From the NCBI GenBank assembly GCA_963700145.1, contig OY969474.1:3648001-3712000 (forward strand): a stretch of DNA of 64,000 bases, written 5' to 3'. Shown here in pieces: positions 1-64,000 of the stretch. This DNA comes from an uncultured Acidobacteriota bacterium. Its GTDB lineage: Bacteria > Acidobacteriota > Thermoanaerobaculia > Multivoradales > UBA5704. The notes below the pieces were generated by a model that was not told the origin of the DNA, did not search any database, and worked only from the letters and a program-made list of their open reading frames with translations. How positions within the stretch are numbered: position 1 is the first letter of the stretch; every line of letters begins with the position of its first letter. Made by a program: the position numbers and the translations under genes.

Positions 1-2375
1 CCGCCGAAACGCTGCCCCACCGACGGGATCGGCGCCGCCGTCGGCCGCGCCGCCAGCACCGCCACCTCCGCCTCCAGCACCTCGCGGGTGAGCTGACGGA
101 GCGGGGTGATGTCGTCGAGGATGTAGATGCCCCGCCCGTGGGTGGCGACGATCAGGTCCGAGTCCCGCGGATGGACGACCAGGTCGCGCACCGCCACCTG
201 GTCGGGGAAGTTGCCGGTGAAGCGCACCCAGCGGGCGCCGCCGTCGACCGAGATGAAGAGCCCGGTCTCGGTGCCCAGGAAGAGGAGGTCGCGGTTGACC
301 GGGTCCTCCTCGACGACGTGGGCGTACCCGGTGACCGCGTCGGTCGCCAGCCCCTGCCAGCTCTTGCCGCCGTCGGTCGTCTTGAAGAGGTAGCTCTTCA
401 TGTCGCCGCGCGCGTGGCCGTCGAAGGTGGCGTAGGCGGTCGCCGCGTCGTGCGCCGAGGCCTCGACGTGCGACACCCAGGTCCCCTTCGGCACCCCCGG
501 CACGGCGGGCGCCGTGTCGGTCCAGGTCTTGCCGCCGTCGCGGGTCACCTGCAGGCGCCCGTCGTCGGTCCCGGCCCAGATCGTCTGCGGGTCCTTCGGC
601 GACTCGGCGATCGAGTAGATCGTGGTGTGGTTCTCGGCCGTCGAGTTGTCGCGGGTCAGGCCGCCGGACTCGCGCTGCTTCTGCTTGGCCAGGTCGTTGG
701 TCGTCAGGTCCGGCGAGATGCGCTCCCAGCTGTCGCCGCGGTCGCGCGAGCGGAAGAGGAACTGCGAGCCGAGGTAGACCGTCCCCTTCTGGCTCGGCGA
801 GAGGTGGATCGGCGTGTTCCAGTTGAAGCGGAAGTCGGGCTCCCCCTTGCGCGGCTGCGGCTTGATGTCGCGCGCCTCGCCGGTCGTCATGTGGACCCGG
901 CCGATGTTGCCGCCCTGGAACTCGACGTAGACGTAGTCCGGCTCCGCCGCGTCGCGGAAGGCGTGGAAGCCGTCGCCGAAGTAGAGGTCCTTCCAGTCGC
1001 GGCTGGCGACGCCGCCGGAAGAGCTCGAGGGCCCGGTCCAGGTGCCGTTGTCCTGCAGCCCGCCGTAGACGTTGTAGGGGAAGTCGAGGTCGTAGCTGAC
1101 CTCGTAGAACTGCGACACCGGCAGCGTCTCGACGAAGCGCCAGTGGTGGGCGCGGTCGTGCGAGACGTAGACCCCGCCGTCGGTGCCGAGGAGCATCTCG
1201 TGCGGGTTCTTGGGGTTGATCCAGAGCGCGTGGTGGTCGCCGTGGACCCCGAGGCTGAAGCCGCCGCCGGCGAACGGCGAGTTGAAGCTCTTGCCGCCGT
1301 CGGTCGAGATGGTCAAGGTCAGCCCGGGCTTGTAGACGTAGTCGTGGTCGGTCGGGTCGACGACGATGTGCGAGAAGTAGAAGGGCCGCATCTGGATATT
1401 GAACGAGGAGTTGACCTCCTCCCAGGTGTGGCCGGTGTCGTCCGAGCGGTAGAGCGCGGTCTTCTCGGCCTCGACGGTGGCGTAGACGACGCTCGGCCGC
1501 GACGGCGCCACCGCCACCGCGATCCGCCCCTTCTCCCCCTTGGGCAGGCCGGTCTCGAGCTTCTTCCAGGTCTCGCCGCCGTCGCTCGACTTGTAGAGGC
1601 CGCTCCCCTTGCCGCCGGAGTCGAACGACCAGGGGAAGCGCCGGAACTGCCACATGCCGGCGTAGAGAATGCGCGGGTCCTGCGGGTCGACCGAGAGGTC
1701 GGAGCAGCCGGTCTTGGCGTCGACGTGGAGCACCCGCTTCCAGCTCTTGCCGCCGTCGGTCGTCTTGTAGACGCCGCGCTCGTCGTGGTCGTCCCAGAGG
1801 TGGCCGGTGGCGCACACCCAGACGGTCTTGCCGTCCTTCGGGTTGACCTCGATGTCGGCGATCCGCTCGGACTGCTCGAGCCCCAGCCGCTGCCAGCTCT
1901 CGCCGCCGTCGGTCGTCTTGTAGACGCCGTCGCCGACCGAGACGCTGTTGCGGGTGCAGGACTCGCCGGTCCCCACCCAGACGGTCTTGGGGTCGCTCGG
2001 GTCGACGCGCACCGCGCCGATCGACTGCGCGTGGTCGTCGAAGACCGGCTTGAAGGAGACGCCGCCGTCGATCGACTTCCAGACCCCACCCGAGGCGGCG
2101 CCGACGTAGACCGTCAGCGGCGCGGCGGCCACCGCGTCGATGGCGGCGATGCGGCCGCTCATGACCGCCGGTCCGAGGGCGCGGGCGTCGAGGCCGCCGA
2201 AGGTCGCGGAATCGACCTCGGTGGCAACCGGTGCCGGCGCCGCCGGCTCGTCGGGCGCGGCGGGGACGGGAACCGCGGTCGGCGGCGGCGCGGGCGTCTG
2301 GGCCGCGGCCGCCGCCGGCGCGAGGGCGGCGAGGCAGGCCGTCAGGGCGAGGCGGGCGAGCGGTCGCGGGCGCAT
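1..2375 (-). CDS. Secreted VPS10/BNR-repeat beta-propeller protein (glycosyl hydrolase-like); 3' end runs off the window
   Basis: Translated by hand (absent from the ORF track because it is open at the edge): MRPRPLARLALTACLAALAPAAAAAQ signal, then GPAVMSGRIAAID, GGVWKSIDGG, repeated S/TxDGGxS/TW Asp-box motifs, YNVYGGLQDNG, RFNWNTP. Paralog of 5294..8626. Confidence 0.88.
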   Translation of the reverse strand, partial: MRPRPLARLALTACLAALAPAAAAAQTPAPPPTAVPVPAAPDEPAAPAPVATEVDSATFGGLDARALGPAVMSGRIAAIDAVAAAPLTVYVGAASGGVWKSIDGGVSFKPVFDDHAQSIGAVRVDPSDPKTVWVGTGESCTRNSVSVGDGVYKTTDGGESWQRLGLEQSERIADIEVNPKDGKTVWVCATGHLWDDHDERGVYKTTDGGKSWKRVLHVDAKTGCSDLSVDPQDPRILYAGMWQFRRFPWSFDSGGKGSGLYKSSDGGETWKKLETGLPKGEKGRIAVAVAPSRPSVVYATVEAEKTALYRSDDTGHTWEEVNSSFNIQMRPFYFSHIVVDPTDHDYVYKPGLTLTISTDGGKSFNSPFAGGGFSLGVHGDHHALWINPKNPHEMLLGTDGGVYVSHDRAHHWRFVETLPVSQFYEVSYDLDFPYNVYGGLQDNGTWTGPSSSSGGVASRDWKDLYFGDGFHAFRDAAEPDYVYVEFQGGNIGRVHMTTGEARDIKPQPRKGEPDFRFNWNTPIHLSPSQKGTVYLGSQFLFRSRDRGDSWERISPDLTTNDLAKQKQRESGGLTRDNSTAENHTTIYSIAESPKDPQTIWAGTDDGRLQVTRDGGKTWTDTAPAVPGVPKGTWVSHVEASAHDAATAYATFDGHARGDMKSYLFKTTDGGKSWQGLATDAVTGYAHVVEEDPVNRDLLFLGTETGLFISVDGGARWVRFTGNFPDQVAVRDLVVHPRDSDLIVATHGRGIYILDDITPLRQLTREVLEAEVAVLAARPTAAPIPSVGQRFG

Positions 2376-2377
2376 GG

Positions 2378-3127
2378 TCAGCTCGGCTTGGCCGCTTCCT
2401 TCGCCGGCGGCATGGCGAAGCGGTCGGCGGCGATCTCGGGGTTGAGCTCCACCTTCTCGATCACGATCTGCTGCCCCTGCGGCATCCCCTTGGGCTTGAT
2501 CTCCAGCGAGTACGGCATGATGAACCCGCCGCCGGCGTCCTTGTAGTCGCCGTAGAAGGTCTCGAACTCCATCTCCTGGCCGCGGCGCACGCTCTTGCCC
2601 TCGGCCTTGAGCTCGAGGAAGGCGTCGGCGTCGAGGTAGATGGTGACGACGTCGCCGTTCTTCTTGGTCACCTTGAGCTTGTGCGCCGGGGTGCCCTCGA
2701 CGTCGCCCTTGCCCAGGTACTCGACCTGGTGCCCCTTCTCCTTGTAGTCGACGAGCGGGCCGTCGATGTCGGCCTGGTCCTCCATCTGCTTGAGGTCCTC
2801 GGGCGACATCTTCTCGGGCTCGGTCTTGCCGATGAAGGGCATCACCGCCCAGCCGGTCGTGCCGTCGTAGCCCTGGATGCCGGTCATGCCCTGGACGGTG
2901 AACTCCATGCGCATGCTGTTGGGGCGCTTGAACTCCAGCTGCATCGGCATGTCCATGCCGCCGCCGACGATCTTGCCGGTCATGCGCATGCTCTGGACGC
3001 CCTTGATCTTCTCGAGGCCGCCGTGGGCCTGGATGTTCTTCTGGATCAGCTCGTCGGCCGTCTGGGCCGAGGCGAGCGCAGCCACCGCGAAGGCGGCGAG
3101 CAGACAGACGAGGCTTCTACGCAACAT
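2378..3127 (-). CDS. Secreted LolA-like / outer-membrane lipoprotein-sorting family protein
   Basis: Signal peptide ending ASA-Q; ADELIQKNIQAHGGLEKIKGVQS and GYDGTTGW motifs; RBS AGGAGA; 2 bp upstream of the VPS10-like gene. Confidence 0.7.
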   Translation of the reverse strand: MLRRSLVCLLAAFAVAALASAQTADELIQKNIQAHGGLEKIKGVQSMRMTGKIVGGGMDMPMQLEFKRPNSMRMEFTVQGMTGIQGYDGTTGWAVMPFIGKTEPEKMSPEDLKQMEDQADIDGPLVDYKEKGHQVEYLGKGDVEGTPAHKLKVTKKNGDVVTIYLDADAFLELKAEGKSVRRGQEMEFETFYGDYKDAGGGFIMPYSLEIKPKGMPQGQQIVIEKVELNPEIAADRFAMPPAKEAAKPS

Positions 3128-3181
3128 CGTTGGGTCTCCTTGCGGTTTTTCGAACCGATGGGAACGACGGTTGTGCCGTCT

Positions 3182-5251
3182 CTACTGTATTACGCCGCGG
3201 GCCTCCGCGGGTTGCAGCGGGTGCTCTTCCACGTACCGCCGCGCCTCCCTGCTCCCGTGCCGGAAGAGCTGGTGCGGCACGAGCTCGGTGCGGAACGGCG
3301 CCGTGCGATCGCGCAGGGCCGCGAGGGCCGCCTCGACGGCCCGGAAGCCCATCTCGCGGGGCGTCTGCCCGGTCACGGCCTGCAGGACCTCGTCGGGGGC
3401 GAGGAGCATCTCGGCCAGACGCGGGCTGACGTCGGTCCCCCACACCCGGACGCGCCCCGCCCGCCCGCTCGCCCGCACGGCGCCGACCAAGTGCTCGGTG
3501 CCGCACTCGTTGGCGGACCAGAAGAGCTCGACCTCCGGATGCTCGCGCAGGAGCTCCTCCGCGGCCCGGGCGCACGACTCCCGCTCGCCCTTGGTGCGGT
3601 ACGCCGCCTCGGTCCAGGCGATCCCCGCCTCGTCGAGCCCGGCGCGGAAGCCCGCCACGCGCCAGTAGCACCCCTCGAAGTCGCAGGCCTTGAGGATGCC
3701 CACCCGGGCGGCGTCGCGCACGGCCTGCGGCTGGTGGAGCAGCCAACGGGCCAGCGCGCGCCCGCTTTCCTGACCGAGGGCGAGCTGGTCGCTCTCGTAG
3801 TTGGCCGCGACCAGGCGCTCGGCGTGGGCCGCGTCGAGGCAGTGGTCGTAGCAGACGACGACCACGCCCGCCGCGAAGGCCGCGCGGACGAGGGGCGCCG
3901 AGCGATGCTCGTCCTGCGGCACCATGACGATGGCGTCGACGCCGCGGTCCAGGTACTCGCGGACGATCGCGGCCTCGCGCTCGAGCTCGCTGCCCGCGCC
4001 CGCCGAGGCCATGCGCACGACGAGCCGCGCGTCGCGCCCCGCGGCCTCGCGGGCGCCGTCGAGGATCTCGCGGAAGAAGTGCTGCTCGTCGTCGACGATG
4101 ACGCCGAGCGTGAACGGGCGGGCGCCGGCGGCCGCCGGGGCGGGGGGGTCGAGCAGGGCGTGCTCCAGGCCGCGGGCGCTGCGCAGCTGCTCGCGCGAGG
4201 GCAGGAAGGCCTGCCGCAGGTCGGCGCCGCGCACCTCGGTCCCCTCGAACCGGGTGCGGCCGTCCAGGCGGGCCTTGCGCAGCAGGGCGCCGCCGAGCCG
4301 CGCGTGGAAGAGCTCGGCGCCGCGCAGGTCGGCGCGCGCCAGGTTGGCCTTCTCGAGGCCGGCGTAGGCGAGGACGGCGCCGCGCAGGTCGGCGCCGGTG
4401 AGCCGTGCGCCCGCCAGGCGGGCGTGCCAGAGATCGGCGCCGCGCAGGTCCGCTTCGTTGAGGTTGGCCCCCGAGAGGTCGGCCGCGCGCAGGCTCGCCC
4501 CCCGCAGGTCGGCGCGGAAGAGGTCGGCGCCGCGCAGGTCCGCGCCGGCCAGCGTCGCCGCCCCGAGCGACGCGCCGGCGAGGCGGGCCCGGGAGAGCCG
4601 CGCGTGCGACAGCTCGGCGCCCGGCAGGCGGGCCCGCGCGAGATCGGCGCCGTCCAGGCGGGCACCCGTCAGGTCGGCGCCCCGGCGCCGGAAGAGACCC
4701 GGGGCGAAGGAGCCCAAGAGGCTCCCGCCCGGCAGGCGGTAGCAGCGGTCGAGCCGCAGCCCGGCGAGCTGGCCCCCGGCCGCGTCGAGGCCTTCGAGAC
4801 TCAGGCAGTCCTTGTTGAGCCGCTCGAGGGCGTCGATGCGGGCGTGGCTGTAGCGCTGGCCCCGCGCCTGGTCCACCGTGTTCCAGGCCTCGTAGTCGCG
4901 CTGCTTGCGGCGCTCGGGGAGCTCGACGAAGAACGAGACGATGGCGAGCAGGATCGCCAGCCGGCCGACGTACTCGAGCAGCGAGAACAGCGACAGGTTC
5001 TGCAGCCACTCGACCACGCGCTCGGTGTAGTGCTCGAGCAGCCACCTCGGCGCCTTCCGCCGCGTCGAGAGCTCGAGCAGGCCGCCGTAGGTGTCGGCGC
5101 TCAACCCGAGACGCTCCGCCTCGCGCAGGAGCTTGATCTTGCGGCGGACCGGGTCGTCCTCGGCCAGCACCGCGGCGAAGCTCTGCAGGAGGTCCTGCAG
5201 CTCGACCTCGGCCTGCGGGTTCGCCGCAGGCGGACGTAGGGGGTTTTCCAT
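3182..5251 (-). CDS. Membrane-anchored pentapeptide-repeat protein fused to a C-terminal RbsB/LacI-type sugar-binding domain
   Basis: One TM (LAILLAIVSFFV); long run of A(D/N/R)LxG pentapeptides; then HFFREILDGAREAA, GVDAIVMVP, NYESDQLALG, WSANE, VWGTD, QTPREMGFRAV. Confidence 0.8.
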   Translation of the reverse strand: MENPLRPPAANPQAEVELQDLLQSFAAVLAEDDPVRRKIKLLREAERLGLSADTYGGLLELSTRRKAPRWLLEHYTERVVEWLQNLSLFSLLEYVGRLAILLAIVSFFVELPERRKQRDYEAWNTVDQARGQRYSHARIDALERLNKDCLSLEGLDAAGGQLAGLRLDRCYRLPGGSLLGSFAPGLFRRRGADLTGARLDGADLARARLPGAELSHARLSRARLAGASLGAATLAGADLRGADLFRADLRGASLRAADLSGANLNEADLRGADLWHARLAGARLTGADLRGAVLAYAGLEKANLARADLRGAELFHARLGGALLRKARLDGRTRFEGTEVRGADLRQAFLPSREQLRSARGLEHALLDPPAPAAAGARPFTLGVIVDDEQHFFREILDGAREAAGRDARLVVRMASAGAGSELEREAAIVREYLDRGVDAIVMVPQDEHRSAPLVRAAFAAGVVVVCYDHCLDAAHAERLVAANYESDQLALGQESGRALARWLLHQPQAVRDAARVGILKACDFEGCYWRVAGFRAGLDEAGIAWTEAAYRTKGERESCARAAEELLREHPEVELFWSANECGTEHLVGAVRASGRAGRVRVWGTDVSPRLAEMLLAPDEVLQAVTGQTPREMGFRAVEAALAALRDRTAPFRTELVPHQLFRHGSREARRYVEEHPLQPAEARGVIQ

Positions 5252-5293
5252 GCGCGGCGCTTGAGGGCTGCGGGAAGCTTACACTCTGCCGCC

Positions 5294-8200
5294 ATGATCG
5301 CGACCCCCTGCCGTCCTTTCCGTCCCGCCTTCGCCCTCGCCGCGCTCCTGCTTCCCCTGCCGGCCGCCGCGGCGGCCGGCGTCGATCCCGCGCTCCTCGC
5401 CGGCATGAAGGCGCGCGCGATCGGCCCCGCCGCGATGAGCGGCCGCGTCGCCGCCGTCGAAGGCGTCCCCGCCGATCCCGACCAGCTCTGGGTCGGGGCG
5501 TCGACCGGCGGGGTCTGGAAGTCGACCGACGGCGGCGTCACCTTCACGCCGGTCTTCGACGACCAGCCGGTGGCGGCGATCGGCGCGGTGGCGGTCTCGC
5601 CGGCCAACCCGTCCATCGTCTGGGTGGGGACCGGCGAGGGCAACCCGCGCAACAGCGCCTCGGTGGGCAACGGCGTTTACCGCTCCGAGGACGGCGGCCG
5701 CACCTGGCGGCATCGCGGCCTCGAGGAGACCGAGCGCATCCACCGCATCGTGCTGCATCCGACCGACCCCGACACCGCCTGGGTCGCCGCCCTCGGGCGC
5801 GCCTGGGGCGAGAACGCCGAGCGCGGCGTTTTCAAGACGACCGACGGCGGCGCCACCTGGCGCAAGGTCCTCTACGTCGACGAGCGCACCGGCGCCGCGG
5901 ATCTCGCGGCCGACCCGTCCAACCCGCAGAAGCTCTTCGCGGCGATGTGGCAGTACCGGCGCTGGCCCTGGTTCTTCCGCTCGGGAGGCCCGGGCTCGGG
6001 GCTCTACGTCACCCACGACGGCGGTACCTCTTGGCGGCGGGCGACGGCAGAGGACGGCATGCCGGCCGGCGACCTCGGGCGGATCGGCGTCGCCGTCTCG
6101 CGCTCCGATCCGCGCGTCGTCTACGCCCTGGTCGAGGCCGCGGAGAGCGCGTTCCTGCGCTCCGACGACGGCGGCCGCTCGTGGAAGAAGGTCAACACCC
6201 GGAAGGACGTCTCGCCGCGCCCCTTCTACTACGCCGACCTGCGCGTCGATCCCGACAACGCCAACCGCGTCTACCGGCTGTGGAGCCTCCTCGACGTCTC
6301 CAACGACGGCGGCAAGACCTGGGAGCCTCTCCTCGCCTGGGGCAAGGTCCACTCCGACCACCACGCGCTCTGGATCCACCCGGAGGACGGCAGCTTCATG
6401 GTCAACGGCAACGACGGCGGCGTCGCGGTGACGCGCGACCGCGGCGGCTCGTGGCGCTACGTCGGCAACCTGCCGCTCGCCCAGTTCTACCACGTGCGCG
6501 TCGACCAGGAGGTGCCCTACAACGTCTACGGCGGCCTGCAGGACAACGGCTCCTGGAAGGGCCCCGGCGCGGTGTGGGAGAACGGTGGGATCAGGAACCA
6601 CCACTGGCAGGAGGTGGGCTCCGGCGACGGCTTCGACACCGTCCCCGACCCGCGCGACGCGAGGCGCGGCTACTCCATGAGCCAGGAGGGGTACCTCGTC
6701 CGCTACGACCTCGCGACCGGTGAGCGGAAGAGCATCCGGCCGGCGGCCCCGCCGGGCGTGCCGCTGCGCTTCAACTGGAACGCCGGCATCGCCATCGACC
6801 CCTTCGCGCCGGACACGATCTACTACGGCAGCCAGTTCGTGCACCGCTCGACCGACCGCGGCGAGACCTGGACCACCATCAGCCCCGACCTGACGACCAA
6901 CAAGCCGGAGTGGCAGCGGCAGAAGCAGAGCGGCGGCCTGACGCCCGACGTCACCGGCGCCGAGAACTTCACCACCATCGTCGCGCTCGCGCCCTCGCCG
7001 CTCGAGCGCGGCCTCCTCTGGGCCGGCACCGACGACGGCCGCCTGCACGTCACCCGCGACGGCGGCGGCACCTGGACGAGCGTCGAGAAGCACGTCAAGG
7101 GCGTCCCGGCCAACACCTGGATCCCGCACGTCGTGCCGTCACTGCACGACGCCGGCACGGCGTTCGTCGTCTTCGACGACCACCGGCGCTCCAACTGGAC
7201 GCCCTACGTCTACAAGACGACCGACTACGGCCGCACCTGGACGAGCCTCGCGACCAAGGAGCTGCGCGGCTACGCCCTGGCGGTCGCGCAGGACGCGGTC
7301 GACCCCGACCTCCTTTTCCTCGGCACCGAGCTCGGGCTCTGGACCTCGCTCGACGGCGGCAGGAGCTGGCTGCCCTGGCGGCACGGCGTGCCGACGGTCT
7401 CGGTCATGGACCTGGCCGTCCATCCGCGCGACCACGACCTGATCGTGGCGACGCACGGCCGCGCCCTCTACGTCCTCGACGACCTGGCGCCGCTGCGCAC
7501 CCTCTCGGCCGAGACGATGAAGGCGCCGCTCCACCTCTTCCCGGCCTCGCCGGCGGTGCAGTACATGGTGCGGCAGACCGGCTCGTCGCGCTTTCCCGGG
7601 CACACCGAGTTCACGGGCGAGAACGAGCCGTACGGCGCGGTCCTGACCTACTCGCTCAACCTCCCCGGCCTGCCGCACCCGGACACCGAGCGCGAGCGGC
7701 AGAAGAAGGAGGAGGAGCGGGAGAAGGAGCTGGCGCGGCGGCGGAGCGAGGCGCCGGTGGGGGAGGCCGGGGAGGAGGTGCCGGCGGCGGTCGTCAAGGA
7801 GCCGCCGGCGGGCGCCGAAGCGGCGGCGGCGTACGGGCCGCCGGGCGAGGGGCCGCAGGCGACGATCGAGGTGCGCGACGCGGCGGGGACGCTGCTGCGC
7901 ACCTTCAAGGGCCCGGCGAAGCTCGGGGTCAACCGCGCCGTCTGGGACCTGGCGACCGATGCACCCAAGTACCCGGGCGATGCGCCGGTCTGGTGGGCCC
8001 CCGGCGGGCCGGAGGTGCCGCCGGGCACCTATCAGATCAAGGTCAAGCAGGGCGACCACGAGGCGACGGGGCAGGTGGAGGTCGTCCCCGATCCGCGGCG
8101 GCCGTTCGACGCCGAGGCGCGCCGCGCCAACTGGGAGGCGCAGCGCCGGCTCGGCCGGCTCCAGGACCGCACGGCGGAGGCGGTCGAGCGGGTGCGGCGG

Positions 8201-8626
8201 AGCGCGGCCGATATCGACACTTTGCTGGCGCGCACCAAGCCGCAGGAGAAGGAGGGCGAGAGCGCCGAGGCCAAGGCCAAGCACGACGCCCACAAGGAGC
8301 TGGCGAAGGAGGCCGGGAAGGTCAAGAAGGGGCTCGAGAAGCTCGAGGCGCGCCTCTGGCAGGGCGCCGACACCAAGGGCATCCCCCCGCCCGACGACGC
8401 CCTGTCGCAGATCCAGACCGTGCAGTGGCTCCTGAGCTCGACCTATGACCCGCCGACCGCGGCGCAGACCGCCTACCTGGCGGAGGCCGAGACGACCCTG
8501 CGGACGGCGCTGGCCGAGGTCAACAAGTTCCTCGCCGAAGACCTCGCCGCCTTCCGCAAGAAGCTCCAGGAGAGCGACTTGCGGCTGCTCCAGGAGCTGC
8601 CGCCGCTGGCGATCGAGGTGGAGTAG
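5294..8626 (+). CDS. Secreted VPS10/BNR-repeat beta-propeller protein (glycosyl hydrolase-like)
   Basis: ATG 5294 precedes a signal peptide; IGPAAMSGRVAAV, many SxDGGxTW Asp-boxes, YGGLQDNGSW, C-terminal helical tail. Confidence 0.9.
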   Translation: MIATPCRPFRPAFALAALLLPLPAAAAAGVDPALLAGMKARAIGPAAMSGRVAAVEGVPADPDQLWVGASTGGVWKSTDGGVTFTPVFDDQPVAAIGAVAVSPANPSIVWVGTGEGNPRNSASVGNGVYRSEDGGRTWRHRGLEETERIHRIVLHPTDPDTAWVAALGRAWGENAERGVFKTTDGGATWRKVLYVDERTGAADLAADPSNPQKLFAAMWQYRRWPWFFRSGGPGSGLYVTHDGGTSWRRATAEDGMPAGDLGRIGVAVSRSDPRVVYALVEAAESAFLRSDDGGRSWKKVNTRKDVSPRPFYYADLRVDPDNANRVYRLWSLLDVSNDGGKTWEPLLAWGKVHSDHHALWIHPEDGSFMVNGNDGGVAVTRDRGGSWRYVGNLPLAQFYHVRVDQEVPYNVYGGLQDNGSWKGPGAVWENGGIRNHHWQEVGSGDGFDTVPDPRDARRGYSMSQEGYLVRYDLATGERKSIRPAAPPGVPLRFNWNAGIAIDPFAPDTIYYGSQFVHRSTDRGETWTTISPDLTTNKPEWQRQKQSGGLTPDVTGAENFTTIVALAPSPLERGLLWAGTDDGRLHVTRDGGGTWTSVEKHVKGVPANTWIPHVVPSLHDAGTAFVVFDDHRRSNWTPYVYKTTDYGRTWTSLATKELRGYALAVAQDAVDPDLLFLGTELGLWTSLDGGRSWLPWRHGVPTVSVMDLAVHPRDHDLIVATHGRALYVLDDLAPLRTLSAETMKAPLHLFPASPAVQYMVRQTGSSRFPGHTEFTGENEPYGAVLTYSLNLPGLPHPDTERERQKKEEEREKELARRRSEAPVGEAGEEVPAAVVKEPPAGAEAAAAYGPPGEGPQATIEVRDAAGTLLRTFKGPAKLGVNRAVWDLATDAPKYPGDAPVWWAPGGPEVPPGTYQIKVKQGDHEATGQVEVVPDPRRPFDAEARRANWEAQRRLGRLQDRTAEAVERVRRSAADIDTLLARTKPQEKEGESAEAKAKHDAHKELAKEAGKVKKGLEKLEARLWQGADTKGIPPPDDALSQIQTVQWLLSSTYDPPTAAQTAYLAEAETTLRTALAEVNKFLAEDLAAFRKKLQESDLRLLQELPPLAIEVE

Positions 8627-8629
8627 GGG

Positions 8630-9000
8630 AAATGCACCATTCCGGCGCCGTTTTGCACCATCCGGAGGCCGGAAACGAGGGAACGGGCGCTCGGGAGGCC
8701 CCCTCGGCGCCCGCCGGAGGCGCCGCGGAGAGAGAAATGCACCCCGCGGAGCCTGCGGGGTGCACCGCGGGCGCTGAGGAAGGCGCCGCAGCACCATTTA
8801 TGCACCATTTTCCGCCGGCTTTGCACCATTTTGGTCCCGCGGCAGGCTCCCGAGGCCCCGCGGCGTCCTCCGGAGGTGTCGCGGCAGGCCGCTGAGCCCT
8901 CGTTTGGTGCATAGCGGGCGAAAAGTGGTGCACCTTTCCGTCTGAGGATATATCCTCAGGCGCCGGGGGGTGCATTCCTGGCCCCGCATGGTGCATTTTT
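8630..9000. repeat. Intergenic array of TGCACC/GGTGCA boxes on a strict 21-bp lattice
   Basis: TGCACC at 8633, 8654, 8738, 8801, 8822; GGTGCA at 8759, 8906, 8927, 8969, 8990; all congruent mod 21. Perfect palindrome CTGAGGATATATCCTCAG at 8942-8959. Confidence 0.8.
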
Positions 9001-9019
9001 CCTCCGGAGGAGACATCCC

Positions 9020-9271
9020 ATGCCGACGCGCCGCGCCAACATCTACGTCGACGAAGACCTGATCGCCCGCTGCATGCGCTGCACGGGCCACCGAACGAAG
9101 AAGGCGGTGATCGAGGAGGGGCTCCGGGCCCTCCTCCGCCTCGACGGCCAGCGCCAGGTGCGCGACCTGCGCGGCCGGCTGGTCTGGGAGGACCCGGCGA
9201 CGCAGCCGGCGACCCCGCCGGAGCCCGCGCCGGCGGCGGCGGCAGGGGGCGGCGATGCGGACCCTCGTTGA
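9020..9271 (+). CDS. vapB: Type II antitoxin, VapB family (RHH)
   Basis: RANIYVDEDLIARCMRCTGHRTKKAVIEEGLRALLR..LRGRLVWE; GGAGG RBS; overlaps the PIN toxin gene. Confidence 0.8.
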   Translation: MPTRRANIYVDEDLIARCMRCTGHRTKKAVIEEGLRALLRLDGQRQVRDLRGRLVWEDPATQPATPPEPAPAAAAGGGDADPR

Positions 9272-9668
9272 CGCCTCGGTCTGGATCCCCTACTTCACCG
9301 GCCGCCGCTCGCCGCGCGCCGACTGGCTCGACGCCACCCTCGGCCGCGCCGCCCTCCTCGTCGCCGACCTGACTCTCCTAGAGGTCCTCCGCGGCCTCCC
9401 CGACGCCGCCGACCGCGAGAAGGCCCGCGCGGCCCTCCTAAAGTTCCCGGTGATCCCGACCGGCGGCCACGACGCGGCCCTCAAAGCCGCCGCCCACCTC
9501 CGCGCCCTCACCGCCGCCGGCGCCCCCCAGCCGCCTCTACCGCAGACCCTCATCGCCACCGCCTGCTTGGCGAACGACCTCCACCTCCTCCACGACGACC
9601 CGGCGTACGAGCCCTTCGAGCAGCACCTCGGGCTCGCAACGCCGGGGACGGTGGTGGAGATGTGGTGA
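9255..9668 (+). CDS. vapC: PIN-domain toxin VapC
   Basis: LVDASVWI, EVLRG, LIATAC..LLHDDPAY PIN motifs. The third acidic residue appears replaced (PQTLIA instead of xDxLIA). Confidence 0.8.
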   Translation: MRTLVDASVWIPYFTGRRSPRADWLDATLGRAALLVADLTLLEVLRGLPDAADREKARAALLKFPVIPTGGHDAALKAAAHLRALTAAGAPQPPLPQTLIATACLANDLHLLHDDPAYEPFEQHLGLATPGTVVEMW

Positions 9669-9669
9669 C

Positions 9670-10719
9670 TCAGGGCTTGAGCCGGGCCACCGGGCAGATG
9701 ACCGGCTCGTAGGAGCCGCGGGGGTCGCCGAGGCGGATGGCCTCCAGCAGCCGCGAGCTGAGCTCGTCGCGGTGCACGGCGGTCCAGCCGACGCGCTCGC
9801 TCCCCTCGATGAAGGGGACGGGGCGGAGCCGGTTGGGGGGCCGCATCTTGGCGAGCTCGTAATACATCTCGAAGTGCTTGCCGGCATCCGGCGCGGACGC
9901 GCTCGACTGCGCTTCCGCCGCGTGCGCGGCGTGTCCCTGCGGCACGTTGAGCAACGCCAGCTCGAGCGTGTTGCCGACGGGGCGCAGCGCCGCGGAGCGC
10001 CCCGCGCCGCCGTCCCAGCGCGACTCGCTCAGCTCCAGGACCTCGCCGCTCACGCGGATCTCGGCCGCGACCCAATCGGTGAGCGCCTGGCGGTAGCCGT
10101 TCGTCGGCTGCTCGGCCTTGAGGGACTGGAAGCCCAGCGGCGGCACCTCGTCCTGCAGGCCGACGAGGCGATAGCTCGAGATCTCGCCGGCGCGCAGCCG
10201 CAGGCGGGCGGCGATCAAGCCCTTCTCCGGGCGCGCCCGCAGGACGTCGGGGTCGGCGGCGCCGGCCGCGGGGTCGATCTTCTCCAACTCGGCGACCCAG
10301 CCGAAGTCCTTCCGCTCGGCCGCCGTTCGGGGCAGAGACTCGCCGGCCGACCGCTGGCCGCCGAGGATGGTGAGCGGCGGCGCGGCCAGCTCGCTGCGGC
10401 CCGCGCCGAAGAGCGCGAGGTCGGAGCCGTCGAGCCGCCAGGCGAGGCCGGCGTCGATCGCCTGTGCGAGCGCGTCGCCCGCCGCCTCCGGCGCGAGGTC
10501 GGGGAAGAGGAAGCTCGCCGCGCCGGCGTCGGCGCCGCAGCCGCCGCCGCAGCCCCCCGCCCGCGCCAGCAGCAGGGGCTCGTGCGGCGGCATGCGGGTG
10601 CCGTCCGAGACGGTGTAGCTCTCCGCGGCGTCGAGCAGCAGGACGGTCAGCTCCTTGCCGTCCTCGCTCGGCACGAACGCGATCAAGCCGACGAAGAAGA
10701 TGCGCACGATGAAGTCCAT
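9670..10719 (-). CDS. Hypothetical protein downstream of the CHAT protease
   Basis: 349-aa ORF with GAGGAGG RBS, 21 bp after the CHAT stop; starts MDFIVRIFFVGLIAFVPS, ends YEPVICPVARLKP; no family recognised. Confidence 0.75.
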   Translation of the reverse strand: MDFIVRIFFVGLIAFVPSEDGKELTVLLLDAAESYTVSDGTRMPPHEPLLLARAGGCGGGCGADAGAASFLFPDLAPEAAGDALAQAIDAGLAWRLDGSDLALFGAGRSELAAPPLTILGGQRSAGESLPRTAAERKDFGWVAELEKIDPAAGAADPDVLRARPEKGLIAARLRLRAGEISSYRLVGLQDEVPPLGFQSLKAEQPTNGYRQALTDWVAAEIRVSGEVLELSESRWDGGAGRSAALRPVGNTLELALLNVPQGHAAHAAEAQSSASAPDAGKHFEMYYELAKMRPPNRLRPVPFIEGSERVGWTAVHRDELSSRLLEAIRLGDPRGSYEPVICPVARLKP

Positions 10720-10740
10720 GGGATAGCCCTCCTCGAATGG

Positions 10741-13700
10741 TCAGTTGGGTGGAAACGGCGACGACGCGTGGCCGACGACCTGGAACGGGGCCCAGACAAG
10801 GACCAGCTCGCCTCTAGGGCTCTGCTTGCGAATCACCTCCAGCTGTGCCTCCCGCAGGGCCCTCGCAGCGTCCTCTCCGGCGGCCAGGTGCTCATGGAAC
10901 GACACCAGGAGGCTGGCGGAGGAGGAGTCGCTGACGTTCCAGAGCGTGCCGACCACCGCCGGCACGCCGCCGGCGAGGAACGGCCGCACCAGCGGCGCGA
11001 GGCCCGACGATCCGATCGACCGGCCGCCGGCCGAGCTGCAGGCCGAGAGCACGACGAGGCGCGTCTTCCGCAGCTCCAGCCGGCTCAGTAGCTCTTCGGC
11101 GGTGAGCGCTCCCGAATGGGTCGCCGACCGCGCGAGCAGGAGGACCGACCGCGAGGGGGCGTCGTCGTTGGCGATCGCGTGGCCGGCGAAGTGGACGACG
11201 GTCTTGGCCGCCGCCCGGCGGAGGAAGCTGTCCACCGTCGCCTGCTCCGGCGCGAGCCTCTCGGCCAGCGGCCCGTAAAAGCGCTCGATCCCGGCGACTT
11301 CGCGGCCGGCCCAGGCCAGCGGCTCGAGGTCGCGCGCGATCTCCAGCTCCTTGTCGAAGACCGGATCGCCCACGAGCAGCGCGCTGGCAGGCTCGCCGCG
11401 GAGCTCGCGGTCGCGCAGCAGCGAGAAGACGTAAAGCGTGGCGCTGGGCGCCACTTCGATCGGGAAGTCTTCGACCAAGTGCCGGTTGGTAACCGGGTCG
11501 CGCAGCGCCGCGAGCGGCAGGCCGTGGAGCGCTCGGTCCGGGACGAAAACGAGCCGCTCGACCTTCGAACGGTCGAGCCGGGCGAGCGGGGCTGCGAGCA
11601 GGGCGGCGAAAGCCCGCTCGAGAACCTCGACGACGCTCTCGGTGTCGCCCGTCTCCCTCGCGGCGCGCAGGTCCTCGACCCACTCCGCGATGGTCCGGTG
11701 ATCGATCTTCGGGCGCAGCGACTCGAACTGCTCGCGCCCGACGATCCAGATCACGAGCTGCGGCTCCTCCCCCGTCTCGTCGAGGAAGTAGAAGTCGAGA
11801 AGGAAGGTCCCGGCCGGGAGCTGCGCCTGGACTTCGGTGAGATCGAGCGGCTCGCGCTGCGCGATCAACCGCTCGAATCTTCGAGGCGCCGAGCGGAGCC
11901 GCAAGACGAGGTCCAGCGGCTCCACCGCCCGCGCACCTTCGACATGCGCGAAGGCTTCGGCATCCCGCCCTCGATCTATCAGCAGCCGGACGAGCTGCTG
12001 AGATGCCTCCCCGAAGCGAGAGAAATAAGGCCCCCAGCGCTCCTCGCTCTCCCCCGGCCGTCGGAGGTCCAGGACCCGCTTTTCTTCGGCAGCGACCTCC
12101 TCCATGCCGGCTTTGAGGGCCTCCTCCGCACCGGCCGAAACGCCCGTCCTCCGGTAGGCACGCGCCAGCTGGAAGTGGAGGTTGGCGCGATAGGTCCTGA
12201 ACTGCTCCGGCGGGTAGAGGGCGATGGCTTCGCGCAGGAGCCGGATCGCCGCCTGCGGATCGCTCGCGAGCAGGGCGCTCGCCTCCGCCTCCTTGGCGCG
12301 TGCCAGCAACGCGCTCCTCACACCCTCGTCCACGGCCCGCTCGAAAAACCGGAGGGCCTCCTGGACGTCCGCTCGCGCCTCCTCGTGGCGATCGAGAAAG
12401 GCGAGGAGCGTCGCGCGCCCGCGCAGTGCGATCCCGAGGTTTTGGCGCAGCCCGGGCGCCAGCGGATCGTCCGGCGGCAGCGGCGCCAGGTCCTGCCGGA
12501 GGCGGTCGATCGATTCGGTCTGCATCTGGAGGGCGGTCTCCGGCTCATCGAGGGCGAGGGCCGCCGAGGCGGCTTCGCCCAAGATGTAATGCTGGCGGTC
12601 TGTCTCGACGACGGAGCGGAGGTCGCGGAGCGTCTGCCAGGCCTGCTGCCACGCGAGCTCCCGATCCCCCAGCTCGCGGGCGGCTCCCGCCAGGCGTGCA
12701 CGGACGTTGGCGACGCCCTCGGGGTCGCGGACCCGCCGGTAGGTTGCGAGGGCCTCTTCGTAGACCTCGAGGGCCTCGGGGAAACGACCCTGCGCCACGA
12801 GGCAGAGCCCGCGCGACCAGAGGACCTTCGCCAGCAACGACCCGGAGCCGGAATGCCGCGCCGTCGCCTCGAGAGGCTCGAGCATGGCCAAGACTCGCGG
12901 GCAGTGCGCCTCTCGCAAGCGGCGGTAGAGAGCGGCGGCGGCGCCGATCTCCGCGCCGGTGCGCAGCGGGCTGCCCGCCGCCGCCAGCTCCGCGCCGGCT
13001 TGCCGATATCGTTTCTCCTCGTCCGGCGCGGTGACCTCCCGTGAGAGCTGCCGGGCCGCGCCGAACAGCGCGTGGCCCCTGGCGAGCGCGCGCAGCCTCG
13101 CGGCGTCGCGCCGCCGGTCGGCGTCGGCGACGACCTCGACGACGTCGCGGAGGTAGCGGTCGCCGGTTGCGCGCGCGACCGCGCCGGCGACCTCCCGCGC
13201 TTCGCTCAGACGCTGCGGCGCCTGCGGGTCGCCGGCTTCTGTCATCCGCGCCCAAGCCGGCAGCACCTGCTCTTCGACCCAGCGTTGCGCCGCGCCGGGG
13301 AAGGGCGCGACGAGCTGGGTGACGGCCTCACGATCGCCCAGTCGGACCGCTTCGGCGAGGCGCAGCCGGTTGAGCGGCCAGACCGTCGCGGCCATGCGCA
13401 GGTCCTGGCGCTCGAGCCGGTCGCGGTGGCTCCGCCCCGCCGCGGCCCACCGCGGATCGTCGGGGCGGCCGAGGTAGATCGCCCAGGTGCGGGCGGCTTG
13501 CCACGGCAGTTGGAGCAGCTCTTCGGCGAGCGCCAGGTTGAACAGCGCCTCGGGGGACGGGTCGGGCACCGCGACGGCCTCACGGGCCGCCGCCGCCGCG
13601 CGCAGCAGGTCCGAAGGGCCGTCCTGCCGCCGCGCCCGTACCAGGAAAGCGCCTGCCAGGTCGCTCCAGATGCGGGGATCGGGTGCCGGCTGATGGGCCA

Positions 13701-14058
13701 GTGCGGTCAAGGTCGTGATCGCCCCGTCCAGGTTCGACTGCCGCGCCACCTGCTCCAGCGCTTCGAGGTGTTGCCTTCCGGTCTCATCGCATGCCTCCGA
13801 GGACCTAGACACCGGCGGCGGCGGATTGTGGGAAATCGGACAGATCACCTCGCCGAGGAGCCGCTTGCCGCCGCGCCGCTCCTCGCACCGCTCCCAGGCG
13901 AACCCGCCGGAAAGGCGCGGCTCGACCCAACGCCTCTCGACGAGCTCGCCCAGCCCCTCCTCGAGACAGCGCGTCCGGGGATCGGGCTCCGCACCACACC
14001 CGGCGAGCACGGCAAGGCAACCGATCGCGGCGAGAACCTGCGGAAAAAGATTCGGCAT
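10741..14058 (-). CDS. TPR-CHAT (caspase-like) protease, predicted lipoprotein
   Basis: Lipobox LAGC; TPR helices (ALFNLALAEE, GRFPEALEVYEEAL); CHAT motifs LVFVPDRALHGLPLAAL, VVHFAGHA (His), LVVLSACSS (Cys), VVGTLWNVSD, WAPFQVVG. Confidence 0.92.
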   Translation of the reverse strand: MPNLFPQVLAAIGCLAVLAGCGAEPDPRTRCLEEGLGELVERRWVEPRLSGGFAWERCEERRGGKRLLGEVICPISHNPPPPVSRSSEACDETGRQHLEALEQVARQSNLDGAITTLTALAHQPAPDPRIWSDLAGAFLVRARRQDGPSDLLRAAAAAREAVAVPDPSPEALFNLALAEELLQLPWQAARTWAIYLGRPDDPRWAAAGRSHRDRLERQDLRMAATVWPLNRLRLAEAVRLGDREAVTQLVAPFPGAAQRWVEEQVLPAWARMTEAGDPQAPQRLSEAREVAGAVARATGDRYLRDVVEVVADADRRRDAARLRALARGHALFGAARQLSREVTAPDEEKRYRQAGAELAAAGSPLRTGAEIGAAAALYRRLREAHCPRVLAMLEPLEATARHSGSGSLLAKVLWSRGLCLVAQGRFPEALEVYEEALATYRRVRDPEGVANVRARLAGAARELGDRELAWQQAWQTLRDLRSVVETDRQHYILGEAASAALALDEPETALQMQTESIDRLRQDLAPLPPDDPLAPGLRQNLGIALRGRATLLAFLDRHEEARADVQEALRFFERAVDEGVRSALLARAKEAEASALLASDPQAAIRLLREAIALYPPEQFRTYRANLHFQLARAYRRTGVSAGAEEALKAGMEEVAAEEKRVLDLRRPGESEERWGPYFSRFGEASQQLVRLLIDRGRDAEAFAHVEGARAVEPLDLVLRLRSAPRRFERLIAQREPLDLTEVQAQLPAGTFLLDFYFLDETGEEPQLVIWIVGREQFESLRPKIDHRTIAEWVEDLRAARETGDTESVVEVLERAFAALLAAPLARLDRSKVERLVFVPDRALHGLPLAALRDPVTNRHLVEDFPIEVAPSATLYVFSLLRDRELRGEPASALLVGDPVFDKELEIARDLEPLAWAGREVAGIERFYGPLAERLAPEQATVDSFLRRAAAKTVVHFAGHAIANDDAPSRSVLLLARSATHSGALTAEELLSRLELRKTRLVVLSACSSAGGRSIGSSGLAPLVRPFLAGGVPAVVGTLWNVSDSSSASLLVSFHEHLAAGEDAARALREAQLEVIRKQSPRGELVLVWAPFQVVGHASSPFPPN

Positions 14059-14102
14059 AAGCCCTCCACGGACTCTCGCCCGCGTGCTCTAAACTGTTGC
14101 CG

Positions 14103-14702
14103 GTGAGTCGGCAAGTGAACGACGACTGGTTCGCGGATCTCTACCAACGTTTTTACAGCTCTATTTTCGCCTACTTCGTGCGCATCGGATTTCCGCGCGA
14201 GGACGCGAGAGACCTCGCACAAGAGACATTCTTGCGTGTCTATCGAGGCATGGAGCGCTATGAAGGCCGCGGCGACTTCGCCTTTCTGAAGAGGACGGCG
14301 GTCAACGTCGGCATCAACGCGATCCGCGACAGAAAGACCGCCAAGCGGCAGGCCGTCGTCGTCCCGCTCGACGAGCTGCCGCACATCGCCGCCGGCGCCG
14401 AGAACCCGGCCGGCGAAGCGCCGCCGACGCCCGAGGCGGATGCCGCGCAGCACGAGGAGGCCGTCGCGCGCCGAAGCTGGCTGAAACAGGCGATCGCCGC
14501 GCTGCCGGCCGCACAACGCGATTGCCTGCTGCTGCGGCTCGACGGCCTCAAGTACCGTGAGATCGCTCGCGTGATGGGCGTCCCGATCGATACAGTGAAG
14601 TCGCGGCTCCACGAGGCGCGCAGGACGCTGAGCGAGGGGTACCGCGCGGGTGCCGGAGGGCTCGAGTGGCCGCCGGAGCTCGAGGACGACGACCATGAGT
14701 AG
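14103..14702 (+). CDS. ECF RNA polymerase sigma factor
   Basis: Region 2 DARDLAQETFLRVYR; region 4 LPAAQRDCLLLRLDGLKYREIARVMGVPIDTVKSRLHEAR. Start uncertain (14097, 14103 or 14115). Confidence 0.92.
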   Translation: MSRQVNDDWFADLYQRFYSSIFAYFVRIGFPREDARDLAQETFLRVYRGMERYEGRGDFAFLKRTAVNVGINAIRDRKTAKRQAVVVPLDELPHIAAGAENPAGEAPPTPEADAAQHEEAVARRSWLKQAIAALPAAQRDCLLLRLDGLKYREIARVMGVPIDTVKSRLHEARRTLSEGYRAGAGGLEWPPELEDDDHE

Positions 14703-15465
14703 GAAGAGCGACTGGGCCGCCGCTTACCGCGAGCTCCTCGCCGACGGCCGGCAGCGGCTCGGCGAGCCGCCGACGACCGAGGAGATCGTGGCCTACGCGC
14801 ACGGCGAGCTCCCGCCGGCCGAAGCGAGTCGCGTCCAGGAGTACCTGGCTCTTCATCCCGAGCTGGCGCGCGCTCTCGCCGAGCCGGTGCCGGAGTCGGA
14901 TCGAGGGGAGCCCGGCGCCCCCGACTTCCTGTCCGCCGAGGAGATCGCGAGCGACTGGACCGCCCTCCAGGCTCGGCTCGAGCCGGCGCGTCCGCGCCGG
15001 CCCGGCGTCTGGCGCCCCCTCGCCCTGGCGGCCTCGCTCCTCGCCATCGTCTCGAGCGGTCTGTACCTGCAGGCGCAGCGCGAAGTGAGCCGACTCGCGC
15101 GGGAGCTGCGGGAGCCGCGCGCCAACCCCGAGCATCGCATGCTCCTGCCCGACGGGGACCGCGGCGCCGCAGAGCCCGACATCCTGCTGCCGGCGGCGGC
15201 CGATCAATTCCTCCTCAAGCCGGCGCTCGTCGGACACCCGGACTTCGCTGACTATCGGCTCAAAATCATCGACATCAGCGGTCGTGAGCCGCGCGTGGTT
15301 TGGGACCGGACGGGGCTCCGGCGCCTCAGCGACGACACTTTCGAGCTCTGGGTGACGCGCGATTTTCTCTCGTCCAAGGAGTACCGGCTCGAGCTCTACG
15401 GCATCGACGAGAGCCGCAAGGAAACGCTGCTCGCCAAATACACCCTGCGCCTACCGCCGCGGTAG
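14695..15465 (+). CDS. Single-pass anti-sigma factor with degenerate ZAS-like N-terminus
   Basis: ATG 14695 overlaps the sigma 3' end; EEIVAYAHGELPPAEASRVQEYLALHPEL; TM LALAASLLAIVSSGLYL; short coiled coil; beta-rich C-terminal domain. Confidence 0.78.
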   Translation: MSRKSDWAAAYRELLADGRQRLGEPPTTEEIVAYAHGELPPAEASRVQEYLALHPELARALAEPVPESDRGEPGAPDFLSAEEIASDWTALQARLEPARPRRPGVWRPLALAASLLAIVSSGLYLQAQREVSRLARELREPRANPEHRMLLPDGDRGAAEPDILLPAAADQFLLKPALVGHPDFADYRLKIIDISGREPRVVWDRTGLRRLSDDTFELWVTRDFLSSKEYRLELYGIDESRKETLLAKYTLRLPPR

Positions 15466-15468
15466 AGC

Positions 15469-16044
15469 TCAAGGAGCTCCGGCCGCGGGCCGCGCTTCCC
15501 GCGCGTAGGCATCGAGCAGGGGGTCCAGCGGGCGCACATCGGCCTCCTGCGGTGGGACGGCCCGGTCGACGAACCGGCGGAAGAATTCGGCCGCTTCCTT
15601 CTGATAGCTCTCGGGCGAGCCGGGCGCCGGGGATCCGAGGCGGCGCAGCATCGCGCGCGCGTACGCCAGCGAGAAATCGCGTAGGTCGAACGCCGCGCCA
15701 GCCCGCGTCTGCGACCGCGCCTCCTCTTCGACGTACCGTCTCATCTCCGCCAAGTGCCAGAAGACGAGCCCCTCGTCATTGGCCGCCGAGAGCGCCTGAG
15801 TGCGCTCCAGTTGCTGCTGCAGCGTCGTGCGTTCGTTCTTCAATTGGGCGACTTCGTTGCGGAGCTGCTGCACGAGCGCCTGCTGCGTCTGCAGCTCGCT
15901 CTCCTTCTCGAACACCGGCTTCACGCTGTAGACGTACGCATAGACGCCGAAGGCGAGCGCCGCCATGGTGGCGGCCTTTTGGAAGATCTCGAGCCAGGAA
16001 TCCTCGCCGAGGAAGGTGCGCCGGAAGGGCTCTCGCGTCGCCAT
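15469..16044 (-). CDS. Hypothetical single-TM coiled-coil protein
   Basis: ATG 16044; TM AATMAALAFGVYAYVYSV followed by a Q/E-rich heptad region. Confidence 0.65.
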   Translation of the reverse strand: MATREPFRRTFLGEDSWLEIFQKAATMAALAFGVYAYVYSVKPVFEKESELQTQQALVQQLRNEVAQLKNERTTLQQQLERTQALSAANDEGLVFWHLAEMRRYVEEEARSQTRAGAAFDLRDFSLAYARAMLRRLGSPAPGSPESYQKEAAEFFRRFVDRAVPPQEADVRPLDPLLDAYAREARPAAGAP

Positions 16045-16135
16045 TCTTGCGCTTATAAGAACACGAGAACCGGAGCTCTGTTGGTCCTCCCCGGCGCTTT
16101 GACCCCTTCCGCCTCCGGGCGTGTCTTTCTTCCGC

Positions 16136-18469
16136 ATGAGGATCAACGGCCGGCGGAAGCTGTGCGTCCTGGTCGCCGCTTTGGGTCTGTTCGTGTGCGG
16201 GCGCGGCGACCCGCCCCTGACCGCGGCCGTCGTGAGCCCGCGGCGCCACGCATTCCTGGTCGGGATCGACGACTACGAGGGGCCGCCCGGGGACCGCCTC
16301 AAGGGCGCGGCGGACCGCGGCTGGCGCGACCTCGAAGGAGCAGTCAACGACGTGCACCTGCTGCGCGAGATGCTCGTCGCCCGCTACGGCTTCGCGGTGC
16401 GTGAGGTCGCGACCCTGACCGACCGCGCCGCCACCCGCGCGGCGATCCTGCGCGGGATCGAGACCCACCTCGTGCGGCAGGCCGGCCCCGGCGACGTCGT
16501 CCTCTTCTACTTCTCGGGTCACGGATCGCAGGTGCGCAACTCACGCTCCGACGAGCCGGACGGCCGGGACGAGACGCTGGTGCCGGCCGACTCCCGCGCC
16601 GGCGCGCCCGACATCCGGGACAAGGAGCTGCGGCGGCTGTTCAACCGCATCCTCGACCAGGGCGCCCGCCTGACCGTCGTCGTCGACACCTGTCACAGCG
16701 GCTCGGTCGCGCGCGGTCTGCCCAGCGGCGAGCTCCCCCGGGGCATCGACCTGGACCCGCGGGACGTCGCGGACGGCGCTCCGCACGGCCCGCGGCCGGA
16801 GGATCGTGGGGCGCTCGTCCTCGCAGCGGCCGAGGACTTCGACCGCGCCTGGGAGAGCTGGGACGAAGCGGGCAAGCCGCACGGCGCGTTCTCGCTGGCC
16901 CTGGTGCGGGCGATGCGGGACGCCCTCCCGGGGGAACCGGCGGAGGAGACCTTCCTCCGCGCGCGCGCCCGCCTCCAGGCCGAGCGACGCTTCCAGGAGC
17001 CCGTCCTGACCGGCAATCCGGCGGCGCGGCTCGCGCCGCTGCTGGGGTCGCGGCCGGGCGCGCGGAAAGACCGTGCCGTGGTCGCCGTCGAGCGCGTCGA
17101 GCGCAGCGGCACGGTGGTCCTCCAGGGAGGTTGGGCGCACGGGCTGGCGGTCGGCAGCCAGTTGCGGGTCAGCGTACCGGGGCAGGGCGAAGGGGTGCGG
17201 CTCGTCGTCACCGCAATGCAGGGGCTCGGCCGCTGCGAAGCCCGCGTCGCGCCGTCGCCGTCGCGGCGCGCGGCGCCGGCGGCCCCCCTGGCCGGGGCGC
17301 TGGCGGAAGTCGTCGGCTGGGAGGTGCCGCCGATGCCGCCGCTCCGCGTCTGGATGCCGCGCGCCGAGGGGGGCGCCTTCGACGCGGCCGTCCGGCTGGC
17401 CGGCGAGCTCGCCGCCGCGGCGCCGCGCCGCCGCATCGGCTGGGTGAGCGACCCGACCGAGGTGACGCCGACGCACCTCCTCCGCTGGCGCGCCGAAGGC
17501 TGGGAGCTTCTCGGGCCGCGAGGCCTGCCGGCGCGTCTCGGACCGGCGCCCGACGTCGCCTCGGTGCTGGCGCAGATCGACGCTCCCCGCTCCGCTCTCT
17601 TCGTGCAGCTGCCGGCGCCGGCGGACCTGCGGCTCGAGGTCGGCCCGGGCACGGGCCAGGAGGGGGTGGCGCCGGCGGCGGAGCCCGAGCAGGCCGACTA
17701 CGCCCTGGTCGGCCGGCTCGCGGGTCGCACGGCGGAGTACGCCTGGGTGCGTCCCGAAGTCGGAGCCGCCGACCGGCGGCGGAGCGGGCTGCCGTTGCGC
17801 AGCGACTGGGTCGAGCTCGCGCCCCGGCGCTCGGCCGAGGCGGCCCTCGATCTCGCACGGGCGGTGCTGCGGCTGCGCCGGGTCCAAGGGTGGTATCGCC
17901 TCGAGTCGCCGGTGACGGAGGCCTTCGCGTACCGCTTGGCGCTGGCGCGGCCCGACGACCTGCGCGAGGTGAGCGATGGCGTGCTGCGTGGAGGCGAAAG
18001 GCTCGGCCTCGCCTTGCGCTTGCGGGCGCCGCAGCCGGGCGCGGTGCGCCCCCGCTACGTCTACGCCTTCATGATCGACAGCCACGGCCGGAGCGTCTTG
18101 CTCTTCCCCGCCACAGGACCGCTCGAGAACCGCTTCCCGACGCACCGACCGGGAGCGGCCTCCGAGCCGCCCGCCACGATCCCGCTGGGATCGCCGGACC
18201 TCTTCACGGTGAGCGAGCCGTTCGGCGTGGACACCTATTTCCTGTTGACCAGCGAAGAGCAGCTCCCGTACCCGTGGGTGCTCGAGTGGGAGGGGGCGCG
18301 AACGCGGGAGCCGCGCACGCTGTCGCCGCTCGAGGAGCTGGTGTTCGCCACCAGCGGGGTCGCCCGCTCGGCCGCGGTGCAGGTGCCGTCGAGCTGGTCG
18401 CTCGAGCGCAGGGTCTTCGAATCGGTGCCCGCCCAAGCCGCCGGACGAGGAAGTCGAGATGGCGCGTAA
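16136..18469 (+). CDS. Exported caspase-family (peptidase C14) protein with long C-terminal extension (possibly DUF4384-like)
   Basis: Hydrophobic N-terminus; AFLVGIDDY, LEGAVNDV, FYFSGHGSQ (His), VVDTCHSG (Cys), HGAFSLAL, QEPVL; C-terminal YVYAFMIDSHG..LLFP..EPFGVDTYFLLTS. Confidence 0.9.
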   Translation: MRINGRRKLCVLVAALGLFVCGRGDPPLTAAVVSPRRHAFLVGIDDYEGPPGDRLKGAADRGWRDLEGAVNDVHLLREMLVARYGFAVREVATLTDRAATRAAILRGIETHLVRQAGPGDVVLFYFSGHGSQVRNSRSDEPDGRDETLVPADSRAGAPDIRDKELRRLFNRILDQGARLTVVVDTCHSGSVARGLPSGELPRGIDLDPRDVADGAPHGPRPEDRGALVLAAAEDFDRAWESWDEAGKPHGAFSLALVRAMRDALPGEPAEETFLRARARLQAERRFQEPVLTGNPAARLAPLLGSRPGARKDRAVVAVERVERSGTVVLQGGWAHGLAVGSQLRVSVPGQGEGVRLVVTAMQGLGRCEARVAPSPSRRAAPAAPLAGALAEVVGWEVPPMPPLRVWMPRAEGGAFDAAVRLAGELAAAAPRRRIGWVSDPTEVTPTHLLRWRAEGWELLGPRGLPARLGPAPDVASVLAQIDAPRSALFVQLPAPADLRLEVGPGTGQEGVAPAAEPEQADYALVGRLAGRTAEYAWVRPEVGAADRRRSGLPLRSDWVELAPRRSAEAALDLARAVLRLRRVQGWYRLESPVTEAFAYRLALARPDDLREVSDGVLRGGERLGLALRLRAPQPGAVRPRYVYAFMIDSHGRSVLLFPATGPLENRFPTHRPGAASEPPATIPLGSPDLFTVSEPFGVDTYFLLTSEEQLPYPWVLEWEGARTREPRTLSPLEELVFATSGVARSAAVQVPSSWSLERRVFESVPAQAAGRGSRDGA

Positions 18470-20270
18470 CCGTGCGCTCGCGACGGTTGCCGTTTTGGCC
18501 TTCCTGCTCGGATCGGAAGCAAGCGCCCTGACCAGGGAGGGTCTGGACCTCGTGCTGCTCGTCGATCGATCGCAGAGCATGGCCAGGCAGGGCCTCGGGC
18601 CTTCCGGCGATCCTGACGACGTCCGCGACCTCCTGCTCTCTCTCGTCGTCGGCCTCGTGGGCCGGAGCTCCGATGTCAATCAGATGAGCCATCGCATCGC
18701 CGTGGTGAGCTTCGGGTCCAAGGCGCGCGTCGATCTCCCGCTGTCCGCAGTGCGAGGAGAGGACGTCCCAGGCTTGCGCCAGGCCATCGGGACGATCCGC
18801 TCGCCGGACAGCCTCGGCAACACCGACTTCCTCTCCGCCTTCCTGGCGGCGGCGGACGTGCTCGGCCCTTCGGCAGCCGCCACGCAGCGCAGGCGCGCGA
18901 TCCTGCTCATCACTGACGGTGTGCCTTACGGACGCCGACGCAATCCCGACGTGGACCTCCAGGAGCTTCGCAGCTCCCTGCCTTCCGTCGGCCCGTCCCC
19001 GCAGATCGCGCTCCACGTCCTCCTGACACCTTCTTCGGGACACACGCGGGAGCGTTACCGACGCATTTGGCGGGAGGTCGCCGAGGGGCGGGTCCACGAG
19101 CTTGCCGGCGACCGCACCGAAGTCCTGACCACGCTGCACGAGGCGGTGGCGCACGTCCTGGGGACCCGCTTCGAGGAGAGCCGTTCCGCGCCGGAGGGAG
19201 GAGGGATCGAGACCGTCGTCCTGCCGCCCTATCTCGAGCTCGTGGTCTTCGACGTCGTCGGTGGAGCATCGGGGAAGGAGGTGGAGATCTTCGCTCCCGG
19301 CACTCCCCACCGGCCGCTCCTCGCCGGCGCTCGGGGTGTCGAGGAGGTCCGTCTGGGCCGACTCATCCGCACGGTGGCCGTCCGCCGGCCCAGCATGGGC
19401 CGCTGGAGCTTCCACAAGCCGGCTGCGGAGGCGAGGGTGAAGGTTCTCTCTCAGCAGTTCTTCCCGCGCGGGATGCTGCTCGAGCCGGGGAGCGACCGGC
19501 GAATCCGGCAGCATGGACGAATCTCCCTCGCCTATCGCTTGATCGACCGGGGAGGCTCTCCCCTGCGAGAGATCCCCGGCTATCCCCTGTCGCTCAGCCT
19601 TTCGCTGGTGAGACCGGACGGACGACGTTCTGCCTTGCCGATGAGGCGTCGAACGTCCGGGGTGTTCAGGTCGCGGCAGGAAGCCGCGTGCGATCTCTCC
19701 GGCCGCTACTGGACCGAAGCGGAGGTCGTCACCCGGGATCTCGAGGACCGCAGGGTCGAGGTCTTCCGCGACCACTGGTCGGGTTTTGCGGTCCATCGCG
19801 CAAGGCGCATCGATTGCCGGGTGACGGCGCCCCGGCCGCGCCAGTTGGTGTCGTTCGGCAACCTGTTTCGCCGGCGCGTCGCGACCCGGCTCGAATGTCT
19901 CGACGATGCCGCGCGGCCGGTCGATCTCGAGGCGGTCGTGAGAGGGCCGCTCGATCGGCTCTTCGCGCCGGCCTTGTCGCGGGAGGGGCGGCGGACCGCG
20001 GCGGCGCTCGACCTCGCTTCTCTCGGCCAAGGCGTGCTCGCGGGCTCGCTGCGGGGCGCGGCGGCACCCGGCTCTTACCGGCTGGAGCTGAAGGTTGACG
20101 AGGCGCGGCTCGCCGGCGATTACAGCATCCGCGTCGTGCCGCCGGCCGTACACTTCGTGAGCTACCTGAGCTGGAGCGACTACGTGCAATTCAGCCTCTT
20201 GGGCGTCGGGCTCGTGCTGCCGCTTGCCAAGATCTCGAGGCGGTACACTCGAGGAGCCCGCCGAACGTGA
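18459..20270 (+). CDS. Exported von Willebrand factor A domain protein with C-terminal membrane anchor
   Basis: Signal ending ASA; MIDAS DLVLLVDRSQSM, GNTDF, ILLITDG; C-terminal hydrophobic segment with basic tail. Confidence 0.85.
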   Translation: MARNRALATVAVLAFLLGSEASALTREGLDLVLLVDRSQSMARQGLGPSGDPDDVRDLLLSLVVGLVGRSSDVNQMSHRIAVVSFGSKARVDLPLSAVRGEDVPGLRQAIGTIRSPDSLGNTDFLSAFLAAADVLGPSAAATQRRRAILLITDGVPYGRRRNPDVDLQELRSSLPSVGPSPQIALHVLLTPSSGHTRERYRRIWREVAEGRVHELAGDRTEVLTTLHEAVAHVLGTRFEESRSAPEGGGIETVVLPPYLELVVFDVVGGASGKEVEIFAPGTPHRPLLAGARGVEEVRLGRLIRTVAVRRPSMGRWSFHKPAAEARVKVLSQQFFPRGMLLEPGSDRRIRQHGRISLAYRLIDRGGSPLREIPGYPLSLSLSLVRPDGRRSALPMRRRTSGVFRSRQEAACDLSGRYWTEAEVVTRDLEDRRVEVFRDHWSGFAVHRARRIDCRVTAPRPRQLVSFGNLFRRRVATRLECLDDAARPVDLEAVVRGPLDRLFAPALSREGRRTAAALDLASLGQGVLAGSLRGAAAPGSYRLELKVDEARLAGDYSIRVVPPAVHFVSYLSWSDYVQFSLLGVGLVLPLAKISRRYTRGARRT

Positions 20271-21511
20271 GAGCCATGCGACGATTCGGTCTCTGCGCGG
20301 GGATCGCCTGCGCGCTCCTTTCGATCCATTGCACCGCGATCGCCGGAGACCTCGCGTTCACTCCCTCGCCGGAGCTCTCGGCCGGTATCTTCATCGGCGT
20401 CGAAAAGTTCTCCTACGACTTCTCGCTGGCGGACGTCCGCTTTGCCACGAATGACGCGGTCGACCTCGCCTACTCGCTCTCCATCGAGCGCCAGCTTCTC
20501 GAACCCAAACGAGTGCTTCTGCTGCTTGCCGGGGAGCCGGGCCCCGCAGCGCAAGCGCGCCTCGCCGCGCTGACCTCGGCCGGCGCCACGAGACTGGAGG
20601 CGACGCAGGCTTACATCTATTCCCTCGTGAAACAGCAGGCCGAGTCGGTGAGGGAAGGCGGTGTTCTCGTGGTCTTCATCGCGACGCACGGCTTCGCCGA
20701 AGGCCCGGAGCACCTGCTGATGGCTGGAGATTCGATCCTGACCTTTCGGACCGGCATCACGGCCGAAAGGCTCCTGCAAGCCATGCAGTTGGAGCTGGGC
20801 GGCCAGCGTCTCCTCCTCATCGACGCGTGCCGTGAGGAACTGGAGAAGCCCTCCCGCCGTGGCTCTGGGGCTGGCGAAAAGCCGGATCGCCGATCGGCCA
20901 TGCGCAACGAGCTGCTCAACGCGGTGACGGCGAACAGAGGGTACACGGTGTTTTCGGCCGCAAGCCCTGGCGAATTCGCGTACCCTGAGGGGGTCGCGAA
21001 CCTTGATGGGAACGGATACTTTACGAAGAGCATCGTCGATGGTCTGGAATGCGGAGGCTTGCGTGCCAAAGGGCGCGCCGTGAGCTGGTCGACCCTTAGC
21101 ACCTCGGTGAAGGCGGAGGTCGCTGCCCGGACGAAAGGCCAGCAGCAGCCGGATCTCCGCGTCGGCGGCGGATTTCGCGACTTCCAGTTCCCTGCTTGTG
21201 GCGCATCGGCGCCACCGCGTCCAGTGAGCCCTTCGCTCAGCCCGGAGATGTTGCAGACGATCCGGGAGGCGCGGAACCTTGCGGCCACCGGCAGCGCCGA
21301 GAACGTCGAGAAGAGCTTCCGCATCTATCGACAGATCTTCGAGGAGCTGCCACCCGCGACTCTGGCCACCCTGAATCAAGCCCTGGTCGCGCGGGCGCAG
21401 CAACTGGAACCCGACAGTCGGGCAGACGCGGGCGTCCGGCTCTACGAGCAGCTCCTGGAGCCCTTGCTCGCGCTAGCCGACAAATCTCACCAGCGGGAGC
21501 GTTTCCCATGA
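20267..21511 (+). CDS. Second exported caspase-family (peptidase C14) protein
   Basis: GTGA overlap; signal peptide; IFIGVEKF, FATNDAV, FIATHG (His), LIDACR (Cys), SAASPGEFA, NGYFTKSI, QQP; helical C-terminus. Confidence 0.85.
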   Translation: MRAMRRFGLCAGIACALLSIHCTAIAGDLAFTPSPELSAGIFIGVEKFSYDFSLADVRFATNDAVDLAYSLSIERQLLEPKRVLLLLAGEPGPAAQARLAALTSAGATRLEATQAYIYSLVKQQAESVREGGVLVVFIATHGFAEGPEHLLMAGDSILTFRTGITAERLLQAMQLELGGQRLLLIDACREELEKPSRRGSGAGEKPDRRSAMRNELLNAVTANRGYTVFSAASPGEFAYPEGVANLDGNGYFTKSIVDGLECGGLRAKGRAVSWSTLSTSVKAEVAARTKGQQQPDLRVGGGFRDFQFPACGASAPPRPVSPSLSPEMLQTIREARNLAATGSAENVEKSFRIYRQIFEELPPATLATLNQALVARAQQLEPDSRADAGVRLYEQLLEPLLALADKSHQRERFP

Positions 21512-21978
21512 TCTGGAAAGCTTCGGTCCCCGTCACCTGTCTTCTTGCCCTTGTCGGTGCAGTCGTGCCGGCAGGCAACCGCAGCGGCGAACCAGGCTGT
21601 CGCGTCGAGATCACGGAGCCACGAGTCGGACAGGAAGTGGCTGGCAGGATCTCTGTGAAGGGAACCGGCTCACGGCCTCCAGGCACCTACCTCTGGATCT
21701 TTCTGCGGCGGTGGGACTTCGAGCCCCGCTGGTGGCCTCAGGGCGAGGCACTGTGGGACGAGGAGAAGCAGGAATGGCGCGGGTTCGCGACCTTGGGCAA
21801 GCGGGTGGATATCGGATGGGAATTTGATCTGACCGTCGCCGGGGTCGGACCGGAAGATCATCTGCAACTCACCGATTACATGACCCGAGGGATGGAGACG
21901 GGAAGGTTTCGGCCTATCCCGCTGCCATCGGCTGTCTGTGCTTCTGCTCCGATTCGAGTCATGAAAGGGAGCAAATAG
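21508..21978 (+). CDS. Small exported beta-rich (Ig-like?) hypothetical protein
   Basis: ATGA overlap with the caspase stop; signal peptide; VEITEP..ISVKGTG..YLWIFLR..WWPQG; two Cys in the mature part. Confidence 0.7.
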   Translation: MIWKASVPVTCLLALVGAVVPAGNRSGEPGCRVEITEPRVGQEVAGRISVKGTGSRPPGTYLWIFLRRWDFEPRWWPQGEALWDEEKQEWRGFATLGKRVDIGWEFDLTVAGVGPEDHLQLTDYMTRGMETGRFRPIPLPSAVCASAPIRVMKGSK

Positions 21979-22016
21979 TCCACCGGCGCTGGTTCGGCGT
22001 CCCCCGATGCGGGCTC

Positions 22017-22931
22017 TTGCTCCTTACGCTTGCGCCGCTGAGCGCCTGCGTCGATCACTATCTCGTCCACCCCCGCCGGCCGCCGGTGGGCGTGGTGGCG
22101 CACAGCGAGGCGATGGTGCGCGGGAAGCTGTTGATCCGGCTGGAGTGGGCGCGGCCGATCGGCGAGGGGCGATACCCGGCGGTGATCGTCCATCCGGAGG
22201 CGGGGCACCTGGCGCGAGAGATGCGCGGCGTGGTGCGCGACCTTGCGGCGCGTGGCTACGTGGCGGTGGCGGCGGATTACCGGCGGGCGGTCGGGAGCAC
22301 GTACCGCGACACGCTCTTCACCTGGCGCGACCCCGGCGACCCGCGCGCCGTCTTCGACCGCGTGCGCGGCGACCGCCGCGTCGACCCCGCGCGCATCGGC
22401 CTCCTCGGCTTCTCGCAAGGCGGCGTCTATAGCCTGGTCATCGCCGCCGAGACGGGCGGCGCGGCGGCGGTCGTCGCCTACTACCCAGTGACCGACTTCG
22501 AGCGCTGGCTCGACGACCCGTCGCGCCGCCGGCGCGAGCGGTGGGTGTTCCGCCTGATCCGCCGGCACTTAGTCCGCCAGTCGGGCGCCGCGACCGAAGA
22601 GGAGTTCCGCACCCTCCTCGCCCGCGCCTCGCCCCTCCGCCACGCCGACCGCATCCGCGCCCCGGTCCTCTTGGTGCACGGTACCCGCGACCGCTCCGCG
22701 AGCGTCGAGGAATCCCGCCGCCTAGCCGCCCGCCTCCGAGAGCTCGGCCGCCCCGTCGAGCTGCTGGAGGTCCCGGACGCCGGCCACGTCTTCAACTTCC
22801 GCAACCGCGAGAAGGCCGCGCTGGCCTGGGAGGCCACGGTCGCCTTCCTCGACCGGCACGTGAAGGTGAAGTTCGCCTACTCTCCGACCTCTCCCAGCGC
22901 GGCCCGGACCAATTGGCGCCGGGCCTGCTGA
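22017..22931 (+). CDS. Alpha/beta hydrolase (dienelactone hydrolase / S9-like), probable lipoprotein
   Basis: GFSQGG nucleophile elbow, HGTRD, DAGHVF triad; LSAC lipobox. Start uncertain. Confidence 0.82.
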   Translation: MLLTLAPLSACVDHYLVHPRRPPVGVVAHSEAMVRGKLLIRLEWARPIGEGRYPAVIVHPEAGHLAREMRGVVRDLAARGYVAVAADYRRAVGSTYRDTLFTWRDPGDPRAVFDRVRGDRRVDPARIGLLGFSQGGVYSLVIAAETGGAAAVVAYYPVTDFERWLDDPSRRRRERWVFRLIRRHLVRQSGAATEEEFRTLLARASPLRHADRIRAPVLLVHGTRDRSASVEESRRLAARLRELGRPVELLEVPDAGHVFNFRNREKAALAWEATVAFLDRHVKVKFAYSPTSPSAARTNWRRAC

Positions 22932-23233
22932 TCGTCCAACACCGCTTCGTACGAAGGCCGCCGGCGCGCCAGCGCCAGCACCTGGGCTTCGCCGGCTCCC
23001 AAGTCCCAGGCTGCGATCTCTTCCGGCAGCGGTACGTCCGGTTCTACGCGAAGCCAACTGGCCTCGCCGAGTGTCGTGAGCTCCGGATGAAGGTCCTTAC
23101 CGGCGAGCACCTCGCGGAGGACGGCCGCAGGGACGACCACCCCGGCAGCGAGCCCGGGCAGAAGGAAGAGCCGGTCGATGCGCGACAGGAAGATCAGCGG
23201 TGAGGCGTTGACGACGAGCGATCTCTCATCCAC
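22877..23233 (-). CDS. PIN-domain protein, DUF3368-like; apparently shortened (possible pseudogene)
   Basis: VVNASPLIFL, VPAAVLREV, LGAGEAQVLALA, VLDDQQARR; the GTLG-containing segment usual for the family is absent. Confidence 0.7.
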   Translation of the reverse strand: MDERSLVVNASPLIFLSRIDRLFLLPGLAAGVVVPAAVLREVLAGKDLHPELTTLGEASWLRVEPDVPLPEEIAAWDLGAGEAQVLALARRRPSYEAVLDDQQARRQLVRAALGEVGE

Positions 23234-23477
23234 GCCCGAGCTCCTCGCGGAGCTCCTCCACTGTGATCTGGATCGCGGGCACCTTGCGGCGGAACAGCTC
23301 GTCGAGGAAGCGGGCGCGGTCGAGCCCCGCGATCTCGGCGGCCTTGCCCTGCGAGATCAGGCCCTGCGAGTACCAGTGGATCGCGGCCGCGAGCCGCATC
23401 TCGTCGGCAAACTCCTCGGGAGATTTGCGCAGCGCCGAGAAGATGTCCGGCGGGAAATCGAAGACGACGCGAGCCAT
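23226..23477 (-). CDS. UPF0175-family antitoxin
   Basis: ATG 23477; EMRLAAAIHWYSQGLISQGKAAEIAGLDRARFLDEL..EELREEL; overlaps the PIN gene start. Confidence 0.82.
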   Translation of the reverse strand: MARVVFDFPPDIFSALRKSPEEFADEMRLAAAIHWYSQGLISQGKAAEIAGLDRARFLDELFRRKVPAIQITVEELREELGRG

Positions 23478-23517
23478 CAAGGCACTCCTCTCAGAGTGAT
23501 CATAGTCCTCTAGTAGC

Positions 23518-24447
23518 ATGCCCGCGGCCATGACCCCGACCCTCGAGCTGCGCGACGTGCGCAAGACGTATGGCGACGTCGCCGCGGTGCGCGGGGTCAC
23601 GTTCTCCGTGCCGGCGGGGACGATCTCCGGGCTCCTGGGGCCGAACGGGGCGGGGAAGACGACGACCATTCGGATGATCATGGACATCATCGCCCCGGAT
23701 ACGGGCGAGGTGCTGGTCTTCGGGCACCCGCGGACGCGGGAGGACTTGCGGCGGATCGGGTACCTGCCGGAGGAGCGGGGGCTCTACCGCAAGATGACGG
23801 TGGTGGACCAGCTCGTCTACCTGGGCGAGCTGCGCGGCATGAAGCGCCGAGAGTCGCTGCCGCGGATCGTCGAGTGGCTGGAGCGGGTGGGGCTCTCGGC
23901 GTGGGGGAAGAGGAAGATCGAGGAGCTGTCGAAGGGGATGCAGCAGAAGGTGCAGCTCGTCGGCACGGTGCTCCACGAGCCCGACCTCCTGGTCCTCGAC
24001 GAGCCCTTCGCCGGCCTCGACCCAATCAACCAGTCGCTCTTCCGCGACCTCCTGCTCGATTACCGGCGGCGCGGCAAGACGGTCGTCCTCTCGACCCACG
24101 GCATGCTCCTGGCCGAGAAGCTCTGCGACCACATCTGCCTGATCTCGGCCGGGGAGGTGGTGCTGGCCGGCGAGCTGCGCGCGATCCGCCGGCGGCTGGG
24201 CGGCAACGCCTACCGGCTGCGCGCCGCCAATCCCCAGCAGCTCGACCTCGACCGGCTCGCCGAGGTGCCGGGGATCGAGCGCGCGGCGGTCGCGGACGGC
24301 ATGGTCAAGCTCCTCCTCGCCCCCGGCGCCGACGGCGGCCGGGTGCTGCGCGACCTGGTCGGCTTCCTCGACGTCGAGGAGTTCCGCAGCGAGGAGCCGG
24401 ACCTCGAGGAGATCTTCATCAAGGCGGTGAGCGGTGCGGCCGTCTGA
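23518..24447 (+). CDS. ABC-2 exporter ATP-binding subunit (NatA/YhaQ-like)
   Basis: GPNGAGKTT, GYLPEERGLY, LSKGMQQK, LDEPFAGLDP. Confidence 0.93.
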   Translation: MPAAMTPTLELRDVRKTYGDVAAVRGVTFSVPAGTISGLLGPNGAGKTTTIRMIMDIIAPDTGEVLVFGHPRTREDLRRIGYLPEERGLYRKMTVVDQLVYLGELRGMKRRESLPRIVEWLERVGLSAWGKRKIEELSKGMQQKVQLVGTVLHEPDLLVLDEPFAGLDPINQSLFRDLLLDYRRRGKTVVLSTHGMLLAEKLCDHICLISAGEVVLAGELRAIRRRLGGNAYRLRAANPQQLDLDRLAEVPGIERAAVADGMVKLLLAPGADGGRVLRDLVGFLDVEEFRSEEPDLEEIFIKAVSGAAV

Positions 24448-25714
24448 CGCCTACGTCGTCGGCAAGCGCGAGTACCTGGTCCGCATCAAGGGCTGGGGGT
24501 TCTGGGTTGCCACCTTCGGCCTGCCGCTCTTCCTGGCGGCGCTGATGGCGGTGCCGGCGCTGCTGATGACCCGCGGCCGCGCGGCGCAGCGGCTGGCGCT
24601 GGTGGACACGACCGGCGAGCTGGCGGGTCCGCTGCGCGAGCGGCTGGCGAGCGCCGAGCGCGAGGGGACGAGGGTCGTCGACTTCGACCTCCGCGTGCTG
24701 CCGCCGGGGCCCGAAGCGGCCGCGCAGCGCGCCCGCCTCGACCGCATGGCGCTCGCCGACGAGATCGACGCCTGGATCTGGCTCGACGAGGAGGAGCTCG
24801 AGCGCGGCCGCTTCGAGTACCACTCCGAGAGCGTCTCGTCCTGGCTCACGCAGGAGGTGCTGGAGGGCGTGGTCTCCGAGGTGGTCGGGGCCTGGCGGCT
24901 GCGCCGCGCCGGCTTCGACACCGAGAAGATCGCCGAGCTGAGCCGCGGCGTCGACCTGCGGACGGTCAAGGTGTCGGAGGCCGGCAGCAGCGCCGAAGGC
25001 GGCTTCGGCGGCGTCGTCCTGGCGATCTTCCTCTTCACCATCCTCTACGCGGTGCTCATCCTCTACGGCACCCAGGTGATGCAGGGGGTGCTCGAGGAGA
25101 AGACCTCGCGCATCGTCGAGGTGGTGACCTCGGCGGTGCGGCCGCTGGAGCTGATGCTCGGCAAGCTCGTCGGGATCTGCTGCGTCGGGCTGACGCAGGT
25201 GGCGATCTGGCTCGCCGCCGCGACGCTCTTGACCGCGCCGGGGGTCTTCGCCTTGCGCGGCATGCTGCCCGAAGGGCTCAACGTGCCGTCCTTCACGCCG
25301 GGCCTCGTCCTCCACTTCCTGGCGCTCTTCCTGATCGGCTTCTTCCTCTTCGCCACCCTCTACGCCATGGTCGGCGCCGCCACCAACAACATGCAGGAGG
25401 CGCAGCACCTGGCGAGCTTCGCCATCGTCTTCCTGGTGGCGCCGATGTTCTTCTTCATGCAGGTCATCAACGACCCCGACGGGCGGCTCGCGGTGGTGAC
25501 CTCGATGATCCCGTTCTTCATGCCGCTGGTCATGATGCTGCGCATCGCGGTCAAGACGCCGCCGATGTGGCAGCTCGCCGTGGCCTACACGCTCGCCATC
25601 GTCACGGCCTGCGGCCTGGTCTGGGTCTGCGCCCGGGTTTACCGCGTCGGGATCCTGATGTACGGCAAGCGCCCGACGCTGGCGGAGCTCTGGCGCTGGG
25701 TGCGCTATGCCTGA
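24434..25714 (+). CDS. ABC-2 exporter permease (NatB/YhaP-like)
   Basis: KREY, EEKTSRIVEV, LMLGKLVG, YRVGILMYGKRP; multiple TMs. Confidence 0.92.
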   Translation: MRPSDAYVVGKREYLVRIKGWGFWVATFGLPLFLAALMAVPALLMTRGRAAQRLALVDTTGELAGPLRERLASAEREGTRVVDFDLRVLPPGPEAAAQRARLDRMALADEIDAWIWLDEEELERGRFEYHSESVSSWLTQEVLEGVVSEVVGAWRLRRAGFDTEKIAELSRGVDLRTVKVSEAGSSAEGGFGGVVLAIFLFTILYAVLILYGTQVMQGVLEEKTSRIVEVVTSAVRPLELMLGKLVGICCVGLTQVAIWLAAATLLTAPGVFALRGMLPEGLNVPSFTPGLVLHFLALFLIGFFLFATLYAMVGAATNNMQEAQHLASFAIVFLVAPMFFFMQVINDPDGRLAVVTSMIPFFMPLVMMLRIAVKTPPMWQLAVAYTLAIVTACGLVWVCARVYRVGILMYGKRPTLAELWRWVRYA

Positions 25715-26139
25715 TGGGGCGAGCCGACCGTAAGCCGCCGCCGCCGAGCGACCCGGACGCCGGCGTCTGGCGCGGGCGCTCGGTGGCGCGCCGCTTCGTC
25801 TCGCCGGACGGGATGACGGTGCTCGTCGGGCGCACCGCCGCCGACAACGACATCCTCACCCTCGAGCTCGCCGCGCCGCGCGACTTCTGGCTCCACGTCG
25901 CGGCCGACTCCGGCTCGCACGTCGTGGTGCGCAACCCCGAGGGGCTCGAGCGGATGCCGCGCGAGACCGCCCGCTACGCCGCGGCGCTCGCCGCCGGGTA
26001 CTCGAAGCTCGCCGCCGGCGGTCGCACCGCGGTCCACGTCACGACGCGCGCCGAGGTCAGCAAGCCGCGCGGCTATCCGGCCGGGATGGTGCTCCTCGGG
26101 CGGTACACGACGGTCTACGCGCAGCCGGTCAAGAGTTAG
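25714..26139 (+). CDS. Stand-alone NFACT-R (DUF814) RNA-binding domain protein
   Basis: TGATG coupling; VLVGRTAADNDILT, DFWLHV..GSHVVVR, AAALAAGYSK, VSKPRG..GMV. Confidence 0.85.
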   Translation: MGRADRKPPPPSDPDAGVWRGRSVARRFVSPDGMTVLVGRTAADNDILTLELAAPRDFWLHVAADSGSHVVVRNPEGLERMPRETARYAAALAAGYSKLAAGGRTAVHVTTRAEVSKPRGYPAGMVLLGRYTTVYAQPVKS

Positions 26140-26149
26140 GCCTTCAGCT

Positions 26150-26241
26150 TGTCATCCCGAGCGCAGCCGAGGGATCTGGGCGGGGGGAACCGACGGCGCG
26201 CCACCCTGCCCCCAGATCCCTCGCTCACGCTCGGGATGACA
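26150..26241. repeat. REP-like palindromic element (inverted pair) between convergent genes
   Basis: TGTCATCCCGAGCGCAGCCGAGGGATCTGGG...CCCAGATCCCTCGCTCACGCTCGGGATGACA; single arms recur at 52935 and 54984. Confidence 0.85.
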
Positions 26242-26245
26242 GCAT

Positions 26246-26833
26246 TCACCAGGTCGGAAAGTGCGGGTCGTCGCGCACCCGCTCGGCCTGGAGCAGGTGG
26301 CGCTGTTGGTGGACGACGAGGAGGACCAGCGACTCGCCCAGCCGCAGGCGGAGGAGGCGGGTGATCGGCGAGCCGACGTGGAGGCGGTTGAGCGGCAGCC
26401 CCTCGGCGTCGCGCAGCAGGCCCGCGGTCGTCGCCTGGCCGGCCAGGAAGTGGCGCCAGGACTTGGGCGGCGGCTTGTCCTCGGGACGGAAGACCTTCGG
26501 GGCGCGGGCGCGATAGGCGCTTCCCGGCCGCATGGCGGAGATCATCCGCCGGCCGATCCAGGACTTGGCGATCGGCTCCTCGGCGCCGCGGCTCTTGCCG
26601 CGCGCCCGCGCCCGCTCGATCACCGGCCGCACCCGCCAGGCGTAGAGGGCGTCGGCGATCCGCAGGTGCTCGAAGCAGTGGGCGATCGACCAGCTCTCGA
26701 GGTTGGTGCGCCAGGTGAGCTGGTCGTCGGAGAGGCCGGTGCAGAGTCGCTCGGTCGCGCGCGAGACCTCCTCGAGGTCGGCGGCGAGGCTGCGGAGGTC
26801 CGGGGGGCGCCGCGGCGGAGCGGGCTCGCTCAC
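26246..26833 (-). CDS. DinB family protein
   Basis: GTGA overlap with the RecQ-like stop; [10 protein letters not shown] and HQQRHLLQ metal-binding histidines. Confidence 0.82.
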
Positions 26834-28416
26834 GAGGTCCTCCGGCGCTCCTCGGGCAGCAGCACGCGCGCCGCCAAGTCCTCCCAGCCGCCGCGCCAGG
26901 CCTCCTCGGTCAGGTGCGCGCGCTGGAAGTGGACCTCCTCGCCGTCGCGGGCGAAGGAATCGGCGGCGAGGCGCACGAGGCCGGCGCGGTGGAGGCCGCC
27001 GAGGAGCCGGTCGCAGCGGGCGCGGTCGAGGCCGTCGCCGGCGAGGGCGCGGCCGAGCTGGCCGGGGGTCTGGCCGTCGGTCTCGCGCAGGGCGTCGAGC
27101 AGGCGGTGGAGGCCGCCGGCCTCGCGCGCCGTCGGCGGGCGGAAGCGGCGGACGGCGCAGCGCGCCGGGGCGCAGGCGTCGCAGAGGCCGCAGGAGGCGC
27201 CGGCGTCCTGCTCGTCGCCGAAGTGGCGCAGGAAAGCGAGCATGCGGCACTCCTGCCCCTCGGCGCAGCGCCCGATCGCGCCGAGCATGGCGCGGCGGTG
27301 GGCGCGCCGCTCGGGGTCGGGCGCGTCGCGCTCGAGGAGCGCCTCCTGGAGCCGCCGATCGGCGAAGGAGTGGAGCAGGACGGCGCGCGCCGGCAGGCCG
27401 TCGCGGCCGGCGCGGCCGATCTCCTGGTACCAGCCCTCGATCGACGCCGGCAGCGCCGTGTGCACGACGGTGCGCACGTCGGCCTTGTCGATCCCCATGC
27501 CGAAGGCGATGGTGGCGACGACGACGTCGAGCGCGCCGGCGAGGAAGGCGGTGCGGGCGCGCACGCGCTCGGCGGCGGCGAGCCCGGCGTGGTAGGGCGC
27601 GGCGGCGAGCCCGGCGGCGGCGAGGTCGGCGGCCAGCGCCGCCGCCTCCTTGCGCGTCGGGACGTAGACCAGGGCCGGCCGGCAGGCCGGATCGTCGAGG
27701 AGGCCGAGGACGGCGGCGCGCCGCGCCGACGGCGGCAGCTCCACGACCTCGATCGCCAGGTTGGTGCGGCGCAGGCCGAGCAGAAACCGCGCCGGGTCGG
27801 CGAGGCCGAGCTGCCGGGCGATGTCATCCTGGACCGCGGGCGTGGCGGTGGCGGTCAGGGCCACGACCGGCGCCGGGCGGAGGCCGGGCAGGCGCTCGCC
27901 CAGGAGCCGGTAGTCGGGGCGGAAGTCGTGCCCCCAGTGCGAGATGCAGTGTGCCTCGTCGATCGCCACCAGGACCGGGCGGCCGCGGGCCAGGAGCTCG
28001 GGGAAGCCGGGCGCCGCCAGCCGCTCGGGGGCGAGGAAGAGGAAGTCGAGGCGGCCGTCGAGGTAGTCGCGGCAAGCGGCGGCGGCCTCGGCGCGCCCGC
28101 GCCCGGAGTGCACCCGCGCGGCGCGCAGGCCGAGGGCGTCGAGGCGCGCGACCTGGTCCTCCATGAGCGCGATGAGCGGCGAGACGACGAGCGTCGTACC
28201 GCCCCGCGCCAGTCCCGGGAGCTGGTAGCAGAGCGACTTGCCGGCCCCGGTCGGCATGACGAGGAGGACGTCGCGACCTTCGGCGGCGGCGCGGCACACC
28301 GCCTCCTGCCCCGGCCGGAAATCGGCCAGGCCGAAGACGGCATGGAGGAGCCCGCGCAAGCGGTCGGCAGGCGCGGCGGCGGCCGAAGGGCCGAAGAGGA
28401 GCGGGAGCGACGACAT
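26830..28416 (-). CDS. recQ: RecQ-family ATP-dependent DNA helicase (no HRDC domain evident)
   Basis: [52 protein letters not shown], Zn module CR..CGLCDAC. Confidence 0.88.
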
Positions 28417-28440
28417 CGAGCGGCTCGGAGGAAGCCGAGG

Positions 28441-29478
28441 TTATCGCACCTTGCGCATCGAGGTCCGCAGCTCGAGAGTAGCGAGGGCGGGGAGGCCGAC
28501 GGCCAGGACGACGGCGTAGTGGAGGCCGCGGTAGAGGAGGGTGCCGGCGGCGGCGTCGACGCGATCGACGCCGAGGGCGGCGAAGGAGGCGACCATCGCG
28601 GCTTCGGTGGCGCCGATGCCGCCGGGGACGCCGGTGAGCATGCCGGCGGCGAGGCCGAGGGAGACCGCGCCGACGACCACCGCCATCGGCACTTCGGCGC
28701 CGAAGCCGCGGAAGACCAGCCACTGCGCGAAGGCGTTGAGGAGGAAGAAGCCGGCGCCGAGCCCCACCACCTGCCAGCGCAGGCGTTGGTCGGCGAGGAG
28801 GCGCGCGAAGACCTCCACCGCCTCGTGGCTGTGGGAGAGGAGCTTCCCCATGCGGCCGGTCGCCGCCGCCGCGCGCCGCGCCAGGACGGCCGCCAGCCGC
28901 CCGCCGCTCCCCTCGCCGCTCCGCCGGCTCCAGACGAAGAGCGCGACGCCGGCGGCGACGAAGGCCGCGAGGGCCGCCCAGCCGAGCCGCCAGCGGCCCA
29001 GCGCGAAGGCCATGACGATGAGCGCCGCCCAGGAGAGCGCCGTCATCACCGCGTTGTGGGCGAGCTGGTCGAAGAGGACGACACCGTAGGCGCGGCCGAA
29101 GCCGCCGGCGCCGCCGCGCGCGGTGTAGCGGGCGCGCAGCAGGCCGCCGGCCAGGCGGATGGTCGGCGTCACCATGTTGACCGCCGCCGAGGCGAGGAGG
29201 GCGAAGAAGCCGGTCGCGAGGCTCGGCGCGCGCTCCACCCGGCGCATCGCCAGGTACCAGCGCACGTCCCAGATCGCGAAGCGGGCGAGGAGGCAGAGCG
29301 TGGCGAGCGCCAGGATCGGCCAGCTTGCGCTCTCGAGGCGGCCGGCAACCTCCGCCCAGCGCACGCCGGCGAGGAGCCGCACCGCGAGCCACACCGCCAG
29401 GACGACGATCGCGACTTTGGCGAGCGTCGAGACCCAGGGGAGCCAGCGCGAGCGCTTGCGGGGTGGGTCCTGAGGCAT
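28441..29478 (-). CDS. Lysylphosphatidylglycerol-synthase-TM / flippase-like membrane protein (UPF0104)
   Basis: Multi-TM; RW, NMVTP, PGGIGATEA, LLYR motifs. Confidence 0.82.
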   Translation of the reverse strand: MPQDPPRKRSRWLPWVSTLAKVAIVVLAVWLAVRLLAGVRWAEVAGRLESASWPILALATLCLLARFAIWDVRWYLAMRRVERAPSLATGFFALLASAAVNMVTPTIRLAGGLLRARYTARGGAGGFGRAYGVVLFDQLAHNAVMTALSWAALIVMAFALGRWRLGWAALAAFVAAGVALFVWSRRSGEGSGGRLAAVLARRAAAATGRMGKLLSHSHEAVEVFARLLADQRLRWQVVGLGAGFFLLNAFAQWLVFRGFGAEVPMAVVVGAVSLGLAAGMLTGVPGGIGATEAAMVASFAALGVDRVDAAAGTLLYRGLHYAVVLAVGLPALATLELRTSMRKVR

Positions 29479-29512
29479 GATTCGAGGATAACGCGCGGGG
29501 CGAGGAGGCGTG

Positions 29513-30963
<1,451 letters not shown>

Positions 30964-30967
<4 letters not shown>

Positions 30968-31197
30968 GCGAAACCAAAGTGACCGTGCTGCGCAACGGCC
31001 CCCTGCGCATCGAGGGGGACTTCGAGATCCTCGACCCGGCGGGGAGCGCCTACGGGCTGGCCGGGCGGACCGTGCTGTCCCTCTGCCGCTGCGGCCAATC
31101 GCAGAACAAGCCGTTCTGCGACGGCAGCCACAACCACCACGGCTTCCAGGACGAGCCCCAGGCGCGCGAGCTGCCGCCGAAGAAGCCGGTTGCATAG
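30964..31197 (+). CDS. CDGSH iron-sulfur domain protein
   Basis: ATGA coupling; NGPL..LCRCGQSQNKPFCDGSH. Confidence 0.92.
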
Positions 31198-34045
31198 GGC
31201 CCTAGTCCTCTTCCTGCTCGCCCTGGCCGTCATCGCGCCGGCCGCGGCGCAGGGGCCGGCAGCCGACTGGCGGACGCTCGAGACCGCGCACTTTCGCTTC
31301 CACTACCCGGCGGAGTCCGAGGCCTGGGTGCGGCGGGCGGCGGCGCGGGTCGAGTCGATCCGGGAGCGGGTGGCGGCGGAGGTTGGCTACGCGCCGCCGC
31401 AGCGGGTGGAGGTGCTGGTCTCCGATCCGCTGGCGGTGCCGAACGGCGCGGCGCTTCCGTTTCTCGGCCGCCCGCGCCTCGTGCTGTGGACCAGCCCGCC
31501 GCCGCCGGGGTCGGTCATCGGCCACTACCGCGACTGGTCCGAGGTCCTCTTGGTGCACGAGGAGGCGCACCTCGCGCACCTCCTCCGACCCTCGCGCAAC
31601 CCGCTGCGTCGCAACCTCGACTGGCTGCTGCCGGTTGGGCCGATCTCGCTGGCGGCGCCGCGCTGGGCGATCGAGGGGTACGCGACGCTGGTCGAAGGGC
31701 GGCTGACCGGCGCCGGCCGGCCGCACGGCGATTTGCGCGCGGCGGTGCTGCGGCGCTGGGCGCTCGCCGGGCGCCTGCCGAGCTACGCCGGGCTCTCCAG
31801 CGACGACCGCTGGCTCGGGCTGTCGATGGCCTACCTCGCTGGCTCGGCCTACCTGGAGTGGCTGGAGGCGCGGGCCGAGCCCGGGAGCCTGCCGAAGCTC
31901 TGGGCGCGGCTCAGCGCGCGCCGCAGCCGCAGCTTCGACGAGGCCTTCCGCGGCGTCTTCGGCGACGACCCCGCCGACCTCTACGGCCGCTTCACCGCCG
32001 CGCTGACCTACCGCGCCGTCGAGGCCGAGCGGCGGCTGGCGGCGGCGGCGCCGGAGGGGCGCGAAGGCGTGCTCTGGCAGGAGCTGGAGGAGGCGACCGG
32101 CGCGCCGGCACTCTCGCTCGACGGCGGCGAGCTGGTCCTGGCGCGGCGGCGGCGCGACGAGCCGGCGGAGCTGGTGGTCTGGGGCACCGGCCCGGACGAG
32201 GAGGCGGAGAAGAAATGGCGGGAGGAGGTGGAGAAGCTCCTCCGCCGCGATCCCGAGGACGTGGCGCCGGTGCGCAGCGGGTCGCTGGAGCGCGAGCCGC
32301 GGCACGTCCTCGCCGTCGAGCCCGAGCCGACGATGCCGCGCTTCCTCCCCGACGGCGGCGTCCTCTTCGTCCGCTTCGCGCCTGACGCGGAGGGCTTCCT
32401 CCACCCCGACCTCTTCCGCTGGCGGCCGGAGACGGGAGAAATCGACCGGCTCACCCGCGGCGCCGACCTGCGCGACCCCGACCCGGCGCCCGACGGGCGC
32501 TGGGCGGCGGCGACCCGCATCCGGCACGGGCTGGCGCAGATCGTCAGGGTGGACCTGGCGAGCGGCGCCGTCGAGCCGCTCACCGAGCCGGCCCTCGCCG
32601 CGGTGGACCGGCCGCGCGTCGCGCCGGACGGCGGGCGGGTGGCCTTCGCGCGGCACGCCGAAGGGCGCTGGGAGCTGGTGGTGCGCGACGTCGCCGGCGG
32701 CGGCGAGACGCGGCTCGAGCCGCCGCCGGAGGGCACCGTCTCGACGCCCGCCTGGGGCCGCGACGGCCGCACGCTCTTCGCGACGGTGGGGCAGGGCGGC
32801 TTCATCGACCTCTGGGCCTTCCCGCTCGATCCGCCCGGGCCGCCGGCGCGGCTCACCCGCACCGCCGGGGCGGCGCTCTCGCCGGAGCCGGCGCCCGACG
32901 GCAAGGCGCTCTTCTACCTGTCGCTCCAGCCCGACGGGCTCGATCTCCACCGCCTGGAGCTGCCGGCGCCGCTCGCCGCCCGGCCGCCGGCGCCGGTCGA
33001 GACCGCCGACCTGGTGCCGGCGGTGCCGCCCCCGCCGCCGGCCGCGGCGCCGCCGTTCGCGGAGGCGGACCCGGGCCCGAGCCGGCCCTACGGCGCCGGC
33101 CCCGCCGAGGCGGCGTTCGCCTCGGGCGGCGCGTCGTCGTCCGCCGGCGACTCGTGGGAGCTGGGGGCGCGGCTGGGAGATCCGGTGGGGCGGTGGGACG
33201 TGCTGGCGCTCGGCGGCGGCAGCGGGGACGGCGGGCCGGAGGGGGGCGCCGTGGCGGCCGCCTTCCGCGGCTGGCCGGTGGAGGTCTCCGCGCACGGGTT
33301 CCAGGTGGAGGAGCGGCCCTCGCGGCAGGACGACGCGGCGGCCGGCGCCGCGCGCCTCGACGCCGAGCGGCGCGGCTTGGAGCTGGAGGCAAGCTGGCGG
33401 CGGCAGGGGCTGGCGAGCGGGCTCGCTCTGACGCTCGCCGGATACGCCGGCGAGATCGAGGCGCTCGACCAGGAGGTCCTCTCGCTCGCCGCCGACTGGC
33501 AGGCGCGCCGGCGGGTCCACGACTGGACGCTCGCTCCCCGGCTCGCCGCGCGCCTGGAGTCCGGCGACACCGGCAGCGCCTCCTGGGAGCGCTGGCGCGG
33601 CACGGCGGGCCTGAGTTTCGCGGACGGCGACGGCGGCGGGCTGGACCTCACCTGGACGCGCGGCAGCGTGAGCGGCGGCCCGCACCCGCTGGACCTCTTC
33701 CAGGTCGGCGGCACGGGATCGAGCCTCCTCCCTGAAACTCTTCTCGCCTCCCGGATCGAAGCGCCGGCGCTCCCGGCCGGCGCGCTCGTCGGCGACGAGG
33801 TCGAGTCCCAGCGCGGGGAGCTGACGCTGGATTTCTTCCCCGCCCCGCTCTTCTTCGAGCGCCACCGCATCGGCGGCGAAGGCGACTGGCTCCGCGTCGC
33901 CGGCCTCGAATGGCGGGTGAGCCTGCCGCCAACCCCCATCGCCCTCCTCCCCGCGCTCGACCTTCGCGCCGGCGCCGCCCGCGTCCTCGACGGCCCGCTC
34001 GACGGCGAGGAGCGTTGGTGGATCGCGCTCGTGGTCCGCCCCTGA
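31190..34045 (+). CDS. Secreted Zn-metallopeptidase (HExxH) + PD40/TolB propeller + probable C-terminal beta-barrel
   Basis: Signal; WRTLETAHFRFHY, HEEAH, WAIEGYA; PxxxPDG repeats; amphipathic strands to the C-terminus. Confidence 0.75.
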   Translation: MHRALVLFLLALAVIAPAAAQGPAADWRTLETAHFRFHYPAESEAWVRRAAARVESIRERVAAEVGYAPPQRVEVLVSDPLAVPNGAALPFLGRPRLVLWTSPPPPGSVIGHYRDWSEVLLVHEEAHLAHLLRPSRNPLRRNLDWLLPVGPISLAAPRWAIEGYATLVEGRLTGAGRPHGDLRAAVLRRWALAGRLPSYAGLSSDDRWLGLSMAYLAGSAYLEWLEARAEPGSLPKLWARLSARRSRSFDEAFRGVFGDDPADLYGRFTAALTYRAVEAERRLAAAAPEGREGVLWQELEEATGAPALSLDGGELVLARRRRDEPAELVVWGTGPDEEAEKKWREEVEKLLRRDPEDVAPVRSGSLEREPRHVLAVEPEPTMPRFLPDGGVLFVRFAPDAEGFLHPDLFRWRPETGEIDRLTRGADLRDPDPAPDGRWAAATRIRHGLAQIVRVDLASGAVEPLTEPALAAVDRPRVAPDGGRVAFARHAEGRWELVVRDVAGGGETRLEPPPEGTVSTPAWGRDGRTLFATVGQGGFIDLWAFPLDPPGPPARLTRTAGAALSPEPAPDGKALFYLSLQPDGLDLHRLELPAPLAARPPAPVETADLVPAVPPPPPAAAPPFAEADPGPSRPYGAGPAEAAFASGGASSSAGDSWELGARLGDPVGRWDVLALGGGSGDGGPEGGAVAAAFRGWPVEVSAHGFQVEERPSRQDDAAAGAARLDAERRGLELEASWRRQGLASGLALTLAGYAGEIEALDQEVLSLAADWQARRRVHDWTLAPRLAARLESGDTGSASWERWRGTAGLSFADGDGGGLDLTWTRGSVSGGPHPLDLFQVGGTGSSLLPETLLASRIEAPALPAGALVGDEVESQRGELTLDFFPAPLFFERHRIGGEGDWLRVAGLEWRVSLPPTPIALLPALDLRAGAARVLDGPLDGEERWWIALVVRP

Positions 34046-34098
34046 GCTAACATGACGGGTCCGGCTCGCCCCGCCTCTCGGGGGCGTCCCCCTCCGCC

Positions 34099-35622
34099 GT
34101 GACCGACCGAGCGATCCTCCTCCGCCTCTCCGGCGACTTCTATACCAAGGCGCGGAAGACGCGGCTGCGCTTCCTCCGTCGCCTGGCCCACAACCTGGAG
34201 GACGCGCTCACCACCCACGGCTTCACCTATCGGCTGCAGAAGAGCTGGAGCCGCTTCGTCCTCGAGGTGGAGCCGTCGCCCGGAGGGGCCGACCCGGCGG
34301 AGGTCCTGCCGCGCGTCTTCGGCATCCAGTCGGTGTCGGAGATCGAGCGCCGCCCCTGGTCGACCCTCGACGACGTCGTCGCCGCTGGCGAGGAGCTGTT
34401 CCGCGAGGCGGTCGCCGGCCGGCGCTTCGCCGTGCGCGCCCACCGCCGCGGCGACCGTGCGGCCATCCCCTTCGATTCCCTGGCCGTCGAGCGCGCCCTC
34501 GGCCGCGCGCTCCTCGCCCACGGCGCCGGCGTGCAGCTCAAGGACCCGGAGGTGACCGCCCACGTCGAGGTCGAGCCCGGCGTGGTGCACTTCTTCCGCG
34601 ACCGGGTGGCCGGCCGCGGCGGCTTGCCGATCGGGGTCGAGGGGCGGGCGGTGGCGCTGGTCTCCGGCGGCTTCGACTCGGCGGTGGCCGCCTGGCTCAT
34701 GCTCAAGCGCGGCGTCCAGCTCGACTACGTCTTCTGCAACCTGGGCGGCGAGCCGCACCGGTTGGGCGCCCTGCGCGTCATGCGCCTCCTCGGGGAGCGC
34801 TGGAGCTACGGCTACCGGCCGCGCCTCCACGAGCTCGACTTCCGGCCGCTCGTCGAGGCGCTGCAGCGCGACACCGACCCGCGCCTCTGGCAGCTCCTCC
34901 TGAAGCGCCAGATGCTGCGCGGCGCCGAGGCGATCGCCCGCCGCGGCGGCGCCGCCGGCATCGTCACCGGCGACGCCATCGGCCAGGTCTCCTCGCAGAC
35001 GCTGCAGAACCTGGCGGTGATCTCCCAGGCGGCGGCGCTCCCCGCCCTCCGGCCGCTCCTCGGCAACAACAAGGAGGAGATCCTGGCGCTGGCGCGCGAC
35101 GTCGGCGTCTACGAGGCGGCGGCCGAAGTCGAGGAGTACTGCGGCCTGGCGGCGCCGAAGCCGGCCACCCGCGCGCCGCTCGGGTCGGTGCAGCGCGAGG
35201 AGGCGCGGCTCGACCCGGCGCTGCTCACCGCGGCGCTCCAGGCGCGGAAGAGCTTCGACCTCCGCGGCCTGGCGGCGGCGGACCTGGCACCCTCGACGCT
35301 CGAGCTGGAACGCATCCCGGAGGGGGCGACCCTTCTCGACCTCCGGCCGCTCACGTCCTTCCAGACCTGGCACCACCCCGCGGCCCTGTCGCTCGAGTTC
35401 CCGCACGCCCTGACCGCCTTCCCGGCGCTGCCGCGGGACCGCACCTACGTCGTCTACTGCGAGGTCGGCTGGAAGAGCACCCACCTGGCCGAGCGGATGC
35501 GCGAGGCCGGCTTCCTCGCCCACCACCTCAAGGGGGGGCTGGGCGCGGCGATGGCCCAGGCCGGCCTCGAGACGGCCGAGGACAGGGCCCTCCTGGCCCC
35601 CGCCGTGCGCGAACGGCGGTAG
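34099..35622 (+). CDS. thiI: tRNA 4-thiouridine synthase ThiI with C-terminal rhodanese domain
   Basis: THUMP region, GGLPIG, PP-loop LVSGGFDS, GDAIGQVSSQTLQNL, EYC, rhodanese VVYCEVGWKS. Confidence 0.93.
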   Translation: MTDRAILLRLSGDFYTKARKTRLRFLRRLAHNLEDALTTHGFTYRLQKSWSRFVLEVEPSPGGADPAEVLPRVFGIQSVSEIERRPWSTLDDVVAAGEELFREAVAGRRFAVRAHRRGDRAAIPFDSLAVERALGRALLAHGAGVQLKDPEVTAHVEVEPGVVHFFRDRVAGRGGLPIGVEGRAVALVSGGFDSAVAAWLMLKRGVQLDYVFCNLGGEPHRLGALRVMRLLGERWSYGYRPRLHELDFRPLVEALQRDTDPRLWQLLLKRQMLRGAEAIARRGGAAGIVTGDAIGQVSSQTLQNLAVISQAAALPALRPLLGNNKEEILALARDVGVYEAAAEVEEYCGLAAPKPATRAPLGSVQREEARLDPALLTAALQARKSFDLRGLAAADLAPSTLELERIPEGATLLDLRPLTSFQTWHHPAALSLEFPHALTAFPALPRDRTYVVYCEVGWKSTHLAERMREAGFLAHHLKGGLGAAMAQAGLETAEDRALLAPAVRERR

Positions 35623-35698
35623 CCCGGCGGAATCGTTTCCTTAGAGGGAAGCGGAGGTTGCCCCCCGGGGGCGATCGGCGTACAGTTGGCCGCCGCCG

Positions 35699-38539
35699 TT
35701 GAGCCAGCCCTTGCCGCGCACCGCCGGGTCCGTCCTGCCCGATCCCCGATGGCTCGCCACCGTTGCCGAAGCCTCACCAGTCCCCCTCTTCGCGGCCTCC
35801 GAGGCCGGTCTGCTCTACGCCAGCCCCGCCTGGGAGGGGGTGACCGGCTGGACGCCCGCCGAGCTCGTAGGGCGCCGGCTCGCCGACTTCGCCCAGGCCG
35901 AGGCGGTCGAGAGGGTGGGGGATTGGGAGGACTGCGTCGCCGCCGGCGAGCACCCGCCGCCGCTCGAGGCCCCCTTCCGGGCGCGCGACGGCCGGGTGCT
36001 CTGGCTGGAGCTCCACGCCGCCCCGTTCGCCACCGAAACCGGCCTCTGCACCGTCGGCGTCGCGCTCGAGGTCAGCGAGCGCCACCGCCGGCAGGCGGAC
36101 CTGGCGCAGAACGAGGACTGGTTCCGCGCCCTCGCCGAGATGACTTCGACGGCGGTCATCGTCTACGGCGCCGACCGCATCCGCTACGCCAACCGCGCCT
36201 GCGAGGTGCTGACCGGCTACAGCCAGGAGGAGCTGGTCGGCATGCCGGCCTGGCTCCTGCCGCACCCCGATCACCGCGAGATCACGGTGCAGCGTATGAC
36301 GGCGCGCCTCCGCGGCGAGCCGGTGGACAGCCGCTACGAGCTCAAGATCCTCACCAAGCAGGGCGAGGTCCGCTGGGTGGACTACACCGCCGGCCTGGTG
36401 CCGCTCGGCGGCGAGACGGTGGCTTTGGGCACCGCCTTCGACATCACCGAGCAGAAGCACGTCGAGTTCGCCTTGCGCGAGAGCAACGAGCGGCTGGAGC
36501 TGGCGCAGCGCGGCGCCGGCATCTTCACCTGGGAGTGGGACCTGCGCAGCGACGCCCTGCTCGTCCCGGAGCACGCCGCGGAGGTGCTCGGGCTGGCGCC
36601 GGAGGCGCTGTGGACGACCGGCGCCGCCTTCATGGAGGCGGTCCTGCCGGAGGACCAGGGCGAGCTCGCCGCCGCGCTCGCGCGCTGCTTCTCGGGCGGG
36701 GAGGACCTGACGGTCCAGTTCCGCCTGCAGAGCCCGGACGGCGCGGTGCGCTGGGTCTCCGAGCGCGGCCGCGTGCTCTACGACGCCGACGGCGCGCCGG
36801 CCCGCATCATCGGCGTGGCGCACGACATCACCGAGCGCAAGCAGGCCGAGGAGGCCCTCGAGGAGGAGCGCGAGCGGGCGCAGGTGACCCTCGCCTCGAT
36901 CGGCGACGGCGTCATCCGCACCGACCGCGAGGGGCGCGTCGACTACTTGAACCCGGTGGCCGAGCGGTTGACCGGCTGGAGCGCCGCCGAGGCCCTCGGC
37001 CAGCCGCTCGCTCGTGTCTTCCAGGTGCTCGACGAGGTGGCGCGCAAGCCACTCCCCGACCCGGTCGAGCGCTGCCTGCGCGAGGGGCGGGCGGTGGAGC
37101 TGCCGGGGCCGCTGGTCCTGGTGCGGCGCGACGGGGTGGAGTTCGCGGTGCGCGACTCGGTCGCCCCGGTGCGCGACCGCGAAGGTCGAATCACTGGCAG
37201 CGTCGTGGTCTTCAAGGACGTCTCCGAGCTGCGCGGGATGGAGCGGCAGATGCGCTTCCTCACCCGCCACGATCCGCTGACCGGCCTGCTCAACCGCCGC
37301 GAGCTGGAGCGGCGGCTCGGGCGGGCGATCGAGCTGGCCCAGGAGGACGGGGGCGAGCACGCCCTCCTCTACCTCGACCTCGACGACTTCAAGCTGGTCA
37401 ACGACACCTGCGGCCACGTCGCCGGCGACGAGCTGCTCAAGCAGGTGGCCGCCGAGCTGGCCGACGAGCTCCCGGCCGGCGCCGCCCTCGCCCGGCTGGG
37501 AGGCGACGAGTTCGGGGTGCTGCTCGCCGAGACCTCCGCCGCGGAGGCGCGCGCCGTCGCCGAGGCGATCCGCGCCCGCGTCACGCAGTTCCGCTTCTCC
37601 TGGGAGGAGCGGGTCTTCCGCGTCGGCCTCTCGCTAGGACTCGTGCCGATCACCGGCGCCAGCGGCGGCCTCGACCAGGTCCTCTCGGCGGCCGACGCCG
37701 CCTGCTACGTGGCCCGGGAGCGCGGCGACCGCATCCACGAGTGGCAGGCCGACGACACCGCCGTGGCCGAGCGCTCCGGCGAGCTGCAGTGGGTGCAGCG
37801 CATCCCGCACGCCCTCGACGACGGGCGGTTCCTGCTCTTCTGCCAGCCGATCGTGCCGCTCGGTCCGGCGGCGACCGAGAAGCTCTGCGAGATCCTGCTC
37901 CGCCTGCGCGGCGAGAACGGCGAGCTGGTGAGCCCCGCCGCCTTCATCCCGGCCGCCGAGCGTTACCGGCTGATCGGCACCATCGACCGCTGGGTGGTAC
38001 GCGCCGCCCTCGACGCCCTGGCCGGCAACCGGGTGGCGGGCGACCCGGCGACCTGCTTCGCCATCAACCTCTCCGGCCAGTCGCTCGGCGACGAGAGCTT
38101 CCTCGACTACCTGTTGGCGGAGATCGCCGCCAGCGGCGTGCCGCCGGGGCGCCTCTGCTTCGAGGTCACCGAGACCGCCGCCGTCGCCAACCTGGCGCGC
38201 GCCCGGCGCACCATCGCGGCGCTCAAGGGGCTGGGGTGCCGCTTCATCCTCGACGACTTCGGCAGCGGCCTCTCGTCGTTCGCCTATCTGAAGAACCTCG
38301 CCGTCGACTTCCTGAAGATCGACGGCGAGTTCGTGCGCGGCATGACCGCGGGGTCGGTGGAGTGGGCGCTGGTCGCCTCGATCCACCAGATCGGCCACGT
38401 CATGGGCATCAAGACCATCGCCGAGTCGGTCGAGGACGCCGAGACGCTCGAGGCGGTGCGGTCGCTGGGCATCGATTACGCCCAGGGCTACGCCATCGCC
38501 CGCCCGGAGCCGCTTTCCACTCTTGAAGCGAACGATTAG
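35699..38539 (+). CDS. Multi-PAS GGDEF-EAL cyclic-di-GMP enzyme
   Basis: About four PAS/PAC units; HDPLTGLLNRR, GGDEF, EILLR, DDFGSGLSS, QGY. Confidence 0.93.
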   Translation: MSQPLPRTAGSVLPDPRWLATVAEASPVPLFAASEAGLLYASPAWEGVTGWTPAELVGRRLADFAQAEAVERVGDWEDCVAAGEHPPPLEAPFRARDGRVLWLELHAAPFATETGLCTVGVALEVSERHRRQADLAQNEDWFRALAEMTSTAVIVYGADRIRYANRACEVLTGYSQEELVGMPAWLLPHPDHREITVQRMTARLRGEPVDSRYELKILTKQGEVRWVDYTAGLVPLGGETVALGTAFDITEQKHVEFALRESNERLELAQRGAGIFTWEWDLRSDALLVPEHAAEVLGLAPEALWTTGAAFMEAVLPEDQGELAAALARCFSGGEDLTVQFRLQSPDGAVRWVSERGRVLYDADGAPARIIGVAHDITERKQAEEALEEERERAQVTLASIGDGVIRTDREGRVDYLNPVAERLTGWSAAEALGQPLARVFQVLDEVARKPLPDPVERCLREGRAVELPGPLVLVRRDGVEFAVRDSVAPVRDREGRITGSVVVFKDVSELRGMERQMRFLTRHDPLTGLLNRRELERRLGRAIELAQEDGGEHALLYLDLDDFKLVNDTCGHVAGDELLKQVAAELADELPAGAALARLGGDEFGVLLAETSAAEARAVAEAIRARVTQFRFSWEERVFRVGLSLGLVPITGASGGLDQVLSAADAACYVARERGDRIHEWQADDTAVAERSGELQWVQRIPHALDDGRFLLFCQPIVPLGPAATEKLCEILLRLRGENGELVSPAAFIPAAERYRLIGTIDRWVVRAALDALAGNRVAGDPATCFAINLSGQSLGDESFLDYLLAEIAASGVPPGRLCFEVTETAAVANLARARRTIAALKGLGCRFILDDFGSGLSSFAYLKNLAVDFLKIDGEFVRGMTAGSVEWALVASIHQIGHVMGIKTIAESVEDAETLEAVRSLGIDYAQGYAIARPEPLSTLEAND

Positions 38540-38584
38540 AGTCGGGCCGAGGGCGGGCCCGATTCTTGCGGCTCGCCTACGGCG

Positions 38585-40741
38585 ATGCCGGGCGAAGTTC
38601 CTCAGCACAAACGGTTAGAGCCCGACGCGGCAGCCGGGGTCCTCGACCTGCCGCGCTCCTTCCTCGCCCGCACCACGCCCGATCCCGCCGCCGCCGGGCG
38701 CCTCCGCCGGCTGGCGGAGCCCGGCCCGGCGCTCCTCTGGACGACCGACAACGACCTGCGCTTCACCTCCGGCCCGGCGCCCCGCGACGAGGGGCCGCTG
38801 CCGGGAGGCAGCGTCGTCGACTTCTACGGCGCCGCGGACTGGGAGGCGCCCCCGGTCAAGGCCCACCGCCGCGCCCTGGCCGGCGAGAGCGCCGAGTTCG
38901 AGCACCGCTGGCAGGGGCGGCTCCTCCGCTGCCACGTCGAGCCGCTGCGCGACGCCTTCGGCCGGGTGAGCGGGACGATCGGGGTCGCCTTCGACATGAC
39001 CGAGCGGCGCGCCGCCGAGGAGGAGCTCTACCGCGAGAACGAGCTCGCCGGGGAGACACTGGCCGCGATCGGCGACGGCGTCATCCGCGCCGACCTCGAG
39101 GGGGTCGTCGACTATCTCAACCCGGTGGCCGAGCGCCTGACCGGCTGGTCGTCGATCGAAGCGGTGGGCAGGCCGGTCGGCGAAGTCTTCAGCCTCTTCG
39201 ACGAGGTGACCCGCCGGCCGCTCGCCGGCCCGGTCGAGCGCTGCCTGGCCGAGAACCGGCTGATCGAGTCGCCGCCGCACGCCGTCCTCGTACGCGCCGA
39301 CGGCATGGAGTACTCGGTGCGCGACTCGGCGGCCCCGATCCGCGACCGCGAAGGGCGCCTGGTCGGCGCGGTCCTGGTCTTCAAGGACGTCACCCAGCTG
39401 CGCGGCATGGAGCGCGAGATGGTCTATCTCGCGAGCCACGACGCCCTCACCGGGCTGATCAACCGGCGGGAGTTCGAGGCGCGCTTGAAGCGCGCCCTGC
39501 GCAGCGCCCTCGGCGAGCGCCGCCTCCACGCCATGCTCTACCTGGACCTCGACGAGTTCAAGGTGGTCAACGACACCTGCGGGCATCTCGCCGGCGACGA
39601 GCTGCTCAAGCAGGTCACGGCGCTCTTGCGCTCGCGAGTGCGGCGGATCGACTCGCTGGCGCGCCTCGGCGGCGACGAGTTCGGCGTGCTGCTCGAGGAC
39701 TGCCCGCTCGTCCAGGCGCGCCAGATCGCCGAGGAGCTGCGCGGCACGGTGCGCGAGTTCCGCTTCCGCTGGAAGGACCAGGTGTTCGAGATCGGCGTCT
39801 CGATCGGCCTGGTGCCGATCGACGCCACGAGCGGCGACCTCGCGAGCCTCCTCTCCGCCGCCGACGCGGCCTGCTACGTCGCCAAAGAGGGGGGGCGCAA
39901 CCGGGTCCACGAGTACGAGATGGACGACACGCTGGTGGCCGAGCGCCACGGTGAGATGCAGTGGATCCACCGCATCCACCGCGCCTTCGAGGACCGCCTC
40001 TTCCGTCTCTACTACCAGCCGATCCAGCCCCTAGGCGCGAAAGCTTTCGCGCCGGGCTCCGATCAAGCTGCGGTTGGCGAGCGGGAGACGCTGTGCGAGG
40101 TGCTCATCCGCATGCTCGACGATCGCGGGCGGGTGCTCTCGCCGGCGGCCTTCATCTCGGCCGCCGAGCGCTACCACCTGATCGGGGCCGTGGACCGCTG
40201 GGTGGTGCGGACGGCGCTGCGGGCGCTGGCCGAGGCGCAGCGGCATGACGGCTCGAAGCGCCTGCTCTTCGCCATCAACCTCTCCGGCCAGTCGCTCTCG
40301 GACGAGACCTTCCTCGACTACGTCGTCGGCCAGCTCGTCGAGAGCGGCGTCGACTCGCGCCGCATCTGCTTCGAGATCACCGAGACCGCCGCCGTCAGCA
40401 AGCTCGACGACGCCACCCGCTTCATCAAGGTGCTCAAGGAGATGGGCTGCCGCTTCGTGCTCGACGACTTCGGCAGCGGCCTGTCGTCGTTCGCCTACCT
40501 GCGCGACCTGCCGGTGGACTTCCTGAAGATCGACGGCGAGTTCGTCAAGAACATGGTCGACGACCAGGTCAAGCGGGCGCTGGTCGAGTCGATCAACCAG
40601 ATCGGCCACGTCATCGGCGTGCAGACGATCGCCGAGTGGGTGGAGAACCGCGCCACGCTCGACGTCCTCAAGGAGATCGGCGTCGACTACGTCCAGGGCT
40701 ACTGGATCGCCAAACCCCAGCCCTTAGTGCACGATCTGTAG
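38585..40741 (+). CDS. PAS GGDEF-EAL cyclic-di-GMP enzyme (paralog of the upstream gene)
   Basis: HDALTGLINRR, RRID..GGDEF, EVLIR, DDFGSGLSS, QGY. Confidence 0.93.
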   Translation: MPGEVPQHKRLEPDAAAGVLDLPRSFLARTTPDPAAAGRLRRLAEPGPALLWTTDNDLRFTSGPAPRDEGPLPGGSVVDFYGAADWEAPPVKAHRRALAGESAEFEHRWQGRLLRCHVEPLRDAFGRVSGTIGVAFDMTERRAAEEELYRENELAGETLAAIGDGVIRADLEGVVDYLNPVAERLTGWSSIEAVGRPVGEVFSLFDEVTRRPLAGPVERCLAENRLIESPPHAVLVRADGMEYSVRDSAAPIRDREGRLVGAVLVFKDVTQLRGMEREMVYLASHDALTGLINRREFEARLKRALRSALGERRLHAMLYLDLDEFKVVNDTCGHLAGDELLKQVTALLRSRVRRIDSLARLGGDEFGVLLEDCPLVQARQIAEELRGTVREFRFRWKDQVFEIGVSIGLVPIDATSGDLASLLSAADAACYVAKEGGRNRVHEYEMDDTLVAERHGEMQWIHRIHRAFEDRLFRLYYQPIQPLGAKAFAPGSDQAAVGERETLCEVLIRMLDDRGRVLSPAAFISAAERYHLIGAVDRWVVRTALRALAEAQRHDGSKRLLFAINLSGQSLSDETFLDYVVGQLVESGVDSRRICFEITETAAVSKLDDATRFIKVLKEMGCRFVLDDFGSGLSSFAYLRDLPVDFLKIDGEFVKNMVDDQVKRALVESINQIGHVIGVQTIAEWVENRATLDVLKEIGVDYVQGYWIAKPQPLVHDL

Positions 40742-40744
40742 CCG

Positions 40745-42361
40745 TTACGCCTTGACCGTGCGCGGGCCGGCGGCCCGCACCCCTTCGCTCACACCACCTT
40801 CAAATTTCTCGAAGTTCTCGGCGAAGAGGTCGGCGAGGTGCGCCGCCTTCTCGTCGTAGTCGGCGGGGTCGGCCCAGGTCTCGCGCGGGCGGAGGAGCTT
40901 GTCGGGGACGCCCTCGACGTGCTCGGGGACGGCCAGGCCGAAGATGGGGTCGGTGTAGGTCGCGGCACCGTCCAGCTCGCCGCCGAGCGCGGCGTGCACC
41001 ATGCGGCGGGTGAAGGCGAGCTTGATGCGGCTGCCGACGCCGGTGGGGCCGCCGGTCCAGCCGGTGTTGACCAGCCAGACGCGGCTGTCGTGGCGCTCGA
41101 GCTTCTCGCCGAGCATCTGGGCGTAGACGCCGGGGTGGAGGGGCATGAACGGGGCGCCGAAGCAGGCGCTGAAGGTCACCTTGGGCTCGGTCACGCCGCG
41201 CTCGGTGCCGGCGACCTTGGCGGTGTAGCCGGAGAGGAAGTGGTACATCGCCTGCTCGAAGCTGAGCCGGGCGATCGGCGGCAGGACGCCGAAGGCGTCG
41301 CAGGTCAGGAAGACGACATTCCGGGGATGGCCGGCGCGGCCGTCCAGGTCCACCCGCTCGAGCTGGTCGAGCGGGTAGCTGCCGCGGGTGTTCTCGGTCT
41401 GGCGGTCGTCGTCGAGGTCGAGGCGGCGACTGTCCGGGTCGATCGCCACGTTCTCGAGGATGGTGCCGAAGCGCCGGGTGGTGGCGTAGATCTCCGGCTC
41501 GCCGGTCTCCGAGAGGCGGATCACCTTGGCGTAGCAGCCGCCCTCGAGGTTGAAGATGCCGTCGTCGGTCCAGGCGTGCTCGTCGTCGCCGACGAGCGTG
41601 CGCTCGGGATCGGAGGAGAGGGTGGTCTTGCCGGTGCCGGAGAGGCCGAAGAAGAGGGCGACTTCGTCGGTGTCGGCGCCGTAGTTGGCGCTGCAGTGCA
41701 TGGGGAAGACGCCGCGCTTCGGCAGCAGGTAGTTCATGACACCGAAGATGCTCTTCTTGATCTCGCCGGCGTAGGCGGTGCCGCCGACGAGCACGATGCG
41801 GCGCGCGAAGCTGAGCAGGATGAAGGTTGGGCTGGCGGTGCCGTCGCGGGCGGGCTCGGCCTCGAAGCTGGCGGCGTCGAGGACGGTGAAGCCGGGCTCG
41901 AACGCGGCCAGCACCGCCGGGTCCGATTCGCGCACGAACATGTTGCGCGCGAAGAGGTTGTGCCAGGCCTTCTCGGTCACCACGCGCACGCCGAGCCGGT
42001 GGCGCGGGTCGGCGCCGGCCCAGCCGTCGAAGACGAAGAGGTCGCGGTCGCGCCAGTGCTCGCGCACCCGGTCGAGAAGGGCGTCGAAGCGCTCCGGCTC
42101 GAACGGCCGGTTGACGCTGCCCCACCAGACGTCGGCGGCGGTGCCGGGGTCGCGGACGATGAAGCGGTCGTTCGGTGAGCGCCCGGTGTGCGAGCCGGTC
42201 GAGGCGACGAGCGGCCCGTGCTCGGCGATCAGGGCCTCGCCGCGCTTGACGGCCTGCTCGTAGAGCGCCGCCACCGGCAGGTTCCAGTAGGCCCGGCGCG
42301 CGCCGTCGATGCCGTGCCGCTCCAGGCCGAACGTGCTGATGGATGGTCCCTCGTTGTGCAT
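40745..42361 (-). CDS. pckA: Phosphoenolpyruvate carboxykinase (ATP)
   Basis: [47 protein letters not shown]. Confidence 0.96.
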
Positions 42362-42388
42362 GGCAGGCGGGAATCCTAGCAAACGGGC

Positions 42389-43717
42389 TCAGCGGGCCCG
42401 GGTCAGGTACTCCGCCACCAGCCGCGCCATCGCCTTGATCCCCACCGGCACGGCGGCGTCGTCGGCGCGGAAGTCGGGCGTATGGAGGCCGCCCGAGGTG
42501 GTCCCTGCCGCCAGCGTCCCGAGCCGGAAGTAGAAGCCCGGCACCTCGTTGGCGAAGTAGGCGAAGTCCTCGCCCCCCATGGTCGGCGGCGAGGCGATCA
42601 CGTTGCCCTCGCCCACCGCCCGCGCCAGCACCGGCCGCGCCCAGGCGGCGAGCTCTGGGTCGTTGACCGTCGCCGGCGCGTTCTGCCGGTAGTCCAGCTC
42701 GTAGGCGCCGCCGAAGGCGCGGGCGATGCCGTCGAGGATCTCGCGCATCCGCCGCTCGACGTCGGCCCGCACCCCTTCCTTGTAAGTGCGCACGGTGCCT
42801 TCGAGGTGGACCTCGCCGGGGATGATGTTGAAGCGCTCGCCGCCGCGGATGATGCCGACCGTCACCACACTCGGCTCGAGCGCCGGCAGGGTGCGCGAGC
42901 GGATGGTCTGGAAGGCGGTCACCGCCTGCGCCGCCATGACGATCGGGTCGATTCCGAGGTGCGGGTAGGCGCCGTGCGACTGCTTGCCGCGGACGGTGAT
43001 CAGGAAGTGGTCGACCGCGGCGTAGGTCGGGCCGGAGGTCCAGCCCACCTGGCCGACGCTCGGCTGGCCGGGGACGCCGTCGGCCAGCTCGGGGAAGGAG
43101 TGAAGGGCGAAGATGGCGTCCGGCTTGGGGTCGGCGAGCGCACCCTCGCGCAGCATGCGCAGCGCCCCGGTCATCTCGCCTGGCGGCGGCCCCTCCTCGG
43201 CCGGCTGGAAGAGGAACTTGACGGTGCCGGGGAGGCGGTCGCGCACCGCGGCGAGGGCCGAGGCGACGCCCAGCCCCACCGACGTGTGCACGTCGTGGCC
43301 GCAGGCGTGGGCGATCGGCACCTCCGCGCCCGCCCAGGTGCCGCGCTTGGTCGAGCGGAACGGGAGATCGGTCTGCTCGGCGACCGGCAGGGCGTCCATG
43401 TCGGCGCGCACCGCGACGACCGGGCCGGGCCTGCCGCCGCGCAGGACGGCGACGACCCCGGTGTGGGCGACGCCGGTCTTGACCTCCAGCCCGAGCCCGC
43501 GCAGGTGCTCGGCCACGAGCTTCGCGGTCTCCGTCTCCTGGTAGCCGAGCTCCGGGTTCTGGTGGATGCGGTGGCGGTGCTCGATCGCCTGCGGCGCCAC
43601 GCGGGCGACGGCGGCGTCGATCGCGGCGAGGAGGTCGCCGCCGTCGCCGTCCTGCGCGAGCGCGGGGGCGGCGAGAGCGAGCAGGCAGAGCGAGACGGCG
43701 GCGCGGCGTTGTCTCAT
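42389..43717 (-). CDS. Secreted M20D amidohydrolase
   Basis: Signal from ATG 43717; HQNPELG, RADMDALP, HACGHD, FQPAEEG, GGEDF, LHTP. Confidence 0.92.
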   Translation of the reverse strand: MRQRRAAVSLCLLALAAPALAQDGDGGDLLAAIDAAVARVAPQAIEHRHRIHQNPELGYQETETAKLVAEHLRGLGLEVKTGVAHTGVVAVLRGGRPGPVVAVRADMDALPVAEQTDLPFRSTKRGTWAGAEVPIAHACGHDVHTSVGLGVASALAAVRDRLPGTVKFLFQPAEEGPPPGEMTGALRMLREGALADPKPDAIFALHSFPELADGVPGQPSVGQVGWTSGPTYAAVDHFLITVRGKQSHGAYPHLGIDPIVMAAQAVTAFQTIRSRTLPALEPSVVTVGIIRGGERFNIIPGEVHLEGTVRTYKEGVRADVERRMREILDGIARAFGGAYELDYRQNAPATVNDPELAAWARPVLARAVGEGNVIASPPTMGGEDFAYFANEVPGFYFRLGTLAAGTTSGGLHTPDFRADDAAVPVGIKAMARLVAEYLTRAR

Positions 43718-43775
43718 CCAGGGGCCTCCGGCGGGGTCCGGGGAGTCTATACCCCGGCGGGTAGAATCGCCGGCC

Positions 43776-45401
43776 GTGAACGTCGCGGGTCGCAAGGTGC
43801 TGGTGCTCGGGGGCTACGGCCTCGTCGGCACGGCGGTGTGCAGAGAGCTGCTGACGCGCGGCCCGCGCGAGATTCAGATCCACAGCCTGCGGCCGGAGGA
43901 GTCGGAGACGGCGCGCGGCGAGCTGGCGCGCGAGGCGGGGGAGACCCTCCTCTCCGTCTCCGCCGGCGACATCTTCGGCCTGGCCGGCGAGAGCGACCGC
44001 CGCGCGGCGATTGCCGCGCAGCTCACGCCGCTCGCCGACGGCGACCTCCCGACCTTCCTGATCTACCGGCTCCTGGCGGAATCGCGGCCCGAGATCGTCA
44101 TCGACTGCGTCAACACCGCCACGGGCATCGCCTACCGCGACATCTTCCACCACGCCCAGGCGCTGTCACGCGAGCTGGCGGCGGGGAGAGTCACCGAGGA
44201 CGGCGTCGAGAGCCTCCTCGAGGCGCTCTACATCCCGCGCCTCATCCGCCACATCCAGGTGATGTACCGCGGGATGACCGACGCCGGCACCGAGGTCTAC
44301 GTCAAGGTGGGGACGAGCGGCACCGGCGGCATGGGGCTCAACGTTCCCTACACGCACTCCGAGGAGCGGCCGAGCCGGGTGCTGCTGTCGAAGAGCGCGC
44401 TCGCCGGCGCGCACTCGATGCTGCTCTTCCTGATGGCGCGCACGCCGGGGGCGCCGATCACCAAGGAGATCAAGCCCGCGGCGGCGATCGCCTGGAAGCG
44501 GATCGGCTACGGGCCCATCCGGCGCCGCGGCACGGTCATCCGCCTGGTCGACGCGCGGCCGCACCCGCTGCCGGCGCGCTTTTCGAGCTGCGACCCGCTG
44601 GCGGCGGCGGAGCGCGAGGAGGCGCTCGAGAGCGTCTTCATCGACACCGGCGAGAACGGCCTCTTCAGTCTCGAGGAGTTCTCGACCCTGACCACCGCCG
44701 ACCAGATGGAGTTCGTGACGCCGGAGGAGATCGCCGCCTACCTGGTCTTCGAGATCGAGGGGCGGAACACCGGCCACGACATCATCAACGCCCTCGACAA
44801 CGCCGTCCTCGGGCCGACCTACCGCGCCGGCCTCTTGCGCCACTGGGCGCTCGAGCGGATGGTCGAGCTGGAGCACGAGCACGGCGTCCACAGCGTCGCC
44901 TTCGAGGCGCTGGGGCCGCCGCGGCTGACCAAGCTCCTTTTCGAGGCCCACCTCCTGCGCCTCGCCTTCCCGTCGATGCGGGCGGTGCGCGAGGCCACGC
45001 CCGAGGAGGTACGCGACCGGCTCGACCGGCTGGTGCGGGCGGAGCGGGAGGAGGCCAACCGGGTGGCGGCGGTGGGGATCCCGATCCTCCTCGACTCCGG
45101 CGAGCTGATCCGCGGCCCGAAGGTCATCGTGCCGGGCGACGCGGTGGCGCTCGAGGTCACGCCGGAGCGCCTGGAGGCCTGGGTGAACGACGGCTGGGTG
45201 GACCTGCGCCTCGCCAACTGCGCCATCTGGATCGAGCGCTGCCGGCGGATCCACGCCGAGATCGAGGCGATCCCCGAGGGCGACACCTCCAGCCGCTACG
45301 TCCGCGACCGCCGCTTCTGGAACGAGGACGCCCGCATCCAGCCTGGCAAGCTCGCCGGCTGGCTGCTCTCGGTCGAGGAGGCGACGCTGCGGCTCAAGTG
45401 A
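43776..45401 (+). CDS. NAD(P)-binding Rossmann-fold (SDR-like) protein of unknown substrate
   Basis: VLVLGGYGLVG; DCVNTAT; KVGTSGTGGMG; GTG start chosen to avoid overlap with the M20 gene. Confidence 0.7.
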   Translation: MNVAGRKVLVLGGYGLVGTAVCRELLTRGPREIQIHSLRPEESETARGELAREAGETLLSVSAGDIFGLAGESDRRAAIAAQLTPLADGDLPTFLIYRLLAESRPEIVIDCVNTATGIAYRDIFHHAQALSRELAAGRVTEDGVESLLEALYIPRLIRHIQVMYRGMTDAGTEVYVKVGTSGTGGMGLNVPYTHSEERPSRVLLSKSALAGAHSMLLFLMARTPGAPITKEIKPAAAIAWKRIGYGPIRRRGTVIRLVDARPHPLPARFSSCDPLAAAEREEALESVFIDTGENGLFSLEEFSTLTTADQMEFVTPEEIAAYLVFEIEGRNTGHDIINALDNAVLGPTYRAGLLRHWALERMVELEHEHGVHSVAFEALGPPRLTKLLFEAHLLRLAFPSMRAVREATPEEVRDRLDRLVRAEREEANRVAAVGIPILLDSGELIRGPKVIVPGDAVALEVTPERLEAWVNDGWVDLRLANCAIWIERCRRIHAEIEAIPEGDTSSRYVRDRRFWNEDARIQPGKLAGWLLSVEEATLRLK

Positions 45402-45409
45402 GCGGCCAT

Positions 45410-45438
45410 TTGCCTTTTCGCATGCGTTGAGGTATCCT
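45410..45438 (+). promoter_or_regulatory. Sigma70-type promoter upstream of the cold-shock gene
   Basis: TTGCCT-17 bp-TATCCT. Confidence 0.5.
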
Positions 45439-45648
45439 CTGCCAAATCGCGCGTGCGGTTTACGTGCGAGGTTCCGGCGACAACTGAGAGGCTGGCGTCC
45501 GACGCCGGCCTTTTTTGTTGCCCCGGGACCAAGCGGCGACGGCGGGTGCCGTTCGCCGCTGCAGCAAGGCCCATCGTGAGGGCTCGATCACGAACGACAA
45601 GGGGCCGGGCCGAAAGCTCGGTCCCGCAATTAAGGACCAAGGTGAGTT

Positions 45649-45858
45649 ATGCGTACGACCGGCAGAGTGAAGTGGTTCAACGACACGAAGGGTTTCGGCT
45701 TCATCACCCCCGAGAACGGCCAGAAGGACTGCTTCGTCCATCATTCGGCCATCAAGGCCGAGGGCTTCAAGAGCCTCGCCGAGGGTGACCGCGTGGAGTT
45801 CGACGTCGTCGAGGGCCAGAAGGGCCCCGCGGCCGAGAACGTGGTCAAGCTCGACTGA
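45649..45858 (+). CDS. cspA: Cold-shock protein
   Basis: [34 protein letters not shown]. Confidence 0.95.
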
Positions 45859-45886
45859 GCGCCTGCTCGAGAGCACTAGCTCTCGG

Positions 45887-45919
45887 AGGCCGGTCCGCCG
45901 CGAGGCGACCGGCCTTTTT
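45887..45919 (+). terminator. Intrinsic terminator after the cold-shock gene
   Basis: AGGCCGGTC...GACCGGCCT followed by a T tract. Confidence 0.75.
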
Positions 45920-45932
45920 CATTTTCCGGGGC

Positions 45933-46433
45933 TCAGTGCCGCGCCAGCAGGGCGCGGAGGGTGCGGAGGGAGGGCGGGTCGTCGCCGACCGAGTGGATGA
46001 CGCCGGCGCGGTCGATCAGGACGTAGGTCGGGAAGTAGGCGACGCCGTAGCGGCGGGCGGTCTCGCCGGTGTCGACGCAGACCGGGTAGCGGGACGGGCG
46101 CTTCTCGAGGAAGGCCGGGAGCTCGGCGGCCTTGGACTTCGTGTGGACGCCGACCAGGGCGAAGTCCGCCGCCGGCAGCGCCTTGCTCAGGGCGTCGAGC
46201 TCGGGGAGCGCCGCGATGCAGGGGCTGCACCAGACCCCCCAGAAGTCGAGCAGCACGACCTTCCCCCTGAGCTCTGCCAGCGAGACCGGCGCCTCCGGGT
46301 TGTGGCAGCCGCTCACCGAGAGCTCGGGCGCCAGCTCGGGCGCGGCGTCGCCCAGCCCCGGCGCGGCGGTGGCGCCGGCCGCGACGGTGAGGCCGGCCAG
46401 GAGGAGGAGGCCGCTGCGCAGCGCGCGCCGCAC
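45933..46433 (-). CDS. TlpA/ResA-like thioredoxin-fold protein
   Basis: Signal; GKVVLLDFWGVWCSPC; YFPTYVLID. Confidence 0.88.
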   Translation of the reverse strand: MRRALRSGLLLLAGLTVAAGATAAPGLGDAAPELAPELSVSGCHNPEAPVSLAELRGKVVLLDFWGVWCSPCIAALPELDALSKALPAADFALVGVHTKSKAAELPAFLEKRPSRYPVCVDTGETARRYGVAYFPTYVLIDRAGVIHSVGDDPPSLRTLRALLARH

Positions 46434-46436
46434 GCT

Positions 46437-46955
46437 TCAGCTCACGCCGTAGCGCTCGGCCAGGATCGCCAGGTGGTGGCGAACGTGGCCGGCGAGGATC
46501 CAGGCCAGGGCGCGGACCGAGACGTCATGGCCGTTGGCGTTGCCGGTGCGGGTCCAGGTCTCCGCCGGCAGCCGCCGGAAGAGCGCCAGGTTCCCCTCGC
46601 GCAGCAGCGCCAGCTCCTCGGCGAGCGCCGCGAGCGGCGTGCTTCCGAGGTCGGCGGCGGCGACGTAGGCGTTCTCGTCGAAGCCGGGGAGCGGCGTCGC
46701 ATCGCCGTGGGCGATGCAGGAGGCCCGGTAGCCGAAGACGCGCTCGGCGTCGATCAGGTGGCTGAAGAGCTGGCGCACGCTCCACTTCTCCGGCGCGTAG
46801 CGGAAGTCCTCGCGCTCCGGCGGCACGCCGGCGGCGATCCGCCGCAGCTCCGCTGGCTGCTCGGCGAGCACCTCCAGGATCCCTTCTCCCGGCACCCGCG
46901 CCACGTAGCCGGCGTAGAACGGGGCGTACTCGCCGGCTTCCGGCCGGCCGCTCAT
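46437..46955 (-). CDS. DinB family protein
   Basis: ATGA coupling; EYAPFYAGY, YAPEKWS..HLIDAERVF, LPGFDEN, GHVRHH. Confidence 0.88.
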   Translation of the reverse strand: MSGRPEAGEYAPFYAGYVARVPGEGILEVLAEQPAELRRIAAGVPPEREDFRYAPEKWSVRQLFSHLIDAERVFGYRASCIAHGDATPLPGFDENAYVAAADLGSTPLAALAEELALLREGNLALFRRLPAETWTRTGNANGHDVSVRALAWILAGHVRHHLAILAERYGVS

Positions 46956-49900
46956 TGCGAGTCCCCCTCTCCCTCGGGCTGCTTCCAGGGCGCCGGCGGC
47001 GCGGTGAGCCGCTGCGGCGGGCCCTTCGCCAGCTCGGCGAGCAGCACCTCGATCCCCTTCTCGAGGCTGGGGTCGCGCCCCTGCGCCACCAGGTGCGGCG
47101 CGTCGATCACCTCGATGTCGGGCGGCACCCCCTCGTTCTCGACCGCCCACCGACCCTCGGTGTCGATGAAGCGGAAGGCGGGGACGGTGATCGAGCCGCC
47201 GTCGAGGAGGAGCGGGTTGCCGGAGATGCCGATCAGCCCTCCCCAGGTGCGGGTGCCGATGAGCGGCCCGAGCCCGAGCTTGCGGAAGTAGTAGGGGAAG
47301 GCGTCGCCGCCCGAGCCCGCCTGGCCGTTGATCAAGGCCACCTTGGGACCGACGTGGATGTAGCCCGGCGTCGTCGTCGGCACGCCGGAGCGGTTGACCC
47401 AGTAGTTGAGGAGCGGCCGCGCCAGGAGCGCCGCCATGCGGTCCGGGATGAAGCCGCCGCCGTTGTAGCGCGCGTCGAGGATCAGCGCGTCCTTGTGCGC
47501 CTGCGGGTAGAAGTGCTTGAAGAGCTCGCGGTTGCCGGCCACCGCGGTGTCGGGGAGGTGGAGGTAGCCGATCCGGCCGTCTGAGGCGGCGGCGACGCGC
47601 TGCCGCCGCTCCTCGATCCAGGCCAGGTAGCGGAGGCCGAGCTCGGAGCCGACCGGCCGCACCCGCTCGTCGTGCGCCCCCTTGCCGTCGGCGCCGGCGG
47701 CCACGCGCAGCGTCACCACCGCGTCGGCCTTCCCCTCGAGCAGGCGGTAGAAGTTGTCGACGCCGCGGGTCGGCACGCCGTCCACCGCCAGGATGAGGTC
47801 ACCCTCCTTCACCCGCACGCCCGGCTCGGTGAGCGGCGAGCGGAAGTCGTCGTGCCAGTTCTCGCCGTGGTAGATGCGGGCGACGCGGAAGGCGCCGGAG
47901 GGGTCGGACTCGACGTCGGCGCCGAGGAGGCCCCCGGGCACCCGCTCGACGTCGTGCTCCGTCGGCGGCTGCACGTAGGCGTGGCCGGCGTTGAGCTCGG
48001 CGATCAGCTCGCCCAGGACGTAGTCGAGATCGGCGCGCGAGGCGAGGTGGGGGACCAGCTCGCCGTAGCGAGCGCGCATCTCCGGCCAGTCGACGCCGTG
48101 CAGCTCGCGGTCGTAGAACCAGTCGCGCACCAGGCGCCAAGCGTCGTCGAACATCTGCCGCCACTCGGCGCGCGGCTCGACCTTGAGCGTCATCCGATCG
48201 AGCGCCAGCTTGCCGTCGGCCGCCTTCTGCCCGGGCGCGGCACCGACGATCGCGAACTCGTTGCCGCGCTGCTGGACGAGGAGCTTCTTGCCGTCGGCGG
48301 AGAGCTGGAAGGCGTTGACGCCGTCGAGCACGCCCTCCTCCTTCTCGGCCTCGAGGTCGTACATCTTGAGCTGCCCCGCCGGGCCGTCGCCGGTCAGGTA
48401 GAAGACGCCCTTCTCGTTGGCGGCGAGGTTGCGGTAGCTGCCGGGAGCGCCGGGGATGGCGCGCACCCGCGCCTCGAAGCCGTCGAAGTCGATCGCGACC
48501 TTGACCGCCGCCGGCTTGGCGCCGGGGTCCTTCTCCTCGCCCTTCTCCTCGGCGCTGCGCGGCCGGGGCTTCGCGTCGCCCTCCGCCGGAGGCGACTGCG
48601 GCTGGTGCTGGACGTCCGCCACCCGCATGCCGTCGTCCTTTTTCTCCTCCGCTCCCTCCTCGTCGCTCTTGGGGAGGAAGAGGGCGGGGCCGTCCTTCTG
48701 CAGCACCGCGACGTAGATCCGCGTCGGGTCGGTGTAGACGTAGTCGAACTCGTAGCTGCTGAAGGTGAGGTTGTAGTCGCGGTTCGAGAGGAAGTAGAGG
48801 TAGCGCCCCGTGGGGTCCCAGGTGGGCTCGAACTCGGCGGTCGCGTCGGAGGTGAGCTGGCGCGCGCGGCGGTCGGCGAGCGAGTAGACCCAGACCGAGG
48901 GCAGCTGCGTCACCCCGAACTTGGTGTAGGCGAGCCAGCGCGAGTCGGGCGACCAGCGGTAGTCGGTGACGTCGGCGGTCTTGCTGCCGTCGGCCTCGAC
49001 GATCCGCCCGCCGTCCACCTCCACGTAGCGCAGCCGTTGCCGCGTGTCGCCCCAGGCGAGCTTCTTCGAGTCGGGCGACCAGGCGGGCGGGAAGCGCCAG
49101 ACGCCGCCGTCCTGCGTCACCCGCCGCGGCTCGCCGCTGCCGTCGGCGGGCCGCAGGTAGATCTCGTACTCGCCGGTGGCGTCGGAGAGGTAGGCGATCC
49201 AGCGCCCGTCGGGCGACCAGGCGGGGTCCATCTCGCGCACGCCGGGAGTGGCGGTGAGGTTGCGCGGCTCCCCCTCCTTGGCCGGCACGGTGAAGACCTC
49301 GCCGCGGGCGCCGAAGACGGCGCGCTTGCCGGTCGGGGAGATCCCCCACGACTGGACGTCCTCGGCGACCTTGCGGAAGTAGGGGACGGTCTGCGGGAAG
49401 TCGCCGTCCACCCGCACCGGCACCTTGCGGCTCGTGCCCGTCCCTGGCTCGAAGAGGTAGAGCCAGCCGCCGTTCTCGTAGATCAGGCTGTCGGGACCGC
49501 CGCTCGGCCAGAGGACGTCATAGCGGTCGTGGTTGGTGACCTGGCGCGGCGTGCGCTCGGCCTCGCGCCAGGCGTAGAGCTGGAGGCGGTTGGTGCGGTC
49601 GGAGGTGAAGTAGATCGTGTCGCCGACCCACACCGGCTGGTTGTCGGTGCCGGCGAAGTCGGTGATCTGCTCGGCGGTGTTGCGCGCCAGGTCGTAGATC
49701 CAGACGTCCTGCGCGCGGCCGCCGCGATGCCGCTTCCAGGTGCGGAACTCGCGCATGATCGGCGTGAAGACGTACTTCGTGCCGTCCGGCGAGAGGGTGC
49801 CGGTGCCGCCTTCGGGCATCGGCAGCGGCACCTCCATGCCGCCGGCTGCCGGCACCTTGTAGGGGCGCGAGATGCGGTCGTTCCAGGGCGTGCGGTGGGC

Positions 49901-50317
49901 GTTGAAGAGGACGTGCTTGCCGTCCGGCGTCCAGCCGAGCACCTGGTTGTCGACGCCGCCGCGCGGCGGGATGCGCCCGACGTCGTTGTAGAAGGTGAGC
50001 TGGCGCGGCTCGCCGCCGGCGACCGGGATGGTGAAGACCTGCCGCGTGCCGCCGTACTGGCCGGTGAAGGCCAGGGTCCGGCCGTCGGGCGAGAACTTGG
50101 GGAAGAGCTCCTCGCCGCGGTGCGAGGTCACCCGCCGCGCCGTGCCGCCGGCCGCCGGCACCGTCCAGACGTCGCCGGCGTAGACGAAGGCGATGGTGTC
50201 GCCATGGACGTCGGGGTAGCGCAGCAGACGGCTCTCGCCGGCGGGCGGCGCCTCCTGGGCGGCGAGGGCGAGGGGGGAAAGCAGAAGGGCGGCGAGCAAC
50301 GAGAGGGCTTTGGGCAC
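46952..50317 (-). CDS. Tricorn-like S41 protease, secreted
   Basis: GTG 50317 plus signal; LLRYPD, PD40 repeats, ELNAGHAY, PDZ-like region, DARYNGGG, GSGGDAF, GTRTWGG, ENEGVPPD. Confidence 0.93.
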   Translation of the reverse strand: MPKALSLLAALLLSPLALAAQEAPPAGESRLLRYPDVHGDTIAFVYAGDVWTVPAAGGTARRVTSHRGEELFPKFSPDGRTLAFTGQYGGTRQVFTIPVAGGEPRQLTFYNDVGRIPPRGGVDNQVLGWTPDGKHVLFNAHRTPWNDRISRPYKVPAAGGMEVPLPMPEGGTGTLSPDGTKYVFTPIMREFRTWKRHRGGRAQDVWIYDLARNTAEQITDFAGTDNQPVWVGDTIYFTSDRTNRLQLYAWREAERTPRQVTNHDRYDVLWPSGGPDSLIYENGGWLYLFEPGTGTSRKVPVRVDGDFPQTVPYFRKVAEDVQSWGISPTGKRAVFGARGEVFTVPAKEGEPRNLTATPGVREMDPAWSPDGRWIAYLSDATGEYEIYLRPADGSGEPRRVTQDGGVWRFPPAWSPDSKKLAWGDTRQRLRYVEVDGGRIVEADGSKTADVTDYRWSPDSRWLAYTKFGVTQLPSVWVYSLADRRARQLTSDATAEFEPTWDPTGRYLYFLSNRDYNLTFSSYEFDYVYTDPTRIYVAVLQKDGPALFLPKSDEEGAEEKKDDGMRVADVQHQPQSPPAEGDAKPRPRSAEEKGEEKDPGAKPAAVKVAIDFDGFEARVRAIPGAPGSYRNLAANEKGVFYLTGDGPAGQLKMYDLEAEKEEGVLDGVNAFQLSADGKKLLVQQRGNEFAIVGAAPGQKAADGKLALDRMTLKVEPRAEWRQMFDDAWRLVRDWFYDRELHGVDWPEMRARYGELVPHLASRADLDYVLGELIAELNAGHAYVQPPTEHDVERVPGGLLGADVESDPSGAFRVARIYHGENWHDDFRSPLTEPGVRVKEGDLILAVDGVPTRGVDNFYRLLEGKADAVVTLRVAAGADGKGAHDERVRPVGSELGLRYLAWIEERRQRVAAASDGRIGYLHLPDTAVAGNRELFKHFYPQAHKDALILDARYNGGGFIPDRMAALLARPLLNYWVNRSGVPTTTPGYIHVGPKVALINGQAGSGGDAFPYYFRKLGLGPLIGTRTWGGLIGISGNPLLLDGGSITVPAFRFIDTEGRWAVENEGVPPDIEVIDAPHLVAQGRDPSLEKGIEVLLAELAKGPPQRLTAPPAPWKQPEGEGDSQ

Positions 50318-50372
50318 ACGGGCTCCTTCGGATCGAGGTCCGCAGGCTACTACGGCGGCGGACGCCGGAGGT

Positions 50373-51569
50373 TTGGAAACGGCGCCGACTCGCATAGGCT
50401 TTCCTAAAGGATCGGAAACCACGGGAACCCGGACACGGGCGCGGCGCGCCGCACGGTGGCTGCTCGGCGCGGTGGTGGTCGCGGGCGCCGCCGCGGCGCT
50501 CGCGAACTGCCACGGCCACGTCATCGAGCGGGTCCACGCGCCGAACTTCCCTCGAGGCTTCGACTTCCGCTCGCCTCCATGCTCGCCGGCTGCCGCGGCG
50601 ACGGCGGGTGGAGACGACGACGTCCTGGTGCGCTACCTGGCCTCCGGCGGGCTGTACGTCTCCTGGCGCGGCACGGGGCTCCTCACCGCGCCCTTTTTCT
50701 CCAATCCCGGGCTCTTCCGCGTCGGTTTCGGGAAGGTGCGGTGGCGCGAGGACGACATTGACCGCGGCCTCTCCGGGCTGCCCGCGGCGGACGCGATCTT
50801 CGCCGGCCACGCCCACTACGACCACGTGGGCGACCTCGTGCCGATCCTGCGCACGCACGCGCCCGGGGCCCGCCTGTACGTCAACGCGACCGGCGATCAC
50901 ATGCTCGCTCCGTACCGCGACCTGCGCTCCCGCGCCAGCGTGCTGAAGGCCGCGAAGGAGTGGGAGCAGGTCCGCGACGCGGCCGGCCGGCCCTTGCCGG
51001 TCCGCTTCCGGGCCTTCCGCTCGCGCCATGCGCCCCACTTGGGGCGTCTCCACCTCTTCCGGGGGCGCCTGGAGCGCGACTGGCGCCGGCCGTGGACCGA
51101 CATGCGCTGGCGCGACTTCCGCGAGGGGGAGGTCCACGCGTTCGTCTTCGATCTGCTCGACGCCAACGACCGGGTCCGCTTCCGCCTCTACGCCAACGAC
51201 ACCGCGAGCCCGCGGGAGTGGGGAGTGCCGGAGGCGGCGCTGGCGCGCGAGCGGCGCTTCGACCTCGCGGCGCTCACCATGGCCTCGTACTACCTCGTCG
51301 AGGAGTACCCGGAACGGCTGCTCGGCGCCCTCCGGCCGCGGCACGTCCTGGCGATCCACTACGAGGACTTCTTCCAGCCGCTCGACCGGCCGGTGCGCTT
51401 CGTCCCGATGCTGACCGACGCCCGCGCCAACCGCTTCCTGGCGCGGGTAGAGACGGCCGTGCCGCGCGCGGGCCGGCGTCCGCCCCTGCCGCCTGTCTGC
51501 GGCCCGTCCGGGCCGGCCGTGACGATGGCGGTCCCCGGCGAGTGGCTCCGCTTCCGCGCCGGGCACTAG
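50373..51569 (+). CDS. MBL-fold metallo-hydrolase, exported; start uncertain
   Basis: RARRAARWLLGAVVVAGAAAALANC signal-like segment; GHAHYDHVGD; IHYEDFF. Confidence 0.75.
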   Translation: METAPTRIGFPKGSETTGTRTRARRAARWLLGAVVVAGAAAALANCHGHVIERVHAPNFPRGFDFRSPPCSPAAAATAGGDDDVLVRYLASGGLYVSWRGTGLLTAPFFSNPGLFRVGFGKVRWREDDIDRGLSGLPAADAIFAGHAHYDHVGDLVPILRTHAPGARLYVNATGDHMLAPYRDLRSRASVLKAAKEWEQVRDAAGRPLPVRFRAFRSRHAPHLGRLHLFRGRLERDWRRPWTDMRWRDFREGEVHAFVFDLLDANDRVRFRLYANDTASPREWGVPEAALARERRFDLAALTMASYYLVEEYPERLLGALRPRHVLAIHYEDFFQPLDRPVRFVPMLTDARANRFLARVETAVPRAGRRPPLPPVCGPSGPAVTMAVPGEWLRFRAGH

Positions 51570-51588
51570 AGGGAGCGCGCGGCGCGCT

Positions 51589-52689
51589 TCAGGCGGCGGC
51601 GTGGGCGAGGCGCACCGGCAGCCGGCGCGCTCCCCAGGTGCCGGGACGGGGCTCGAAGCGGCCGGGGCAGGGGGTGCCGCAGGCGGCGCAGCGGCCGGCG
51701 GCGTCGAGGTGCCAGTCGGTCAGGGTGAACCAGTCGCGGCCGATGACGACCGCGCCGCAGCCGTGGCAGTAGGTGCTCGCCCCGGCTTCGTCGTGGACGT
51801 TGCCGGTGTAGACGTAGCGCAGGCCGTTGGCCAGGCCGATGCGGCGGGCGCGCGTCAGGGTGGCGGGCGGCGTCGGCGGCTTGTCCAGCATCTTCCAGTC
51901 GGGGTGGAAGGCGGTGAAGTGGAGCGGGACGTCGGGCCCCAGCTCGGCGGCGACCCAGCGGGTGAGGGCGTCGAGCTCGGCGTCGGAGTCGTTCTCGCCG
52001 GGGATGAGCAGGGTGGTGATCTCGAACCAGACGGCGGTCTCGTGCTTCAGGTACTTGAGGGTGTCGAGGACCGGTCCCAGCTCGCCGCCGCAGACCTGGC
52101 GGTAGAAGCGGTCGGTGAAGCCCTTGAGATCGACGTTGGCGGCGTCCATGAAGCGGTAGAACTCGGCGCGCGGCTCGGGGCACACCTCGCCGGCGGTCAC
52201 CGCCACGGAGGCGATCCCGGCCTCGCGGCAGGCGGCGGCGACGTCGATGGCGTACTCGTGGAAGATGACGGGGTCGTTGTAGGTGAAGGCGACGCTACGG
52301 CAGCCGAGGCGGCGGGCGGCGGCGGCGATTTTTTCGGGGCTGGCCTGGTCGGCGAGGGTGTCGACTTCGCGCGATTTGCTGATGTCCCAGTTCTGGCAGA
52401 ACTTGCAGGCCAGGTTGCAGCCGGCGGTGCCGAAGGAGAGGACTGGGGTGCCGGGGAGGAAGTGGTTGAGGGGTTTTTTCTCGATGGGGTCGACGCAGAA
52501 GCCGGAGGAGCGGCCGTAGGTGGTGAGGACGATCTGGTCGCGCTCGCGGGCGCGGACGAAGCAGAGGCCGCGCTGGCCTTCCAGGAGCTTGCAGAACCTC
52601 GGGCAGAGGTCGCACTGGACGCGGCCGTTTTCTAGGGCGTGCCAGTACTTGGTGGGGACGTAGTTCCCGCCTGGGAGGGTCTCGCGCAT
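51589..52689 (-). CDS. amrS: AmmeMemoRadiSam system radical SAM enzyme
   Basis: CDLCPRFC..GLCFVR, DPIEKKPLNHF, GCNLACKFCQNWDIS, AFHPDWK, YVYTGNVHD. Confidence 0.93.
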   Translation of the reverse strand: MRETLPGGNYVPTKYWHALENGRVQCDLCPRFCKLLEGQRGLCFVRARERDQIVLTTYGRSSGFCVDPIEKKPLNHFLPGTPVLSFGTAGCNLACKFCQNWDISKSREVDTLADQASPEKIAAAARRLGCRSVAFTYNDPVIFHEYAIDVAAACREAGIASVAVTAGEVCPEPRAEFYRFMDAANVDLKGFTDRFYRQVCGGELGPVLDTLKYLKHETAVWFEITTLLIPGENDSDAELDALTRWVAAELGPDVPLHFTAFHPDWKMLDKPPTPPATLTRARRIGLANGLRYVYTGNVHDEAGASTYCHGCGAVVIGRDWFTLTDWHLDAAGRCAACGTPCPGRFEPRPGTWGARRLPVRLAHAAA

Positions 52690-52737
52690 GCCTTTGGTCC
52701 AACGGACTAAGAGACTAGCTGCATTCCCCTGGTGAGG

Positions 52738-52901
52738 GGGCCGTTCGGGGGTGCTCCTCCGGGGACCGCCGCGCGCGTTGGTTGACTTCCTGATCTGAGG
52801 CGCGCGGCTGCGCTTCGCATCGCGCCAAGTCGTTCGTGGCCTGCCTGGGATTTACCAGGCGCTCGCTCAGAGCTCCCCGGAGGAGCACCCCCGAACGGCC
52901 C
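52738..52901. repeat. 164-bp element with perfect 28-bp terminal inverted repeats (MITE-like or structured RNA)
   Basis: GGGCCGTTCGGGGGTGCTCCTCCGGGGA (52738-52765) and its exact reverse complement (52874-52901). Confidence 0.8.
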
Positions 52902-52934
52902 GGGACCGTTGTTCCTTGCCTTGAAAGGCACGAT

Positions 52935-52972
52935 TGTCATCCCGAGCGTGAGCGAGGGATCTGGGCGGGGGG
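52935..52972 (+). repeat. REP-like single arm
   Basis: TGTCATCCCGAGCGTGAGCGAGGGATCTGGGCGGGGG; same family as 26150-26241. Confidence 0.8.
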
Positions 52973-52982
52973 CGGTGCGACG

Positions 52983-54836
52983 TCAGTCCGTCTCTGCTGG
53001 CGTCGTGGCGAGAGCCTGGAGGTCCGCGAGGGAGCGCAGCTCGCCCCCTCTTGCTACCCACCGGAGGTGCCGGTAGGCGGTAGTCGAGGCTGTGGGGTCG
53101 GCGGAGAGGACTAGGAGGTCGGCGGCTTTGCCGGCGGTCAGGGTGCCCAGGTCTTCGCGGCCGAGGGCCTTCGCGGCGGTGCTGGTGGCGGCGACTAGGA
53201 CTTGGGCGGGGGTTAGGCCGGCGGCTTCCATGGCTGCTAGCTCGGCGTGGATGGCGGGGCCGTGGAGGGTGAGGGGGTTGCCGGCGTCGGTGCCGAGGGC
53301 GATGGGGACGCCGGCGGCGGCCAAGCGCTTCAGGTTCGCGGCGGCGACTTGCTCTTCCTGGGCTAGGCGGCGCGCGCGGGCCTCCAGGGTGGCGGCGGCG
53401 GGGACTGCGGCGCGGTAGGTCGCGGTCTCGGCGAGCTTGGCGCGGGTCGCGGGGTCGACGCAGCCGTTGGGGTCGTCGACGGCGGGGGCCTCGCCGCGGG
53501 CGGCGGCGGCGAAGAGGCGGGTGTAGCCGGCGGGGACGGTGAGCGTGGGGGAGTAGATCGCGCCGCTCGATTTGGCGAGCTGGACGAATTCGTCGTCGAT
53601 CGGCTCCCAGACGCTGTGCACCAGGAGCCTGGCGCCGGCGCGCAGGGCAGCCTTGGCCTCGGCGAGGCCGGTGGCGTGGACGATGAGCGGCAGGTCGCGC
53701 GCCCGCGCTTCGGCGCCGGCGGCGGCGACGATCGGCTCGAACTTGGCGACGTCGGCGGGCCCCTCGACGATGTACCAGACCTTGACCGCGTCGGCGCCGC
53801 GGGCGGCGAGGTCGCGCACCGCGGCGCGCGCCGTCTCGGCGTCGGGGATGGGGACGAACTGCCGCTCGCCGGGGAGGTTGAGCCAGTGGTCGATGGTCGA
53901 GAGGAGAGGGCCGGCGGCGGCGAGGCGCGGCACGTCGGTGCGCGGCTCGATCTCCGCGCGCAGCCCGAGCGTCCAGGGGTAGCCGCCGACGTCGAAGACC
54001 GCCGTGACGCCCGAGCAGAGCTGCGAGCGGAGCAGGCGCTCGGGGTGGGAGCGCAGCTCGGCCTGCACGCGCTCGTACGGGTGGCGGTCGCGGACGTCGA
54101 GCGCGTCCGGGCGGCCGTCGGCCCAGCCGGTCTGCGAGAGGTGGACGTGGGTGTCGATCAGGCCGGGGGTGATCCAGTGGCCGGCGACGTCGGTCGTTGC
54201 CACCCCCGCCGGCGGCGGGCAGGCGGCGCGCGGGCCGGCGCACTCGACCTTGCCGTCGCGCAGGACGACGACGGCGTCCGGGACCGGCGGCGCGCCGCTG
54301 CCGTCGAGGAGGGTGCCGCCGACCAGGGCGCGCGGCGGCGGCGGGACGCCCGGCAGCGCCTCGAAGGCGGTGGAGACCGCGATCTTCCAGCCCTCCCCCG
54401 CCGCCGGCCGGCGGCGGGTCAGTCACCTCGACGAAGACGCGCTCCGAGAGCCCGATCGCCTCCGCGGCGCCGTAGCGGACGCGGTAGCGGTAGGTGCCGT
54501 AGACGACGCCGGGCTGGACGCGCACGAGGCGCAGGTCCTGGGCGTCGAAGGCGTCCGGCCAGTTCTCGCCGGTCGCGGTCGTGCCGGCGAGGTCCTCGTA
54601 GCCGAGGGTGAAGCCGGTCGGGCCGGTGCGGGCGAGGGACTCCGACTGGAGATAGCACGCGAGGTAGCCGTCGGGGTCGCGGCGGCGGATGGCGTCGAGG
54701 TTGCGCTCGAAGAGCGCCCGCGCGGCGGCGAGGTCAGCCTCCGCGGCGGGATCGGCCGCCGGGCCGTTGGCCCGGGCCGCGGGCGCGGCGCCGAACAGCA
54801 GGACGGAAGCGAGGAGGAGGACGAGGAGCGGGAAGA
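52983..54836 (-). pseudogene. Secreted SnoaL/NTF2-like + amidohydrolase fusion, frameshifted near 54395-54418 (pseudogene or sequence error)
   Basis: Frame A: signal + LFERNLDAI..SERVFVEVT. Frame B continues EGWKIAVSTAF..PGLIDTHVH, VHAT, LVHS, LGTDAGN, GKAADL. Confidence 0.75.
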
Positions 54837-54911
54837 TGGCTCCTGGGGAGGGATTTGAACCCCCGACCAATCGGTTAACAGCCGATCGCTCTACCACTGA
54901 GCTACCCAGGA
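54837..54911 (-). tRNA. tRNA-Asn (GTT)
   Basis: TCCTGGGTAGCTCAGTGGTAGAGCGATCGGCTGTTAACCGATTGGTCGGGGGTTCAAATCCCTCCCCAGGAGCCA; cloverleaf with encoded CCA; TACAAT -10 box at 54966-54961. Confidence 0.97.
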
Positions 54912-54983
54912 GTGTGTGGCCCCGACACCCGCGCGCGCCATAGCGGCGCGCGGGGCGAGGATTGTACCGCAGGTTCGGCGGCG

Positions 54984-55018
54984 CCCCCGCCCAGATCCTT
55001 CGCTGCGCTCAGGATGAC
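54984..55018 (-). repeat. REP-like single arm downstream of rpoD
   Basis: Minus strand GTCATCCTGAGCGCAGCGAAGGATCTGGGCGGGGG. Confidence 0.8.
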
Positions 55019-55036
55019 GCGCGCGGAGCGCGCGCG

Positions 55037-56745
<1,709 letters not shown>

Positions 56746-56749
<4 letters not shown>

Positions 56750-58554
56750 ATGGTCCTCCTGGTCGAGCCCGCGTGCAGGACGCGGCTCAGACCGGTCTTC
56801 TCGCGCAAGAGGCTCTCGAGGCGCGGCTCATCCCCGAGGCGCTGCGCCTCGTCGATCTCGGACGACAGTTCCCGCAGTCGTTGCCGGCGCCAGCGGCGCT
56901 CCAGCTTGTCGAGGGACTCTCCCAGGCCAGGTTTGCCGGGGTTAAACTCCCCTTCTAACAGAACCTGCGCCACCCGGTCAATCGCTCGTCCCTCCGAGCC
57001 AAGTGCCGCGAGGACCGCCCGCGCCTCCGGGGGGGAGCCCTCTCCCTCCCCGTATAGAGTGCGGAAAGCGCGGTAAATATTCCTGCAATCGGCGTCGAAA
57101 AAGACCTCCGGCGGGGGTAGATCGGCCGGGGGCGGGAGCGGCTCGCCGCCGGCGGCGGAAAGCAGGCGGGCGAGGACCTCCTCCTCCAGCGTCCGGACCA
57201 GGCGCTGGGCCGGGGCGGCGGGGGCCGCGGCGCCGGCGCCGGGCCGCTGGCCGGCCGGGCGGTCGCCGGCCCCCTCCAGGCGGCGGGCGAGCATCTCCGG
57301 CGGCACCCGCAGCCGCTCGGCGGCCAGCCGGGCGTAAGCGAAGCGGAGGATGGCGTCGGGGATCGGCCGCAGCAGCTCCGTCACCTCGCGGGCGGCCTTG
57401 GCCTGGAGGCGCGGCTCGCGGGCGGCCCCGGCCGGGACCAGCCGCTCCAGCTCCAGGGCGACGGCGTCGGGGGCCTTCTCGAAGGCGGCGCGCACCGCCG
57501 CCTCCCCCTCGGCGAGCCGCAGCGAGTCCGGGTCGTGGCCGGCGGGGAAGCGGGCGCGGCGCGCGCCCAGCCCCTCGGCCAGGAGGAGCGGCAGGGCCCG
57601 CAGGTGCGCCGCCTCGCCGGCGCGGTCGCCGTCGTAGCCGACGACGACCTCCTCGGCGTAGCGCGCGAGGAGCCGCGCCTGCTCGGGCGTCAGCGCGGTG
57701 CCCATGCCGGCGACCGCGCCTTCGACGCCCGCCGCCACCGTCCCCAGGACGTCGAAGTACCCCTCGACGAGGTAGGCGCGGCCGGTCTCGCGGATGGCGC
57801 GCTTGGCCTGGTGCAGGCCGTAGAGGAGGGTCCCCTTGTGGAAGCTCTCGGTCTCGGCGGTGTTCAGGTACTTCGCCTTGTCGTCGCCGAGCGCCCGGCC
57901 GCCGAAGCCGACCAGCCGCCCCGAGGCGTTGTGGATCGGGAACATCAGGCGGTGGCGGAAGCGGTCGTACAGCTCGCCGCCGCGCTCGCTCTTGGCGATG
58001 AGGCCGGCGGCCTCGAGGTCGGCGGCCGGGACGCGGCGCTCCAGGGCCTGCTGGAGGGCGTGCCAGGAGTCGGGCGCGTAGCCGACGCCGAAGCGAGCGG
58101 CGAGCTCGCGCGAGACCTGGCGGCTTTCGAGGTATTTCTGCGCCGGCGGGTGCTGCTCGAGCTGCTCGGCGAAGAACTCGGCGGCGGCCTGCAGGGCGCC
58201 TTCGAGGTCGCGCTCCGGGCGGCCGCCGCGGCGGCGCTCGCCGCGGGCGGGGAGCGGGATGCCGTAGCGGCCGGCGAGGCTCTCGATGGCGGCGGGGAAG
58301 TCGTCGCCGGAGAGCAGCATGTGGAGCTTGATGGCGTCGCCGCCCTGGCCGCAGCCGAAGCAGTAGAAGAGGCCTTGCACGGGGTCGACGCTGAAGGAGG
58401 GGGTCTTCTCCTTGTGCAGCGGGCAGAGCCCCTGGAAGCGGCGGCCGGACTTGCGCAGCCGGGTGTGCTCGGAGGCGAGCGCGACGACGTCCACGGCGTC
58501 GCGCACGGCCTGGACGAGCTGCGGGGTGATCTGGACGTTGCCTAGGCCGGGCAT
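56746..58554 (-). CDS. dnaG: DNA primase
   Basis: [40 protein letters not shown]. Confidence 0.97.
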
Positions 58555-58600
58555 CGCTGCCTCAGTTAGACGCAGTAGCGCCGCGGATCATGGCACGCGG

Positions 58601-61006
<2,406 letters not shown>

Positions 61007-61012
61007 CGCCTG

Positions 61013-61049
61013 AAAAAGCGAACGGGAGCGGGCGTGACCCCGCTCCCGT
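61013..61049 (-). terminator. Intrinsic terminator between rpsU and mutS2
   Basis: 11-bp stem ACGGGAGCGGG/CCCGCTCCCGT followed on the minus strand by TCGCTTTTT. Confidence 0.65.
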
Positions 61050-61078
61050 CGTGTTGCGGCTCGTCTGTGGGGCCTAGG

Positions 61079-61288
61079 TCAGGCCAGACCCTGGCGGCGC
61101 TCCTCCGCGAGCTTACGCAACGCCTTCTTGCGGGCCTGTACGGTCTTCCGCTTGCGCTTGACGGAAGGCTTCTCGAAGTGCTGGCGCTTGCGCAGCTCGG
61201 TCAGGATCCCGGACTTCTCGACCTTGCGCTTGAAGCGACGCAGCGCGTTCTCGAAGCTCTCCTCTTCGCGCACGTGCACTACCGGCAT
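61079..61288 (-). CDS. rpsU: 30S ribosomal protein S21
   Basis: [29 protein letters not shown]. Confidence 0.96.
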
Positions 61289-61398
61289 TCGCTGATCACC
61301 TCTCTTCTCTGGGGCCTTGGGGTGTCATCTGTCCGGGGGGCCATGCCCGGCGGTAACCGCGGATTGTGGCCCGGGGGCAGGGGGGGCGTCAAGCCGTG

Positions 61399-61622
61399 GG
61401 AGATCTATCTCCGGGTCCTCGGGATAAATCCCGGACGGCTGGAGATCTATCTCCAGGCCCGGGAGATAGATCTCCGGAGGTTGGAGATACATTTCCGGGT
61501 CCTCGGGATAGATCCCGGACGGTTGGAGATCTATCTCGGGGCCCGGGAGATCTATCTCCGGCGCTTGGAGATACATCTCCGGCGCCCGGAGATCTATTTC
61601 GTGGTGCAAAAGATAAATCCCG
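61399..61622. repeat. Tandem array of eleven 21-bp units (14-bp palindromic box + 7-bp linker)
   Basis: Boxes GGAGAT-NN-ATCTCC or CGGGAT-NN-ATCCCG at 61399, 61420, 61441, 61462, 61483, 61504, 61525, 61546, 61567, 61588, 61609. Confidence 0.92.
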
Positions 61623-61656
61623 TGGTGTCGCCGGAGGGTCCTGGGAGCCTGGGGGC

Positions 61657-62468
61657 TTAGCTGGTGGCCGCGGCGCGGGAGCGGCGCGGGGCCGGGGCCG
61701 GCCGGGCGGGGGCGACGGGCTGTCCTTGGGGCTTCGCCTGGACGGCCTCGAAGTCGAGCTGGTAGACCTTGAGCGCCGGGGCCGGCGGCGGATCGGCGGA
61801 CTTGGCGAACCAGACCGCGGCGGCCGAGCCGGCGGCGTCCTTGGGGTAGAACCAGGCGACCACCCCGCGGCTCGCCCCCTTGCCGGCGTACTCGCGGACG
61901 TTGTGCGGGTTGGGGGCGCCGAGGAGGTCGCGCACCTGCTCGCCGCTCATCCCGGCCTTGACCTGGTCGAAGCGGGCGCGGGTCATGAAGCGGCCGCGCT
62001 CGATCCGCTTCACCTCGGCCGCCAGGCGCGGGTTGCCCGGGTCCACGAGCAGGGCGCCGCGCAGGATCTCGAGCGCCCGCCGGTAGTCCCCCCCTCCTCG
62101 ATGTACTCGCGGGCGACGCGGATGTCCTCGTCGCTGCGCAGGCGGAGCGCCTGGCGCTGGCGCGCCGTGAGCGGCTCGCCCTGGCGCGGCGGGTCGGAGT
62201 TGATGAAGTCGGCGAGGCGGCGGTCGAGCTCCTGGGCGGCGAGGTCGATCTGCGCCGCGAGGACGCCCGGGTCCTTGGCTTTGCTTTCGGCCAGCCGCGC
62301 GCGCTGGGCGTCCAGGTCCTGCTTGGTGGCGGTGATCCAGCGCCACTCGGCCTCGCGGGCGGCGGCGAGCGCGCTCGCCTCGGTCTCTTCGGGTCCCCGC
62401 GCGCATCCCGCGGCGAGGAGGACCGCCAGCGCGCCCGCGCGCAATGCTCTCGAAACACCTCTGCGCAT
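61657..62468 (-). pseudogene. Lipoprotein with TPR-like helices and BamE/SmpA-like C-terminal domain, frameshifted in a G7 tract (62088-62094)
   Basis: LAAGC lipobox; EYIEEGG continues as DYRRALEIL in another frame; FDQVKAGMSGEQVRDLLGAP motif. Confidence 0.75.
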
Positions 62469-62587
62469 CCTGCGACCTCCTGCAACGCGCGCGGCGGCGA
62501 AGGTAGCACGGCGGTCGAAGACTGGACAACCGCTCCCCCCTCCCGAATAATCTCCTCTTTCTCCACCCCAGGCGCGGGAGCCGGACG

Positions 62588-64000
62588 ATGCCGTTTAGCG
62601 AGAGAGTCGAGGAGCTGGACCGCGAGATCCGCAGCACGGTCGCGCGCGCCTTCACCGAGCTGCGCGACGAGCTGGCGGAGCGGCTCCGCCGCTCGCACGA
62701 GGACCTGCTGGTCCACCTCGAAGAGCGCGAGCCCACCCTGCCGGACGAGCTGCTCAGCCTCTCCGAGCTGGCGCCGATCGCCGCGCAGGAGGCCGAGACC
62801 GCCCGCCGCGCCGCCTTCGCCGAGCTGCGCGACGGTCTCGCCGCGCTCGATCACGCCCGCTCGCAGGCCGACGTCCTCGCGGCGCTCCTCGAGGCGGCAG
62901 GCCGCTACGCCTCGCGCTCCCTTCTCCTCTTGACCCGCGCCGGCGAGCTGCGCGGCTGGGGCGGCCGCGGCTTCGGCGACGAGGCGGCGGTGCGCGCCCT
63001 CGGCCTGCCGCTGCCCGAAGGCGGCCCCTGGGCCACCCTCGCCGGCGGCGGCGGCACGGTGCCGCTCTCCGCGCCGCAGTGCGCCGAGCTGTGCAGCCGG
63101 CTCGAGAGCGAGCTGCCGCGCGACGGCGTGCTGGTGCCGCTCGTCTTGCGCGACCGCGTCGCGGCGGCCCTCTACGCCGACCGCACCGGCGGCGACGAGC
63201 TGCTGCTCGAGCCGCTGCAGGCGCTGGTCTACGCGGCGGCGCAGGCCATCGAGTCCCTCCCCTTCCGCGAGCGCGGCTCGACGGCGACGCTGCGCCTCGC
63301 CGTGGTCGAGGCGCCGCCCGAGGCCGCGCCGGTCGAGGAAGCGGCGGCGGAGCCCCCGGCCGCGGCCGGCGAGCCCGCGGCCGCGCCGGAAGCGCCGCCG
63401 GCGGTCGAGGGGATGATCGCCGCCGAGGCGGAGCCGGCCGTGCCCGAGACCGCGCCGGAACCGGGCGCGGCAGCGCCCGCCGGCGAGGCGCCCTGGGGCG
63501 AGGAGCGTTGGGAAGACGAGCCGGCCATCGCCTCGACCGAGGCCGCGGTGGTGGCGGCCGAGACCGGCGCCTGGCAGGCCGAGGCGGCGCGCGAGACCCC
63601 CGAGGCGGCCGCCGAGACGGCGCCCTGGGCGGTCGTGCCGCCGCCCAGCGCCGCCGCGGAGGCGGCCCCGGTCTGGGGGGAGTCGCTCGAGGAGGACGAG
63701 ACGGCCGGCATGACGCCGTCGCTCGACGACACGGCCGCCATCTCCGGCTCCCCGCTCGAGGACACTGAGGCCGGCTCCTGGCGGCTGGAGGACGAGAGGC
63801 TGGCCGCGGTCGCCGAGCCCCCGGCACCGGAGCCGGCGCCCGAACCGCCCGAGACGACCGTCGAGAGCTGGCGCTCGGCCCCCACCGCCGGCTGGCAGCT
63901 CCCGCGCTACCGGGAGCCGGCTGCCGAGCCGCCGGCCGCCGAGCCGGTCGAGCCCGCCGCGACGGCTGCGGAAGCGGCCCCAGAGCCGCTCGGCGCGCAG
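62588..64000 (+). CDS. GAF-like domain protein with long acidic Ala/Glu/Pro-rich region; runs off the window
   Basis: Translated by hand: MPFSERVEELDREIR..SQADVLAALLEAA..GWGGRGF..LVPLVLRDRVAAALYAD; open to 64000. Confidence 0.75.
   Translation, partial: MPFSERVEELDREIRSTVARAFTELRDELAERLRRSHEDLLVHLEEREPTLPDELLSLSELAPIAAQEAETARRAAFAELRDGLAALDHARSQADVLAALLEAAGRYASRSLLLLTRAGELRGWGGRGFGDEAAVRALGLPLPEGGPWATLAGGGGTVPLSAPQCAELCSRLESELPRDGVLVPLVLRDRVAAALYADRTGGDELLLEPLQALVYAAAQAIESLPFRERGSTATLRLAVVEAPPEAAPVEEAAAEPPAAAGEPAAAPEAPPAVEGMIAAEAEPAVPETAPEPGAAAPAGEAPWGEERWEDEPAIASTEAAVVAAETGAWQAEAARETPEAAAETAPWAVVPPPSAAAEAAPVWGESLEEDETAGMTPSLDDTAAISGSPLEDTEAGSWRLEDERLAAVAEPPAPEPAPEPPETTVESWRSAPTAGWQLPRYREPAAEPPAAEPVEPAATAAEAAPEPLGAQ

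Follow-up and report, generated by a model that had tools for sequence, protein, structure and literature searches.

A conserved cassette of a TPR-CHAT lipoprotein, an ECF sigma/anti-sigma pair and exported caspases in a soil acidobacterium: a candidate split-gene relative of the DdvS/DdvA switch

The window is a stretch of 64,000 nucleotides from the genome of a soil acidobacterium, in which we called nine genes (A-I) at positions 9670-21978 from third-position GC content and the list of open reading frames (Table 1). A first-pass annotation had proposed all nine as one candidate undescribed envelope signalling system. We recovered its three exported clan-CD proteases with intact His/Cys dyads (HFAGH/LSACS in B, SGHG/DTCH in F and ATHG/DACR in H). 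Pfam, transmembrane and hydropathy analyses likewise agreed on their company, namely the ECF sigma factor C, the single-pass anti-sigma D, the exported vWA protein G and three proteins without a Pfam family. As the annotation had also noted, there is no cas, SAVED, STAND or MoxR gene, either in the locus or within ~10 kb; CBASS and other defence genes are absent from the same region, and the cassette is flanked by housekeeping genes together with a VapBC pair. PADLOC recognised no defence system in the locus, returning a weak BovA match for B and a generic "caspase" match for F (5e-24), and Rfam found no family in 8500-23000.

Table 1. Genes called in the locus and the strict motif copy of the window (positions in the window).
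Feature	Position	Strand	Description
A	9670-10719	-	349 aa, no Pfam family, fold unmatched
B	10741-14058	-	lipoprotein TPR-CHAT protease, 1105 aa
C	14097-14702	+	ECF sigma factor, 201 aa
D	14695-15465	+	single-pass anti-sigma, 256 aa
E	15469-16146	-	small protein with a hydrophobic segment and coiled coil; no Pfam family
F	16121-18469	+	exported C14 caspase, 782 aa
G	18459-20270	+	exported vWA protein, 603 aa
H	20267-21511	+	exported C14 caspase, 414 aa
I	21508-21978	+	small exported protein, 156 aa, no Pfam family
CCACA-N14-GTGTCT motif	13807-13831	-	strict copy inside B, sense direction

B combines TPR repeats with a CHAT domain (Pfam, E 1.2e-57), and Pfam detected no SAVED domain in it. The lipobox Cys21, His960 and Cys1007 are invariant in 19/19 orthologues, and the catalytic dyad H960/C1007 is invariant across 72 sequences. 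In the AF2 model of B (pLDDT 87), the folded body begins at residue 87, preceded by a low-confidence linker (residues 76-87). Its best fold match in the PDB by Foldseek is DdvA (8rw5, 8rot_A; E 4e-18, TM 0.56/0.68), covering the whole length of the model and outranking separase and Csx29. Sequence searches of the PDB with B, as a single sequence and as a profile, gave weak TPR/separase matches and no DdvA. The comparison in the first-pass annotation with cytoplasmic, cas-linked CHAT systems has to be corrected, since DdvA, the top structural match of B, is an anti-sigma whose TPR-CHAT is periplasmic (PMC11506125).

F and H both match Peptidase_C14 in Pfam (2.2e-22, 80.3 bits and 5.5e-8, 33.2 bits, respectively, at a cut-off of 21.4). 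The F dyad, H134/C191, is invariant in 50 sequences; the middle region is conserved, and the C-terminal domain resembles DUF4384 at 22 bits, below the Pfam cut-off. The H dyad, H141/C188, is invariant in 36 sequences and is followed by a helical C-terminal tail. Judged by eye and hydropathy, the signal peptides of F and H orthologues are of the ordinary Sec type, and the N-termini of G, H and I are hydrophobic. G overlaps the stop codon of F and the start of H, which makes F-G-H-I one operon, and the ATG of I overlaps the stop codon of H. Both caspases have paralogues in the genome: that of F (34% identical over the caspase domain) lies in a type III-B/SAVED-CHAT CRISPR locus at 1.06-1.08 Mb, and that of H (51% identical) at 1.750 Mb.

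C matches Sigma70_r2, r4_2 and ECF in Pfam and sigma70-ECF in NCBIfam, with SigE, SigH and SigW as its closest PDB relatives. The start of D overlaps the stop codon of C by 8 nt. D has weak anti-sigma matches in NCBIfam (E 1.6e-4), no Pfam family, and only 14 family members in a search of 5.8 billion proteins. One transmembrane segment (residues 109-127) separates its cytoplasmic N-terminal anti-sigma region from a conserved outer domain of ~130 residues, which bears the juxtamembrane motif L150-x-PDG-x-R156-G157; Arg156 is kept in 58/58 sequences, Gly157 in 56/58 and Leu150 in 55/58. We found no His/Cys motif of the zinc-binding (CHCC) type in the N-terminal region, and the D profile retrieved nothing meaningful among PDB chains, leaving DdvA unmatched by sequence. 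B and C are divergent, with 38 bp between their start codons. This head-to-head arrangement of B with the C-D operon is kept in 24/25 loci, where the gaps, whose lengths depend on the start codons chosen in this analysis, lie mostly in the range of 9-50 bp, with overlap in several pairs.

Neighbourhood conservation, which the first-pass annotation had named as a check, was followed in 24 genome loci (4 anchored on D from a six-sequence alignment and 20 anchored on A) and in 80 metagenome loci anchored on A, 35 of them at least 12 kb long. All of A, B, C and D are found in 24/24 genome loci in the order D<-C<- ->B->A, with F adjacent in 23/24 (the exception stops at a contig edge), and all five genes are present in 35/35 long metagenome loci; these counts are not independent, because every locus was retrieved with A or D as its anchor and many are related to one another. 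H is found in 11/24 and 24/35 of the respective sets. In every one of the 24 and 35 loci, B and D are encoded separately and on opposite strands. The cassette occurs in multiple copies with varying accessory genes, at protein identities of 35-50% across related loci. The fixed core thus consists of the anti-sigma D, the sigma factor C, the TPR-CHAT protease B, A and the caspase F, with H as a frequent companion. Such co-occurrence across genomes indicates that the grouping is more than chance and bears out the idea of a conserved, CRISPR-independent unit of exported proteases around an ECF sigma/anti-sigma pair.

Related loci share a bipartite motif, CCACA-N14-GTGTCT, enriched ~19-fold: 429 kb of these loci hold 51 strict copies, whereas the reversed sequence has 2 and 50 triplet shuffles average 2.7, with a maximum of 6. 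The strict copies stand upstream of C (12), A (12), H (6) and F (5) or inside B (3), and 13 lie elsewhere or precede no ORF. When 133 sites with a downstream ORF were collected from 60 loci, they preceded A (37), C (32), F (15), H (13) and other ORFs including vWA and DUF4236 genes (30), or were internal to B (6). No sense-oriented motif lies upstream of the B start in related loci. Several copies fall within coding sequence, and constraint on the protein could play a part there. At the A-proximal site, serine is encoded by TCT in 45/64 genes (6.3% gene-wide) and histidine by CAT in 61/64 (42% gene-wide), a bias that points to selection on the DNA itself. The motif positions put F, H and A downstream of the sigma factor, as its outputs, and not upstream, which corrects the first-pass annotation in this respect.

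In the window, the only strict copy, which is also the single PWM hit of at least 12 in 64 kb, lies inside B, ~230 nt past its start, where the linker that joins the N-terminal tether to the TPR body is encoded. Neither C nor the F-G-H-I operon is preceded by a strict copy, and the degenerate copies upstream of C and F are low-scoring and within the shuffle range. The regulon reading therefore draws mainly on relatives of 35-50% identity. The B-internal motif recurs in strict form in L001, L002, L004 and L141 and at PWM level in L140, L142 and L143, so that 8/8 loci of the window type (five strict, three PWM-level) carry a sense motif ~100-250 nt into B; the motif is maintained in the DNA while the encoded peptide varies between loci. 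Loci of the commoner type have a separate site for A and none within B. The genome as a whole shows no enrichment (10 matches, 12 in the reversed control), and one strict copy precedes the operon of the H and I paralogues at 1.750 Mb by 59 bp.

A is always found immediately downstream of a CHAT gene. It resembles no known family, its fold matches no solved structure, ten distant or longer members of its family gave no Pfam match, and a signal peptide is not evident. The family comprises about a thousand sequence clusters. The genome also contains CHAT-plus-A pairs without any sigma factor at 0.311 and 1.997 Mb, suggesting that B-type proteases have work not involving an anti-sigma.

The closest described counterpart in fold is DdvS/DdvA of Myxococcus xanthus, in which an ECF sigma factor is likewise encoded beside its anti-sigma and a periplasmic scaffold-TPR-CHAT module bearing a His-Cys dyad controls it across the membrane; B shares both fold and dyad. 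DdvA joins the anti-sigma to the periplasmic TPR-CHAT in one chain, the pair controls a CBASS-CRISPR island, and the logic proposed is CHAT cleavage followed by intramembrane proteolysis by RseP, with the CHAT-dependent self-cleavage of DdvA itself still a proposal (PMC11506125). The cassette differs in several respects. The anti-sigma, transmembrane segment and TPR-CHAT form one polypeptide in DdvA, whereas D and the lipoprotein B are separate and encoded on opposite strands; DdvA has a zinc-binding (CHCC) anti-sigma domain and D has no zinc motif; and neither B nor D matches DdvA in sequence. The CBASS/CRISPR-Cas island adjoining DdvS/DdvA has no equivalent within ~10 kb of the cassette, whose regulon appears instead to be A and the two exported caspases. 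Because the fold of B best matches DdvA, we read the locus as a split form of the DdvS/DdvA system.

In the control of sigma-E, the single-pass anti-sigma RseA is cut at site 1 in the periplasm by DegS and then at site 2 by the M50 protease RseP. This regulated intramembrane proteolysis by DegS/RseP is also summarised in PMC11506125. The cassette shares the single-pass anti-sigma, and the genome has an RseP-type M50 gene, but the proposed site-1 protease is a cassette-encoded clan-CD TPR-CHAT lipoprotein rather than a DegS-type serine protease. Two CRISPR-associated systems offer further comparisons. In the type III-B system of Haliangium ochraceum, SAVED-CHAT cleaves and activates PCaspase (bioRxiv 10.1101/2023.06.23.546230), and the genes for a CHAT protease, C14 caspase and sigma factor stand together there as here. 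That system is cytoplasmic, cas-linked and triggered by cyclic oligoadenylate through SAVED, whereas the cassette lacks SAVED and cas and has export signals on its three proteases and a membrane anti-sigma. The Craspase module consists of Cas7-11, the TPR-CHAT protein Csx29, Csx30, Csx31 and CASP-sigma (bioRxiv 10.1101/2023.06.23.546230). There, a TPR-CHAT protease, itself among the fold matches of B, cuts a partner protein that belongs to no known family and thereby frees an ECF-type sigma factor; unlike the cassette, the module is RNA-guided and cytoplasmic and has no membrane step. We found no published description of the split cassette, in agreement with the first-pass annotation. The DdvA study, in the sections available, looked for fused forms alone (PMC11506125), and the words CHAT, caspase and TPR are absent from the available main text of the ECF classification paper (PMC7826278).

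We consider it somewhat probable that the locus represents a relative of the DdvS/DdvA switch that works independently of CRISPR, is split into separate genes and has an added protease output. In the scheme that we infer, the lipoprotein B would be a periplasmic sensor protease expressed independently of sigma C. A signal bound by its TPR scaffold would lead B to cut the outer part of D, probably at the juxtamembrane Arg156-Gly157, and the RseP-type site-2 protease would then free C. The motif would be the promoter of sigma C, which would transcribe a small CCACA-N14-GTGTCT regulon of its own operon, A and the caspases F and H, joined in sublineages by vWA and DUF4236 genes. F and H would act as effectors on envelope or extracellular proteins, and B may also mature them. 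The scheme does not explain why A, with no evident signal peptide, is the tightest partner of the exported protease B. A fuller version, which we hold tentatively and think rather unlikely, is an extracytoplasmic caspase cascade running from the CHAT lipoprotein as initiator through the sigma factor to secreted executioner caspases and A, with a promoter inside B giving a cytoplasmic form of the protease with A in a sublineage.

Could the sigma/anti-sigma pair instead sense envelope stress alone, through the outer domain of D or a housekeeping site-1 protease, with B, F, H and A as co-located clients or effectors? The conserved outer domain that D has of its own would suit this, as would the CHAT-plus-A pairs that occur without a sigma factor; yet the B start lacks the upstream sense motif found at A, F and H, so B is not wired as an output, its fold is that of DdvA, in which the module is fused to the anti-sigma, and the divergent placing of B and the C-D operon is maintained. 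We regard this account as rather unlikely. That the genes adjoin merely by chance in a genome rich in such genes (15 CHAT genes, 7 C14 caspases and 33 sigma-70 region-2 matches) has almost no claim on belief, given an order and content kept in all 24 and all 35 loci at such low identity and a shared motif preceding the cassette genes.

A role in anti-phage defence or abortive infection, in which an invader signal would induce exported caspases to destroy the cell's own envelope, draws on the defence links of the relatives, DdvS/DdvA with its CBASS-CRISPR island (PMC11506125) and SAVED-CHAT activating PCaspase in type III-B (bioRxiv 10.1101/2023.06.23.546230). The type III-B locus with an F paralogue in the same genome, the PADLOC match of F and the multi-copy cassette with its varying accessory genes point the same way. 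We nevertheless think it unlikely, as the match of F is to a generic caspase domain, the surrounding ~10 kb hold no cas, CBASS, SAVED, STAND or other defence genes, and exported proteases could equally act against competitors or prey or on surface proteins of the cell itself. The motif inside B suggests yet another arrangement, in which a B-internal promoter in window-type loci would yield a tether-less cytoplasmic TPR-CHAT that acts with A inside the cell, leaving the lipoprotein form as sensor only. The recurrence of the motif in all eight such loci, its place in the window in the low-confidence linker just before the folded body, the varying peptide encoded there and the lack of a signal peptide on A are consistent with it. 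The commoner locus type, however, has a promoter for A and none inside B, and we consider this arrangement quite improbable.

On the preferred reading, a split DdvS/DdvA relative, the cassette is of interest because DdvA is so far the one case studied in which a caspase-fold protease gates a sigma factor across a membrane. The split form would put protease B and substrate D on two proteins, making the key step directly testable, and in the cassette two more exported caspases are tied to the DdvA-like switch. Should the proposed wiring prove correct, it would amount to a protease cascade in the bacterial envelope that includes a transcriptional step, and the cascade together with A would give access to a family of about a thousand sequence clusters without known fold or function.

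The remaining genes vary between loci. G has the Pfam VWA and VWA_2 domains, a DxSxS MIDAS motif and a hydrophobic C-terminal tail, and no AAA+/MoxR partner for it is encoded in the locus or its flanks. Four full-length orthologues occur in 151 genomes of the class, all of them 5.7-7.4 kb downstream of an A gene and inside cassette copies. I has no match in the 24 related loci, and its only relative found is a paralogue beside that of H at 1.750 Mb. E, which probably starts at Met 16044, has weak DivIC-like Pfam matches below the cut-off, and among the related loci it is confined to the close relatives L001 and L002 (2/24 loci). G is thus a subtype accessory, E a local accessory, and I local to this genome. 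The nine genes accordingly do not have an equal place in the system, whose core is D, C, B, A and F with H as a frequent member, and sensing through the vWA protein, also suggested at first, found no support. The E-F intergenic region is near-identical between relatives. We considered it as a regulatory element and rejected it, as the near-identity belongs to an 800-bp patch, for which recombination is the more likely origin.

Because the G+C content of the window is 72%, genes were called by third-position GC together with the ORF list. This gave nine genes, A to I, whose translations contain the catalytic motifs claimed in the first-pass annotation, and the gene grouping it had described is borne out. 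Proteins A, D, E, and I have no Pfam match. Stop and start codons overlap throughout F, G, H, and I, and we therefore regard these four genes as one operon. The earlier claim that cas, SAVED, STAND, and MoxR genes are absent also holds for the locus and its flanks. A VapB/VapC toxin-antitoxin pair occupies positions 9020-9668, with the sortilin-like gene on one side and the cassette on the other, and is absent from the matching place in the close relative L001.

Genes of the locus and its flanks (window coordinates)
Gene	Position	Strand	Length (aa)	Description
A	9670-10719	-	349	unknown
B	10741-14058	-	1105	TPR-CHAT lipoprotein; Pfam CHAT and TPR
C	14097-14702	+	201	ECF sigma; Pfam sigma-70 regions 2 and 4
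D	14695-15465	+	256	single-pass anti-sigma; weak NCBIfam anti-sigma matches, one TM segment
E	15469-16146	-	225	unknown
F	16121-18469	+	782	C14 caspase, DUF4384-like; Pfam Peptidase_C14
G	18459-20270	+	603	vWA; Pfam VWA
H	20267-21511	+	414	C14 caspase; Pfam Peptidase_C14
I	21508-21978	+	156	unknown
Left flank				sortilin/BNR gene, VapBC pair
Right flank				alpha/beta hydrolase, UPF0175 protein, ABC transporter

The D family is small, with 14 proteins in a 5.8-billion-protein search, and a D-anchored search led to four genome loci. Among 151 genomes of the class, an A-anchored search matched 21, and 17 of these belong to a single family represented by 35 genomes; 20 A-anchored regions were taken, and the resulting 24 loci were searched by tblastn with the nine window proteins. 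Genes A, B, C, and D occur together in all 24, in the constant order D<-C<- ->B->A, and F in 23, the sole exception ending at a contig edge. H was found in 11 loci, E only in the two closest relatives, G as a single partial match, and I in none of the 24. From an A-anchored metagenome scan, 80 of 175 matches were kept, 45 of them on loci too short for the tally; D, C, B, A, and F are all present in each of the 35 loci of at least 12 kb and H in 24 of them. Here, as in the genome counts, every locus necessarily contains the anchor gene and many of the loci are relatives of one another, so that the trials are not independent. Order and content of the cassette are maintained at 35-50% protein identity. 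The nine genes thus differ in their share in the system, with A, B, C, D, and F as the core, H frequent, G restricted to a subtype, E to close relatives, and I to this genome. In a 301-genome sample of the phylum, the A family was found in no class but that of the window, with 5 genomes at E<=1e-10.

F lies 3' of A in most loci but on the opposite side, after D and E, in the window and two close relatives. Synteny with these relatives stops at the end of A and the end of F, and 3' of F they carry a second TPR-CHAT gene and a different vWA protein of 897 residues. Full-length G orthologues number four among the 151 genomes, all 5.7-7.4 kb downstream of an A gene, and the G-bearing copies of the cassette read B->A->F->(second CHAT or H)->G. 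Since all four reside within cassette copies, G is not a stray gene. The H/I end (window 20001-22000) has a G+C content of 65% against about 72% elsewhere; together with the stop of synteny after F, this raises the possibility that G-H-I may be a later addition. A patch of about 800 bp (15890-16689) runs from the 5' end of E across the intergenic region into the 5' part of F and shares 97-99% identity with the close relative L002, whereas the cassette outside it is 60-90% identical, which suggests a recent recombination or gene conversion.

Protein A is the tightest partner of the CHAT genes: each of five distant A-like genes that were examined, three of them in other genomes and two as paralogues in this one, resides directly 3' of a CHAT gene. 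The family comprises 1029 cluster representatives at E<=1e-3, for which Pfam holds no model. The predicted structure of A is confident (pLDDT 85) and matches no PDB fold. We read A as a protein probably without a cleavable signal peptide, because its highly conserved N-terminus is modelled as β-strands and homologues align from residue 1. The invariant residues H46, C57, C61, and C342 could form a zinc site or disulfides.

The lipobox Cys21 of B and its His960 and Cys1007 occur without exception in all 19 orthologues, and the His/Cys dyad is kept across 72 sequences. The AF2 model (pLDDT 87, pTM 0.85) starts with a signal peptide, which is followed by a poorly ordered tether (21-86), a scaffold made up entirely of helices (87-746), and the CHAT domain (751-1096). 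Its best PDB fold matches are two entries of DdvA, the Myxococcus xanthus transmembrane anti-sigma fused to a periplasmic TPR-CHAT, namely 8rw5 (E 4e-18) and 8rot_A (1.5e-17), with TM scores of 0.56 normalised to the query and 0.68 and 0.66, respectively, to the target; they outrank separase and Csx29. Sequence searches alone did not lead from B to DdvA. The dyads of the caspases are retained in 50 (F) and 36 (H) sequences, and orthologues of both begin with ordinary signal peptides.

The anti-sigma D is laid out as a cytoplasmic N-terminal region, which lacks a zinc motif, one transmembrane helix, and an outer domain. Conserved residues close to the membrane are R156 (58/58), G157 (56/58), and L150 (55/58). 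As separase, metacaspases, and similar clan-CD proteases cleave after Arg, we infer R156-G157 as a candidate cleavage site.

Looking for two-part (dyad) motifs in the DNA that precedes the sigma genes, we obtained CCACA-N14-GTGTCT, the shape of which (a CACA-containing element, a spacer, and GTC) we take to resemble ECF promoters. The pattern CCAC-N14-16-[GT]TGTCT was counted 51 times across the 429 kb of the 24 loci, as compared with 2 copies when the sequence was reversed and, over 50 triplet shuffles, 2.7 on average with a maximum of 6. Twelve copies are located about 100 bp upstream of C and another 12 about 100-190 bp upstream of A, within the 3' end of B; the rest lie upstream of F (5) or H (6), inside B (3), or elsewhere or without a downstream ORF (13). 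In 60 loci, the 133 sites with a downstream ORF are assigned to A (37), C (32), F (15), H (13), B-internal positions (6), and other ORFs (30), including DUF4236 genes (6 loci) and vWA genes (4 loci). Although several copies fall in coding DNA, one and the same motif turns up in four unrelated settings, both coding and non-coding. Of 64 B genes, 45 use TCT as the Ser codon at the A-proximal copy versus 6.3% of Ser codons gene-wide, and 61 use CAT as the His codon there versus 42%; this codon skew indicates that the DNA itself is under selection.

No sense-oriented motif precedes the B start in the loci scanned. The only strict copy in the window (13807-13831, minus strand) is a sense-oriented one within B, where it falls in the linker that leads up to the folded body, and a sense copy about 100-250 nt into B is found in all eight window-type loci (five strict, three at PWM level). 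Strict copies are missing upstream of C and F in the window, and genome-wide there are 10 matches versus 12 in the control. In the commoner locus type (L035-L054), putative sigma -35/-10 elements run antisense to B codons just 3' of the lipobox, which may explain the conserved "EDT...W" peptide there.

The locus fits a split switch of the DdvS/DdvA type, in which we infer all cleavage steps. B would be a periplasmic sensor protease outside sigma control, D its likely substrate, and C the sigma factor set free upon cleavage of D; an RseP-type protease gene is found in the genome. The putative regulon of C would comprise A, F, and H, with vWA and DUF4236 genes in sublineages. The main weaknesses of this model are the motif copies missing in the window and the compartment of A, for which it does not account.

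Full-text searches on CHAT with ECF sigma/anti-sigma led to the DdvS/DdvA, SAVED-CHAT/PCaspase, and Craspase (Csx29) work, those on CHAT genes in ECF classification or genomic context only to the 2018 DdvS/DdvA paper, those on periplasmic TPR-CHAT with a sigma factor only to the 2024 DdvA paper, and those on DUF4384 with caspases to surveys of cyanobacterial orthocaspases and a preprint on type III-E (Csx29). In the accessible portion of the DdvA paper, the search is reported for fused forms only (PMC11506125). What sets the split locus apart is the partner A, together with the two exported caspases, which look like targets of the sigma factor.

The whole 5.46-Mb single-contig genome containing the window was searched for paralogues, giving 15 CHAT genes above the cut-off, 7 C14 caspases, and 33 sigma-70 region-2 matches. 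By genome coordinates, a CHAT gene lies no more than 10 kb from five of the seven caspases and no more than 6 kb from five of the 33 sigma matches. At 0.311 Mb and at 1.997 Mb, a CHAT lipoprotein gene is directly followed by an A-like gene. A 56% G+C island (1995800-2003200), likely horizontally acquired, adjoins ribosomal protein/EF-Tu genes in this 72% G+C genome and carries a CHAT lipoprotein gene, an A-like gene, and two others, one presumably M23-peptidase-like as judged by eye.

A paralogous operon at 1749752-1751524, with an H-like caspase (51% identical to H) and an I-like gene, adjoins a 1105-aa CHAT gene (1.750 Mb). A strict CCACA-N14-GTGTCT copy, one of the 10 genome-wide matches, is located 59 bp upstream, and the operon may be controlled by the window's sigma factor or a sister sigma. 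The type III-B CRISPR locus at 1060001-1080000 encodes Cmr2, Cmr3, RAMP proteins, Cas6, a CHAT-SAVED protein, an ECF sigma with a 1360-aa TPR-CHAT directly 3' of it, and an F-like C14 caspase. It is an acidobacterial instance of the known, cas-linked SAVED-CHAT/PCaspase arrangement (bioRxiv 10.1101/2023.06.23.546230). At 3124001-3134000, a sigma factor and a 344-aa anti-sigma bearing an HxxxCxxC-type motif are found at a distance of 2.6 kb from a CHAT gene (3.127 Mb), and this is a second, different CHAT-sigma module of the genome.
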